Source: Vulcanimicrobiota bacterium
GTDB lineage: Bacteria > Vulcanimicrobiota > Vulcanimicrobiia > Eremiobacterales > Eremiobacteraceae
Length of the DNA: 64,000 nt
Direction: 5' to 3'
Assembly: GCA_963812135.1 (NCBI GenBank)
Contig: CAWETU010000001.1
Span: forward strand, 1,536,001 to 1,600,000
This document shows, one piece after another, positions 1-64,000 of this stretch. Below the pieces are notes generated by a model. The model had not been told where the DNA came from and did not search any database. It worked only from the letters and a program-made list of their open reading frames with translations. A program made the translations under genes and the position numbers. Position 1 is the first letter of the stretch; each line of letters begins with the position of its first letter.

Positions 1-195
1 GAGACAGACTTTTGCAGTTGTTGGGATCGATGTAAATCCGTACTTGATACGATCGAAATGGGATGCGGCTTTCAATAGCGCATTCACACGGCTATCGTCC
101 ATCGAAACCCGCTCTGGAAGTAAGCCACATCCGCTTGTTGCGAGGCAAACAAGGATGCATTGCATCAGGCATCGCGCACGTTGGCTAAGAGTCAC
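1..195 (-). CDS. Partial putative lipoprotein (runs off the left edge)
   Basis: Manual translation from GTG 195 (or ATG 165): ...MQCILVCLATSGCGLLPERVSMDD..., open to base 1; lipobox-like TSGC; lower GC than neighbours. Confidence 0.5.
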   Translation of the reverse strand, partial: MTLSQRARCLMQCILVCLATSGCGLLPERVSMDDSRVNALLKAASHFDRIKYGFTSIPTTAKVCL

Positions 196-264
196 AAAAA
201 AGGCCTTTCGCTTTGCCACGCAAAGTGACCCTGCAAAAAAAAGAGGTTTACTTGCCAAAGAGCG

Positions 265-1818
265 CTAGAAGTTGGTCTGCAGGCCGAAGGTCGGCGTCGG
301 CGTCTGCGAGTTCGGGCCGAACAGATTGCGCTCGCCATAGAATATCTGCACGCGGCGCGCGAGCCGGACGTCGCCGTAAAGATCGAGCGTTGGGTTCTTC
401 GAGTTGTACAACCGCACGTCGACGCCCAGCGGGCCGGGCTGATAGACCGCCTTCACGCCGAGGTTCGAGTACAACACGCCGCCCGAGAGCGTCAGCCCCG
501 GCGCGAGCCGCCGGTTGAGCAACACGTTGTACGTGGCGCTATAGCCGAGCGAGTTCGCTCCGAGCGTGAGGTTCGTCGGCCCACGCGGCAGGAACGTGAA
601 GTTCAAGTCGCTGGTCGGGCCGCCGTTGAACTTGTTCATCCAATACAGGCGCAGCTGCGGTTCGACAAGTTCCAAGCTGCGAAGGGAGTTCTGTGGGCGC
701 GGCGTGGCATTCGAGGGCGCGGGCGGCACCACGCTGTTCGGCGGCGCGTTTGGCGTCACGCCGTTGGGCGGTGGCGTCCCCGGGTGCGTCGCGCCTGGCG
801 GCGGCGCGGTGGCCGACGAGAAGTTCCCCAAGATGTCATTCGCCTTGGCGGTGACCTGGTCGAGGTTGCTGATCGTGCCGCGCAATTGTGCCTGCACGCT
901 CGGGTCGCTCGTCAGCGATTGCAGGTCAGTAGCGGCCGAACGCAGCTTGTCGCTCGCATCCTTGAAGTTGATGGCCGTCTGCACGAGGCTCGCTTTGATC
1001 GTCGGATCGCCGGTGAGCGACGCGAAGTTGGCCATCGTGGTGTTCAGGTTCTTGGCCGTGTCGGAGAGCGCGTCGACGAGCTGCTGGATGCGCTGCGAGT
1101 TGTTGCCCACCAGCGAGTTGAGGTTGCCGGTCAGCTCGACGATGTTGCTGCCGCTCAGCTTGATCACGCGATTGAGCTCCGCGATCGTCGTGTTCATCGA
1201 CGCGGAGAACGCCGTGAAATTCGTGTCCGCGCTGGTGATCAGGTGGTCGGTGTGCGCAGCGACGTTGTCGAAGCGCTTGGCGATAAGCGGCAGCTCGACA
1301 TTGATCACCGCGATGGTCTTCTCGAGGCTCTTCAACTGCGTCTGGCTCTCGCTCACCAGGTCGCCGATCGTGGGGGGCAGCACGCCCCAGGGCGCGTCGT
1401 TCGGGTCTCCCGGCACGCCGGCTGGCAGCGGCGTCGAGTGCGCGATATCCAGCGGCGGCTTGATGTTCAGGGTCGATTGACCCGTGATGGTGCTCGAGAC
1501 GATGAACTGCGACTCGCGATAAACGCGCGTGCCTTTGTTGATCACCGCCACGGCGAGCACGGTCTGATCGGGCAACAGCCGGATCTGCTGCACGTCGCCG
1601 ACGGCGACGCCCGAGACCAGCACCGACGCGCCCTCCTGCAGTCCGCCGACGTCCTTGAAATGGATGGCGATGGGATAGCCGCGCGCGCGCAGGCCGATGT
1701 CGCTCACATAGATGACGACGATCGCCGCTGACGCGAGCGCGAGCAGCGTGAAGATGCCCACGCGGACCTGTTGCGCGGTCGGGCTTGCGCCGCGTTGCTT
1801 ATAGCGGGATCGGACCAA
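265..1818 (-). CDS. mlaD: MCE/MlaD family protein with long helical region and C-terminal beta-rich domain
   Basis: N-terminal TM; MCE motif FKDVGGLQEGASVLVSGVAVGDV; follows mlaE/mlaF; start codon uncertain. Confidence 0.85.
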   Translation of the reverse strand: MVRSRYKQRGASPTAQQVRVGIFTLLALASAAIVVIYVSDIGLRARGYPIAIHFKDVGGLQEGASVLVSGVAVGDVQQIRLLPDQTVLAVAVINKGTRVYRESQFIVSSTITGQSTLNIKPPLDIAHSTPLPAGVPGDPNDAPWGVLPPTIGDLVSESQTQLKSLEKTIAVINVELPLIAKRFDNVAAHTDHLITSADTNFTAFSASMNTTIAELNRVIKLSGSNIVELTGNLNSLVGNNSQRIQQLVDALSDTAKNLNTTMANFASLTGDPTIKASLVQTAINFKDASDKLRSAATDLQSLTSDPSVQAQLRGTISNLDQVTAKANDILGNFSSATAPPPGATHPGTPPPNGVTPNAPPNSVVPPAPSNATPRPQNSLRSLELVEPQLRLYWMNKFNGGPTSDLNFTFLPRGPTNLTLGANSLGYSATYNVLLNRRLAPGLTLSGGVLYSNLGVKAVYQPGPLGVDVRLYNSKNPTLDLYGDVRLARRVQIFYGERNLFGPNSQTPTPTFGLQTNF

Positions 1819-2593
1819 GTTCGCTTCCTTGGAGGAACTGCTGGACGATCGGGTTCGGCGAGCGCCGGATCTCGTTCACCGTCCCCGACTCGATGATCGT
1901 GCCCTCGAACAGCATCGCCACGCGGTCCGACAGGGCGTAGATCGATCGCAGGTCGTGCGAAACGACCACGGACGTCGCCTTGAGGCGTTCCTGGATGCTC
2001 TTGATGCTGGTCACGATGATGTGCGTCATGATCGGATCGAGCCCCGAGGTCGGTTCGTCGAACAGGATGATTTCCGGGTCATTCACGATTGCGCGCGCGA
2101 ACCCCGCCCGCTTCTGCATGCCGCCGGAGAGCTCGCCGGGCAGCCGGTCTTCGACGTCGGAAAGCCCCAGGGCTTCGAGGGTATCGTGGACGCGCTGGTC
2201 GATCTCCGCCTTTTTCATCTGCGTGTGCTCCCACAGCGGATAGGCGACGTTTTCAGCGACCGTCATGGAGTCGAACAGGGCCGAGTACTGGAACGCGAAG
2301 CCCATCTTCTTGCGCATTTCGATGAGCTCTCGTTCGCTCCAGCCGGTGATGTTGTCGCCGTTGATGTACACGGCGCCGGCGTCCGCATGGCGCAGCCCGT
2401 TGATGACGCGCAAAATGGTCGACTTGCCGGCGCCGGACAGCCCGATGATGCCGGTGATCGCGCCGCGCTGGCAGTCCACCGAACAGTCCGACAAAACGAT
2501 CTTCTCGTCGTATTTGAGCGCGACGCGATCCAGCCGGATCGCGACATCTTCATCCGGCCGCGGGGGTCCGAGCGTCTCGGTGAGGTCGGTCAA
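1799..2593 (-). CDS. mlaF: ABC transporter ATP-binding protein, MlaF/Mkl family
   Basis: Walker A GLSGAGKS, signature LSGGMQKR, FDEPTSGLDP. Confidence 0.9.
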   Translation of the reverse strand: MTDLTETLGPPRPDEDVAIRLDRVALKYDEKIVLSDCSVDCQRGAITGIIGLSGAGKSTILRVINGLRHADAGAVYINGDNITGWSERELIEMRKKMGFAFQYSALFDSMTVAENVAYPLWEHTQMKKAEIDQRVHDTLEALGLSDVEDRLPGELSGGMQKRAGFARAIVNDPEIILFDEPTSGLDPIMTHIIVTSIKSIQERLKATSVVVSHDLRSIYALSDRVAMLFEGTIIESGTVNEIRRSPNPIVQQFLQGSELGPIPL

Positions 2594-3354
2594 TGGAAGA
2601 GCACGTACGACAGGCCGAAGTTGAACGCGAAGATGAGAATGATCGCCGTGACCACCGCATTGGTGGTCGCGCGGCCGACGCCGTCAGCGCCGCCCTCGGT
2701 GCGAAAGCCTTCGTAACATGCGATGATCGAGGTGATCGCGCCGAACACCGCTGCCTTGATGAGGCCGTTGTAGAAATCGCTCGGCTGCGTGCCCTGCTGC
2801 ACGGAGTGGAAGTACGTGTATTGCGTGATGCCGGCCTCGAGGTGCGCCATGAGATAGCCGCCGCCGATACCGACGACATCGGCGAACACCGTGAGCAGCG
2901 GCACCGTGAGGATGCACGCGAGCAGCCGCGGCGTGACGAGCACTTTCACCGGGCTGACACCCATCGATTGGAACGCTTCGATCTGTTCGGTGACCTTCAT
3001 CGCGCCGAGCGACGCGGCGATCGCTGCGCCGGCCCGGCCGGCGAACACGATGCCGGTGAGCAGCGGCCCGAGTTCGCGGAACGTGCCGTATGCCACGCTG
3101 CTGCCGACGTATTCGGTCAAACCGTTCGCGACGGCGGCCTTGGCGGTCTCGAGCGAGATGACCATGCCCGTGAACAGCGACGTCAGGACGATGATCGGCC
3201 ACGACTCGACGCCCAAGAAGTAGGCCTGGCGCAGCACTTCGGTCGGCCTGACCTGCAGCGTTAACACGTAGCGCAACGCGTCGCCGAGCATGATGATGAC
3301 GCCGCCGGCATATCCGAAGAAGCGCGTGAACGGATTGGCGGCGACGTTCTGCAT
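2590..3354 (-). CDS. mlaE: ABC permease, MlaE family
   Basis: RELGPLLTGIVFAGRAG, MKVTEQIEA, GVGRATTNAVV motifs. Confidence 0.92.
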   Translation of the reverse strand: MQNVAANPFTRFFGYAGGVIIMLGDALRYVLTLQVRPTEVLRQAYFLGVESWPIIVLTSLFTGMVISLETAKAAVANGLTEYVGSSVAYGTFRELGPLLTGIVFAGRAGAAIAASLGAMKVTEQIEAFQSMGVSPVKVLVTPRLLACILTVPLLTVFADVVGIGGGYLMAHLEAGITQYTYFHSVQQGTQPSDFYNGLIKAAVFGAITSIIACYEGFRTEGGADGVGRATTNAVVTAIILIFAFNFGLSYVLFH

Positions 3355-3674
3355 CAGGACTCCTGACGGTGCGCCGTCGCGTCGAGCGCGTCGAGCACAC
3401 GACGCGCGCCGTCACGGCGGCGCTCCGCCACGCTGCGTTCGGCGTGCAGATTGTATTGGCGCTGGTAGAGATCGTCGAGCTTGCGGTCGATCTCGGCCAG
3501 ATGCTGCTCCGATTCGGCGGCCATGTCGCCGAAATATTTGGCCGCCGCCCGCAACAACGCCTCGACGTTCGCCGGGCCGCCGTCGCGGCGGATCCCATCG
3601 CGCGCCCGCACAAGCCCGCGGTCGGTGATATGAAATGCGTCGATCAGCGCAAGCAGGCCGTCGAGCTCGCTCAC
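3354..3674 (-). CDS. Hypothetical coiled-coil protein
   Basis: 106-aa ORF overlapping both neighbours (translational coupling). Confidence 0.7.
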
Positions 3675-4438
3675 GCCGGCGCCTTCGCGGTCTTGCCGAA
3701 CGCGGGCACGTCGAACGCGGCGAGCGCCGCCTTCTGCTGTTCGACCAGCTCAACGACGCCCTTGCCCGCCAACGCCAGAAGCCGGTCCAGCTCGGTGCGG
3801 GCGAACGGCATGCCCTCGCCCGTGCCCTGGACCTCGACGTATCGGCCATCGCCGGTCATGGCGACGTTCATGTCGACCTGGGCGCGCGCATCTTCTTCAT
3901 AGTTTAGATCGAGCATGGCGCGCCCGTCCACCAATCCGACGGACGTCGCCGCCAGCCAATCGGTCAAGGGCCAGCCGCGCAGCTTATTCGCACCGCGCAA
4001 ATGGAGCAGCGCTAAGACCAGCGAGATGAACGCGCCAGTGATCGACGCGGTGCGCGTGCCGCCGTCCGCCTCGAGCACGTCGCAGTCCAGCAGGATGGTG
4101 CGCTCGCCCAAGCCGCGCAGATCGACGACCGATCGCAGGCTGCGCCCGATGATGCGTTGGATCTCGTGCGTCCGGCCGCCCAAACGTCCTTTGACCGCCT
4201 CGCGCTGCGTGCGCTCCGCCGTAGAACGCGGCAGCAGCGCGTACTCGGCGGTGACCCAACCGGTCCCTTGACCCTTGAGGAACAGCGGTGCTCGGTCTTC
4301 GACCGTCGCCGCGCAGAGCACGCGCGTGTTGCCGATCTCGATGAGCGCAGAGCCTTCGGCGAAATGCAGATAGTTCGGCGTGACCTTAAAAGGCCTCGCC
4401 TGATCGTCTGCCCGGCCGTCGGTTATATGCGCTGTCAC
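3671..4438 (-). CDS. rph: Ribonuclease PH
   Basis: [47 protein letters not shown]; likely start GTG 4438. Confidence 0.93.
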
Positions 4439-4742
4439 CAAGCTCGTCGAATGCGCGCGCCCGTTCGTACAACGCAGCGACGTCGTCGCTTTGCAGGGAC
4501 AGGGCACCCGTCAAGTCGTCGCGCGCTCCGCCAGGATCGTGCAATGCATCCAGTTTCAGAACGCCTCGGCGCGTCAGCGCTTCGGACGACAGCGGGTTCA
4601 GGAGCAACGCCCAGTTGTACAGACGGAGGGCGTCAGCAGGCTGCTTGTCCAAAGCGGCAGCCTCAGCCCGACCCACGAGCCAGCCACTCGCGATTGCGGC
4701 GCTGGTCCCAAGCGCGAGAACAAACGCGGCACTAAGAACCAC
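4386..4742 (-). CDS. Small exported TPR-like protein
   Basis: Hydrophobic N-terminus then TPR-like helices ([26 protein letters not shown]); start uncertain. Confidence 0.55.
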
Positions 4743-4775
4743 GCGTGTCCATGCAACCCCGCGCGACCACGCAGG

Positions 4776-6605
4776 CTACTCGACGGTGACGGTCTTGGCG
4801 AGATTGCGCGGCTGGTCCACGTCGCAGCCCTTACGATCTGCGATGTGGTAGGCCAACAATTGGAGCGGCACGACGTTGACGATCGGGGCGATCAGATGAT
4901 GGGTGGCAGGCACGCGCAAGATGACGTCGGCGACTTCGAGCACCGCATCGTCGCCCGGGTTGGCGATCGCGATGACGCGGCTCTCTCGCGCCTTGGCCTC
5001 GGAGAGATTGCTCAGTATCTTCTCCTCCACCGGGCCTCGCGTCGCGATGCCGACGACCGGCACGGCTTCGTCCAGCAGCGCGATGGGACCGTGCTTCATC
5101 TCCCCCGCGGCATAGCCCTCAGCGTGGATATACGAGATCTCTTTGAGTTTGAGGGCGCCTTCGAGCGCAATCGGATAGTTGACGTGGCGTCCGAGGAACA
5201 ACACGGTCTTCGACTTCGCATAGCGGCGCGCGACGGGGATGATCTCCTCGTCGCTGTTGAGCGCCTGATCGACCAGCGCCGGCACGCCGCGCAGGGCCTC
5301 GACGACCTCGCGCGCTTCACCGGGCGTCATCGTGCCGCGCGCTTGCGCCAGTCGCAGCGCAAACAGCGCGACGGCCGCGCATTGCGCGGTGAAGGTCTTG
5401 GTCGCCGCGACCCCGATCTCGGGGCCTGCGTGGGTGTATAAAGTGGCGTCCGCGCGGCGCGAGAGCGCCGAGCCGACCCGATTGCAGATGGCGAGCAGCG
5501 TGGCGCCACCGGCTTTTGCCACCTTGGCCGCCTCGAGCACGTCGGCGGTCTCGCCGCTCTGCGAGATCGCGACGGCAAGCGTGTCCTCGTCCACGACCGG
5601 CTGCGAGTAACGGAACTCAGATGCCAGCTCCAGCTCCACCGGCAATCGGCCGAGCTGGCGGATGAGGTACATGCCGTACATCGCCGCGTAGTACGCCGAA
5701 CCGCACGCGAACATCGAGATCTTCCCGGCCTTGCGCAGCAGCTCGTCGGACAGGTCGGCGTCGGAGAGATCGATGCGCCCGTCGTCTCGGATCCGGCCGG
5801 CGAGCGTATCGCGCACCGCTTTGGGCTGCTCGTAGATCTCCTTGAGCATGAAATGCTTGAAGCCGCCTTTTTCGGCGGCGTGCACGTCCCACGAGATGCG
5901 GGTCACTTCGCGTTCGACCGGCTCGCCGGCAAACGTCGAGATCTCCGCGCCGTCACGCGTGACGACGACGACCTCGCCCTCATGGATCACCAGCTGCTTG
6001 CGGGTGTACTCCATGATGGCGGGCGTGTCCGAGGCGACGAACGTCTCGCCCTCGCCAAGTCCGACGACGAGCGGCGACGCGCCGTTGCGCGCGAACACGA
6101 TCTCATCGGGAGATTCGGACGAGAGGACGCCGAGCGCGTACGCGCCATGCACCTCACCGAGGACGGAGCGGACCGCTGCAGCTAGGTCACCTTTGTATCG
6201 CTCTTCGATGAGATGCGCGACGACCTCGGTGTCGGTGTCGCTCGCGAACGTGTGACCGCGTTCGATGAGCGCCGCCCGCAGCGGCGCGTAGTTCTCGATG
6301 ATGCCGTTGTGGATCACCGCGATGCGTCCGCTGCAATCCAGATGCGGATGCGCGTTGCTGTCGCTCGGCCGGCCGTGCGTGGCCCAACGCGTGTGACCGA
6401 TCCCGACGGAACCTTTGAGCGGGTGTTGCTTGAGCGCTTCTTCGAGATTCGCGAGTTTGCCGACGCGCTTCTCGCCGACGACGGCACCGTCATCGACCAC
6501 CGCGACGCCGGCCGAATCATAGCCGCGGTACTCGAGCCGCCGCAAGCCGTCCATCAGCACGCCGACGACGTTGCGCGGGCCGATATAGCCGACGATGCCG
6601 CACAT
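4776..6605 (-). CDS. glmS: Glutamine--fructose-6-phosphate aminotransferase
   Basis: MCGIVG N-terminus, GHTRWATHG, C-terminal PRNLAKTVTVE. Confidence 0.97.
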   Translation of the reverse strand: MCGIVGYIGPRNVVGVLMDGLRRLEYRGYDSAGVAVVDDGAVVGEKRVGKLANLEEALKQHPLKGSVGIGHTRWATHGRPSDSNAHPHLDCSGRIAVIHNGIIENYAPLRAALIERGHTFASDTDTEVVAHLIEERYKGDLAAAVRSVLGEVHGAYALGVLSSESPDEIVFARNGASPLVVGLGEGETFVASDTPAIMEYTRKQLVIHEGEVVVVTRDGAEISTFAGEPVEREVTRISWDVHAAEKGGFKHFMLKEIYEQPKAVRDTLAGRIRDDGRIDLSDADLSDELLRKAGKISMFACGSAYYAAMYGMYLIRQLGRLPVELELASEFRYSQPVVDEDTLAVAISQSGETADVLEAAKVAKAGGATLLAICNRVGSALSRRADATLYTHAGPEIGVAATKTFTAQCAAVALFALRLAQARGTMTPGEAREVVEALRGVPALVDQALNSDEEIIPVARRYAKSKTVLFLGRHVNYPIALEGALKLKEISYIHAEGYAAGEMKHGPIALLDEAVPVVGIATRGPVEEKILSNLSEAKARESRVIAIANPGDDAVLEVADVILRVPATHHLIAPIVNVVPLQLLAYHIADRKGCDVDQPRNLAKTVTVE

Positions 6606-7214
6606 CAGAACTCGCCTGAGCCTTTCAATCGCCAGACCCTGAGCGCTTCGGCGCGCAGGATCGCGCGTAGTTGCGCGACGGCGACGTCGAACTCGTCGTT
6701 CACGATCAAATACTCGTAGTCTTTGATGGCCTTCTCCTCAAGCCGCGCGGTTTCCAGCCTGGCCGCGATGTCCTCCGGGCCGTCGGCGTTGCGGACCTCC
6801 AAGGCGGCGTATCAGCTCGTCTTCCGAACGCACGGTCAAGAACACCAACACCGCGTCCGGATACAGCGCTTTGATCATCATCGCGCCGTTCACTTCGGGC
6901 TTCATGACGAGATCTCGACCGGAACGCAGCGTTTCCTCGACGAACGCCTTTGGCGTGCCGTACAGATTGCCTGCGTACTCGCGCGTCTCGATGAACGCAC
7001 CCTCGCCCAGCATGCGCTTGAACTCATCGCGCGAGACGAAATGATAGTGCACGCCTTCGATTTCGCCCGCGCGCGGCGCGCGGGTGGTCGCCGAAACGCA
7101 ATAGCCGACCTCGGGTTCGAGCGTGCGCAGCGCGGCGATCACGCTGTCCTTGCCCGAGCCGGAAGGCCCGGACACGACCAGCAGGACCGGTTGGCGGCTC
7201 GGCGAGTCTTTCAT
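6605..7214 (-). CDS. gmk: Guanylate kinase, frameshifted near 6800
   Basis: SGPSGSGKDS and TTRAPRAGEIEGVHYHF in ORF 6738..7325; C-terminus YEYLIVND in ORF 6605..6802. Confidence 0.9.
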
Positions 7215-7221
7215 ATCCCCC

Positions 7222-8964
7222 ATGACGCTTGATAGCTGGCTGGTCGCTCGTCTCGCACGCGAGCTGGATGGCCTGGTCGCGGGCGGGCGCGTGAGCGAGC
7301 TACGAGGATCGGAGCGGCGTCTCACGCTTACGTGCTATCGCCGGCGCGAACAACTGCTGCTGCAGGCCGTCTTCAACCCCGAACAGCCGCTCGTCGCGGC
7401 CACACGTGATGACGACCGGGCAAACGAAAGCGGTCCTTTAGGCTGGCTCGGCGGCGTCGCTCCGCTGCTCCGAGGCAGCGTCGTCGATGCTGTCCGAGCT
7501 GTACCCGATGACCGCATTCTCAACGTCGACTTGAGTTCCCGGTCCCCGTTCGGCGTGCCTGCGCGGCACCGCCTCGTGCTGGAACTCGAGCCCCGCCGCA
7601 GCAACGCGCTCGTGCTGCGACCCGTCGGAGACGAATGGAGCGTGCTTGCGGCGGCTCGCCAATTCGAGGGCGCTGCGGGCGCGCGCGACGTCGCCGTCGG
7701 CAAGCGCTACGAACCACCGCCGGCCCGCACCGCGAAGCTCGACCTCCCGGGTTTCGTCACGGGCGTGCACGCGGCGCTCGCGCGCGTCGAACCGGAGCTG
7801 CGGGGCGTCGCGCGCCTGTTATCCGATTTCGATCTTGCTTGCACGCCGCCGCTTGCCCGGTCCGTGGTGCAGAGCGTATTCGCCGTTGGAACGCCCGCGG
7901 CACCGGTCGAGCGTTTGCTGGAAGCGTGGAGCGCCTTGCGCGCGCAGGTCGAGCGCGCGAGCGCAGATATGGGTGAGCTCTACGTCTACCGGCGCGGAGA
8001 CGAGATCGTCGCGTGTCACCTCGTGCCGCTCGCGTGGCCGGCCGGCGACGTGAGCCGCGCGCCGAGTCTCAACGAACTCGGTGCGCAGCAAATCGCACGC
8101 TCCGATCGCATGCGGGCTGCGCCGGCTGGGATCGCGCTGCGCAAGAAACTCGAGCGCATGCTCGCGCGTTGCGACGACGAAGAGGCCGCGCTGCACGCCG
8201 CGCAAGAGCGCGCTCGCGTGGCGGATGCGTTGCGCGTGTCGGGCGATGCGATTTACGCGAATCTCGCCGACGTGCCCGAGCGCGCTACCGCCTTCGTGAC
8301 GCCCGACGGTTCGCGCATCGCGCTCGACCCCACGCTCAGCGCGAAGCAAAACGCAGCGGCGTACTTCAAACGCTATCGCAAAGCGCGCAGCGGATTGCCG
8401 CGCATCGACGCGCGGCTCGAGCGGCTCGCAGCCAATCGCCGCCTGTGGGAGCAGCTCTTGTGGGAGCTCGAGCGCGCAGACGCTGATCCGTCGCTGCGCA
8501 TGGCGATCTATGAAGAAGTCAGCGCAGCGCTCGCCACGAAGCGCACGGCCGCACCCGCCACTCGCCGAACCCGCCCGAAAGAGCGCGGAGCGGCGGCGAC
8601 TCGGAGACTGACGACCTCCGTTCAGTTACCAGACGGAGCGGTCGCGCATGTCGGCCGGTCGCCCAAAGACAACGAGCGCGTGACGTTCAACGTGGCGCGG
8701 CCCGACGACTATTGGTTCCACGCGCGCGGCATCCCCGGCGCGCACGTCGTTCTTAAACTTCCGCACGCGGGCGAGGCGCCGACCCGCGAGCAGATCGAGC
8801 TCGCCGCAGCACTCGCGGCCGGCGCGAGCCGCGCATCGGGCGCCGCCAAAGTCGAGGTCGATTACACGCAGCGCAAGCACGTGCGCCGTCAAGGCAAAGG
8901 CGCGACCGGCCTCGTCTGGTACACCGACTTCAAGACGATTCTAGTGATCCCCCAGACCGCCTAG
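7222..8964 (+). CDS. rqcH: NFACT/RqcH (FbpA-like) ribosome quality control protein
   Basis: NAAAYFKRYRKAR, DYWFHARGIPGAHVVL, VEVDYTQRKHVRR; ATG 7222. Confidence 0.88.
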   Translation: MTLDSWLVARLARELDGLVAGGRVSELRGSERRLTLTCYRRREQLLLQAVFNPEQPLVAATRDDDRANESGPLGWLGGVAPLLRGSVVDAVRAVPDDRILNVDLSSRSPFGVPARHRLVLELEPRRSNALVLRPVGDEWSVLAAARQFEGAAGARDVAVGKRYEPPPARTAKLDLPGFVTGVHAALARVEPELRGVARLLSDFDLACTPPLARSVVQSVFAVGTPAAPVERLLEAWSALRAQVERASADMGELYVYRRGDEIVACHLVPLAWPAGDVSRAPSLNELGAQQIARSDRMRAAPAGIALRKKLERMLARCDDEEAALHAAQERARVADALRVSGDAIYANLADVPERATAFVTPDGSRIALDPTLSAKQNAAAYFKRYRKARSGLPRIDARLERLAANRRLWEQLLWELERADADPSLRMAIYEEVSAALATKRTAAPATRRTRPKERGAAATRRLTTSVQLPDGAVAHVGRSPKDNERVTFNVARPDDYWFHARGIPGAHVVLKLPHAGEAPTREQIELAAALAAGASRASGAAKVEVDYTQRKHVRRQGKGATGLVWYTDFKTILVIPQTA

Positions 8965-8974
8965 CGCTCTCGCG

Positions 8975-9005
8975 GCACAAGAGCCGCACAATACCCTGAT
9001 AGACT
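8975..9005 (+). promoter_or_regulatory. SARP-type direct repeat plus -10 box
   Basis: GCACAA at 8975 and 8986 (11-bp period), 8 nt gap, TAGACT at 9000-9005. Confidence 0.55.
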
Positions 9006-9038
9006 GCAGAGGTCAAATTTCGTTTGGGGGGCTTTCAA

Positions 9039-10103
9039 ATGCCTGTGTTCCGAGTGCATCTCTTCGCGGCGGTCTGCGTGTCTGCGGTCGTCGTCGTCAC
9101 TTCCACTGCGGCGCTTGCTGGCATCACGAGTGCGACCATCAGCGCCAGTCCCGTGAGTTACTCCGGCTCGTGTCCGACCTCGGTGTTGGCGACCGCTGTT
9201 GTGACGGGCGCGCCCGGCACGGCCTTCCAGTACGCCTTCTACCGACACGGGAGCGTTGTATTGCCGCCCGTGGCCGGCATGGTGGCGGCATCCGGAACGT
9301 TCACAGCGCACGATGCGATTGCGATCTCGACCAATACGTCCGACTTCGATCAGATATGGGTTAGCGGCATCGCCGGTCAATCGGACGTCTATTCCAACAA
9401 GGCGCCGTATTCCGTGGTGTGCTCGACGCCCACGCCGGCTCCGTCCGGAGGCCGCCTCTATGGCCATTCGAACGTACCGGATCCTCCGAAGATCGTAGGC
9501 TATAAGAACATCAAGAGAGTTCTCGTGCTGCAGCCTACGAATTCCGACGTGTGGCACAAGGAAAACAAGTCCTGTGGTGGTCTGAGCGTTTTCAGCACGG
9601 CCTGTCTCGACTTGGGATACGTCGCGCCGTATACGAGCAACCCGAGCGTGCTGGTCGGCTTCCGCTATTGGACGGACAAGCGGTTGACCGGCGATCTCTA
9701 CGACAATGCATTATTTCGCGCCGGGATTCAATTCAATATCCCAAATCTTCAGCACCATGCGATCACGAGCGCCACGCTGACCCTGACGCGGTACGGAACG
9801 ACGGTTTACGAAGATGGGAATTGGGACGTTCCTAGCTCGTTGAGCTGCGCGTTTGACTTCGGCCCCGCGCAGTCCGACTGGTGGGATTCTCGAGTCTCAT
9901 GGCTCGATGCAGATTTCGGTGAGACCTTCAATGGGGGCGGGGCGACGCTGAACGCGAACGTGATCCATGACGTGCAAACATGGACAGCGTACGGTAACAA
10001 CTTTGGGTGGGTCGTGAAGGGGCCGGATGAGAACTTGGCGGCGTTCACCGAGAACGAGTGCCTCACGCGGTATTGGGCGAGCCTTCAAATCGAGTACTAT
10101 TAG
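9039..10103 (+). CDS. Secreted protein, Ig-like N-domain plus DNRLRE-like C-domain
   Basis: Signal peptide, PTP linker, IQFNIP..ITSATLTL..DVQTW..NFGWVVK pattern; domain call is by eye. Confidence 0.7.
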   Translation: MPVFRVHLFAAVCVSAVVVVTSTAALAGITSATISASPVSYSGSCPTSVLATAVVTGAPGTAFQYAFYRHGSVVLPPVAGMVAASGTFTAHDAIAISTNTSDFDQIWVSGIAGQSDVYSNKAPYSVVCSTPTPAPSGGRLYGHSNVPDPPKIVGYKNIKRVLVLQPTNSDVWHKENKSCGGLSVFSTACLDLGYVAPYTSNPSVLVGFRYWTDKRLTGDLYDNALFRAGIQFNIPNLQHHAITSATLTLTRYGTTVYEDGNWDVPSSLSCAFDFGPAQSDWWDSRVSWLDADFGETFNGGGATLNANVIHDVQTWTAYGNNFGWVVKGPDENLAAFTENECLTRYWASLQIEYY

Positions 10104-10156
10104 ACCGCGCGCTAGGGCGAAGGGGACGTGCGAAGGCCTCACATAAGTCCCAGACC

Positions 10157-13100
10157 ATGTCGACGGATGCAACGCTGAGGATATGTCTGCTCGGCCAGCC
10201 TCGTCTTTTCGCCGACGGCTCCCCAATCAAGCTTGCCAAACGAAGTGCAACTGTACCCCTTATCGCCTACTTGCTGCTGCACCAAGCAGAGCCGGTCTCG
10301 CGCAATTTTCTCGCGTTCACGCTGTGGGCTGACGAATCCGAAGAGATCGCGCTTTCAGAATTGCGCCGTTATATCTACTTGGTCAATAAAGCGCTGGGGC
10401 CGAACTCGAGCGATAAGCCTTGGATCATCGCCGAGGGAGAATCTGTACGCTGGAACAACGCAAGCCCGCTATGGCTCGACGTCGCCGAATTCGAGCGCCT
10501 GAGCGCCGACACCGCCAAGTTTGCCGAGGCAGTAAAACTGTATGCGGGCGACTTGGTCGAGGACATCTATGATGATTGGCTGATCGCGCACCGCGAGCGC
10601 TTACGCGGTCTCTATTTCTCTGACCTCGGCGCGTTGATCATCCAGATGCGCGAATCCCGCCAATTCCAGCGAGCGATAGGCTACGCGACGCAACTACTCG
10701 TCTCGGATCCGTGGCGCGAGGACGTGATCCGTCAACTGGTGGCCTGCCGCTACGAATCCGGTGATGCCGCCGGAGCGCTTGCCGCGTGCGATGAGTTCAC
10801 CAAGCGGCTGCGCCGGGAGCTTGCCGTCGAGCCCATGCCTGAGACGATGGCGGTGCGCGACGCGATCGTCCGGCATACCGCGCTTCCCGGGCCGGCGACG
10901 CTTCTGGCCCCGGATGCTATCGATGAGTTGACCCCTGAGCAGGCGCGCCGCCACGTCCTTCCGTTCGTGGGTAGGCGGCTAGAGCTCGATCAGCTTCTCA
11001 CCTGCTGGAGCCGTGCCGCGCGCGCGAATGGCGGCCTCGTCTTGATCGGGGGTGAAGCTGGAATCGGCAAATCGCGCCTGGCGGCAGAGCTCGCGCGCGT
11101 GGTAGAGGCGGAAGGTGGCCGGATCTTGGTGGGCTCGACCGCCTGTCCGGAGAGAGAACCATACGAGTGCGTCATCGAGGCGATTCGCGCCGGCCTGCCG
11201 ATGATCGCTTCTCTCGACGTCGATCCGCTACGACTCGCGATCATCGCCCAACTTGTGCCCGAACTCTCGGCCAGCCGGCCTGGCCTTCCGGAAGCGCCTC
11301 CGGTCGATCCTCAACGAGAGCGGTCCAGGCTCCTCGATGCGATCGCGGGCTGCCTCGCGGCGTTGGCGCGCGTCCGTCCAATGCTCGTCGTGTTGGAAGA
11401 CCTGCACTGGGCCGGCGCCGCCACGATCGCGACGCTTGGTTTTCTTGCGCGACGCCTCTCGCGATCGTCCGTCCTGATCGTCGCCACCTATCGCGAAGAT
11501 GAAACGGGTCGAACCCATCCATTGCGCGACCTGCATCGGGAATTGGGCGGGGAACGCCTTGCGACGACGCTGTCGCTGCGTCGCCTGTCGCGCGTGGTCA
11601 TCGACGAGCTGATCGCGCAACTGCCGATCCCAACAAAAGACGTATCGACCTTCGCAAATGCCATGTATGCTCGCACTGAGGGTAATCCATTGTTCCTCAC
11701 CGAGGCGATGCGCGATGCACTCGAGCATCCAGAGGAATGGAGCGACCAGGGCACCTGGTGGCCGGGCACCGAGCGCCTGCGCTCGCTGATCGCCGTGCGC
11801 AGCGCCCGGCTCGCACCGGACGGAAAGGAGATCGCGGGAGTAGCCGCCGTGATCGGCAACGGATTCAGCGTCGCCATCCTTCGCGACGTGACCGGGTTTT
11901 CTGAAGAGCGCGTGCTCGATGGCATTGACGACCTGCTCGACCGGCACTTCATCCGTGAGGCAGGTGGACGCGGACGATTCGATTATGTGTTCTCGCATCA
12001 TCTGATCCACGATGCCATCTACGAAGCGGTTCCAGCAGAGGTCCGCTCGCGCCGACATCGCCGTGTCGCGCGAATCCTCGAGGATCAGTCGCAACCCGGC
12101 GACGCGGCGCTCGCCGTGGATCTCGCTCTGCACTATGCGCGCGGTGGCGATAACGCGCGCGCGGCGTCGTGGTATCTCGCGGCAGCAGAGGCCGCGGAAC
12201 GCGTGTACGCCCACGCAGAGTCCATCCAGTTCGCGACCCGTGCCATCGAACTCACGGCTGACGAGCGCCAACGCGCTGCGGCTTTACGCGCCAGGGAGTC
12301 CGCGCTCAGCCGGACGGGTGACCGCGCCGCTCAGCGCCGTGATATCGATGAGGCGATGAGTATCGCTGCGCGGACCGGCAACGATGACCTCACGTGGGTG
12401 TTGCTGATGCGCCGGATGCACCTCGAGCGGAGTCTTGGCAGGCGAGACGAGGAGGGTGCGGTCATCGCGGAACTCGAGCGGCGAGCCGGTTCGTCGGGCG
12501 ATGAGGCACGGACGGCCGAAGTCCTGGTCGCGCGGGCGAATCACCTTATCTCGCTGACGAGCCACGCCCAGGCCGGTGCACCGGCGAAGGAGGCGCTGCT
12601 GCACTACGAATCTCTGGAAGATGTGGCGGGCCAGGTCGAAGCCCTGTCCGTCTTGGCGGAGATCGCCACCAATATGGGCGACCCTGAGGCCTCTCGCCGG
12701 CTGCTTGGCGACGCCCGCAAGAAGGCGGCCAGCCAGCCCGACAGGGGCTTGCTTCTGCGGGCTATCTCCGCGGCGGCAGTCGCGGCGCTCCAGCAACATC
12801 GCATCGGCGACGCCGCGGATCTGGCGGAGGAAGGCGTGACGCTCGCGCGTGCGCTCGGTGATCGCGAAGAGGAAGCGGCGATGCTGCAGCGGCTGGCGAT
12901 CACGGCGACGTTTCAACGTGATTTCGATTTGGCGCGCCGGCGCTTCGCCGCCGCAGCCGAAGCGTTCGACGCGATCGGCCATCTTCGAGGGATGTCGCAC
13001 GCACAGGCCAATCAGGCGGTTTTGGCCATGCGACTCGGGTTGCTCGACGAGGCACAAACTCTCGGCGATCGGGCGCTGGTCGTCGCAGAACGCACCGGAG

Positions 13101-13768
13101 ACCGCCGGCCGCTCGTCGTCACGCTCGTCAACTTAAGCCTCGTGCACATTCTCCAGGGCGACCCAGCCGGGGCGCGCCGTTTTGCCCTTCAAGGTCTTGA
13201 GATCGCGCGTACGGTCGGGTTTCCGCTGTTCGAAGGCGCTGCGCTTGCCAACCTCGGCAACGCAGAGCGGGCGCTCGGTGACTTCGACGCCGGACTCACG
13301 CACATCAAGGAAGGCCTGCGCATCCGCGAAGGGCTTCTTTCGCCGACCGACGTGCTTGATGACTATTGCGATCTTGCGCTCGCCTTTCTGCAAGCACGAC
13401 AGCTCCCGCGCGCGATTTCCACCACCGCGAAGCTCTTGAAGGTCGCCGAGGGATCGACCGAAGGCGCCTTCTGGCCCCACGTTTGTTTTTGGACAGCGGC
13501 GCTCGTGCACCGAGCCGCCGGCAAGACCGCCAGCTCGAGCGCGTTGCTCCGGCGCGCCGCGGCTGAAATGCACGCCTTTGCAGCCGGAATCGCGGACCCG
13601 GACACCCGTTCATCGTTTCTGGCGCTGCCGGCGTGCCGCGAAGTCACAGGCGCATACGAACGAGATCAATGGCCCGAGTACGCAGGCGGTGCGCATGCCT
13701 TGTATGATGACGCGAAGACGAAGACCTCAAAACCCCGGATCCGCCGTACCCGCTCGGAGAAGAGTTGA
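10157..13768 (+). CDS. SARP/BTAD - AAA ATPase - TPR transcriptional regulator (AfsR-like)
   Basis: LRICLLGQPRL wHTH start, BTAD (DPWREDVIRQL), Walker A GEAGIGKS, LEDLHWA, EGNPLFL, C-terminal TPRs; ATG 10157. Confidence 0.9.
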   Translation: MSTDATLRICLLGQPRLFADGSPIKLAKRSATVPLIAYLLLHQAEPVSRNFLAFTLWADESEEIALSELRRYIYLVNKALGPNSSDKPWIIAEGESVRWNNASPLWLDVAEFERLSADTAKFAEAVKLYAGDLVEDIYDDWLIAHRERLRGLYFSDLGALIIQMRESRQFQRAIGYATQLLVSDPWREDVIRQLVACRYESGDAAGALAACDEFTKRLRRELAVEPMPETMAVRDAIVRHTALPGPATLLAPDAIDELTPEQARRHVLPFVGRRLELDQLLTCWSRAARANGGLVLIGGEAGIGKSRLAAELARVVEAEGGRILVGSTACPEREPYECVIEAIRAGLPMIASLDVDPLRLAIIAQLVPELSASRPGLPEAPPVDPQRERSRLLDAIAGCLAALARVRPMLVVLEDLHWAGAATIATLGFLARRLSRSSVLIVATYREDETGRTHPLRDLHRELGGERLATTLSLRRLSRVVIDELIAQLPIPTKDVSTFANAMYARTEGNPLFLTEAMRDALEHPEEWSDQGTWWPGTERLRSLIAVRSARLAPDGKEIAGVAAVIGNGFSVAILRDVTGFSEERVLDGIDDLLDRHFIREAGGRGRFDYVFSHHLIHDAIYEAVPAEVRSRRHRRVARILEDQSQPGDAALAVDLALHYARGGDNARAASWYLAAAEAAERVYAHAESIQFATRAIELTADERQRAAALRARESALSRTGDRAAQRRDIDEAMSIAARTGNDDLTWVLLMRRMHLERSLGRRDEEGAVIAELERRAGSSGDEARTAEVLVARANHLISLTSHAQAGAPAKEALLHYESLEDVAGQVEALSVLAEIATNMGDPEASRRLLGDARKKAASQPDRGLLLRAISAAAVAALQQHRIGDAADLAEEGVTLARALGDREEEAAMLQRLAITATFQRDFDLARRRFAAAAEAFDAIGHLRGMSHAQANQAVLAMRLGLLDEAQTLGDRALVVAERTGDRRPLVVTLVNLSLVHILQGDPAGARRFALQGLEIARTVGFPLFEGAALANLGNAERALGDFDAGLTHIKEGLRIREGLLSPTDVLDDYCDLALAFLQARQLPRAISTTAKLLKVAEGSTEGAFWPHVCFWTAALVHRAAGKTASSSALLRRAAAEMHAFAAGIADPDTRSSFLALPACREVTGAYERDQWPEYAGGAHALYDDAKTKTSKPRIRRTRSEKS

Positions 13769-13959
13769 AAAGCGACGACCGACGCGTTGAACATCTGTTC
13801 GTGGTGCGCATGTGGCTCGAGCCCGATGCTCGCAGGTCGCAGTGGCGGGGCTCCGTTCGCCACGTGCCATCAGGGCGTCGGCTGTTCGTGGCGGGCACGG
13901 CCGACATCGCCGATTTTATCGCCTTGCAGCTGGGCGCTGCCAGTTCCCACGAACGCTAG
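13765..13959 (+). CDS. Small hypothetical protein (64 aa) coupled to the SARP regulator
   Basis: TTG overlaps the regulator stop; protein-like pattern LFVVRMWLEP..WRGSVRHVPSGRR..IADFI. Confidence 0.65.
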   Translation: MKSDDRRVEHLFVVRMWLEPDARRSQWRGSVRHVPSGRRLFVAGTADIADFIALQLGAASSHER

Positions 13960-13981
13960 CCGCACGCCCGCCTGCTACGCT
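13951..13981 (+). promoter_or_regulatory. SARP-type direct repeat plus extended -10, probably leaderless promoter
   Basis: GAACGC 13951 / GCACGC 13962 (11-bp period), 8 nt gap, TGcTACGCT ending 13981, ATG at 13988. Confidence 0.5.
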
Positions 13982-13987
13982 CGGCCC

Positions 13988-15892
13988 ATGAAGAATCACA
14001 AACGCCTCATCACCGGCGTCGTAGCCATGCTTCTCATCGCCATTGGGTTCGTGCACGCGCCGCCCGCTAGGTCGATGCCGTCGCAAGCCCGCGACGCCAA
14101 GCTCGCCGACATCGCGCCCAATGACAATACCGTCGCCGGCGGCCGGTTCGAGGGCGGCGCCTTGGACATCTCGCTCGTGGCGAGAAAAGGCCTGTGGTAT
14201 CCTGACGGACCGGGCACGATCGGGCTTCCCATCGAGGCATTTGGCGAAGTCGGCCGGCCGCTGCAGATCCCCGGGCCGCTCGTGCGCGTCGCGCTGGGCA
14301 CGCGAGTGATCGCGACGATCCGCAACGAACTCGATCACGATCTGACGATCCGCGGCCTCGCATCGCCGTCGAACGCACTGACGTCCGTTCTGCATGTACC
14401 GCGCGGTGCGACGCGCCGCGTTTCGTTCGTCCTCGATCGAGCAGGTGCGTTCGGCTATTACGGCTCCGATAAAGGCGAAACTGTCGACGCCCGCATCTTC
14501 GAAGACGCCGAACTGTCTGGGGCGATCATCGTCGAGCGCCCGCACGCGCCGCGCGTCGATCATGTCTTCGTGCTGGGCCTGTATGCGCCGGTCAAGTCGA
14601 AAGACGGCACGGGGAACTTCATCTACTTTCTCGAGACGATCAACGGACGCGCCTTTCCAGCCACGGAACACCTCACGTACGTGCGCGGGCAGACGGTTCG
14701 CTGGGCCGTTTTCAATGCGTCGCTCTTCATCCATCCGATGCATCTGCATGGTTTCTACTATCGGCTCGCCCGCTCGGATGCGTATGACGAAGTGACTCAC
14801 GCGTTCTTTCCTGGTGAGGCCGAGGAGCTTTCGTGGACCGCCGATCGCGCGGGTCATTGGATGTTCCACTGCCACATCGACGATCACATCACGCGCCACG
14901 CCCCGCTGGCTGACATGCGAGCGGGCAAAGCCGACCCGAGCCTCACCGTTGCGAAACGCTTTCACCAGCCTAATGAGCCGATGGGTGGCATGGTGATCGC
15001 TCTTGACGTGCTCCCCCGGGCTGGTGACAGGGCGATAGTCCAATCGGCAACGCCCCGTCGCCTCACCCTCTCGCTCGCCGCTCGCGAAGTGTCGGACGCG
15101 CCGTACGTCGGCTTGGAAAAAGGCACCGTTCGCCTGACTGACGGCGAGCAGACGGCTGAATCCAGCGGCAATCTCGGACCAGCGATCGTGCTCACGCGCG
15201 GCACTCCCGTCGCGATCACCGTGAACAATCAGACGCACGAAGAGACGAGCGTGCATTGGCATGGCATCGCGCTCGACGATAGTTATTACGACGGCGGCGC
15301 GGGCATGGGCATGGCGATGCCCGGCGAGCGGATGTCGCCGCCGATCGTTCCTGGTGGAACGTTCGTCGCGCGCTTCACGCCGCCCGATGCCGGCACGTTC
15401 ATGTATCACGCTCACATGGATGACGGCTGGCAGCTCGCGAGCGGGCTCATCGGCCCGCTGATCGTCATGCCCCCGGGCGAGGTGTTCGATCCAACGACAG
15501 ATCACATCGTCATGGTCTCGGAATCGTACGAAAAGGCGGGTAGTCCGTTCGTGGCGATCGGCGGCTCACTCTCGCCGCCGCCGATGTCGATGGCGGTTGG
15601 CGTGCCGCAGCGTCTCCGTCTGATCGAGCTTTCGCTCGGGGGCGACAATTTGGTGGTCTCGCTCTCCGACGGCACGCATGTGCTCGACTGGACGCCGATC
15701 GCGAAGGACGGCCGAGATCTCCCAGCACGCCTGCAACGGCAATCCCTCGCGACGCACGCGCTCACCATCGGCGAAACGCGCGATTTTCGCTTCGTGGCGA
15801 CGAAGCCGGGTGAGCTCACGCTTGGCGTCTACGATGCGGACAACAACAACATGCTCGTCGGGTCACAGAAGATCGAGGTTGAGGGCCGCTAG
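13988..15892 (+). CDS. Secreted multicopper oxidase-family protein
   Basis: Signal peptide; HPMHLHG, WMFHCHIDDH, SVHWHG, FMYHAH motifs. Confidence 0.88.
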   Translation: MKNHKRLITGVVAMLLIAIGFVHAPPARSMPSQARDAKLADIAPNDNTVAGGRFEGGALDISLVARKGLWYPDGPGTIGLPIEAFGEVGRPLQIPGPLVRVALGTRVIATIRNELDHDLTIRGLASPSNALTSVLHVPRGATRRVSFVLDRAGAFGYYGSDKGETVDARIFEDAELSGAIIVERPHAPRVDHVFVLGLYAPVKSKDGTGNFIYFLETINGRAFPATEHLTYVRGQTVRWAVFNASLFIHPMHLHGFYYRLARSDAYDEVTHAFFPGEAEELSWTADRAGHWMFHCHIDDHITRHAPLADMRAGKADPSLTVAKRFHQPNEPMGGMVIALDVLPRAGDRAIVQSATPRRLTLSLAAREVSDAPYVGLEKGTVRLTDGEQTAESSGNLGPAIVLTRGTPVAITVNNQTHEETSVHWHGIALDDSYYDGGAGMGMAMPGERMSPPIVPGGTFVARFTPPDAGTFMYHAHMDDGWQLASGLIGPLIVMPPGEVFDPTTDHIVMVSESYEKAGSPFVAIGGSLSPPPMSMAVGVPQRLRLIELSLGGDNLVVSLSDGTHVLDWTPIAKDGRDLPARLQRQSLATHALTIGETRDFRFVATKPGELTLGVYDADNNNMLVGSQKIEVEGR

Positions 15893-16365
15893 TCGCCGTG
15901 ACCCTCGTCGCTGTGACCTTTGTTGCCGGGGTGTTCTTTCCAATACTGCTTGCAGTGACCCGGCGGCCAGCACGCAGGTTGGTAGCCGTGCGGGAAATAG
16001 GCGTACAGATGGGTCGGCGCGCATCGCGGGCCGTAGCCGTTGAACGTGCACGGTTGCGCTCCGTTGTTGCTCAAGTACACGACCTGGTTGCCGCTGTTGG
16101 GATACACGATCCGGCCGTCACCGTAGATGACTCCGCCGTCCGCCGTATACCCGACGACGGTATTGGCTTGCGCGACCTTGTGCTCGTAGTTGTTGTACAG
16201 GATGATGCCCGCAGCCAACGCGAGCCCGCCGAGAATGATGTTACGCGTGCTTGCAGCGCCATCCGCGCGCACCGGCGTCGCGATGCCGGCGAGCAGCGAG
16301 AAGATCAGCGCCCACACGAGGAGCGTCTTTTGCAGTGCTTTTGAAAGTGCGAACGAAAATGCCAT
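15889..16365 (-). CDS. Hypothetical exported protein
   Basis: RBS GGAGG, signal peptide ending VRA, second hydrophobic segment, Cys/His-rich tail. Confidence 0.7.
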   Translation of the reverse strand: MAFSFALSKALQKTLLVWALIFSLLAGIATPVRADGAASTRNIILGGLALAAGIILYNNYEHKVAQANTVVGYTADGGVIYGDGRIVYPNSGNQVVYLSNNGAQPCTFNGYGPRCAPTHLYAYFPHGYQPACWPPGHCKQYWKEHPGNKGHSDEGHGD

Positions 16366-16411
16366 GAGGTGGTTCCCTCCTGGCTCCACTTGTACCCAGA
16401 TCAGACCGTTG

Positions 16412-17498
16412 TTATGCGGGAGCGACCAAGCGAGCGCCGACGAACATGGCGTCGCCGAACGAATAGAACCGGTAGCCTTCGCGCACCGCGTCGGCGTATG
16501 CGCGCAGTGTACGCTCCGTGCCGGCGAACGCGCAGACGAGCATCAACAGCGTCGATCGCGGCAGGTGGAAATTCGTGATGAGCGCGTCGACGACGCGGAA
16601 CTCGAAGCCCGGATAGATGAATAGTTCCGTCCAGCGCGAGCCTGCAGCGACGCGTCCATCCGCAGTGCGCAACGCGGCGTCTTCGAGACTGCGCACGCTG
16701 GTCGTGCCGACCGCGATCACGCGGCCGCCCGCCGCTTTGGCGCGCGCGATCGCCGCGGCGGTCTGTTCCGAAATCGTGTAGCGCTCCGCGTGCATGGGAT
16801 GCTCGCGGATGTCGGCGGTCTTCACCGGACGGAACGTCCCCGCGCCGACGTCAAGCGTCAGCGTCGCCCAGTCCGCGCCGCGCGCGATCAGCGCGGCGAT
16901 CAGCTCAGGGGTGAAATGCAGGCCGGCGGTCGGTGCCGCAACCGATCCGTCGCGCGCGGCGTAGACGGTCTGATAGCGCTCGCCGGCGTCGGGCGGCGCG
17001 CTTGTGATGTACGGCGGCAGCGGCACGAGGCCGTAGGTCTCCATCGCGGCGGCGCGCGTCGAGCCCGTCGAAGCGCACGAGCCGCGTGCCGAATTCCGTG
17101 CGGTCCACGATTTCGATGCTATGCGAAGGGCTGAGGCTGAGACGATCGCCGACGCGGACGCGTTGGCCGGGCCGGACGAGCGCCTCCCACACGCCTTCGT
17201 CGCTCCCCTCGACCGGATGGAGCAGCAGCACCTCCGCCTTGCCTCCGCCGCGCCGCTGCGGACGAAAACGAGCGCGCAGCACGCGCGTGTCGTTGACGAC
17301 GAACAGATCACCCGGTCTGACGAACTCGACGAGGTCGCTGAACTTGCGGTGCGCGACCTCGTCGCCCACCACGAGCAGACGCGATTCATCGCGGCGCGCC
17401 GACGGGCGCTGCGCGATCAGCGACGGTGGTAGCTGATAATCGTAGCGATCCGTCTGGAAACGCGCTTGGTCGCGCGCATAATCCGCCGATGCAGCCAT
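16412..17498 (-). CDS. queA: S-adenosylmethionine:tRNA ribosyltransferase-isomerase, frameshifted near 17050
   Basis: [14 protein letters not shown] and VVNDTRV in one frame; [36 protein letters not shown] in another. Confidence 0.93.
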
Positions 17499-17509
17499 GG
17501 CGCGGTGCT

Positions 17510-18202
17510 TCAGTGGCTGGTGACGTTCACTGAGTCGACGTATTGGATGTCGTTGAACTCCGCCGCCGACAGAAAACGTTCGCCGGGCCGGTTGTCGAGC
17601 TTCACGCCCAGCGGCGGCGGCGTGCCCTGATGCGGATACGGATCTCGCACGACGGCAGCATACAAGCTCACGGGGCGGCTGAACAGGTCTGCATGATAGT
17701 AGATCGTCGTGAGTATCATCGCGTTGTGCGAGGTGAAGACGAGCAAAGGCGTTTCGTTCTGGAGCTGCCCCACGAGCGAGCGCAACGCCCCGCGCGATCC
17801 GTTTTGTGGCGATGAGAACACCGCGGTGCCGGTGGTGATGCTGACCGAATGGTCGGCGCTTGCGGTGTAGCTGTGATTCAGATACGTCTGCGCTTGGACC
17901 GGAGTCAGCGAATCAGGGACCGTCGCCCCGAAGATCGCTGACATGATGTCGGCTTGCGAGACGCCGCCGCCGTTGAACGCGATGAGCATCGCCATCGAGG
18001 TGGCCCATGCGCCTGCCTGGGTCTGCGCCGGCACGAACGCCGGATCCATGATGCGCGACTCGACATCCGCGCCGCAGACGTAACCGCCTCCGGTTCCGTA
18101 CATCTCGCGGCAGGGGATGGTCCCCGCCTTCGCTTGCCCGCTCGGATGCGACAGCGCGACCAAGATCGCGGCGACTCCCGCGGCGAAAAACCAACGCGGC
18201 AT
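17510..18202 (-). CDS. Secreted papain-fold (C39-like) protein, apparently lacking catalytic Cys
   Basis: ATG 18202 after GGGGG RBS; signal peptide; PAQTQAGAWATSMAM, SHNAMIL, VRDPYP. Confidence 0.55.
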   Translation of the reverse strand: MPRWFFAAGVAAILVALSHPSGQAKAGTIPCREMYGTGGGYVCGADVESRIMDPAFVPAQTQAGAWATSMAMLIAFNGGGVSQADIMSAIFGATVPDSLTPVQAQTYLNHSYTASADHSVSITTGTAVFSSPQNGSRGALRSLVGQLQNETPLLVFTSHNAMILTTIYYHADLFSRPVSLYAAVVRDPYPHQGTPPPLGVKLDNRPGERFLSAAEFNDIQYVDSVNVTSH

Positions 18203-18216
18203 CGTACGTCCCCCTT

Positions 18217-19368
18217 TTAGATCTTCGACAGCATCGCGCCCTGGTAATAGAACGAGAGGATCGCGTTGATGCCTAACCCTTGATCCGCCATGTCCTTGGC
18301 GCCCCACTGGCTCATGCCGACGCCGTGGCCGAAGCCCGATCCTTTGACGACGATCGCATCGCCGTCGAGCGCCAGTGACGCGATGCGCGTGCTCTTGACG
18401 AGATGCCTTCCGGCAAGCTGGCGGAACTGCGGGCCCGTGATGGTGCGCACGCCGCCCGTGCCGCTCACCGTCACGCTGATGAGCCGGCCGGACGCGTCGG
18501 CTGGGCCTGCGGCCACCGCGGCGATGTCGCCGATGTCGGCGACCTGCTCGCGGAACGCTTGCGCGAAGGACGCGAGCGGCACGCGCGCGGACCACGACAG
18601 ATGCGGCGACTCTCCGGCGTACGGGTCGGGATGCGCTCGCAGATATGGCTCGGGGTCGGCGAGGTTGTCGCCGTCGGCGGTGTAGCCCCCGTCGCAAGAC
18701 GAGTAATACGCCTTGACGACATGATATTGATAGACGAGGATGACGCCGCGCGTCGACTCGACGGCATCGACCGAGCTCTGCGTCTCGGCGTTGACGCCGC
18801 CGTATGCTTGGTCGAGCTCGCCGGCTTTGATGTCGTAGCCCGGGTATTCGTGCAACGCCGCGCGGGCGACGGCGTAGCTGCGCGAGGCGATCGCTTGGGC
18901 TTGCAGCGCGACTTGCGGCCACGCCGGATCCATCTCGACGCCGACGACGCCGTACAGATACTGCTCGAGGTCCAGTTCGTCGATGACTTCGAGCGTGCCG
19001 TCATCGTCGCGCACGATCCACACTTTGCCGCGATACGTCCGGCCATCCACCACCAGCGGAGAATCCATGAGCGGCTCCGCCAGGACCCGCGATCCCGTGT
19101 TCACCGCGCCGGCGAGCAGCAGGCCGCCCGTGCCGGGGCGAACGTCCAACACCGTCGTGATCTCTGGCTCGAGCAACGGCGCGTTGCCGCCCTCCGGGCT
19201 GCGCACGACGACGCCGCTTTCCGAAGCGACGATCGTCTGGAGCTGGTGCGCGGCGATCTGCACGCGGATCGTCTGCGCACAGCCGGGGCGTGACGCAAGC
19301 AGCGCGATGCAAGCGGCGATTCCGGCGATCAAGGCCGCGCGGCCCGACGCGAGGGTCGCATGTCTCAC
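18217..19368 (-). CDS. SpoIID/LytB domain protein
   Basis: LEQYLYGVVGVEM, ALQAQAIASRSYA, GFGHGVGMSQWGA. Confidence 0.9.
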   Translation of the reverse strand: MRHATLASGRAALIAGIAACIALLASRPGCAQTIRVQIAAHQLQTIVASESGVVVRSPEGGNAPLLEPEITTVLDVRPGTGGLLLAGAVNTGSRVLAEPLMDSPLVVDGRTYRGKVWIVRDDDGTLEVIDELDLEQYLYGVVGVEMDPAWPQVALQAQAIASRSYAVARAALHEYPGYDIKAGELDQAYGGVNAETQSSVDAVESTRGVILVYQYHVVKAYYSSCDGGYTADGDNLADPEPYLRAHPDPYAGESPHLSWSARVPLASFAQAFREQVADIGDIAAVAAGPADASGRLISVTVSGTGGVRTITGPQFRQLAGRHLVKSTRIASLALDGDAIVVKGSGFGHGVGMSQWGAKDMADQGLGINAILSFYYQGAMLSKI

Positions 19369-20429
19369 AGCAGACGTGGCTGCTCGCTCCCGCTCAAGCC
19401 CAGATGGGCTTTCGCTTTCGCGGTCGCCCGCCGGCCGCCGGCGGTGCGTTGCAAGAACCCTATCTGGATGAGGAACGGCTCGACGACGTCGGTCAGCGTG
19501 TCTTCTTCTTCATTCACGCTCGCGGCAAGCGCGCCGATGCCCACCGGTCCTCCGCCGTACTGCACGATCAGCGCGCGCAAGAACGCGCGATCGAGCGCGT
19601 CGAGGCCTAGCAGGTCGATGCCCTCGAGCGTCAGCGCGGCTTGCGCTACTTCGCGGTCGATGATGCCGTGGGCTTTGACCTGCGCGAAGTCGCGCACGCG
19701 GCGCAACAGGCGATTCGCGATGCGCGGCGTGCCGCGCGCGCGGCCGGCGATCTCGGCGGCGCCGTCCGGCTCGATGGTCACGCCGAGCACTTGCGCCGAG
19801 TGCTCCACGATGCGCTGGACGTCATCGGGCGAGTAATAGTCTAGGTGATGGACGATGCCGAAGCGCTCGCGCAACGGCGCGGTGAGCAACCCGGCTCGTG
19901 TCGTCGCGCCGATCAGCGTGAATTGCTTGAGGTTGATCTTGATCGTCTTGGCGTAGGCGCCGCGGTCGACCATGAAGTCGATCGCAAAATCTTCCATCGC
20001 CGGATACAAGAACTCTTCGACGACGTGGCTCAGGCGATGGATCTCGTCGACGAACAGCACGTCGCCGCGCCCGAGGTTGGTGAGGATGCCCACGAGATCG
20101 CCCGGCCGCTCGAGCGTCGGGCCAGACACCTGGTGGAACGTCGCAGCCATCTCGCGCGCGACGATGTTGGCGAGCGTCGTCTTGCCGAGCCCGGGCGGGC
20201 CGTGCAAGAGCACATGGTCGAGCGGTTCGCCGCGCTTGTGCGCCGCCTCGATGGAGATCTTTAAATTCTCGACGATGCCCTGCTGGCCGACGTAGTGCTC
20301 GAAGCCCGTGGGACGCAGCGTGACCGTGATGATCTGATCTTCGATCGATTCCGTGGGTGCGACGAGCGGATGGCGCTGCGAGCCCGCGTCGTCATCGCCG
20401 GCGGCGGCGATCGGTTTGCGCGGCGTCAT
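19365..20429 (-). CDS. ruvB: Holliday junction helicase RuvB
   Basis: LRP..F..YVGQ, GPPGLGKTT, DEIHR, RGTPRIANRLLRR. Confidence 0.97.
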   Translation of the reverse strand: MTPRKPIAAAGDDDAGSQRHPLVAPTESIEDQIITVTLRPTGFEHYVGQQGIVENLKISIEAAHKRGEPLDHVLLHGPPGLGKTTLANIVAREMAATFHQVSGPTLERPGDLVGILTNLGRGDVLFVDEIHRLSHVVEEFLYPAMEDFAIDFMVDRGAYAKTIKINLKQFTLIGATTRAGLLTAPLRERFGIVHHLDYYSPDDVQRIVEHSAQVLGVTIEPDGAAEIAGRARGTPRIANRLLRRVRDFAQVKAHGIIDREVAQAALTLEGIDLLGLDALDRAFLRALIVQYGGGPVGIGALAASVNEEEDTLTDVVEPFLIQIGFLQRTAGGRRATAKAKAHLGLSGSEQPRLL

Positions 20430-21136
20430 TTGCGTGAGACGCGAGCTTCGCTCGCGTCGTCACCCAAGCTTCGCTTGGGTGCTACATTCTTACGATCGGG
20501 TGCTACGTTCTTGCGGTCGGGGACATCTCGCGCTTGGCGGTAGACCGCGGTCAGCAATTCTTCCGCGCTCGAGATCGAGCCGTTCGCGGCCATCGCTTCT
20601 TTGACCATGCGCTCGGCTTCGCCGCGCTTGTACTGCAGCTGCAGCAGCACTTCCATCGCCTCCGCGACGTGATCGGGCTGCGCGGCGGCTGCATGTGACT
20701 CGCCTTGGATCAACCCGAAGCGCGCGACCTTGCCCTGCAGCTTGGCGACGATGTCCTTGGCTTTTTGGTCGCCGATGCCCGGCAGGCGGCGCAGTGCATC
20801 GCGATCGCCGTCGTCGATGTAGCGCGCGATCTCCGCCATCGGCCGAGCGAAGGCCCGGACCGCCGTCTTGGGGCCGACGCTTGAGACACTGAGCAGCGCT
20901 TCGAAGAAATCGCGTTCGACGCCGTTGGTGAAACCGATGTACGCGGGCATGCCGCGATTGCCGTCGATCTGCAGATACGAGTACACTTCGAGCATCACCG
21001 GGCGACCGAGCTCGACGCGCGCGATCTTGTCCATCACGCAACCCGGCAGCATGACGTCGTAGGACAGGCCACCGACGTCGATGAGCACGGAGTTGTCACG
21101 CCGTTCGCGCAGCAGCCCTTCGATGCGCGAGAACAT
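20426..21136 (-). CDS. ruvA: Holliday junction binding protein RuvA with extended tail
   Basis: LLSVSSVGPKTA, LPGIGDQKA; lies between ruvC and ruvB. Confidence 0.92.
   Translation of the reverse strand: MFSRIEGLLRERRDNSVLIDVGGLSYDVMLPGCVMDKIARVELGRPVMLEVYSYLQIDGNRGMPAYIGFTNGVERDFFEALLSVSSVGPKTAVRAFARPMAEIARYIDDGDRDALRRLPGIGDQKAKDIVAKLQGKVARFGLIQGESHAAAAQPDHVAEAMEVLLQLQYKRGEAERMVKEAMAANGSISSAEELLTAVYRQARDVPDRKNVAPDRKNVAPKRSLGDDASEARVSRK
20438..20522. repeat. GTAG-type REP-like hairpins and 21-bp tandem repeat inside the ruvA 3' end
   Basis: GACGCGAGC-TTC-GCTCGCGTC (20438-20458); CACCCAAGC-TTC-GCTTGGGTG (20461-20481) followed by CTAC; repeats encoding PDRKNVA twice. Confidence 0.7.
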
Positions 21137-21624
21137 CAGCGCACCCGCCGCCCGTTACGGTGCGCGCAGGCGATCGCCAGCGCGAGCGCGTCGGTGACGT
21201 CAGCCGGACGCGGCACCTTGGCAAGGCGCAGTATTTGCACGACCATCCTCGCCACTTGTTCCTTAGAGGCGCCGCCGCTTCCGGCAAGCGCGCGTTTGAC
21301 GCTCGTCGCCGAGAACTCCACCACCTCAAGGCGGGCACCGGCGACCGCCGCGAGCAGCGCGCCGCGCGCGTGCGCCATCATGATCGTCGTCTTCGGGTTC
21401 ACGGCTCGCGCGAAGACCTCTTCGATCGCGACGAGGTCGGGACGCGTCGCCTTGATGATCGCCTGCAAGCTGTCGTTGATGTCGCCGAGGCGCGCAGTGA
21501 AGGTCTGTGCGCGGCCGTCGGTCGTGATGATGCCGGCCTCGATGAGGCGCACGACGCTGCCGCGGCTCTCGATCACGCCGTAGCCGGTCGAGCGAACGCT
21601 TGGGTCGATGCCTAAGACGCGCAT
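21136..21624 (-). CDS. ruvC: Crossover junction endodeoxyribonuclease RuvC
   Basis: VLGIDPS, AIEEVF, KEQV, DVTDALA. Confidence 0.95.
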   Translation of the reverse strand: MRVLGIDPSVRSTGYGVIESRGSVVRLIEAGIITTDGRAQTFTARLGDINDSLQAIIKATRPDLVAIEEVFARAVNPKTTIMMAHARGALLAAVAGARLEVVEFSATSVKRALAGSGGASKEQVARMVVQILRLAKVPRPADVTDALALAIACAHRNGRRVR

Positions 21625-21628
21625 GCCG

Positions 21629-23723
21629 TCATTTGCCGACGATGAGCGTCACCGCGCTGCCGGCCGAGGGCGTCGTGCCGACGGGCGGATCGGTGCTCAG
21701 CACCTTCGCGTCGGCCGGCGAGCCGGGCAGCACCGTGACGCGGTCGACGCGATAGCCGTTGCGCTCCAGCACCGCTTTTGCCTGATCGACCGACAACCCG
21801 ACGACGTTAGGCACCGGTACTCCTGGCACCGCGCCCTGTCCGTCGGGACTCGCAGCGGGTGCGGCCGAGCTCGCTCCGGCCGAAACCACGACGTCGATCG
21901 CGGCGCCTTGGCTCACGCGCGCGAATGCGCCAGGCGTCTGACTGACGACGGTGCCGGGCGGCTTGTCGGGCACGTCGGCCTGCACGATGTTGCCGACGGT
22001 GAGCCCTGCGCTCGCGAGCTGCTGCCGCGCCGCGTCGAGCGTCTGGCCGACGAGCATCGGCACTTCGATCTCCGCCGGCCCCGCGCTCACGTCGGCCATG
22101 ACGGTGCCGCCGGGCGCCAGGCTGCCGCGCTCGCTCGGATCCTGGCTCAAGATCACGTCGGCCGGGATGTTGGTGACCGCGATGCGCGAGTTCACGCCCA
22201 GTTTCAAGCCGAGTTTGGCGAGCAGTTTAGTCGCCTCATCGAGCGTCATCGAAACGATGTTGGGCACGGTCACCATCGCGGGGCCCAAGCTGACGCTCGT
22301 CACGACGGTGCCGCCTTTGCCCAGCGGCGAGCCGGGTGCCGGGTTGGTCGCGGCGACCAGACCCGCTTTGACCGTCGCGCTATGGATCGGCGCGCCGGTC
22401 TTCACGACGAAACCTTGCGCGCTGAGATATTCTTGCGCGTTTTTTGGCTCCTGGCCGAGGACGTTCGGCACCTCGACGGTTGGCGGTCCGGTGCTCACGA
22501 GCAGCGTGACGGGGGTGCCGGGCTGCACGGGCTGATTCGTCGCGGGCTCCGTGCCGGAGACTAAACCACCTTGCACCGTCTGATCCGGGCCTTGTCTGAT
22601 GGCGACGTCATCGATGCCGAGCGCGTGCAGCGTCGCGATCGACTCGGCGACCGATTTGCCGGTCAGGTCGGGGACGCGCATGTTGTGCGACGATGCCTGT
22701 CGGGCGGCGAGCACGAGGGCCACGATAACAAGCAGCGCTACGAGGCCGCCTACGTACGCCAGCGCGCGTCCGGCGCGCCACGCCGGCGGCCGTTGCTCGG
22801 GCGGCAGGTCGGAAGGTTTGGCGCCGGCCTCGACCATCGTTTGGCGCGCCCGGCGTCGCAAGATCTCGGTCGGCGCATCGGGGCCGGCTTCTTCTTCAAC
22901 GTCGTCGTCTTCGACGTGTCCGCGCACGAGTTGGCGCAGCGCGCCGAGCAGCTCGCCGGCCGAATGATAGCGCTCCTCCGGAGCCTTGCGCAGCAGCTTG
23001 CTGATGATGCCGGCGAAATGCGCGCTGATCGCCGCGCCTTTGCGCGAGCGGATCGGGCGCCGGTTCGCGCACGATCGCGTCGGCAAGCGCGTCGTTATCG
23101 GCGGCAGTGAACGGCCGAGCGCCCGTCACCATCTCGTAGAGCACGGCTCCAAGACTGTACAGATCGCTTGCCTCGCTCACGCGTTGGCCTGTCAGCGCTT
23201 CGGGCGGACAATACGGCAGTGACCCGAGCACGACATCCGCGTCCTCGCCGACCGCGTGCGCGATGCCGAAATCCGTCACGCGCACGACATCCTCGCGCGT
23301 GATGAGGATGTTGGACGGCTTGATGTCGCGATGCAGCAGCTCTTGGCGGTGCGCTGCCGCGAGCGCGGCGCAGATCTGACGCGCATAGCGCACCGCGACG
23401 GATTCTGGCAAGCGGCCCTGCCGCGCGATCAGCGTCCCAAGCGTCTCGCCCGGCACGTATTCCTCGACGATATAGTGCTCGCCGCCGACCTTGCCGACGT
23501 CGTATGTCGTCACGATGTTCGGATGCGACAGCTTCGCCGCTGCTTGCGCTTCGAAGTCGAAGCGCTGCACGAATGCCGCGTCCGCCGAGAATGCCGGGCG
23601 CAGCACTTTGATGGCCACTTGGCGCCGCAAGATGAGATCGTATCCGCGGAACACCACGGCCATGCCGCCCTCGCCGATCTTCGCGTCGAGGCGGTAACGG
23701 TCGTTGTAGATGACGTCTGCCAT
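21629..23723 (-). CDS. pknB: Ser/Thr kinase with TM and PASTA repeats (PknB/Stk1-like), frameshifted near 23040
   Basis: IGEGGMAVV, HRDIKPSN, TDFGIA in ORF ending 22896; TM plus VP(N/D)xxG PASTA repeats in 21629..23086. Confidence 0.88.
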
Positions 23724-25129
23724 TATTGTTGATACATCGGAAGGATCGACGTGAGGATGTCGCGCGCGACCGGCGCCGCGACGGCGCCGCCGTAGCCCGC
23801 GTCTTCGACGATCACCGCCACGACGAGGCGCGGGTGCTCGGCGGGCGCGAAACACACGAACCAGGCGTCCGGCGGCGCGCCGACGTGCGTGCCTGTCCCC
23901 GTTTTTCCGGCGACCGTCACTCCGGAGATTCGCGCTGCGGTGCCGGTACCATTGCGCACCACCGCGATCATCATCGTCCGCATCTCGTCGGCGGTCGTCA
24001 GCGACATCACGCGCTCCCACACGGCCGGGGGGACGTCGAGCGCATGCCCGGGTCCGAACCGGAACTGCTTGACCAGTTGCGGGCGCATCATAATGCCGTG
24101 GTTGGCGATCGTCGAGGCGACCAGCGCCATGCGCAGCGGGGTGACCGCCAGTCCGCCTTGGCCGAACGACATCTGCGCCAGCTCCGACGGCGAGACGGTC
24201 TCCTTGAGCGGCACCTCATCGCGCGCAGCGGGCACGGCGACCTGCGGATCGTCGCCGACGTGGAAGCGATGCAGATAATCGTAGAAACCGTCCAAGCCGA
24301 GCCGGATGCCGATCTGGGCAAAGTCCACGTTGCTCGAGAGCGCGAACGCATTGACGAGATTCTGGGTGCCGGTCACCTCGTGCCGGTCGTTTTCGACTTT
24401 GAAGGAGCCGATCGCGAAATAGCCGGGATCGGTGAACGTGTCGGTAGGGACGACGACGCCGCTATCGAGCGCAGCGCTCCCCGTGACCATCTTGAACGTC
24501 GAGCCGGGCGGATACAACCCGGCGAATGCGCGGTCCAACAGCGGCGAGTTCGGGTTGGAACGCAACGCCTTCCACTGCGTTCCCAAGATGTTCGGATCGA
24601 ACGTCGGACGGTTGACTGCCGCGAGGATCGCGCCGTTGCGCGGATCCATGACGATCGCGGCGCCGCGCACGCCTGGCGGCAGGGCGTCGTCCACCGCTTT
24701 GGCGATGTCGGCGCGCAGCGTGAGCACGACGTCGCCGCCGGTGCGTGTCGACGTCTGGCCAACCGGCCGGAAGAAACCGCCGATGTCTGCGCCGCCCGCA
24801 GCCGGCAACGGCGCGGCAAGCACCGAGTCCAGCGCGGCCTCCAGACCGGACTCGCCGTAGACCGGCGAGGAGTAGCCGACGAGCTGCGCGAGCGCCGTCC
24901 CCGCGCTGTACAAGCGGCGAACGCCCTTGGTCTGCGCGAGCGGCACGCCGCGCGCGTCGAGCAGCGCGCCTCGGTAATCATTCGTCAGGCTGCGTCGCGG
25001 GTTGCCGGGGCGTTGTGAGATCGTCGCACGCTGCACGATCTGGACGCGTATCTCTTGTACGGCCAGCAGCGCGAACAGCGCGATGAAGACGACCACCACG
25101 CGCGTCAGACGGGATCGCATGTTCCGCAC
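23723..25129 (-). CDS. Class B penicillin-binding protein (PbpA-like)
   Basis: PGSTFK (SxxK), SSN, KTGT motifs; N-terminal TM. Confidence 0.92.
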   Translation of the reverse strand: MRNMRSRLTRVVVVFIALFALLAVQEIRVQIVQRATISQRPGNPRRSLTNDYRGALLDARGVPLAQTKGVRRLYSAGTALAQLVGYSSPVYGESGLEAALDSVLAAPLPAAGGADIGGFFRPVGQTSTRTGGDVVLTLRADIAKAVDDALPPGVRGAAIVMDPRNGAILAAVNRPTFDPNILGTQWKALRSNPNSPLLDRAFAGLYPPGSTFKMVTGSAALDSGVVVPTDTFTDPGYFAIGSFKVENDRHEVTGTQNLVNAFALSSNVDFAQIGIRLGLDGFYDYLHRFHVGDDPQVAVPAARDEVPLKETVSPSELAQMSFGQGGLAVTPLRMALVASTIANHGIMMRPQLVKQFRFGPGHALDVPPAVWERVMSLTTADEMRTMMIAVVRNGTGTAARISGVTVAGKTGTGTHVGAPPDAWFVCFAPAEHPRLVVAVIVEDAGYGGAVAAPVARDILTSILPMYQQ

Positions 25130-28344
<3,215 letters not shown>

Positions 28345-28348
<4 letters not shown>

Positions 28349-29448
28349 GCTTTCCCCGCGCGCTGTTCGAGGCCGTGCACGAAATCGGCGAACAGATGGC
28401 GCGCGTCCGTCGGTCCGGGCGACGCTTCGGGATGGAACTGCACCGACTCGATCGGCAGCCGCCGGTGGCGCAATCCTTCGTTGGTCCCGTCGTTGAGATT
28501 GATCATCGTCTGCTCGACGTCGGGCGGCAGCGATGCGGGGTCCACCGCGTAGCCGTGGTTTTGCGCGGTGACGATGACGTCTTTGGTGTCGACGCGCTGC
28601 ACGGGCTGGTTGCCGCCGCGATGACCGTACTTCAATTTGAAGGTCGAGGCGCCGAGCGCCAGGGCGAGCACTTGGTGGCCGAGGCAGATGCCGAACGTGG
28701 GCAGCTTGCCGTACTCGACGACGCGACGCAAGGTGTCGACGACGCCGGTCAGCTCGGCGGGATCGCCCGGCCCGTTGCTGACCACCAACCCATCGGGTTT
28801 GAGCGCCATCAATGCTTCGAACGACGTGTCGAACGGCGCTTCGACGACTTGCGCGCCCGCCGCCGCGAGGCAATCCGCGATGTTCTCTTTCGCGCCGCAA
28901 TCCAGCAGCGCGACGCGCACGCGCCCGCCGGGGCGGTCGAGGTCGTGGCCGCTCTCCACCGCGCGCACGAGGTCGGGCGTGGACAGCGGCTGCGCGACGT
29001 AGCGTTGGAGGTCGCTCGGCGCTTTGGCGATCGCCGCATCGCCGACGGCGAGCACCGAACGCATCGTGCCGGCCTCGCGCAAGCGGATCACGAGCGAGCG
29101 CGTGTCGACGCCTTCGATGCCGCGCACGCCGCCGGTCTCCATCCATTGGTCGAGCCGGCCGCTGCTGCGATAGTGGCTAGGATGCTTGCTCACACGCTTG
29201 AAGACGGCGCCTGCCGCGCAGATCGATTTGTGTTGGCGGACCGCAGGGTCGATGCCGTAGTTGCCGATGAGCGGATAGCAGAACGTGATGATCTGCCCGG
29301 CATACGATGGATCGGTGAGCGCCTCTTCGTAACCGGTCACGCCGGTGAAGAACACCGCCTCTCCCAAGGCGGTGCCGTCCGGTCCGATCGCGGCGCCTTC
29401 ATACGCCGCGCCGTCGGCCAATAAGAGGAGCGCAGGCCGCCTCGTCAC
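28345..29448 (-). CDS. carA: Carbamoyl-phosphate synthase small subunit
   Basis: [25 protein letters not shown]. Confidence 0.97.
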
Positions 29449-30806
29449 GTGCGCACCGCGGTCTTCGCACCGCTCGCCGGCCTGGGTTCAGCGGCAGCGC
29501 GGTCTTGTTCGTCGGCGCGGTGCACGATCGCACCGGCCACGACCGTGAGCGCTGGGCGGACTTTGAACGTCCGGCCGGCAAACGGCGTCACTTTGCCCAT
29601 CGAGAGGAAGCGCTGCGGGTCCACCGTCCACGGGCGGTCGAGATACAAGCCGGTGATGTCGGCAGGTGCGCCGACGGCGAGCGTGCCGCCCCGCACGCCG
29701 AGCAGCGCGGCGACGTTGCTCGAAAAATTCGCGATCATCGTCTTTATCGGCACGTCGGGCAGCGCGTCGAACGTCGCGGCGACTGCGGTCTCCAAACCGG
29801 TGAAGCCGACGCACGCGTGCGAGAGCGGCGGTTCTTTCTCGGCCGCGGTATGCGGCGCGTGGTCGCTCGCGAAAATCGTGATGGTGCCGTCGCGCACCGC
29901 GTCGCGCAGCGCCTCGACGTCCGCTTCGGTGCGCAGCGGCGGATTGACGCGCATCGCGGCGTCGAAGCCGCGCAAGAGCTCGTGCGTGCACTGCAGGTGG
30001 TGGGGCGTGACTTCGGCGGTGACGCCGATGCCGGCGGTGCGCGCCCAGCGCAAGACATCGAGCGTCATGCGCGTGCTCACGTGGCAGAGATGCCACGCTT
30101 TACCGGTCGCCTGCGCGACGAGCAGATCGCGAGCGGCGATCGCGGCCTCGGCGAGCGCCGGCGAGCCGGGGACACCAAGCAGGTCGCTGATCTCGCCTTC
30201 GTGCATGAGCGCGCCGGCGAAGCTCGGGTCTTCGCAATGCGAGAGGAACGGTTGCGGCAGGTCAGCGATCAGCTTCGCCGCGTGATACAACGTCTTGAGC
30301 GAGCGCGTTGCGTTGCCGTCGTCGGAGAAAGCGACCGCGCCCGCCGCAACCATCGAGCGCAGCGGCGCGAGCGCTTCGCCATCGCGGCCCTTGGTGATCG
30401 CGCCGATCGCGTAACATCGCGCCGAGTGCAGCGCTGCGGCGTCGGCGATCAAGCGGGCCACGCGCGACGCGTCATCCATGGCCGGCCGCACGTTGGGCAT
30501 CGCCGCGATGGCGGCGAACCCGCCGGCCGCCGCCGCGGCGAGCGCGGTGCGCAGCGTCTCTTTGTGGGTCTCGCCCGGTTCACGGGCGTGGACGTGAGGA
30601 TCGATGAAACCCGGACAGAGCACCATGCCGGCGCAGTCGACGCGTTCGGTGTGCGGGTCCGCCGCCGCCGGCGCGCGATCGAGCAGCGCGGTGACGACGC
30701 CGTTGCGGACCACGATCGTTCGGATGGCGTCCAGACCGAGCACCGGGTCGACGACTCGCGCGCCGACGAAGTCGCGGTTCTCGGATTTGGTCAGCGGGTT
30801 TTTCAT
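29445..30806 (-). CDS. pyrC: Dihydroorotase
   Basis: PGFIDPHVHAREPG, AEVTPHH, NPPLR, SDHAPH. Confidence 0.95.
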   Translation of the reverse strand: MKNPLTKSENRDFVGARVVDPVLGLDAIRTIVVRNGVVTALLDRAPAAADPHTERVDCAGMVLCPGFIDPHVHAREPGETHKETLRTALAAAAAGGFAAIAAMPNVRPAMDDASRVARLIADAAALHSARCYAIGAITKGRDGEALAPLRSMVAAGAVAFSDDGNATRSLKTLYHAAKLIADLPQPFLSHCEDPSFAGALMHEGEISDLLGVPGSPALAEAAIAARDLLVAQATGKAWHLCHVSTRMTLDVLRWARTAGIGVTAEVTPHHLQCTHELLRGFDAAMRVNPPLRTEADVEALRDAVRDGTITIFASDHAPHTAAEKEPPLSHACVGFTGLETAVAATFDALPDVPIKTMIANFSSNVAALLGVRGGTLAVGAPADITGLYLDRPWTVDPQRFLSMGKVTPFAGRTFKVRPALTVVAGAIVHRADEQDRAAAEPRPASGAKTAVRT

Positions 30807-31738
30807 GCGCGCCCCGCAGCGGCGCGCTCGAGCGGCCGCAGGCAGCGTTCGAGCACCGCCATGCGCGCGTACACGCCGTTTTGGACCTGGCGCTCGATGC
30901 GGCTGCGCGCGTGGGTCACCAAGGAGTCATCGATCTCAAGCCCGCGGTTCACCGGCCCCGGATGCATGATCACCGCGTGCGGCGGCAGCTTGGCCATGCG
31001 TGCGGGCGTCAGCCCATATCCGCCGGTGAGATCTTCGAACGGCGGCAGCTCGCTCGCGTCGACGCGTTCCTTTTGTATGCGCAGCAGCATGAGCGCGTCG
31101 GCGGTCGGCAGGCATTTGTCGAGATCGGTCGCCAGGTCGGCGAATCCCCAGCCCGGCGCGGACAGCGTGAGCAACAACGGCGGCGCGCACAAGGTGACGC
31201 GCGCGCCGAGCAGCCACATCGCTCGCGCGGACGAACGCGCCACGCGGCTGTGGCGGATGTCGCCCGCGATGACGAGCCGGCGCCCTTCGAGGCTGCCGAG
31301 CTCTTCGACGAGCGTCATCGCATCGAGCACGCCTTGGGTCGGGTGCGCGTGCCAGCCGTCGCCTGCATTGATGACCGATCCGTTGAAGTGGCGCGCGAGC
31401 GCGTGCGGAAAGCCGCTCTCTTGATGCCGCACGACGATCGCATCGGCGCCGATGGCGGCGATGGTGCGCGCGGTGTCCTCGATCGACTCGCCTTTGGACA
31501 TGGACGATCCGCCGGTATCGAATGCTAGCCAGTGCGCTCCGAGCTGCTGTGCCGCCACCGCGAAGGAGTTCGCCGTGCGTGTGCTCGGCTCGAAGAACAT
31601 TCCGACGATCGTCCTGCCGCGTAAGCGGACGGCGGCGTCGGGCACGCCCTTCTTGAACGCATGGGCGCGCACGATCAACGCCTCGAGGGCCGGCCGCTGC
31701 GCGTCATCGAGGTCGAGGAAGTGCTGTGCGCCGATCAT
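30803..31738 (-). CDS. pyrB: Aspartate carbamoyltransferase catalytic subunit
   Basis: FFEPSTRT, NAGDG..HPTQ, MHPGPVNRG; ATG 31738. Confidence 0.95.
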   Translation of the reverse strand: MIGAQHFLDLDDAQRPALEALIVRAHAFKKGVPDAAVRLRGRTIVGMFFEPSTRTANSFAVAAQQLGAHWLAFDTGGSSMSKGESIEDTARTIAAIGADAIVVRHQESGFPHALARHFNGSVINAGDGWHAHPTQGVLDAMTLVEELGSLEGRRLVIAGDIRHSRVARSSARAMWLLGARVTLCAPPLLLTLSAPGWGFADLATDLDKCLPTADALMLLRIQKERVDASELPPFEDLTGGYGLTPARMAKLPPHAVIMHPGPVNRGLEIDDSLVTHARSRIERQVQNGVYARMAVLERCLRPLERAAAGRA

Positions 31739-32289
31739 TTCGGCCCGTAGATGACGACGCGGTCGGTGTCGGTGGCGGCGCCGTGCAGCTCGACCACCAC
31801 GTGTTCGGTGTGCGACGTCGGCACGAATCGGCCGCAGTAGTCCGCTTGGATGGGAAGTTCGCGCAAGCCGCGATCGACGAGCACGCACAAGCGCGCCGCT
31901 TGCGGGCGGCCCATGTCGGTGATCGCGTCCAGGGCGCTGCGAATGGTGCGTCCGGTGTAGAGGACGTCGTCGACGATGACGACTTCTTTGCCGGCGACAT
32001 CGTCGGCGATGTCGCTTTCGGGCATCTCGCGCTGGGCGGCATCGTCGCGGTAGAGGTTGATGTTCAGGAAGCCGATGGCGACATCCACACCCGTGCGCAG
32101 CTTGATCTCCGCATGGATGCGACGCACGAGGTTCTCACCGCCCTTGCGGATGCCGATGAGCAGGAGGTTCTCCGTGGCCCCGTTCGGTTCGATGATCTGC
32201 TGCGCCAAGCGCTCGATCGTGCGCTGCAGCTGCGCAGCCGAAAACACGACGCGCTTCTCTTGGAGCGTGTCGTCCCGAGTCGTCCTCAA
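31735..32289 (-). CDS. pyrR: Pyrimidine operon regulator / UPRTase PyrR
   Basis: LYRDD, VDDVLYTGRT, DRGLRELPIQAD. Confidence 0.92.
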   Translation of the reverse strand: MRTTRDDTLQEKRVVFSAAQLQRTIERLAQQIIEPNGATENLLLIGIRKGGENLVRRIHAEIKLRTGVDVAIGFLNINLYRDDAAQREMPESDIADDVAGKEVVIVDDVLYTGRTIRSALDAITDMGRPQAARLCVLVDRGLRELPIQADYCGRFVPTSHTEHVVVELHGAATDTDRVVIYGPK

Positions 32290-32501
32290 TCTGGTGTCCA
32301 GCCCTTTCGCGGCAGTGGTGCACGAGCCGGACTTTGTTATTCTCGTTCCATCCTGGGCTCGCCTGCCCGCCCAGCTCGCCGCCGCTTGGCAGTGCTCCGA
32401 TAAACCTGCGACGAGCGGGCGAATATGTGCGTTTCTATACCAGCAATGGGTACACTACAGATGTCATACAAAATGCACGAATCTCGAAGGGATGTCCTGA
32501 A

Positions 32502-33588
32502 GTGAATTTTCGCAACACGCTCCTGATCGGAGTCGCGTTCCTGTTCGTCGCCCTTGCCGGCGCCCCGCAGCCGGCACATGCCGAGACCGACGCGCAAAGG
32601 AACGCGTGCCGCGACCGCGTCGTTCAGACGTATCCTGGGGTCAACCCGGGCAATATCAGCATCAATCAGATGTGGGAGTCGAACGGCAGCGTTCGGCTCG
32701 ATTGGTCCGCCGGCGGCAACGCGAGCGGATTGTGCGTCATCGGGCCGCGCAACGAGGTCTACCAGTTCGTCAACAACGGTTCGACGTGGCAGGGGTCCAA
32801 GTGGAAATCAAGGCTACGGAAATCAAAGCTTTGGCAACGTGCCAGGCGTCGGCCAGTTCGTCGTCGTGAACGGCAGCGGCCGGGTCAGCGGCGGCGCGGT
32901 GAGCTTCCAAGCCTACGTGAACGGATCCGGGCCGAGCAACTGGTACGCCGACTGCTCCAATGGCCGCATGAACCAAAACGGACGTGTCGTGCAAGACAGT
33001 CCGCAGGCCCGTTATGTGGTGAGCTATATCTGCAGTGGTGGTCCGCCCCAGCAATTCCAAGCAAATACGTATAACTTCGGCAACGTGCCCGGCATCGGCC
33101 AGTTCGCGGTCGTGAACGGCAGCGGCACCGCGCAAAATGGCATCGTCAACTTCCAAGCATACGTGAACGGATTGGGTCCGTCAACGTGGACAGCGCTGTG
33201 CAACACAGGCACGCTTGGACAGGCGGGATATCAGCTGCCGGTCAGTTCTCAATCGCAATACGTCGTCAGTTACATCTGCAACGGGGGAAACCCGCAACAG
33301 GGGTATGGCGGATCGCCGCCACAGCAGTTCCAAAACGGCACGGTGAATTTCGGGTACGTCGCTGGCGTCGGCTCGCTTGCGGTGATCAACGGCAGCGGGC
33401 GTGCGCAAAACGGTGTCGTCAACTTCCTCGCGTATGTGAACGGGTCCGGGCCCTCGACGTGGACCGCCGCATGCAGCACCGGGCAAATCGGCCAGAACGG
33501 AAACTATGCGCCGTACAGCCCGCAGGCTCAGTACGTCGCGAGCTACATCTGCTCGGGTGGACCGCCCGGCGGCGCCTGGGGTCGCTGA
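32502..33588 (+). CDS. Secreted protein with three ~75-aa Cys-containing repeats, frameshifted near 32800
   Basis: Signal peptide (AHA) in ORF 32334 frame from GTG 32502; repeats FGxVxGxG...NGSG...AYVNGxGPSxW..C...YVxSYIC in ORF 32554 frame. Confidence 0.75.
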
Positions 33589-33600
33589 TCGCCGGCGACT

Positions 33601-34395
33601 TTATCTCGATGCCAGCCTGTGGCGATCATCAATCGGTTCATGGGCCAGGGCCAGAGCTGATTCAACGATAGAGCGACGCGCAGCGCGAACGGCACGATGA
33701 CGTTCGCGCTGTTGCGTTCTATGCCGTGGACGATCGCGTCGGCGACCTGCTCGGGCGTCAGTGTCGGAAAGAGCTTGCTCGCGCTGGGCAAGCGCTGTCG
33801 CGCGCCCGGGTTGCGATCCCAATAGCCGGACGTCACTTCGCCGGCGACGACGTGTGTGACGCCGACGCCGGTCTTGTGCAGATCGACACGCAGGGCTTGC
33901 GTGAATCCGCGCAGCGCCCAGCGGGCGGCCGCGTAGCCGGTGGAACCGGGCCACGGTGAGAACGCGGCCGGGGAGTCGACGTTCACGATACGTCCGCTGC
34001 GGCGCTCCAACATGGCCGGTAAGAACGCACTGGTCAGATAGAATGCCGCGAAATACGGCAACGCCATCATTGCTAACTGCTTCAGCCGGATCGGTCTCTT
34101 CTGCGTAGAGCCATCGGCCGGCGCCCGCGCTGTTGACGAGGATGTCGGGCGGCCCGACCTCACGCGCGATCGCCTGTGCGGCTTGTCGTGCCGCGCCGCC
34201 ATCGCTGAGATCGACCGGGTAGGTGGAGGCGGTTCCGCCATCCGCGCGGATCCGCGCGGCGACTCGTTCGAGGTCGCCTGCCGTGCGCGCGATGAGGGCG
34301 ATGTGTGCGCCGCGCTTGGCGAGCGCCTTTGCCGTCGCTTCACCGATGCCGCTCGACGCGCCCGAAACGACTGCGATGCGGCCGGCCGGCTTCAT
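33601..34395 (-). CDS. Short-chain dehydrogenase/reductase, frameshifted near 34075
   Basis: SGASSGIG and LVNSAG in one frame; YAAAR and C-terminal part in the other. Confidence 0.8.
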   Translation of the reverse strand: MKPAGRIAVVSGASSGIGEATAKALAKRGAHIALIARTAGDLERVAARIRADGGTASTYPVDLSDGGAARQAAQAIAREVGPPDILVNSAGAGRWLYAEETDPAEAVSNDGVAVFRGILSDQCVLTGHVGAPQRTYRERRLPGRVLTVARFHRLRGRPLGAARIHASPACRSAQDRRRRHTRRRRRSDVRLLGSQPGRATALAQREQALSDTDARAGRRRDRPRHRTQQRERHRAVRAARRSIVESALALAHEPIDDRHRLASR

Positions 34396-34408
34396 CTTCT
34401 TCTGGACG

Positions 34409-34865
34409 TTATGTCGGCCTGAGCACCATCACTGCGATGAGGGCGATCCACAGCAGGCCACTGATCGGTCCAGCGGCGGCGACGAGGCGATCGCCGAGGA
34501 CGGCGGTCAGTTCCGGATGACGGGTGATCGTCGGGGCTTGCGCGGCCGCTCTGGCAAGCCGCGCCGACCAGGCACCATGGACGCCGACACCGATGATAAG
34601 GAGCAGCGCGGCCAACACGTACGCGATCACAGCCACTTCGACATGAGGTCATAGCCGACGGCCGCCGCAGCCCCGAATCCAAACACGATTCCGACCAACA
34701 GGACGAATCACGCCGGCGATTTGCATCGGTCGCGCGACTTTGACCGCGGTGCGGATCGAGCGCACGTCGCCGCTTCGCGCGATCGCGGTCATGCAGGATG
34801 CCTACGCCCGTCGTGAATCCGAAGGCGATGAACATCGCGAGGATGTGTAAGATTTCCCAGATCAC
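34409..34865 (-). CDS. DUF2269-like membrane protein, frameshifted
   Basis: ILHILAMF start and ..LIAVMVLRP end lie in different frames; hydrophobic segments. Confidence 0.55.
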
Positions 34866-34910
34866 GCGCTCTCCTTAGAACTCGAAGTTGCCGTCTGGTT
34901 CATGATGTAC

Positions 34911-37553
34911 TCATTTCAGCGCCGCGCGACGATCTTGACTCATCGCCAGCCCTTGCTTTAGCTCTGCGAGACGGGCGCGTTCCTTCTCTACCACCGCGGC
35001 GGGTGCTTTGTCCACGAAATTCGTCTGCAGCTTGCGCTCGATCGCGTCGGCTTCATCTCGCGTGCGCGCGATCTCCTTGTCGAGCGCGGACCGCTCCTTT
35101 TCGACGAACGCTTCGTCCACGGCGAGCAGCACTTCCATCGCGCCGAGCCGGCGCGATACGGCGTGCTTCGGACGGCCGTCTGGTCCGGTCGGCGCATGCA
35201 CGTTCTCGGCACGCGCAAGACGCGCGACCACGCCGCGCTCGCGCTGCAATAAGTCCACGAACGATTTGTCGGCGCCGACGATGGTGACGTCGCGCAGTTC
35301 GCGATAGGGCAGCTTCGGCAGCGCGCGCAGCGCGCGGACCGCCTCCACAAATTCGAGGACGCGCGCCATGTCGGTGCGCGACTGCTCGTCAAGCCAGCCA
35401 GAACTCGGCGAAGGCCACGCCGATTCGCCGATGAACCCGTCGCGGCCGAGGCGGCCCCACAGCTCTTCGGTCACGAACGGCATGATCGGGTGCAGCAGTT
35501 GCAGCGCGGTGGCGAGCGCGTGAGTGAGGATTGGGGCGCGCGTCGGCGCCTTGTCCTTGGCGATTTCGATGTAGACGTCGCACACTTGGTTCCACACGAA
35601 AGTGTAGAGCGTCTGGGCGGCCTCGGAGAAGTCGAACGCCTCGAGCGCCTGCGTCACGCGTCCGGCGGTTTGGGCGAGCGCATCCATGATCCAGCGGTCA
35701 GGCAGCGTCCAGCTCGTCTCATCCGGCACGCTCAAAACGGTAGCGGTCGAGTTCACCCGACCGTCATTCGCGAGGTCGATGGCGAAACGCGCGGCCTGCC
35801 ACAGCTTATTGCAGAACTTGCGCGCATCGTCGCATTTGGCGATCGAGAAGCGCACGTCTTGGCCGCCGTGCATCTGGCTCACGATGGCGAAGCGCGTCGC
35901 GTCCGCGCCGTAGTCGCGCACGAGATCCATCGGGTCGAGCGAGTTGCCGAGCGACTTGCTCATCTTGCGGCCTTGCTCGTCGAGGACGAGCGGCGCGATG
36001 AACACGCGCTTGAACGGGATGTCGCCGGCGAAGTGGATGCCGAACATCACCATGCGCGCGACCCAATTGAAGATGATCTCGCGTGCGGTGACGAGCACTT
36101 GGTTCGGATACCAAGCCTTTAGTTCTGGCGTGTCCTCGGGCCAGCCGAGGATCGAGAACGGCCACAGCCCGCTCGAGAACCAAGTGTCGAGCGTATCCGG
36201 ATCTTGCGTCAGGCTGCGGTCCCCGCATTCCCCGCAGGCCGTGGGTGTGTTTTCGGCGACGGTCACGTGGCCGTCCGCGCAGTACCAGACCGGCAGGCGG
36301 TGGCCCCACCAGATCTGCCGCGAGATGCACCAGTCGCGGATATGCTCGAGCCAATCTTCGTACGTGCGGCGAAAACGCGCGGGTGCGAACGCAAGCTTGC
36401 CGCTTTGCGAGGCGACGAGCGCCGGCTCGGCCAGCGGTTTGATCTTGACGAACCATTGCAGTGACAGGAGCGGTTCGATGACGGTGTCGCAGCGGTAGCA
36501 CGTGCCCGTGCTCACCATGTACGGTTCTTCTTTGACGAGCGCGCCGCGCGCGCGCAACGTCTCGACGGCGAGTGTGCGGGCGTCGAAGCGGTCAAGGCCG
36601 ACGAACTCCTGCTCCACCGCATCGGTCATCTTCGCGTCAGGGCCGATCACGGAGATCGAGGCGAGGCCGTGGCGCTCGCCGATCTCGGCGTCCGCTTGGT
36701 CGTGACCCGGCGTGATCTTGAGCGCGCCCGTGCCGAACGAGCGCTCGACCGCGCTGTCGGCGATGACCGGAATCGCGTGGGGCGAGAGCGGGCGCTTGAC
36801 GAGCTTGCCGATCAGGGAGTTGTAGCGGGGGTCCTCGGGATGCACCGCGATCGCGACATCGGCGAAGATCGTCTCGGGGCGAGTCGTGGCGATCACTACG
36901 CCGTCGCCGCCGTCTTCGGTGCGATAACGCACGTAGTACAGCGTGCCTGGCGTGTCTTCGTGTTCGACTTCGGTGTCGGCCAGGGTGCTGCCGCAGCGCG
37001 GACACCAATTCACCAACCGCGTGCCGCGATAGATCAGCCCTTCATTATAGAGCTGGACGAAGACCTTGACGACGGCTTTGGACAGACCTTCGTCCATCGT
37101 GTAGCGATCGCGCTGCCAATCGGGTCCGAAACCGAGCGCGCGGAACTGCTTGTAGATGATGTCGCCGTAGAGCTCGCGCCACTGCCGCGCGCGTTCGATG
37201 AACTTCTCACGGCCAAGGTCGAAGCGCGTCAGACCCTCTTTGGCGAGCTCTTTCTCGATGACGTTCTGCGTCGCGATGGCCGCATGGTCCTGACCAGGCA
37301 GCCATACCGCGTTGTCGCCCAGCATGCGGTGATAGCGCGTGAGGATGTCCTGCGGTGTGTAGGTCGAGCCGTGGCCCATGTGCGCGCGCCCGGTGACGTT
37401 GGGCGGCGGCATCGAGATGACGAACGGCGGCCGCGACGGATCGGGGTCCTCGTGGAACAGGCCGGCTTCTTCCCAGCGTTCGTACCACTGCGACTCGATC
37501 GTGCCTGGGTCGTACTTCTCGAGCATCGGTTTGTCGGGAATTGTCACGCGCAT
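34911..37553 (-). CDS. valS: Valine--tRNA ligase
   Basis: PPPNVTG..HMGH, DWCISRQIWWGH, KMSKS, C-terminal coiled coil. Confidence 0.97.
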   Translation of the reverse strand: MRVTIPDKPMLEKYDPGTIESQWYERWEEAGLFHEDPDPSRPPFVISMPPPNVTGRAHMGHGSTYTPQDILTRYHRMLGDNAVWLPGQDHAAIATQNVIEKELAKEGLTRFDLGREKFIERARQWRELYGDIIYKQFRALGFGPDWQRDRYTMDEGLSKAVVKVFVQLYNEGLIYRGTRLVNWCPRCGSTLADTEVEHEDTPGTLYYVRYRTEDGGDGVVIATTRPETIFADVAIAVHPEDPRYNSLIGKLVKRPLSPHAIPVIADSAVERSFGTGALKITPGHDQADAEIGERHGLASISVIGPDAKMTDAVEQEFVGLDRFDARTLAVETLRARGALVKEEPYMVSTGTCYRCDTVIEPLLSLQWFVKIKPLAEPALVASQSGKLAFAPARFRRTYEDWLEHIRDWCISRQIWWGHRLPVWYCADGHVTVAENTPTACGECGDRSLTQDPDTLDTWFSSGLWPFSILGWPEDTPELKAWYPNQVLVTAREIIFNWVARMVMFGIHFAGDIPFKRVFIAPLVLDEQGRKMSKSLGNSLDPMDLVRDYGADATRFAIVSQMHGGQDVRFSIAKCDDARKFCNKLWQAARFAIDLANDGRVNSTATVLSVPDETSWTLPDRWIMDALAQTAGRVTQALEAFDFSEAAQTLYTFVWNQVCDVYIEIAKDKAPTRAPILTHALATALQLLHPIMPFVTEELWGRLGRDGFIGESAWPSPSSGWLDEQSRTDMARVLEFVEAVRALRALPKLPYRELRDVTIVGADKSFVDLLQRERGVVARLARAENVHAPTGPDGRPKHAVSRRLGAMEVLLAVDEAFVEKERSALDKEIARTRDEADAIERKLQTNFVDKAPAAVVEKERARLAELKQGLAMSQDRRAALK

Positions 37554-37739
37554 TTTGTTCGTCTGGCGCGCCCGAGGCCCTGCGCCACAGTCCCGAGACG
37601 AATATCGCCTCGGCGGTATCTGCCAAGGCGATCGGTGGCGCTATGAGCTGATAGTTCGGTCGGAGCGCTAGGCGGGGAGGCTGGTCGGTGCTGCCATGCG
37701 CGCTTTCTTACAGTCCGCGCGCCGGAGGCCCTTCGCTAC

Positions 37740-39320
37740 CTACGGTGTTGCTGTAAGTGCATTCGCAGCGTTGAGCCGCCCTGCGCCCTGCTGGTCAGGC
37801 GAGCTCGCGCAGCCGCAAATGTTGTCCGCGGTGCTCTCGAGGATTGAAGCGACCTGGGCCGGCGCGATGCCTGGGTCTTTGCTGATCATCAGCGCGGCGA
37901 CGCCGGCCACATGTGGCGCCGCCATCGAGGTCCCGTTGATGAGCACCCCGTGGTTGCCGACGTTCGGCGGGCTGCTGTTGGCGCAGCAGGCCGTGGTGGA
38001 ATAGTTGTTGACGATCCACTGGAGGAAATCGCAAAGCGGGACCACCCCGCAGCTCAGCTGCGCAGCGCTCGGATCTCCACCCGGAGCGACCAGACCCCAC
38101 GTGGTGTTGCCGTTGTAATTCGAGTAGTTCGGCACGTACTCGGTCGGAGTGGCGGGGTTGGTGATGTCGTCGACTGCGCTGGCGCCGACGACGATGACGC
38201 CGTTGCAGTTCGCCGGATCTTTGAGCGTGTTGGCGCCGTCGTTGCCCGAGGCGACGACCACGACGATTTTGTTGTTGACCGCGTCGTTGATCGCCGCTTG
38301 CTCGCCAGGATCGCACGGGCCTACGCTCGTCGCTCCCAAGCTCAGGTTGATGACATTGGCATGGGCTCCGACTGCCCAGTCGATGGCGGCCGCGACATCT
38401 GCTGAGGTCGCGCCCGGGGGATTCGGGTTCGCGGCCGTCGGCTGCTTGAACACGCGCACCTCGAGCAGATTGACGTTGAAGCCGGCGCCGGCATAACGCG
38501 TTGAGTTGTTCGTCACAGACGCTGCGATACCGCTGACGTTGCTGCCGTGCCCGTCATCGTCTTGAGCTGACGTGCTGAAATCCTGCGTGCCGCTGCCGTT
38601 GTCGAACACCGCGCTATTGACGACCTTCGAGCAGATGTCGATGTTGTTCGCGTCGTAGCCACTGTCGATGATCGCGATACGTACGCCGGGATTGCCTTGC
38701 GTCATATCCCATGCCCCCGGCATTTGCGTGAGCCACATATCCCATTGGACTTGGCTCGCATGTGGCGGCGTCGTGTATGGACCGGTGTACGGCGGTGCCG
38801 GGCCAAATTCTTGATCATTGGGAACAAACTCGAGATATCGGGCGCCGAGCGGCTTCGCTTCGACGATGCCAGGCGTTCCAGCGACCGAAGCGGCGACCGC
38901 AGCCGGATCCCTGTCGGGCGGGATGGTGTATGTGACATAGCCAAAGCGATTTGCCGCGCCTGCCTGCTGTGCTTGCACTCGTTCAAGAGCGCGCACGGCC
39001 CGCGGAGCCGCTGCTGTGGTTGAAAACTTGACCGTTATCAAACCTGGAACGTAGGCGGGTCGCGCCCGACGGATGAGCGGTCGCACGTGAAGCGCTTCGA
39101 GCCCCATCGCTTCTACCGAGGTAGCGTTCGCATTGCAACCGATCAGCGGGGGCGTTGGAGTCACGCAACCATTGCAGGGGCAAAGTCCATTGCAACCACC
39201 TCGAGGACCTGGACCTGCGGCACATGCGGTTATGAAAAGCGCCAATGCTCCCGCAAAGCAAGCGCTCACGAGATTCTTGGATCTCGCGCCCCGAACGGCC
39301 ACGGTGGTCGTCGCTTTCAT
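37740..39320 (-). CDS. S8 subtilisin-like serine protease, lipoprotein
   Basis: IIDSG, GHGSNVSG, GTSMAAPHV triad; lipobox ITAC; ATG 39320. Confidence 0.9.
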   Translation of the reverse strand: MKATTTVAVRGARSKNLVSACFAGALALFITACAAGPGPRGGCNGLCPCNGCVTPTPPLIGCNANATSVEAMGLEALHVRPLIRRARPAYVPGLITVKFSTTAAAPRAVRALERVQAQQAGAANRFGYVTYTIPPDRDPAAVAASVAGTPGIVEAKPLGARYLEFVPNDQEFGPAPPYTGPYTTPPHASQVQWDMWLTQMPGAWDMTQGNPGVRIAIIDSGYDANNIDICSKVVNSAVFDNGSGTQDFSTSAQDDDGHGSNVSGIAASVTNNSTRYAGAGFNVNLLEVRVFKQPTAANPNPPGATSADVAAAIDWAVGAHANVINLSLGATSVGPCDPGEQAAINDAVNNKIVVVVASGNDGANTLKDPANCNGVIVVGASAVDDITNPATPTEYVPNYSNYNGNTTWGLVAPGGDPSAAQLSCGVVPLCDFLQWIVNNYSTTACCANSSPPNVGNHGVLINGTSMAAPHVAGVAALMISKDPGIAPAQVASILESTADNICGCASSPDQQGAGRLNAANALTATP

Positions 39321-39327
39321 AGCGCGT

Positions 39328-39849
39328 TCACCGGCACCTTTTCGCTCGAAGGCGGCGTTTTCGAGCGTCGGCGAGCTCGGGCGGCCAGACCACTTCAAAG
39401 CGTTCGAACACTAATTCGGTCTCGGGTCCAACCAAGAAACCCTCCCGCACGCCGCGCCTGCGGAAATATCGCGTGTGTGCGTTGATCCACCATGCAAGCG
39501 TGCGATCGCCGCCGCCGGCATCCCAGGCGAATTGTTCGTCCGCGTCGCGCATCGGCTTGACCTCCACCTGCACGCAGCGCACCACGCAGCGGGCCGTGCC
39601 GCTGCCATCCATCACGATGTGCAGATCGCCGCGTTTAGGAAGCGCCCGGCCTTGCGCAGTTAAGTCTCTCGGCAGACTCGCGTGTGCGCGCTTGGTTCCG
39701 GCGAGGACCTGCGTTGCGAGCTCGTCCGTCAGTTCGTCGCTGTCGCCAAAGCGCACGACCGACGGAACCCTCTTCTTCACGTCCGCACTCTCCGCGTATG
39801 CGCGCCAGAGCTGACGCGCCTGAGATCTGGTTTTTGCATCGTCGCGCAC
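39328..39849 (-). CDS. ASCH domain protein
   Basis: FGDSDELTDELATQVLAGTKRA, LVFERFEVVW. Confidence 0.85.
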   Translation of the reverse strand: MRDDAKTRSQARQLWRAYAESADVKKRVPSVVRFGDSDELTDELATQVLAGTKRAHASLPRDLTAQGRALPKRGDLHIVMDGSGTARCVVRCVQVEVKPMRDADEQFAWDAGGGDRTLAWWINAHTRYFRRRGVREGFLVGPETELVFERFEVVWPPELADARKRRLRAKRCR

Positions 39850-39933
39850 GGAGGCGGTGACTCAGCGCTCGCTCGACGGCCTAGCGAAGACGCGGTGACA
39901 AGTGGCGAAGCGATGTACGGTGTTCATGGCATT

Positions 39934-39978
39934 ATACTAGCCTGTGTCGCGCTTCCGGCGCGTCCGCAGAAATACGTA
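39934..39978 (-). promoter_or_regulatory. Direct-repeat operator plus -10 (ASCH promoter)
   Basis: Sense TACGTA-tttc-TGCGGA, 23 nt, TAGTAT. Confidence 0.6.
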
Positions 39979-40003
39979 GCCTTGGTTCCTCTCGTAATAG
40001 AAC

Positions 40004-40028
40004 GCCGCCGGCGGTGAAGCTCGGCGGC
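40004..40028. terminator. Hairpin downstream of TonB gene 1
   Basis: GCCGCCG...CGGCGGC stem, weak U tract. Confidence 0.4.
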
Positions 40029-40050
40029 GGCTTGTTAGATCAGATCGCAC

Positions 40051-40530
40051 TCACTGGCGTCCGTTGCCCCCTTGCGGCAGCTTGGCGGTCGGGGAGTCGA
40101 ACATGATATCCACATAGTATGACTGCTTGAACGAGCTGCAGTTGTGGACTTCCGGCGCGTACTTCGACCCGCGAGCAGCAGCAAGCGCCTGCTGATCAAG
40201 AGCGGCGTTGCCGGATGATTTGTTGAGGTGCACTTGGAGCGGGTTGCCGACTGAGTCCAGTTCGATCAGCACCTGCGTGTCCGCGTGACTCAACGCAGCC
40301 GACTCCATCTTAAGCCACTCGGTCGGAAAATGCGTGATCTGAGCCTTCGAGTCCGGGATTCCGCAGCTCCCGGAGTTTGCCGTATCAACGGCGTTGCTTG
40401 TCGTCGCCGGAACCAGTGCGCTATAGGTTACGTGCGTGTCTGCCGCCGCCGGCTCTTGGGCTGCGACCCCGATGAGTACCGCGAGAAGGATACCGATGAA
40501 GCTGGGCAGTTTGTGCGTCCGCGCGTACAT
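40051..40530 (-). CDS. Exported TonB C-terminal domain protein (paralog 1)
   Basis: Signal peptide; VLIELDSVGN..KSSGNAALDQQALAAA..KYAPE. Confidence 0.8.
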   Translation of the reverse strand: MYARTHKLPSFIGILLAVLIGVAAQEPAAADTHVTYSALVPATTSNAVDTANSGSCGIPDSKAQITHFPTEWLKMESAALSHADTQVLIELDSVGNPLQVHLNKSSGNAALDQQALAAARGSKYAPEVHNCSSFKQSYYVDIMFDSPTAKLPQGGNGRQ

Positions 40531-40550
40531 GTTGGTAACCTCCCGAGTGG

Positions 40551-40625
40551 ATGGTGCCGAAGCGACGATTCATCGGTCCGGAGAGGCCGCTAGGCTCGCG
40601 TGAGTTGCGCGTGGCATCGACCTCT
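40551..40625 (-). ncRNA. Candidate structured 5' leader RNA, copy 1
   Basis: Blocks AGAGGTCGATGCC and CGTCGCTTCGGCACCAT shared with 46324-46397, with pairing-preserving changes. Confidence 0.6.
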
Positions 40626-40631
40626 GCTCAT

Positions 40632-40687
40632 AACATAGCAGCCCCCCGGTGTGCGCGGTATCCGCAGCGCCTCCGCAGAACTACGTA
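40632..40687 (-). promoter_or_regulatory. Triple direct-repeat operator plus -10 (TonB1 promoter)
   Basis: Sense TACGTA-gttc-TGCGGA-ggcgc-TGCGGA, 23 nt, TATGTT preceded by TG. Confidence 0.6.
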
Positions 40688-40711
40688 CGCTGATTTGCAG
40701 AGACGGCAATC

Positions 40712-41798
40712 CTAAAGCTCGACGATCGTATCGTTCGCTTCATTCGTGAACCATGGGGTACCATCTGGCCCTATCGTCATTCCCCTGAGCACGCCGACTG
40801 GGAAAGACCACAGGTCGGTTACCGTGCCGGAGAGATCCATCTTCCCGACCTGGGCGTTCCACGGTGCCGCGAGCTGGTTGTGCAAGAACCACAGAGTCCC
40901 ATCGGGCGCCGAGTCGATCCGCATAAGCGTTTCGTTTGCCGGATTCATGGGTTCGGGGAATTCGGTGAAGACGCCGGTGGGGGGTGACTCGAGCGATTTT
41001 ATGGTTGAACCGCTCTGTGAACCAGATATTTCCATCTTTGCCAACCGTCATGCCGCCAATGGCGCTCGGAGCACCAGGAGGTCCGTTACACGAAGGGGTG
41101 GGCACCGTGTACTCTGTGATTGCGCCCGACATTGTAACTTTAGCGATATTGTTGACGCAGTTCGACGGCTCGCCGGCTTCAGCAAACCACATATTCCCGT
41201 CTGGACCCTTGACGATATGAACCACGCCGCTGTTCGCTGTCGGGATCGTGTAAGCGCCAACTAGCGTCCCGGTTGTCGATATCGCGCCGACGACGTTAGC
41301 GCCATAGTGCGTGAACCACATATTGCCGTCAGGGCCCGCCGCAATCCCGTAAAGGTTCTGCGGTGCGCCAGCCAGCGGTGGGGGAAGCGCAAACTCAGTG
41401 ATGACGCCTTCGGTCGTTATCCGGCCAATCGTGTTGAAATTGAACTCGGTGAACCATAGGTTGCCGTCAGGTCCTGGGGCGATTTGCGCTGGATACGCGC
41501 CAGCTGCAGGTACCAAGAACTCCGTTATCGTGCCGCTCGCCGTCACGCGAGCGATCTTGTTCGCATCGCTCTCCACGACCCAAATGTTGCCGTCCGGACC
41601 TGAGGTGATGCCGTCGATGTACGCGTTGTATCCAAAGGGCACCTCACCTGGAAGCGTATAGATCGCCAGCGGTGCGATCGTCGGGCACGGACATTCCAGC
41701 AGTGTGTGCAGCTGATGCTCATTGAGCACGCTCTTGGAACTGCACGCCGCCAAAAGCGACGCCGTGACAGCAACGCTGAGCAGCCAGTGAGTGCGCAT
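40712..41798 (-). CDS. Vgb-like beta-propeller lipoprotein 1, frameshifted in a G run near 40980
   Basis: Lipobox LAAC; repeated GPDGNxWF blades. Confidence 0.8.
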
Positions 41799-41827
41799 CA
41801 GTTCCTTTCATCAGTCGCACGAAATCT

Positions 41828-42905
41828 TCAAAGCCGTATGACGAGCGCATTGGCCTCATCCGTAAACCACGGGCTCCCGTCGGGCCCGACAGTGATAGCC
41901 CGCGGCTCGCCGCTCGGGAAGGCCCAAAGATTGGTCTCGGTTCCGGTCAAGTCGAACTTCGCGATCTGGCTGTTCCACGGAGGCGCGATCTCGGCTTGGC
42001 ACACCCACAGCGATCCGTCAGGAGTCGCGACCATACGCCGCAGCTTTTCCACCGCAGGGTTAGCAACTGCCGGATACTCTGTGATTGCACCTGACGTCGT
42101 GATGCGCCCGAGCTGCCCGACACTTATTTCGGGGAACCATAGCGCACCGTCGGCACCGACGACCAGGTTCTTCGGAGCCGCGCTGGCTGTCGGCAGCGGG
42201 AACTCGGTGATGACTCCAGATGTCGTGATCCTGCCAATTTTGTTACCTGTTTCTTCGCTGAACCACAGGTTGTTATCTGGACCGGTTATAATGAAGGTCG
42301 CTTGGCCAAGATAACCTATGATTGGGTTTGCAGTCGGGATATTGTACGTGGCTGAGTAGGCTGCCGGATGTTGACATCACACCGACAACATTTGCACCGC
42401 CGTGCAGGAACCATATGTTGCCGTCCGGGCCTGCGGTGATCCCCTGAAGGTTCGGCGGTGCGGCGGAGAGCGGCGCAGGCAGTGGAAAGTCGGTTATGAC
42501 ACCAGCGGTTGTGATGCGCCGAATGATTGGCATATTGTAGTCGGTGAACCAGAGGTTGTTATCGGGTCCGACCGCGATGATCGCAGGGCCGGCGCCAGCA
42601 TCCGGGATCGGGTATTCGGTAACCGCACCACCCACAGTCACCTTCGCGATCTTGCCGGCGTCGTATTCGGTTACCCAAAGGTTCCCATCCGGACCGGTGA
42701 CGATGCCGCCGATGTATTCGTTGCCGGTTGAATTGAAGGGCACCTCGCTCGGCAGCGTATACTCCGCAAGCGGTGCGAGTGTCGGGCACGGACATTGCAG
42801 CAGCGTGTGCAGCTGATGCTCGTTGAGCACGCTCTTGGAACTGCAGGCCGCCACAAGCGACGCCGCGACGAGAACTGCTGCTATCAGCGGCGGTTTATGC
42901 AGCAT
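41828..42905 (-). CDS. Vgb-like beta-propeller lipoprotein 2, frameshifted near 42353
   Basis: Lipobox VAAC; GPDGNLW/GPDNNLW blades continue in a second frame to stop at 41828. Confidence 0.8.
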
Positions 42906-43050
42906 TTGTCGCCCCCCCCTCGAACCTCCAGTTCAAAGCCATGAGCGCGCTGATCAACAAGCCGCCAAAGCGAAACACGGCTCTCCGCATAGGGTTAGTC
43001 CTTCCCGGATCTGCCTCACATGAGGCCAGACAACTAGAGCTTCTGGCACC

Positions 43051-43095
43051 ATCTTAACGCAAGCGCAATCACGGTGGAATACGCAGAAATACGCA
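43051..43095 (-). promoter_or_regulatory. Direct-repeat operator plus -10 (Vgb-like operon promoter)
   Basis: Sense TGCGTA-tttc-TGCGTA, 23 nt, TAAGAT. Confidence 0.6.
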
Positions 43096-43121
43096 GGCCT
43101 ATTGTCCCGCTCGGCCCGAAC

Positions 43122-45641
43122 CTACGCGCTTAGCGCTTCCTGAACCGCCCGATGTTCGGGCCATGCGGCCCCCTGCTTGCCGAGCTCAGCGACTTCGGCC
43201 TCGCCAAGCTGTTCTCGGAGGGCTGCCCCGAGCCGCTCATAACCCCATGCCTCGGTCATTTCGCGCTGTAGACCGAGCTCGTCGAACTGCTTGTCGACGT
43301 ATCCGACGAGCCTAGCACCGGCGCGTCCGTTGCCGCGCAACGCCGCAAGCAATGCGAGGTGCTGTAAGGCGACTGCAATGTTCCAGGAATTCTGGTCAGC
43401 TTGGGACCACCGAAGCGCCTCTTGGGCCGACTCGCGAGCTTCTTCGAGCTCGCCAAGAGCGATCCGATACGCGGTGCTGTTGTTGAGGTCAATGGCCAGA
43501 TCGGTTTTCTCCTTGCCACGCGCGCGGATCACGAGCGACTCGTTCACAAGCTTGAGCGCCTCGTCGGGATGCCTGTCTGCAAATTCGAGTTCCGCGAAGT
43601 TGCCGAGGATGCTTGCCGTCGTAGCCTCGTCGCCGAGTGCGCGGAACGCGGCGAGCGCTTGAGAATAAAGCTGTCTGCCGTCAGCGAAATTCTGTTGACT
43701 GTATGCGTTCAGAGCTTGGAAGTTCAGACATAACGCAACGCCGACATCATCGCCGAGTTGTCGCAACGCGACGATTGCACGACCGATCACCTCGTTTGCT
43801 TCGTCAAGCCGGCCCATTTGAAGCAGGCTCGATGCCATCGTCCGTAGCGAATGCGCGACACCACGCGCGTCGCCAATCTTCTCGTACAGCCCTAACGCTT
43901 TTTGCACGCAATCATACATAGGTTGTCCCTGCACGAAGCGTGCCCTCGCTCGCCAGAGACGCGCTGCTACGGCGGGCTGTTCTTCTTCAGCAACACGCCC
44001 CAATGCGAGATCAAGCCAGCGCTGAGCTTCGCCAGAAAGGCCTGCGAGGATCCACATCCGCTCCAAATGGCCCGCGATGATACCGCCGAGGACGTCATCG
44101 TGATCTCTTGTCAGTGCCCAGTCAAGAGCCGAGCGATAATTCTCAAGATCCTGCTCGACGTCGGCGAGCCAGACCTTCGTCGAACCGACGCCGAAGCGGT
44201 CGTCTGCGGATCGCGCCAGCTGCGCATAATACTCCACGTGGCGGCGCGTAAAGGTCTCACGCCGATCCCCTTTGTTGAGCTTATCGAGCGCATACGCTCG
44301 AGTCGACTCAAGCAACCGATAACGCTCTTCCGTCTCCGCAGCCTGGGCGACGACGAGCGACTTATCAACGAGGCTGATGAGCAAGTCGGCGATATCCGAT
44401 TGGCTCAACTCGCCACCTGTGCAGATCGCCTCGGCTGCTTGCGTGCTAAACGCACCGGCAAAAACCCCCAACCGCTCGAAGAGCCGTTGCTCGCGCGGCG
44501 AGAGCAGGTCGAAGCTCCAATCGATCAGTGCGCTCAGGGTCTTGTGGCGAGGTAACGCGGTGCGGCTGCCGCCCGTTAGAACGCGGAACCGATCATCCAA
44601 GCTCTGCGCCAGCCTTTGAACGCTGACAACATTGACGCGTGTTGCAGCGAGCTCGATCGCGAGCGGGATACCGTCGACGCGGTGGCAGATGTCCGCAACG
44701 ACAGGCGCATTTTCATGCGTCAGCGTGAACCGCGTATCAGCCGCTAGTGCGCGATCGACGAACAGCGCGATCGCGCCGTAGCGCATCGCTCGGTCGGCTC
44801 GCAGGCCGGCAGTCTCTGCCGGCAGCCCGAGCGAACTCACGCGGTGCACGACCTCACCCATGATGCCCAACGCTTGACGAGACGTTGCCAAGATGCGCAC
44901 TTCGGAGCAGTTGTGCAGAATCTCATCGGCGAGCTCCGCTGCGGTTTCGAGCACATGCTCACAGTTGTCGAAGATGAGCAGAGCGTGCCGTCGCTTGAGC
45001 CAACTGATAATCGCTTCGCTCATGGGGCGTCCCGGCTGCTCGTGGACTCCCATCGAATGCGCCACGACGCTGGGGACGAGCCGCCCGTCGCTGATCGGCG
45101 AGAAGTCGCAAAACCAAACGCCGTCCGGATAGAGGCCGATCAAGTCTAGGCCGACGCGCAATGCAAGACGGGTCTTACCGACGCCACCGGATCCTGAGAA
45201 GGTGAGCAGACGTGTGCTCTCGAGCAAGATCTTCACGTCGATTAGATCTTGCTCGCGACCCACCAATGCCGTCAGCTGATACGGCAAGTTGTTCGGCCGT
45301 GATTCAAGGGGACCCGCTGGGACCGCGGGAGCCGCCGACCCGAGCAAACCGACACGCCCTGCTTCGACGACCGCACGCGTACGCGAGGATACGTCAAGTT
45401 TGCCGAGCACGTGATTGATGTGCGTCTCGACGGTTCGCCGGCCAAGGCCGAGACGCTGTGCTATTTCCTTATTGCTGAGTCCAAAGGCGATGAGCTCGAG
45501 GATCTCTTGCTCGCGACGTGTCAGCACGACTCCCTCGCCTTGAGGCGCGCGCACGGATAGGTCATCGCCCAAACGAGAATCTGCGGCGGCAGTCAGAGAC
45601 CGTGCCACACCGTCATCCCCCGTCGTCTTCGCGTTTCGCAT
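43122..45641 (-). CDS. LuxR-HTH - ATPase (NB-ARC-like) - TPR transcriptional regulator
   Basis: LTRREQEIL..GLSNKEIA..TVETH HTH at N-terminus, GSGGVGKT, FDNCEH, DGIPLAIELAA, TPRs; ATG 45641. Confidence 0.9.
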   Translation of the reverse strand: MRNAKTTGDDGVARSLTAAADSRLGDDLSVRAPQGEGVVLTRREQEILELIAFGLSNKEIAQRLGLGRRTVETHINHVLGKLDVSSRTRAVVEAGRVGLLGSAAPAVPAGPLESRPNNLPYQLTALVGREQDLIDVKILLESTRLLTFSGSGGVGKTRLALRVGLDLIGLYPDGVWFCDFSPISDGRLVPSVVAHSMGVHEQPGRPMSEAIISWLKRRHALLIFDNCEHVLETAAELADEILHNCSEVRILATSRQALGIMGEVVHRVSSLGLPAETAGLRADRAMRYGAIALFVDRALAADTRFTLTHENAPVVADICHRVDGIPLAIELAATRVNVVSVQRLAQSLDDRFRVLTGGSRTALPRHKTLSALIDWSFDLLSPREQRLFERLGVFAGAFSTQAAEAICTGGELSQSDIADLLISLVDKSLVVAQAAETEERYRLLESTRAYALDKLNKGDRRETFTRRHVEYYAQLARSADDRFGVGSTKVWLADVEQDLENYRSALDWALTRDHDDVLGGIIAGHLERMWILAGLSGEAQRWLDLALGRVAEEEQPAVAARLWRARARFVQGQPMYDCVQKALGLYEKIGDARGVAHSLRTMASSLLQMGRLDEANEVIGRAIVALRQLGDDVGVALCLNFQALNAYSQQNFADGRQLYSQALAAFRALGDEATTASILGNFAELEFADRHPDEALKLVNESLVIRARGKEKTDLAIDLNNSTAYRIALGELEEARESAQEALRWSQADQNSWNIAVALQHLALLAALRGNGRAGARLVGYVDKQFDELGLQREMTEAWGYERLGAALREQLGEAEVAELGKQGAAWPEHRAVQEALSA

Positions 45642-45742
45642 CGGACTCAAAAGCCCCGCCCCATGAGAGCTCGGGTGCTTGGCCCGTTGGATATAGCAGC
45701 GAAAAGACCCTTGAGGGCTCAAGACTCGCCACGAAACGCCGT

Positions 45743-45767
45743 ACCGCCGGTCGATGAAACCGGCGGT
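45743..45767. terminator. Hairpin downstream of TonB gene 2
   Basis: ACCGCCGGT-CGATGAA-ACCGGCGGT. Confidence 0.45.
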
Positions 45768-45807
45768 TGGCGCGGTATCCGCTTTGGTTTGCGCCGCAAG
45801 AGAAGCG

Positions 45808-46305
45808 CTACCGTACGGGTCTGCGTAAGCCACCGTTGAGCGACTCTGGCAAAGCCGCGTTAGCGGTTGCGAACGTGATGGTGAAGTAGTAGGATCGCTT
45901 GAACGAATTGCAGTTACGCACTTCGGGTGCATACTTGGAACCTTTGGCTGCGGTCAACGCCTGCTCGTCGAGGAACACGTTTCCGGACGACTTCGCGATC
46001 CGTGACGCGAGCACGTTGCCGACTGAATCCAGGTCGACCATGACTTGCGTCGTGGAGCCGCCTGTCTGGGCGGCGATCAGGTTGAGCCACTGCGCCGGGT
46101 ACGGACTCGTGATGGCTGCGTTGGAGTCAGGATCCGGGCATGAACCAAGGTTCGGGATCGTGACGTCGGCGGCCATAGCCACCGGCGAGAGGTTGCTGTA
46201 GATCACGCGGGTATCAGCGTTCGCTTGGAATTGGACAGTGAAGCCGATCAGCGCCGCTGCCAGAACACCGAGCACCGCCGGGGCGATCCGTGCGCGGTTA
46301 TACAT
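45808..46305 (-). CDS. Exported TonB C-terminal domain protein (paralog 2)
   Basis: RBS AGGAG; VMVDLDSVGN..KSSGNVFLDEQALTAAKGSKYAPEVRNC; clear paralog of 40051..40530. Confidence 0.8.
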   Translation of the reverse strand: MYNRARIAPAVLGVLAAALIGFTVQFQANADTRVIYSNLSPVAMAADVTIPNLGSCPDPDSNAAITSPYPAQWLNLIAAQTGGSTTQVMVDLDSVGNVLASRIAKSSGNVFLDEQALTAAKGSKYAPEVRNCNSFKRSYYFTITFATANAALPESLNGGLRRPVR

Positions 46306-46323
46306 GATAGTCTCCTTAGAGCC

Positions 46324-46397
46324 ATGGTGCCGAAGCGACGGCTTTCATCGTTTCGGAGAGATCGTCAAGCGGCTGGTTTAGGGCGGCATCGACCTCT
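46324..46397 (-). ncRNA. Candidate structured 5' leader RNA, copy 2
   Basis: Same conserved blocks and helices as copy 1. Confidence 0.6.
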
Positions 46398-46403
46398 GGC
46401 TCT

Positions 46404-46471
46404 ACGGTATCAGGTCGCTGGGTCTAGCCGCGTCCGCATAACTACTGGGTGCGCATCCAGAAAATTACGTA
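46404..46471 (-). promoter_or_regulatory. Direct-repeat operator(s) plus -10 (TonB2 promoter)
   Basis: Sense TACGTA-attt-TCTGGA ... CCAGTA-gtta-TGCGGA, 23 nt, TACCGT preceded by TG. Confidence 0.55.
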
Positions 46472-46627
46472 GACGCACCTAGGCCCGTGCGAAGATGGCG
46501 AGTGCGCTCTAACACTCGCTGGCGGTGGGCGCTCCTACGGGCAGTGGCAGGAGCATGAGCTGGCAGACGTCGACGACCTCGGGACCGGTGCCGCGAGTGC
46601 CGGCCAATAGAAGCACGCGAGCAACAA

Positions 46628-46657
46628 AACGCCGCGGCCAGTGACGTGCGCGGCGTT
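46628..46657 (-). terminator. Rho-independent terminator after clpX
   Basis: AACGCCGCG...CGCGGCGTT followed by TTGTT on the minus strand. Confidence 0.6.
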
Positions 46658-46684
46658 GCATGACATTTGAACGCGTCGAGAGGG

Positions 46685-47947
<1,263 letters not shown>

Positions 47948-47958
47948 CCACTGCCTTT

Positions 47959-47982
47959 CCCGAGCTTCGCTCGGGCGCTACA
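47959..47982. repeat. GTAG-type REP-like hairpin between clpP and clpX
   Basis: CCCGAGC-TTC-GCTCGGG-CGCTACA; 21 of 24 nt match 20463-20486. Confidence 0.65.
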
Positions 47983-47997
47983 GGCCCGGGCATTGTC

Positions 47998-48621
47998 TCA
48001 CGCCGCTGATGGTTTCGGCGCGCTCGCCGCTCGGGTTTCCTTATTCATCACCGAGTCGACGATCCCGTAGGCGACGGCTTCCTCGGCCGTCATGATGTAA
48101 TCCCGCTCCAAATCCCGTTCGATTCGTTCCAGGGATTGTCCCGTTGTCTCCACATAGATATCGGCCAAAACGCGACGGCTCTTAATGAGGTCGCGCGCGT
48201 GGATCTCTAGGTCGGTCGCCTGTCCGCCCATCTGTGATACCCATGGCTGGTGGATGATGACCTTGGAATACGGAAGGCAGAAACGGTTGCCTTTCGCACC
48301 GCCGGTCAGCAGGATGGATGCCGCGCTGGCGGCCATGCCCGCGCAAAACGTCGCGACCGCCGGCTTGATGAGACGCATCGTATCGTAGATCGCCAGCCCT
48401 GCGGTGAGGCTGCCGCCCGGCGAGTTGATGTACATCTCGATGTCTTTGTCCGCGTCTTCGCGCTCCAAGAACAGCAGCTGCGCGATGACGAGGTTGGCCA
48501 TGTTGTCGTCGATGCCGCCCGTCACGAAGATGATGCGGTCTTTGAGCAGGCGAGAAAAGATGTCGAAGGCGCGTTCGCCGCGCGACGTCTGCTCGACCAC
48601 CATCGGCACTAAGTGTCCCAT
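47998..48621 (-). CDS. clpP: Clp protease proteolytic subunit
   Basis: YINSPGG, GMAASAA, IHQP. Confidence 0.97.
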
Positions 48622-48645
48622 ACGATACTTCTATCCTTTTCTGGT

Positions 48646-49974
48646 TTATGCTACGACCGGCGGCGGAGGTTCTGCAGCAGGGGCTTCGACGACCTTCGCC
48701 TTTTCGACTAGGAATGCCAAAGTCTTGTTACGCCGGATCGCGCTCACGAAGCGATTCATGTTGTCGGATGTGCGCAGCGCTTCTAAAGTGGCGCGTCCGG
48801 TCGAGCCCTGCGCGCGTGCGAGACGCTCGACTTCGCGCTCGACGTCCTGCTCGCTCACGCGGATATGCTCTGCCTTCGCGATCTCCTCGACGATCAATCC
48901 AGCCTTCACGCGGCGCTGCGCGTCGGGGCCGATCTGCGCCTTGACGTCGTCTTCCGATTGTTTGCGGCCCTGCAAGTAGTCATCCCAGGTGAGTCCGGAT
49001 CGCTCCACCGACTCTCTGATTTCGGCGAGCAGGTTGTGCGTCTCGCGTTCGACCAGCACCTCTGGGAGCGGGAATTCGTGCGACGCCGCGAGCGTGCGCA
49101 GCAGCTCGCCTTCAATCGCGTCGCGCGCGCGCGCCTGCGCCATGCGCTCGAGGCGCCGGCGCACTTCGTTGCGCAGCGCGTCGAGCGTCTCCAGATCGGA
49201 CACGCTCTTGGCGAATTCGTCATCGAGCGCGGGTAGCACCGCCATTTTTACGTCGCGCACCGATACGTCGAACACGGCGGTCTTGCCGGCGAGGGTCTCG
49301 GGGCGATATGTCGCGGGGAACGTCACCGTCACGGTGCGCTGCTCGCCGGGCTTTGCGCCATACAGTTGCTCGGCGAAGCCGGGGACGAATCGCTCCGGCG
49401 TGATCTCGGTCGTGTGATCGGTCGCCGAACCGCCTTCGAAGGCTTCGCCGTCGATCCGCCCGATGTAATCCAACGTGACGACGTCGCCTGCTTGGATGCC
49501 GCGATCGCCGGCCGGTTCCAACGTCGCGATGCGCCGGCGCAGCGAGTCGATGCTTTCGTCCACTTCGCGATCGCTCACATCGGTCGGCGGCGAGTTCACC
49601 TCGAGGCCGGTGTACGATCCCAATGTGATCTCGGGCCGCACCGCGACGGTGGCAGTGATCTTCAGCGCGCGGCCGTCCTCGATGCGCTCGAGGTCGATCT
49701 TCGGGCTATCCACGGGATCGAGATCGTGTTCTTCGAGCGCCTTGGCGTACACGTCGGGCACGACGTCTTCGATGGCTTCGTGGTCGATATGCTCCGCGCC
49801 GACGTGTTGCTCGATGATGCGTTTCGGGATATGGCCGGGGCGAAAGCCGGGGATGCGCAGCGAATTCGACAGCCGTTTGAGCGCGCGCTCGCGAGCCTTG
49901 TCGAGGTCGCCGGCAGGCACTTCGATGTCGAGCTGGACCTGCGTAGGGGCGAGCTTGCGAAGGGTGGTGGTCAA
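48646..49974 (-). CDS. tig: Trigger factor
   Basis: IPGFRPGHIP signature, FKBP domain; likely TTG start 49974. Confidence 0.93.
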   Translation of the reverse strand: MTTTLRKLAPTQVQLDIEVPAGDLDKARERALKRLSNSLRIPGFRPGHIPKRIIEQHVGAEHIDHEAIEDVVPDVYAKALEEHDLDPVDSPKIDLERIEDGRALKITATVAVRPEITLGSYTGLEVNSPPTDVSDREVDESIDSLRRRIATLEPAGDRGIQAGDVVTLDYIGRIDGEAFEGGSATDHTTEITPERFVPGFAEQLYGAKPGEQRTVTVTFPATYRPETLAGKTAVFDVSVRDVKMAVLPALDDEFAKSVSDLETLDALRNEVRRRLERMAQARARDAIEGELLRTLAASHEFPLPEVLVERETHNLLAEIRESVERSGLTWDDYLQGRKQSEDDVKAQIGPDAQRRVKAGLIVEEIAKAEHIRVSEQDVEREVERLARAQGSTGRATLEALRTSDNMNRFVSAIRRNKTLAFLVEKAKVVEAPAAEPPPPVVA

Positions 49975-50010
49975 ACCTGTGGCTTTCTGGGCGTGGAGTG
50001 CATCGGACAG

Positions 50011-50085
50011 TGGAGCGGAAGACGAGATTCGAACTCGCGACCCTCGCCTTGGCAAGGCGATGCTCTACCGCTGAGCTACTTCCGC
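50011..50085 (-). tRNA. tRNA-Gly(GCC)
   Basis: Cloverleaf, anticodon loop TT-GCC-AA, encoded CCA. Confidence 0.95.
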
Positions 50086-50185
50086 GTGCGAAGGGCGGTT
50101 ACTTAAGCGCGCCGCCTGTTTTCCCTTGCAGGAGACGGCGCGCGCACCGCATGGATTTGCGACTTCGCGCGAGAAATGCAGTCGC

Positions 50186-50320
50186 ATGCTGCACGATTCA
50201 GGTCTCGTCGTCATCTGTCTCGTGGCCGGTGGGGCGATATACCTTGCGATCTTCTTCTGGGTCACGGTGCGGCGCGTCCGCGAGCTCGGGCCGCCGACCC
50301 CACCGCCGGAACATCACTAG
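50186..50320 (+). CDS. Small single-pass membrane protein (44 aa)
   Basis: ATG 50186, one TM helix, Pro-rich tail, hairpin right after the stop. Confidence 0.5.
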   Translation: MLHDSGLVVICLVAGGAIYLAIFFWVTVRRVRELGPPTPPPEHH

Positions 50321-50321
50321 G

Positions 50322-50351
50322 AAAAGGCGGACCCCTTTAGGAGGTCCGCCT
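50322..50351 (-). terminator. Terminator after acs (possibly bidirectional)
   Basis: AGGCGGACC...GGTCCGCCT stem with T tract on the minus strand. Confidence 0.65.
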
Positions 50352-50382
50352 CACGCGTGGCCCCGCCGTGTGAAGGCCTGCG

Positions 50383-52360
<1,978 letters not shown>

Positions 52361-52668
52361 GGGAGCCTCCATTGGCTGATCGAAGCCGGCATCTGAGCCG
52401 GCTCGCATGGGTGCGCGCAGATAGGACATGCCGCGCGTCGCGGGGGACAGGTGAGTTAGCTGCCGTCAGGGGGTATCCTCTCGCGGCGCCCGTTACGTCG
52501 AACGGGGGCCGCCGCGTCGAGGCTTTGGGCGCGCGTTTCGAGGTCAAGAGGTGGCGGCCACGACGAGGCTCAACTGCTTGGGCGACAAGCGGCGGCGCGT
52601 CGTTCCTGCGACACGCGGCGTTTGCCGTTTTTGGATTTCTTACGTGGCGTTCGACTGGAGGTTGATTG

Positions 52669-53211
52669 ATGGCTAGCACCACCACTGAGCCGCAAGTAGC
52701 CAATCCCGCTCCATTGGGGCTTGCCGGGTTCGCGCTCACGACGCTCTTATTGTCGGCATCAAATGCAGGGCTGCTCAAAGGCTCCGATGTCTGGCTCGCC
52801 TACGCGCTCTTCTACGGAGGTATCGCTCAATTCGCTGCCGGGATGTGGGAGTTCAAGGCCAAGAACACATTTGGCGCGACGGCGTTCTCGACGTATGGAG
52901 CGTTCTGGTTAGGCACGGCGTTTTACGTCTGGTTCTGGGCAGGGAAATCGACCGACCTGCACGCTGACCTCGCCTGGATGCTCCTCGGCTTTGCGATCTT
53001 CACCGGGTACATGATGCTCAACTCGTTCAACCTGAAAAACCCGCCGGTGATGTGGGTCTTCGTGGCCCTGTTCATCACGTTTGTGTTGCTCTGCGCCGGC
53101 GAGTTCACGGGCATGGCGACACTGCACACGCTGGGAGGTTACGTCGGTATTCTCACAGCGCTGCTCGCATGGTACGCATCGTATAAAGGCGTGGCGAACA
53201 GTTTGGCCTGA
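52669..53211 (+). CDS. satP: Acetate uptake transporter, SatP/GPR1/FUN34 family
   Basis: ANPAPLGLAGF, NTFGATAFSTYGAFW; divergent from acs. Confidence 0.9.
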   Translation: MASTTTEPQVANPAPLGLAGFALTTLLLSASNAGLLKGSDVWLAYALFYGGIAQFAAGMWEFKAKNTFGATAFSTYGAFWLGTAFYVWFWAGKSTDLHADLAWMLLGFAIFTGYMMLNSFNLKNPPVMWVFVALFITFVLLCAGEFTGMATLHTLGGYVGILTALLAWYASYKGVANSLA

Positions 53212-53230
53212 GCTCGGATCGTAAACGTTG

Positions 53231-53262
53231 CGGCGACGGTGGTTACCGTCGCCGTTTTTTTT
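53231..53262 (+). terminator. Rho-independent terminator after satP
   Basis: CGGCGACGGT-GGTT-ACCGTCGCCG plus T8. Confidence 0.85.
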
Positions 53263-53263
53263 A

Positions 53264-53345
53264 TGGGCAAGACAGGACTCGAACCTGCACGGGTCGCCCC
53301 ACCGGAACCTAAATCCGGCGCGTATACCAGTTCCGCCACTTGCCC
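53264..53345 (-). tRNA. tRNA-Leu(TAG)
   Basis: Cloverleaf with long variable arm, loop TT-TAG-GT; CCA not encoded. Confidence 0.93.
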
Positions 53346-53446
53346 ACTACGCGATCGCGCGTTTCGGCGCGAGCGGCCGCCTTTCTTGTGAGCGGCCGCC
53401 CGCGTCATGACGCGAGACTGAAGGCGGAGGTATCAGGCCCTTTGCG

Positions 53447-54409
53447 CTACGGCGATCCGACGGCGACGCCGCCCGCGCTGATACCCGCCGGAAAACCGGA
53501 CAGCGTCAGCACGAAGCTCGGCGCGAGGGTCGCGCTGAACGCGCTGGTCGCGAGCGGGAAGAAACTGAGCGTGTTGTGCTGCAGGTCCGTGACGAAGAGA
53601 TTACCTCTGTTGTCAAACGCGAGATCTTGCGCGCTGGTGATCGTTGTCGCCGTGTCCGAGATGCTCACGGCGCCGCCGCCGGCAGTCGGCGCGTTGAAGC
53701 GCCGAATGCTGCCGTCGTTGAAGTTGGTGACGTACAGATTGCCGACAGCATCGAACGCGAGCTGTGTGGGATTATTGAGGCCCGTCAGCGGGCTGGCGGT
53801 GGGCGATTGGCCCGTCGTAAACGGCGGGTTGAAAATCGAAACGGTGTTGTTGTTCGCGCCACCGCTAGAGGTCACATACAGGTTGCCCGCGGCATCGAAT
53901 GCGATCCCGTCCGGCGCAGTCACGCTGCTGATTGTCACCGCTGGGGTTGGCGTTATGGAGCCTGAGAACGGCGGTGTGAATTCAAGGACCTTGCCGGTGC
54001 CGTTGTCCGCCACCCACATGTTACCTGAATGGTCGAAAGCGAGGCCGTTGGGGAACGACGAGCCGGTGATGGTGATGGTGGCGAACGGCGTGCTCGCGCT
54101 GGTGATCGGCGGGGCATAGCCAGTCACTTGACCCGTCGTCGACACGTCGTTGAGCGACCACAGATTACCGGCTGCATCAAAGCGCAGGGCCACCGAAGAT
54201 TGGAGTCCGGTCGGCGTAAGAATCGCAGCGACGGAGCTGGCGCTGGCAGGCGACATCACTTTGCCGATCACGCCCGGCGAGTTGAAACTCGATACATAAA
54301 CGGCTTGCGGTGGCGGCGTCGGCGTTGGGCTGCTCGAGCTTGAAGAACAGCCGTACGAAACGGAGGCGATGAGCGCAAGTGCGGCGAGTATCCTAGAAGA
54401 GCCCCTCAT
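53447..54409 (-). CDS. NHL-like beta-propeller lipoprotein
   Basis: Lipobox SYGC, repeated AFDxxGNL(W/Y)V blades; ATG 54409. Confidence 0.8.
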   Translation of the reverse strand: MRGSSRILAALALIASVSYGCSSSSSSPTPTPPPQAVYVSSFNSPGVIGKVMSPASASSVAAILTPTGLQSSVALRFDAAGNLWSLNDVSTTGQVTGYAPPITSASTPFATITITGSSFPNGLAFDHSGNMWVADNGTGKVLEFTPPFSGSITPTPAVTISSVTAPDGIAFDAAGNLYVTSSGGANNNTVSIFNPPFTTGQSPTASPLTGLNNPTQLAFDAVGNLYVTNFNDGSIRRFNAPTAGGGAVSISDTATTITSAQDLAFDNRGNLFVTDLQHNTLSFFPLATSAFSATLAPSFVLTLSGFPAGISAGGVAVGSP

Positions 54410-54485
54410 GGCGTATTGTTCCTTTCGTGTGACGGGTTGAGGGCGGATCACTAGTTTCTTTATCGGCAAGACTCGCCAAGCACCG

Positions 54486-55877
54486 CTAAATGAGGCGCTC
54501 GTGCCGCTTGCGTTTCCAGACCAGCGTGTAGTACGTGTACTGCAGCAGCACGGCGGTGGTGAAGGCGGCAGGATAGCCCCACCAGATCCCGTCGATCCCG
54601 ATGCGATGCGAGAGCACGTAGGCGACCGGGACTTCCACGCCCCAGATGGCGGCGATGCCGATGACGGTCGGCCAAAAGACGGTGCCGCTGGCGCGCATGA
54701 TGCCCGACAAGATGGCGGAGTTGCCGAACAGCAAGTAGCTCCACAAGGTGATCGAGAGCAGGCGGACCGCGATCTCGAGCGTGCCGGGGTCGGTCAGGAA
54801 CCAGCCGGCGATGTCGCGCTTGAAGATGTAACAAAGCGAGATGAGCACGCCGCCTACGACGTAGTTGAGGAGAACGCCGGATCGGACGACTTTGCGCAGC
54901 AGGTCTTCTCGGTTCGCGCCGATGGCTTGGGCGCCGAAGATCGAGGCGGTGATGCCGATGCTCACGGCGGGGAATTGCACGTAGCTCGCGATCTGGTTCA
55001 CTGCGCCGTACGCGGCGGTGGCGTGCGAGCCGAAGCGGTTGACGAACGAGATGACGGCTAGCTCGGAGAGCGAGACCATGATGAGCTGGATGCCGGTCGG
55101 CACGCCGATGCGGATGATCTGTTTGAGGATCGGCCAGTCGAGTTTGAGATCCTGGACCGTCTCCGAGTCGAGCGCCAGCGGGTGGTGGATGACGCGCAGG
55201 TAGACGAGCATCGCGATGAGCGAGACCGCGTTCGCGAGGAGCGCGCCGGCGGAGGCGCTGACGACGCCGAGGTGCGGCAGACCGAACCAGCCGAGGATGA
55301 AGGCCGGGACGGTAAGGACGCTGAGCAGCGTCGCGAGCAGTAGGAAGACGAACGGCGTCGTGCTGTCGGCGGTACCGCGCATGAACGACAGATACGTGAA
55401 GAACACGAAGAGCATAGGCAGCGCGAAAAACCAGAGACGCGCGTAGGCGACGGAGTCGGCGAGGATGTTCGCCGGTGTGCCGAGCAGCAGCAGGGCTTCT
55501 TTCGTGAAGAGCGCGCCCAGGACGCCGGCCAGGCAGCCGAGCACGAATGTGAAGGTGACGCTCGTGCCGACGACTTTCTTGAGTTTGTGATCGTCGCGCG
55601 CGCCGTAGGCTTGGCCGACGAGGACGGTGCTGCCGCTTGAGAGTCCGATCAAGAACGAGACGAGCAGGAAGAGGACGGGGAAGAACGCCGAGATCGCGGC
55701 GAGTCCGTTGACGCCGATGAGGCGGCCGATGAAGACGCTGCTGATCGTGCCGGACGCCGATTGCAAGATGTTGCTGAGCACAAGCGGCACGAGAAAAAAG
55801 CCCATGACTTGCCATAATGGGCGTGATTCGTCGAAGATGCCGCGCGCGGGCGCGGCCGCTTTGGGGGGCTGCTCCAT
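54486..55877 (-). CDS. MATE family efflux transporter
   Basis: Multi-TM; VGQAYGA, QAIGA, GIWWGYP. Confidence 0.9.
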   Translation of the reverse strand: MEQPPKAAAPARGIFDESRPLWQVMGFFLVPLVLSNILQSASGTISSVFIGRLIGVNGLAAISAFFPVLFLLVSFLIGLSSGSTVLVGQAYGARDDHKLKKVVGTSVTFTFVLGCLAGVLGALFTKEALLLLGTPANILADSVAYARLWFFALPMLFVFFTYLSFMRGTADSTTPFVFLLLATLLSVLTVPAFILGWFGLPHLGVVSASAGALLANAVSLIAMLVYLRVIHHPLALDSETVQDLKLDWPILKQIIRIGVPTGIQLIMVSLSELAVISFVNRFGSHATAAYGAVNQIASYVQFPAVSIGITASIFGAQAIGANREDLLRKVVRSGVLLNYVVGGVLISLCYIFKRDIAGWFLTDPGTLEIAVRLLSITLWSYLLFGNSAILSGIMRASGTVFWPTVIGIAAIWGVEVPVAYVLSHRIGIDGIWWGYPAAFTTAVLLQYTYYTLVWKRKRHERLI

Positions 55878-55886
55878 TTTGTGTGG

Positions 55887-56354
55887 TTAGTCCGCGGGGC
55901 TGGGGCGCTGGATACGCAGGTGATTGCGGATCGTGCCTTCGGGCAGCGCCATCCGCGCGAGCAGGTCGGCGGTGTGCCACTCGACGTCGCTCTCGACCGC
56001 GCCTTGTAAGAGGATGATGTCGGCGACCGCGTCGACCGAGATGGCGCGCTTGCGCAGCAGCGGGTCGCGGCCGATCGCGCGGCGGATGCGCGTGATCGGC
56101 GAGCCGGAGGCGGCGACCGCGTCGCCGACGCGATCGATGACGTATTGCGTGAGGTCGGCGATCTTCGTGGCGGTGATACCGACAGCGAGGCCGATGCGCT
56201 CGCGATCGTTCGTGAGCACGTGCGTGAGACGATGTAAGCCGTGTCGCAGCCTTCGAACGAATTCGTTGCGGTTCTCGGCCGGGGCGAAGGCGACGCCCGT
56301 TGCGACGCCGAGGATGGCGGCTGCGGCGATCCCGCCGCCAAAACGATCGTTCAC
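55887..56354 (-). CDS. YtxH-like N-terminus plus BON-like domain protein
   Basis: ILGVATGVAFAP; ISVDAVADIILLQGAV..IRNHLRI. Confidence 0.6.
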   Translation of the reverse strand: MNDRFGGGIAAAAILGVATGVAFAPAENRNEFVRRLRHGLHRLTHVLTNDRERIGLAVGITATKIADLTQYVIDRVGDAVAASGSPITRIRRAIGRDPLLRKRAISVDAVADIILLQGAVESDVEWHTADLLARMALPEGTIRNHLRIQRPSPAD

Positions 56355-56401
56355 GTGGGGGTCCTATGGTCCCGCGAAATCGGTCGCGGGGACGAATGAT
56401 G

Positions 56402-56474
56402 TGCGTCGTGAGGGACTTGAACCCACAACCAACAGATTAAGAGTCTGCTGCTCTACCAGTTGAGCTAACGACGC
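56402..56474 (-). tRNA. tRNA-Lys(CTT)
   Basis: Cloverleaf, loop CT-CTT-AA. Confidence 0.93.
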
Positions 56475-56591
56475 GCGGGTGCGCTCTCGTAGTTCTTACC
56501 CGCTTACGGCGATTTCCTGTCGTCGCGAGGGGCGACTGGTGCGACGAAGAACTGGCTTCGCGATACGTCGGTGGCACGAGAGGAGTATCGC

Positions 56592-58724
56592 ATGCGACGT
56601 CTTTTCCTTCTTTTGAGCTTCTTGGTCGCCGTCGCTATTCCGGCGGCAGCCGCTGCGCTGAAGCCGCCGCCGACGGCGATCGTGAACGTGAGCACGACGT
56701 ATTGGGGCGTTGCGGTGGACGATCCGTATCGCTGGCTCGAAAACGCGTCGTCGCCCAAAGTCGGCGCGTGGATCGATGCGCAGAATTCGTATGCGGCTGA
56801 GGTGTTCGCTACGTTCAAGCACGCGGATGCGATCGGGCAGCGCTTGCGTGAGCTGGCGATAACCGGACCGCAATGGGCGAGCCCGAAGATCGCGGCCAGT
56901 ACGCTCTTCTATCTTCGCGAGACGCCGCCGGCGGCACAGCCGGTGCTCGTCGGCGCGCCGTGGCCGTCGGGAGCCGCGCGGGTGTTGGTCGACCCAAATC
57001 CGGCGGGCGGTTTGCTTTCGATCGAGGGTTACTGGCCGTCGCCGGACGGCAGATACGTCGCATATGCGACACAGGAGGCTGGAGCAGAGGTCACCTCGAT
57101 GCACGTTGTACGGGTGGCTGATGCCGTGATTCTTCCGGATACGCTGCCGGACGTCAGCAGCGGGGCGTCGACGGATGCGTTGGCGTGGGACGCGGATAGC
57201 CGAGGCTTTGTCGATACGCGCATGCCGCGGTCCGCGGGCGCTTCGAATGCGTCCTATTTCGACTCGAGTTTGTATCATCACCGTGTTGGTGATTCGTCAG
57301 CGGCGGATCAGCAGGCGTTGGGTCGCGGCTTCTCGCCGGTCGCTGAGTGGAACGCGATGGAATCCGCAGACGGGCGCGCTGTTGCGATGGTGCATTATGG
57401 TGACGGTTCGTACAGCGATATGTACGAGCGCGTCGGCACCGGTCCGTGGCGTAAAGTCGTTGACGCGTCGACCGGTCTGCTGGTCGGTGAGGACGAGACG
57501 AGCGTGACGACAGCGGCGTTCGTCGGTCCGGCATTGCTTGCGATCGAGACGACGAATGCGCCGCGAGGTGAGATCGTGGCAGTTTCAGGCAGCGCAGGTG
57601 CGCCTGATCATGTTCTGGTTGTTGAGCCGGCCGGTGGATGGGCGATTCGGGCGATCAGCGCGTTGCGCGGCGGGTTCCTGACGACGGAAGTAAATGGAGC
57701 CGATTGGCGCGTGCGCCAGTTCGATGGCGGCGGTAGGTTCGTGCGGACGGTCGCGCTGCCGGCGCGCGGCATCGGGATCGACGGCATCGCGGCTGACGAG
57801 AGCAGCGACCAGGCGGTCATCCAGTATTCCGGGTGGGTGATTCCGGATCACTGGGCGCGCTATGACACCAAGAGCGGTGTGTTGACGACGATCTATGCGC
57901 TCAAGCCGCCGGCGGATTATTCGGACGTGGAGTTCACCACGATGGACGCCATCTCAAAGGATGGCACGCGCGTGCCGATGACGGTGATCCATCGGCGCGG
58001 GATGCCGGCGAACGCGAGCGCCCCGGGGATTTTGACGGCGTATGGCGGCTATGGGCTCACGCAGAGCCCCTTCTTCATCGGTACGGCGCTGTTCTGGATC
58101 GAGCACGGCGGTGTGTACGCTCAGGCGTACATCCGCGGTGGCGGCGAGCACGGCGAGACGTGGCATCTCGATGGACGCCTCACGAAGAAACAAAACGATT
58201 ACGACGATTTCGCGGCGTGTTCGCAGGCTCTCGTGTCTTCAGGTTGGGTGGCTCCGGGTAGGTTGGGAATCGTTGGCGGGAGCAACGGCGGGTTGTTGAT
58301 GGGCGCGGCGCTGACGCAGCATCCGGCTCTGTATCGCGCGGTGGTGAGTTTTGCGGGCGATTACGACATGTTGCGCGTTGAGGACTCGCCGAACGGGCGA
58401 TACAACGTGACCGAGTTCGGCACCGTCAAAGACGAGGCGCAGTTCAAGGCGCTGTACGCGTACTCGCCGTACGACAACGTGCGTGCTGCGACGCCGTATC
58501 CGGCGGTCTTGATGATCGCGGGCGAGAACGATCCGCGCGTGGAGCCGTGGCAGTCGCGCAAGATGATCGCGCGTCTCCAGGCGGCGAACGGCGGAGCGCA
58601 ACCGATCATGCTGATCACGCGCAGACAAGCAGGGCACGGAATCGGCGCGTCGTTTAGCCAGCGGTTGGGAGACCGCTCCGCGGAGTACGTGTTCTTCGCG
58701 AACGAGCTCGGCTTGCGGTTCTAG
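56592..58724 (+). CDS. Secreted prolyl oligopeptidase (S9A)
   Basis: DPYRWLE, GGSNGG, ENDPRV, AGHG; RBS GAGGAG. Confidence 0.92.
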   Translation: MRRLFLLLSFLVAVAIPAAAAALKPPPTAIVNVSTTYWGVAVDDPYRWLENASSPKVGAWIDAQNSYAAEVFATFKHADAIGQRLRELAITGPQWASPKIAASTLFYLRETPPAAQPVLVGAPWPSGAARVLVDPNPAGGLLSIEGYWPSPDGRYVAYATQEAGAEVTSMHVVRVADAVILPDTLPDVSSGASTDALAWDADSRGFVDTRMPRSAGASNASYFDSSLYHHRVGDSSAADQQALGRGFSPVAEWNAMESADGRAVAMVHYGDGSYSDMYERVGTGPWRKVVDASTGLLVGEDETSVTTAAFVGPALLAIETTNAPRGEIVAVSGSAGAPDHVLVVEPAGGWAIRAISALRGGFLTTEVNGADWRVRQFDGGGRFVRTVALPARGIGIDGIAADESSDQAVIQYSGWVIPDHWARYDTKSGVLTTIYALKPPADYSDVEFTTMDAISKDGTRVPMTVIHRRGMPANASAPGILTAYGGYGLTQSPFFIGTALFWIEHGGVYAQAYIRGGGEHGETWHLDGRLTKKQNDYDDFAACSQALVSSGWVAPGRLGIVGGSNGGLLMGAALTQHPALYRAVVSFAGDYDMLRVEDSPNGRYNVTEFGTVKDEAQFKALYAYSPYDNVRAATPYPAVLMIAGENDPRVEPWQSRKMIARLQAANGGAQPIMLITRRQAGHGIGASFSQRLGDRSAEYVFFANELGLRF

Positions 58725-58736
58725 GCGGAAATGAAG

Positions 58737-58809
58737 TGCCCCGCGACGGACTTGAACCGTCAACCCTCGCCTTAAAAGGGCGATGCTCTACCGATTGAGC
58801 TAGCGGAGC
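58737..58809 (-). tRNA. tRNA-Lys(TTT)
   Basis: Cloverleaf, loop CT-TTT-AA. Confidence 0.92.
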
Positions 58810-58849
58810 CTGTTACGCGCCGACTCGTGCCGGAGCGCGTCGGCTTTTT

Positions 58850-58923
58850 CGCGCCTGGAGGGGCTCGAACCCCCAACCGCCAGATTCGAAGTCTGGAACT
58901 CTATCCAATTGAGCTACAGGCGC
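58850..58923 (-). tRNA. tRNA-Arg(TCG)
   Basis: Cloverleaf, loop CT-TCG-AA. Confidence 0.92.
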
Positions 58924-58930
58924 ATCGATG

Positions 58931-59005
58931 GGTGAATGACGGGGGTCGAACCCGCGACCTTCGGCGCCACAGGCCGACGCTCTAACCAACTGAGCTACAT
59001 TCACC
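58931..59005 (-). tRNA. tRNA-His(GTG)
   Basis: G-1:C73, loop CT-GTG-GC. Confidence 0.93.
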
Positions 59006-59117
59006 ATGCGAGGGGCGACGCCGCCTTTTCTCGTTTTGCCAGGCGCGTGCCTCTTGTTTGAGGGGAGCAACGTCGTGGCGTCGAACCACACTGCCCCATC
59101 GAATAGGCGGCAGTGAT

Positions 59118-59885
59118 ATGATCTTCGCAATAGCGCTTCTGCTTCTCGTGACGACGCCGGCCGCTGAGCCGCAACCGGCGGCTCCTCTGCGCGAGGTTGT
59201 ATACAGGGTGTCCTCGCTTCGGACGCAAGCGCTGTCGATCGAGACATACGGCGGATCGGTCGATAGCGGTTTGCCCCCCGGCGTTAATAACGGCAACACG
59301 GTCACGACCATCCACGAGCCACAGCCTACCGCACAGCGTCACGCCGTGCTCGATGAGGGCACGCTGATCATCGACGTCGTCGGCATCGAGCAGAATGTTA
59401 TCCGAGTGAGCGTCACGGAGAATTTCAAGAACCGGCCGACGGCGCGCACCTATGCGGCCTACGTGGCTCCAAACGGGCTGGTCAGATTCGACAACGAGGA
59501 TCCCAGCCCGATCGCACGATTCCTATTGCCTTTGTTCGGCACGAATTTCGCGGCCACTGAAACCTTCAATACCGGAGATTCCTGGCACGTCGATCTTAAG
59601 ACGACGGCCGTGGACGTCCAGAACATATTCACGATCGCAGGCCAAGATGGCGCGCTCTTGCTGCTTGACGAGCACGAGACTGTCAAACTCAACTCTGCGC
59701 GCGGCATGAACTATACCGGCACGGGCAAGATCAAGTACAAACCGTCGCTTTTGGTGCCGATCGTCGGCGATATCGAGGAGCACGGCGCCAGCAGCACGAT
59801 GGACAGTTCCACTGAGATGACGACGACCGTGCACTTTGAACGCATTTCTGATACTCGCGACACCACGCCGCCTTTACCGAAATGA
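59118..59885 (+). CDS. Exported hypothetical protein, paralog A
   Basis: Signal peptide; strong identity to 60079..60846. Confidence 0.8.
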   Translation: MIFAIALLLLVTTPAAEPQPAAPLREVVYRVSSLRTQALSIETYGGSVDSGLPPGVNNGNTVTTIHEPQPTAQRHAVLDEGTLIIDVVGIEQNVIRVSVTENFKNRPTARTYAAYVAPNGLVRFDNEDPSPIARFLLPLFGTNFAATETFNTGDSWHVDLKTTAVDVQNIFTIAGQDGALLLLDEHETVKLNSARGMNYTGTGKIKYKPSLLVPIVGDIEEHGASSTMDSSTEMTTTVHFERISDTRDTTPPLPK

Positions 59886-59909
59886 CCCTACGTTACAAAC
59901 CGACCTATG

Positions 59910-59983
59910 CGCGCCCGTTGGGGCTCGAACCCAAAACCTGCGGCTTAGAAGGCCGCTGCTCTATCCAGTTGAGCTACGGGCGC
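59910..59983 (-). tRNA. tRNA-Arg(TCT)
   Basis: Cloverleaf, loop CT-TCT-AA. Confidence 0.93.
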
Positions 59984-60078
59984 ATTGCTCCCCGGTGCGT
60001 GAGCATACTTCTTTGGCTTGAGGGGCGACACCCTCGACCAGCGAATGATGCAGGCAGGTCAGCCGGAGGTCGCGCGTT

Positions 60079-60846
60079 ATGATCGCAATGCTTGTGCTCG
60101 CCATCGTCGTCAGCAGTGCTCCGCCCGCGCCGCAGGCCACTCCGATGCGCGAAGTCGTCTATAAGGTCTCATCGCTTCATCGCGAGGATCTCGCGATCGA
60201 GACGTACGGCGGTCAGGTCGCGCAACAAAACGATGCGCCAGTGACCGGTGTAGGTCAGAGCCAGCCAGTCGCATCCGAACCTGGTCCGACCGCGAAGCAC
60301 AGCGCTTCTCTGCAAGAGGGAACGCTCACGGTGGACGTCCTCGGCGTTCAGCAAGATGTCATCCGGGTGAGCGTCACCGAGAATTTCAAAAGCAGCAGTG
60401 CGCCGGCGACATACGAGGCCTATATCGCGCCGAACGGGCTGGTACGATTCATGACCCAGGAACCAAGCTCGATCGCCCGTTACATGCTGCCGCTCTTCGG
60501 CACGAAGTTCGCAGCGACGTCGACACTCAACGCCGGCGACTCATGGCATGTGGATCTCAAGACAGACGCGGTCGACGTGCAGAACATCTTCACGATCAGC
60601 GGCCAGGATGGCAACGTTCTTTTGCTCGACGAGCGCGAGATCGTCAAGTTGAACGCGGCGCACGGCATGAACTACAACACGTATGGGAAGCTCAAGTACA
60701 AACCGTCACTGCTCGTGCCGATCGCTGGCGACATCAACGAGAAAGGGTCGCGCAGCACGATGGACAGCGTCGACACGCTCACGACGACCGTGCACTTCGA
60801 GCGCGTTTCCGATACACTGGACACCTCACCCGCGGCTCCGAAGTGA
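60079..60846 (+). CDS. Exported hypothetical protein, paralog B
   Basis: RBS GGAGG; shares REVVY, IETYGG, GDSWHVDLKT, KYKPSLLVPI with paralog A. Confidence 0.8.
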   Translation: MIAMLVLAIVVSSAPPAPQATPMREVVYKVSSLHREDLAIETYGGQVAQQNDAPVTGVGQSQPVASEPGPTAKHSASLQEGTLTVDVLGVQQDVIRVSVTENFKSSSAPATYEAYIAPNGLVRFMTQEPSSIARYMLPLFGTKFAATSTLNAGDSWHVDLKTDAVDVQNIFTISGQDGNVLLLDEREIVKLNAAHGMNYNTYGKLKYKPSLLVPIAGDINEKGSRSTMDSVDTLTTTVHFERVSDTLDTSPAAPK

Positions 60847-60870
60847 CGCCACAGTAGCGGGGCGAAAATT

Positions 60871-60897
60871 GAAGAGAAGCGGATTCCGCTTCTCTTC
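60871..60897. terminator. Hairpin between convergent paralog B and tRNA-Pro
   Basis: GAAGAGAAGCGG-ATT-CCGCTTCTCTTC. Confidence 0.7.
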
Positions 60898-60904
60898 TCA
60901 TATA

Positions 60905-60981
60905 TGGTCGGGCGGAGAAGACTCGAACTTCCGGCCTCTCGCTCCCAAAGCGAGCGCTCTACCAGGCTGAGCTACCGCCCG
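60905..60981 (-). tRNA. tRNA-Pro(TGG)
   Basis: Cloverleaf, loop TT-TGG-GA, encoded CCA. Confidence 0.95.
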
Positions 60982-61419
60982 TCATTTTCGTAACCTTGAG
61001 TTCGCCCAAAGTTCTCTAAACGTTTTTCGGCGATGGCAGTTCGCACACCGGACATCGCACTTCTGCATCTCCTCCATAAGAACCGCCTCGGTGGAGTTGT
61101 GAATCATTCTCGCAATTTCACCGTCCTTCTTGCCACGGACATGGTCAAACTCCAGAACCCTAATATCTGATTCACTACAATCCACACACGGGTGGTCCGC
61201 GAGCCATGCGTCGACGAGGCGCCGATTGCGTTTTCGGTGTACGACTTGCCGCTCGTACCGGCGCGTATTGTGAAGACGGAGGTTAGCGACGTAATGCTCC
61301 CTGCAGTAGCTCCGTTGACACGATTTGCAATATGATGTCAAAGAGTTGGTGCCGCGGTGTCGGCGGTTGAACTGCTCTGCGGGCTTCAGGGTTGCACATT
61401 TCGGACAGCGTTTCCACAT
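60982..61419 (-). CDS. Phage-type zinc-binding HNH-like endonuclease
   Basis: Four CxxC pairs; LEFDHV..KCDVRCANCHRRKT; lower GC. Confidence 0.8.
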   Translation of the reverse strand: MWKRCPKCATLKPAEQFNRRHRGTNSLTSYCKSCQRSYCREHYVANLRLHNTRRYERQVVHRKRNRRLVDAWLADHPCVDCSESDIRVLEFDHVRGKKDGEIARMIHNSTEAVLMEEMQKCDVRCANCHRRKTFRELWANSRLRK

Positions 61420-61431
61420 GCCCAGTAATCA

Positions 61432-61445
61432 CGCACTGATGTTCG
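61432..61445 (-). promoter_or_regulatory. LexA (Gram-positive type) box-like site
   Basis: CGAAC-ATCA-GTGCG, one mismatch to CGAAC-N4-GTTCG, just downstream of -35-like TAGACA. Confidence 0.5.
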
Positions 61446-61478
61446 GTTGTCTAGTCATATCACAAGGGGGATGGAGAA

Positions 61479-62081
61479 TTATTTTGGGTTCTCGAGTGCC
61501 GCGCGCAGGGCGCGGATCGCGCGGCCGCGATGGGAAATCGAATGCTTCCTCGCGATGTCGATCTCGCCGAACGTCGCGCCGAACGACGGATAATAAAAGA
61601 TAGGATCGTGGCCGAAGCCGCCCGATCCCCGTGCAGCTGGCGCGATCTCCCCTTCTACTTCTCCCCGAGCCGTGACCGGCTCTTGGCCGGGAACGACAAG
61701 CGCGCATACGCAGACGTATCGCGCGCGGCGGCTCACGTCGCCCAACGCGGTCAACCGATCCAGGATGTACTGGTTGCGCTCTTGGGCAGTCGCACTCGCC
61801 CACGGAGTCCGCGCCGAAAGCACGCCCGGCGCCCACCCGATCGCTTCAACTTCGATACCCGAATCGTCCGCCAGCGCCGGCCCGCCGGTGATCCGCGAAA
61901 GTTCGCGCGCTTTGAGCAGCGCGTTCTCCTCATACGTAGAGTAGCGCTCGTCAACCTCAGGATAGTCGTCACCCGGCAGCACCAAAGCGGGTGGCTGCGT
62001 GCCCCACAGCGTGACGATCTCGGCGAACTTATCCTTATTCTTGGTCGCCACCGCGATGGCGACGCGAGGATCTAGCCGCAC
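61479..62081 (-). CDS. rdgB: Non-canonical purine NTP pyrophosphatase
   Basis: ATKNKDK, ADDSG, GFGHDPIF, SHRG. Confidence 0.93.
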   Translation of the reverse strand: MRLDPRVAIAVATKNKDKFAEIVTLWGTQPPALVLPGDDYPEVDERYSTYEENALLKARELSRITGGPALADDSGIEVEAIGWAPGVLSARTPWASATAQERNQYILDRLTALGDVSRRARYVCVCALVVPGQEPVTARGEVEGEIAPAARGSGGFGHDPIFYYPSFGATFGEIDIARKHSISHRGRAIRALRAALENPK

Positions 62082-62090
62082 CCGGCGCGC

Positions 62091-63917
<1,827 letters not shown>

Positions 63918-64000
63918 ACGGAAATCAATCGGGAGACGTTAGCCACGTCTCCCGCGTTCGCTGCGGTCAACCAAGTCTCTTATCGAATGGCTGCGAGCTG

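Follow-up and report, generated by a model that had tools for sequence, protein, structure and literature searches.

A predicted structured 5' leader of secreted TonB_C genes in one genus of Eremiobacterota

Background

Bacterial mRNAs of the ompA type carry a stabilising stem-loop at the very 5' end of their 5' UTR. Other leaders, such as the expression platforms of translational riboswitches and RNA thermometers, control translation by switching between the Shine-Dalgarno sequence, an anti-Shine-Dalgarno strand, and an anti-anti-Shine-Dalgarno strand. And in the transposase mRNAs of IS10 and IS50, transcripts that read through from outside are inhibited by folding back on themselves.

The leader that we describe here precedes genes for a secreted protein with a free TonB_C domain. 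It has a hairpin at its predicted 5' end (P1), usually a second hairpin (P2), and sometimes a potential helix (P0) that would reach upstream of the transcription start (+1). As in the ompA-type stabilisers, a hairpin is formed from the first transcribed nucleotides, there is no single-stranded 5' end, and the mRNAs encode envelope proteins. Unlike in those stabilisers, the base of P1 is invariant (GAGG/CCUC) and a second conserved hairpin is stacked on it; also, stabilisation is a prediction here. As in the Shine-Dalgarno switches, there are three mutually exclusive strands (the 5' GAGG, an internal CCUCC, and the true GGAGG) that re-pair in silico, but our leader has no identified sensor domain or trigger, and its Shine-Dalgarno sequence is open in the default fold. 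As in IS10 and IS50, sequence upstream of the mRNA's own +1 is complementary to the ribosome-binding region, and the occluding helix (here, P0) could form only in transcripts that come from outside. However, our leader is no mobile element, only about half of the leaders have P0, and the read-through is putative. Lastly, c-di-GMP-I (GEMM-I) and other tandem-hairpin riboswitches and cobalamin riboswitches resemble the leader in their location in the 5' UTR, in having two adjacent hairpins, or in their TonB-related context, but the leader lacks their conserved loops and receptor motifs, and none of 11 leaders obtained a score from any Rfam family at E ≤ 10. Cobalamin riboswitches precede genes for TonB-dependent uptake, whereas here the gene product is a free TonB_C domain and not a receptor.

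The leader adds an uncatalogued RNA motif with covariation support from a phylum with almost no cultured members. RNA regulators are not known to have been described from it, and a full-text literature search turned up no paper on riboswitches in Eremiobacterota. A search for RNA motifs or riboswitch candidates in connection with TonB gave nothing beyond an unrelated review about metals.

Two leaders with shared helices

The window (the 64-kb stretch of DNA that we analysed) contains two TonB_C genes whose leaders share conserved blocks:

40051-40530, minus strand: gene 1 (159 aa; signal peptide and a single TonB_C domain)
40531-40625, minus strand: leader copy 1, from the predicted +1 to the start codon of gene 1
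40582-40625, minus strand: hairpin P1 of copy 1; its base AGAGGUCG (40625-40618) pairs with CGGCCUCU (from minimum free energy or MFE folds, family counts, and RNAalifold)
40557-40581, minus strand: hairpin P2 of copy 1; CCGGA-C-CGAUG, loop AAU, CGUCG-C-UUCGG (from MFE folds and pair changes in the family)
40551-40556, minus strand: 3' tail CACCAU after P2 of copy 1, inside an exact 17-mer that is common to copy 2
40539-40544, minus strand: Shine-Dalgarno sequence GGGAGG of copy 1, 8 nt before the ATG at 40530-40528 (from the sequence)
45808-46305, minus strand: gene 2 (165 aa; signal peptide and a single TonB_C domain)
46306-46397, minus strand: leader copy 2, from the predicted +1 to the start codon of gene 2
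46357-46397, minus strand: hairpin P1 of copy 2; AGAGGUCG pairs with CGAUCUCU around a variable interior (from MFE folds, family counts, and RNAalifold)
46330-46356, minus strand: hairpin P2 of copy 2; CCGAA-A-CGAUG, loop AAAGC, CGUCG-C-UUCGG (from MFE folds and family counts)
46317-46312, minus strand: Shine-Dalgarno sequence AAGGAG of copy 2; the 3' strand of P0 runs into it

Both proteins match TonB_C (Pfam PF03544, E about 1e-7; NCBIfam's tonB_Cterm is also assigned), and they are 51% identical to each other. The leaders are paralogs that lie 5.8 kb apart. The initial annotation had singled out conserved blocks in front of both genes, and these are indeed exact and confined to those two places in the window. 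The 17-mer CGTCGCTTCGGCACCAT occurs twice (40551-40567 and 46324-46340), and allowing up to three mismatches gives the same two matches, as compared to 0.71 matches expected by chance. The 13-mer AGAGGTCGATGCC is found exactly at 40613-40625 and 46385-46397 only.

Single-sequence folds reproduced the two helices of the initial annotation, with their loops of AAU and AAAGC. In copy 1, P1 starts with the predicted +1 and has a variable interior hairpin. The two hairpins abut in both copies, in copy 1 with no linker at all. As had been claimed, the differences between the copies keep the pairing: there are two in P1 (G-C to G-U and U-G to U-A) and one in P2 (G-U to A-U). The close identity of the copies extends even to the bulges and the CACCAU tail, which is more than pairing needs and hints at a trans-acting partner. 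The single-sequence folds are not unusually stable (z = -0.80 in copy 1, -2.02 in copy 2).

Known RNA families

The leaders had been said not to fit the cobalamin, SAM-I, lysine, glycine, or c-di-GMP consensus, and this held up. In Rfam 15, the only matches in the whole window at the gathering score are eight tRNAs. At E ≤ 10 there was no match on copy 1, and copy 2 had only a chance match to mascRNA (12.8 bits) that is on the other strand and outside of the leader. Nine homologous leaders had no match at E ≤ 10 either, and the gathering scores for the cobalamin, SAM, lysine, glycine, and c-di-GMP-I/II families were not reached by the leaders.

Homologous leaders in a single genus

A protein search identified a third close paralog in the same genome (on contig C5; 40% identical), with a diverged copy of the leader upstream. 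Family-wide protein searches found close homologs in all six of the other genomes from this genus. We obtained 11 further leaders from same-genus genomes and metagenome contigs, for 14 distinct leaders in all, and the leader always precedes the same family of paralogs (about 150 amino acids, with a signal peptide and TonB_C). The scan of metagenomes gave 55 loci, of which about six were close relatives, and these contributed three distinct new leaders (L064, L066, and L036). L062 and L063 are identical to G006_C33, L067 is identical to G003_C145, and L065 (54% identical over its best tblastn segment, with an unclear N-terminus) has no match at E ≤ 1 to the leader model R2 (described below). 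A scan of a collection of genome contigs gave just three loci. L036 lies on a contig that is titled as a Trinickia metagenome-assembled genome (DASZGN010000357.1), and it has a 97%-identical C5 paralog with both leader and promoter. This contig is likely to be mis-binned and to come from the same genus as the window's organism.

A model of the two window copies (R1) was too narrow. Outside of their own genome it found two true leaders, and on whole loci the scores of its true and false matches overlapped. Another 18 matches of R1 in relatives (E ≤ 0.1) lie in apparent coding sequence and lack the conserved blocks, so we rejected them as false. Model R2 was made from eight leaders that were cut as short loci. 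In the organism's own 2.8-Mb genome, R2 matches exactly three sites, which are the leaders of the three paralogs, and it gave 46.4 bits to a held-out leader from a metagenome (L064). R2 matched in 5 of 151 genomes and 1 of 50 genera in a sample of the class, and in 3 of 151 genomes and 1 of 71 genera in a sample of the phylum; these searches scored part of the first-look candidates from each genome, so elsewhere the leader is "not found in those searched." Among the genera that were searched, we found the leader in only one, which consists of uncultured soil bacteria.

Not every relative of these genes has the leader. It is absent from a tandem paralog in the same genome (G000:C1:1963202-1963954, minus strand, loci L028/L029; 270 amino acids with two TonB_C domains), upstream of which we noticed a direct repeat of the type ATGTAGCGGYCGA. 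Homologs in another genus of the same family, g2, have a shorter and different leader without AGAGG/CCUC. We found no believable R2 match at the g2 loci; the sole match above 13 bits (L049:1734-1837, 18.7 bits) is downstream of the gene's start. The g2 homologs (L046-L049 and L071) do keep the operator and a CTACTCT, and their leader is short with a single hairpin. In these g2 leaders, a UUGGC upstream of +1 is complementary to a GCCAA just after the Shine-Dalgarno sequence, so the fold-back complementarity may be older than P1 and P2.

Conserved pairing on the mRNA strand

We tested the structure in an alignment of 12 leaders (A10) that was fitted to R2 and so is biased towards the structure. 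In A10, 96.1% of the 203 cells for pairs of P1 and P2 hold standard pairs, as compared to 30.6-43.3% after shifting the 3' partners by 1-3 columns. In 500 shuffles, neither the observed pairing nor the observed covariation score for P1 and P2 was equalled; these counts overstate the significance because the 12 leaders are kin and the alignment follows the model's structure. RNAalifold predicted the same two helices from A10.

The two helices are maintained in different ways. In P2, 5 of the 10 pairs change on both sides (A-U/U-A; U-G/G-C/U-A; G-C/C-G/U-A; G-C/A-U; and A-U/G-C), so the covariation that the initial annotation had proposed for this helix extends to the homologs. In the base of P1, none of the eight pairs has a two-sided change: three (GAG/CUC) are constant and five vary on one side. 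Support for pairing at the base of P1 comes from these five one-sided changes and from the turnover of the interior stem. P1 is in all 14 single-sequence folds, with interior stems of unrelated sequence and length. P2 is in 12 of the 14; G002_C61 and G003_C145 have P1 only, and both of these retain AGAGG...CCUC at the same position. GAGG/CCUC and CCG/CGG are invariant in all 12 aligned leaders, and the only nucleotides that are conserved and unpaired are the CAC after P2. The GGCAC is retained in most leaders of the family.

The 12 leaders have 23 G-U cells as against 2 A-C cells, and pairing of the opposite strand would drop from 96% to 86%. As the initial annotation had argued from the two copies, the fold therefore belongs to the mRNA strand.

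A pseudoknot between UGCC and GGCA, which had also been proposed, found no support across the family: 67.4% of the cells are paired, 452 of 500 shuffles were at least as good, and the complementarity is present only in copy 1, copy 2, and G002_C62. We also found no sign of an intrinsic terminator or attenuator. There are no terminator-like sites within 40400-40850 or 46200-46750, and P2 is followed by CACCAU rather than by a U tract.

The predicted fold is on the sense strand, lies between promoter and start codon, and accompanies one gene family, which is what would be expected of a structured cis-regulatory 5' leader. From these comparisons we believe that it is a genuine and uncatalogued one, with predicted helices and a promoter context that are well supported.

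A predicted phased promoter upstream of the leader

Upstream of the two window leaders we identified these promoter-like and operator-like sequences:

40632-40637, minus strand: -10-like hexamer TATGTT of copy 1, with TGC before it (extended -10), 6 nt before AGAGG
40680-40686, minus strand: operator-like heptamer ACGTAGT of copy 1 (part of ACGTAGTTCTGCGG), which ends 42 nt before the hexamer
46404-46409, minus strand: -10-like hexamer TACCGT of copy 2, with TGA before it, 6 nt before AGAGG
46447-46441, minus strand: operator-like heptamer CAGTAGT of copy 2, which ends 31 nt before the hexamer
46470-46464, minus strand: operator-like heptamer ACGTAAT of copy 2, 23 bp from the other heptamer (from the sequence)

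For the promoter (and for P0, below), we used a MAFFT alignment (A6), which was used for these only, as its rows of the copy 1 type are one column off from those of the C5 type in P1 and P2. All 14 leaders have a TAnnnT hexamer at a distance of exactly 6 nt from the RGAGG downstream; its T4, A5, and T9 are invariant in A6, while its three inner positions are free to vary. In copy 1, copy 2, and G006_C33, the hexamer has a TGn before it. The heptamer, C-N-G-T-A-S-T, is half of a palindrome such as CGGTACCG or CGTAGTTCTACG. The distance from its end to the hexamer is exactly 31 nt in 11 of 14 leaders and 42 nt, or one helical turn more, in two others; the L064 leader has no heptamer. A second heptamer is about 23 bp further upstream in 10 of the 14 (22 bp in G004_C69). 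Counting by hand, we found the 31-nt spacing in two g2 leaders as well. The heptamers look like the sites of a putative transcription factor for this TonB_C gene family.

Base-exact phasing over diverged sequence suggests a promoter that depends on this factor, and it makes a start at the A of AGAGG (40625 and 46397) well supported by comparison, although we infer this position from sequence. Our prediction agrees with the initial annotation, which had placed the beginning of the motif at +1.

Several other observations concern these regions. A simple scan for sigma-70 promoters found none at either leader, and we rejected its sole match, which overlaps the start codon of gene 2. The upstream regions of the window's tRNA genes yielded no usable promoter consensus. 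Operator-like palindromes (CGTAGTT..CTACG, CGGTACCG) are also present in the homologous loci L040-L054. In some loci of the C5 type (L044, around 1340-1375, and L043), the 31-nt spacer between operator and -10 box holds a GAGG...CCUC hairpin of its own, which echoes the base of P1; one instance is GAGGCCC-acatc-GGGCCTC in G001.

A possible fold-back helix, P0

About half of the leaders have a stretch of 8-10 nt, immediately before AGAGG, that is complementary to the 5' edge of the Shine-Dalgarno sequence. In copy 2, the strands of this potential helix (P0) are:

46397-46404, minus strand: 5' strand UAGAGCCA, between the -10 hexamer and +1
46317-46324, minus strand: 3' strand UGGCUCUA (from duplex energy, the long-form fold, and family counts)

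This duplex has an energy of -17.4 kcal/mol, and 0.2% of shuffles are as good. In copy 2, five leaders of the C5 type, and G001, the energies range from -14 to -19 kcal/mol, and no more than 1.4% of shuffles do as well; in G005, UCUUGAGCCA pairs with UGGCUCAAGG. P0 is weak or absent (no better than shuffles) in copy 1, G002_C62, G004_C69, and G002_C61. In the MAFFT alignment, which is not fitted to a structure, 77.5% of the cells of P0 pair, as compared to 25-54% when slid; no shuffle of 500 paired as highly, and two-sided changes, A-U/U-A among them, occur in 4 of 10 pairs. When the folded sequence begins 15 nt upstream (the long form), a three-way junction of P0, P1, and P2 results in 10 of 14 leaders, with the conserved CAC as a junction strand.

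The 5' strand of P0 lies before +1, so P0 cannot form in transcripts that start at AGAGG. The gene that precedes copy 2 is clpX; at the C5 locus it is one for an amidohydrolase. We note that clpP and clpX (46685-48621, minus strand) immediately precede copy 2 on its strand, across a gap of 379 nt, and that a simple scan found no terminator-like site between clpX and copy 2. The clp genes are a possible source of transcripts that would read through into copy 2, and P0 might serve to silence such transcripts by fold-back, which is more speculative.

A model for the leader

Our best explanation, to which we give a probability of roughly 45%, is that this is a lineage-specific cis-acting structured leader in which secreted TonB_C mRNAs begin with a 5'-terminal hairpin that mimics a Shine-Dalgarno sequence. 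Transcription would start at the A of AGAGG, from a promoter that has only a -10 box (TAnnnT, TGn-extended) and that probably depends on a factor bound to the phased palindromic sites upstream. The first nucleotides would fold at once into P1, which, judging by comparison, would stack directly on P2. At the base of P1, the GAGG resembles a Shine-Dalgarno sequence and would pair with the CCUC(U/C)CC, which resembles an anti-Shine-Dalgarno. As long as P1 is intact, the pyrimidine strand would be locked and the true GGAGG, 25-30 nt downstream, would be free; the fully paired 5' end would also shield the mRNA from decay that depends on the 5' end. If the 5' strand were lost, displaced, or bound, then CCUCC would re-pair with the true Shine-Dalgarno sequence and translation would stop. 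More speculatively, transcripts that read in from an upstream gene (clpX, in the case of copy 2) would be the only ones with both strands of P0, and these would be silenced.

When we kept the first 8 nt of the leaders from pairing in the folds, the CCUC strand paired with the GGAG(G) stretch around P2 in G006_C44 and G004_C69 (according to dot-brackets read by eye). The number of paired Shine-Dalgarno nucleotides rose in 7 of 11 leaders, was unchanged in 3, and fell in 1, but this cannot count as an independent test, since in silico every CCUC pairs with every GGAGG. Relative to the MFE, the alternative fold is less stable by 3-12 kcal/mol in 10 of the 11 leaders, so the re-pairing needs a trigger; the cost is zero in G000_C5, whose MFE fold leaves those 8 nt unpaired. 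Some leaders already have 1-5 of the 6 nt of the Shine-Dalgarno sequence paired in the MFE folds of the short form.

Mimicry of the Shine-Dalgarno sequence accounts for the invariant GAGG/CCUC, for the free interior of P1, and for the survival of leaders with P1 only. It leaves unaccounted the strong constraint on the sequence of P2 and of the tail in the group of copy 1 and copy 2, and this constraint may reflect a trans-acting partner.

Such a partner could be a protein or a small RNA that recognizes the coaxial junction of P1 and P2 by its sequence and thereby sets translation or decay. The invariant GAGG/CCUC, CCG/CGG, and GGCAC all lie at the helix junction while the distal parts vary, and copy 1 and copy 2 have identical bulges and tails despite only 51% identity of the proteins. 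However, we found no candidate (there is no conserved RNA-binding gene nearby, and the neighbours differ among the three loci of this genome), and leaders with P1 only exist; we consider it unlikely, if worth keeping in mind. A hairpin that passively stabilises the 5' end, with no switching and with a GAGG that is kept for transcription initiation and not for mimicry, would suit the start of P1 at the predicted +1 or 1 nt after it in all 14 leaders, and it would let both P1's interior and the occurrence of P2 vary, as they do. We think that this too is distinctly unlikely, as the invariant CCG/CGG base, the covarying stem of P2, the conserved tail, and P0 would be unaccounted for. If RNA had no function here, then the leaders would be DNA-level operators or a neutral residue of gene duplication; the window copies are paralogs at a distance of 5.8 kb and the z-scores of their folds are weak, as this would have it. 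But leader identity between copies 1 and 2 is 0.71, far above the 0.34 at third positions of identical four-fold codons, and between copy 2 and its G002 ortholog it is 0.87 as against 0.58 at four-fold sites, so the conservation goes well beyond a residue of the old duplication. The Shine-Dalgarno spacer and the first codons are not conserved between the copies, which argues against both a neutral residue and a gene-conversion tract. Given also the compensatory changes in P2 and the pairing on one strand (23 G-U to 2 A-C), we find the absence of an RNA function hardly credible.

The remaining alternative is a new small-molecule riboswitch, in which a ligand would stabilise P0 in the three-way junction with P1 and P2 and so hide the 5' half of the Shine-Dalgarno sequence. 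Its attractions are the long-form junction with its conserved CAC strand in 10 of 14 leaders, the pairing and covariation support for P0, the lack of any matching Rfam family, and the identity of copies 1 and 2 beyond the needs of pairing. Yet the 5' strand of P0 coincides with the -10 box and discriminator, whose position is base-exact in 14 of 14 leaders and phased with the upstream sites, and P0 is missing from four leaders, including copy 1. Riboswitches in general have a conserved unpaired or junction pocket that is shared across diverse lineages; here the conserved bases are in the bases of helices, with almost no conserved unpaired nucleotides, P2 is missing from 2 of 14 leaders, and the leader was found in a single genus (1 of the 50 genera sampled from the class and 1 of the 71 from the phylum). 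We rate a ligand-binding riboswitch as quite improbable, and it is our least favoured functional reading. A specific version, in which P0-P1-P2 forms the aptamer of a riboswitch class that is new and private to this genus of Eremiobacterota, a ligand-stabilised closing helix hides the Shine-Dalgarno sequence, and the apparent -10 box is within the RNA, seems very improbable. The helical location of the invariant bases (GAGG/CCUC and CCG/CGG), together with the two leaders that lack P2, favours the Shine-Dalgarno-mimic 5' hairpin over a riboswitch. Of the two possibilities in the initial annotation, "riboswitch or cis-RNA," the conserved structured cis-RNA thus stands; the riboswitch is not favoured, given the helical invariants, the turnover of the interior of P1, the loss of P2, and the one genus among those searched. 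The initial annotation's broader suggestion of a translational switch or a protein-binding RNA was of the right general class.

Significance and gene neighbourhood

There appear to be three layers of control on one family of free, secreted TonB_C proteins: phased operator sites, a promoter with only a -10 box, and a structured leader. With these three layers, expression appears to be tightly gated. A hairpin that mimics the Shine-Dalgarno sequence, along with possible silencing by fold-back, would be simple designs that can be tested. The leader's narrow distribution limits its wider importance.

We also note some features of the neighbourhood. Directly downstream of gene 2 is an ORF for a regulator with LuxR/GerE-type HTH, AAA, and TPR domains (43122-45932, minus strand), which is a candidate regulator of the locus. 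Since the longest version of this ORF overlaps the end of gene 2 by 125 nt, its true start probably lies further downstream. Downstream of gene 1 are an ASCH-domain gene and an S8 subtilase (37740-39849). The eight tRNA genes are within 50014-60981 of the window, on the minus strand, and four of them are clustered at 58737-59983. Upstream of copy 1 are two paralogous beta-propeller genes of the Vgb lyase family (40740-41798 and 42273-42905, minus strand).
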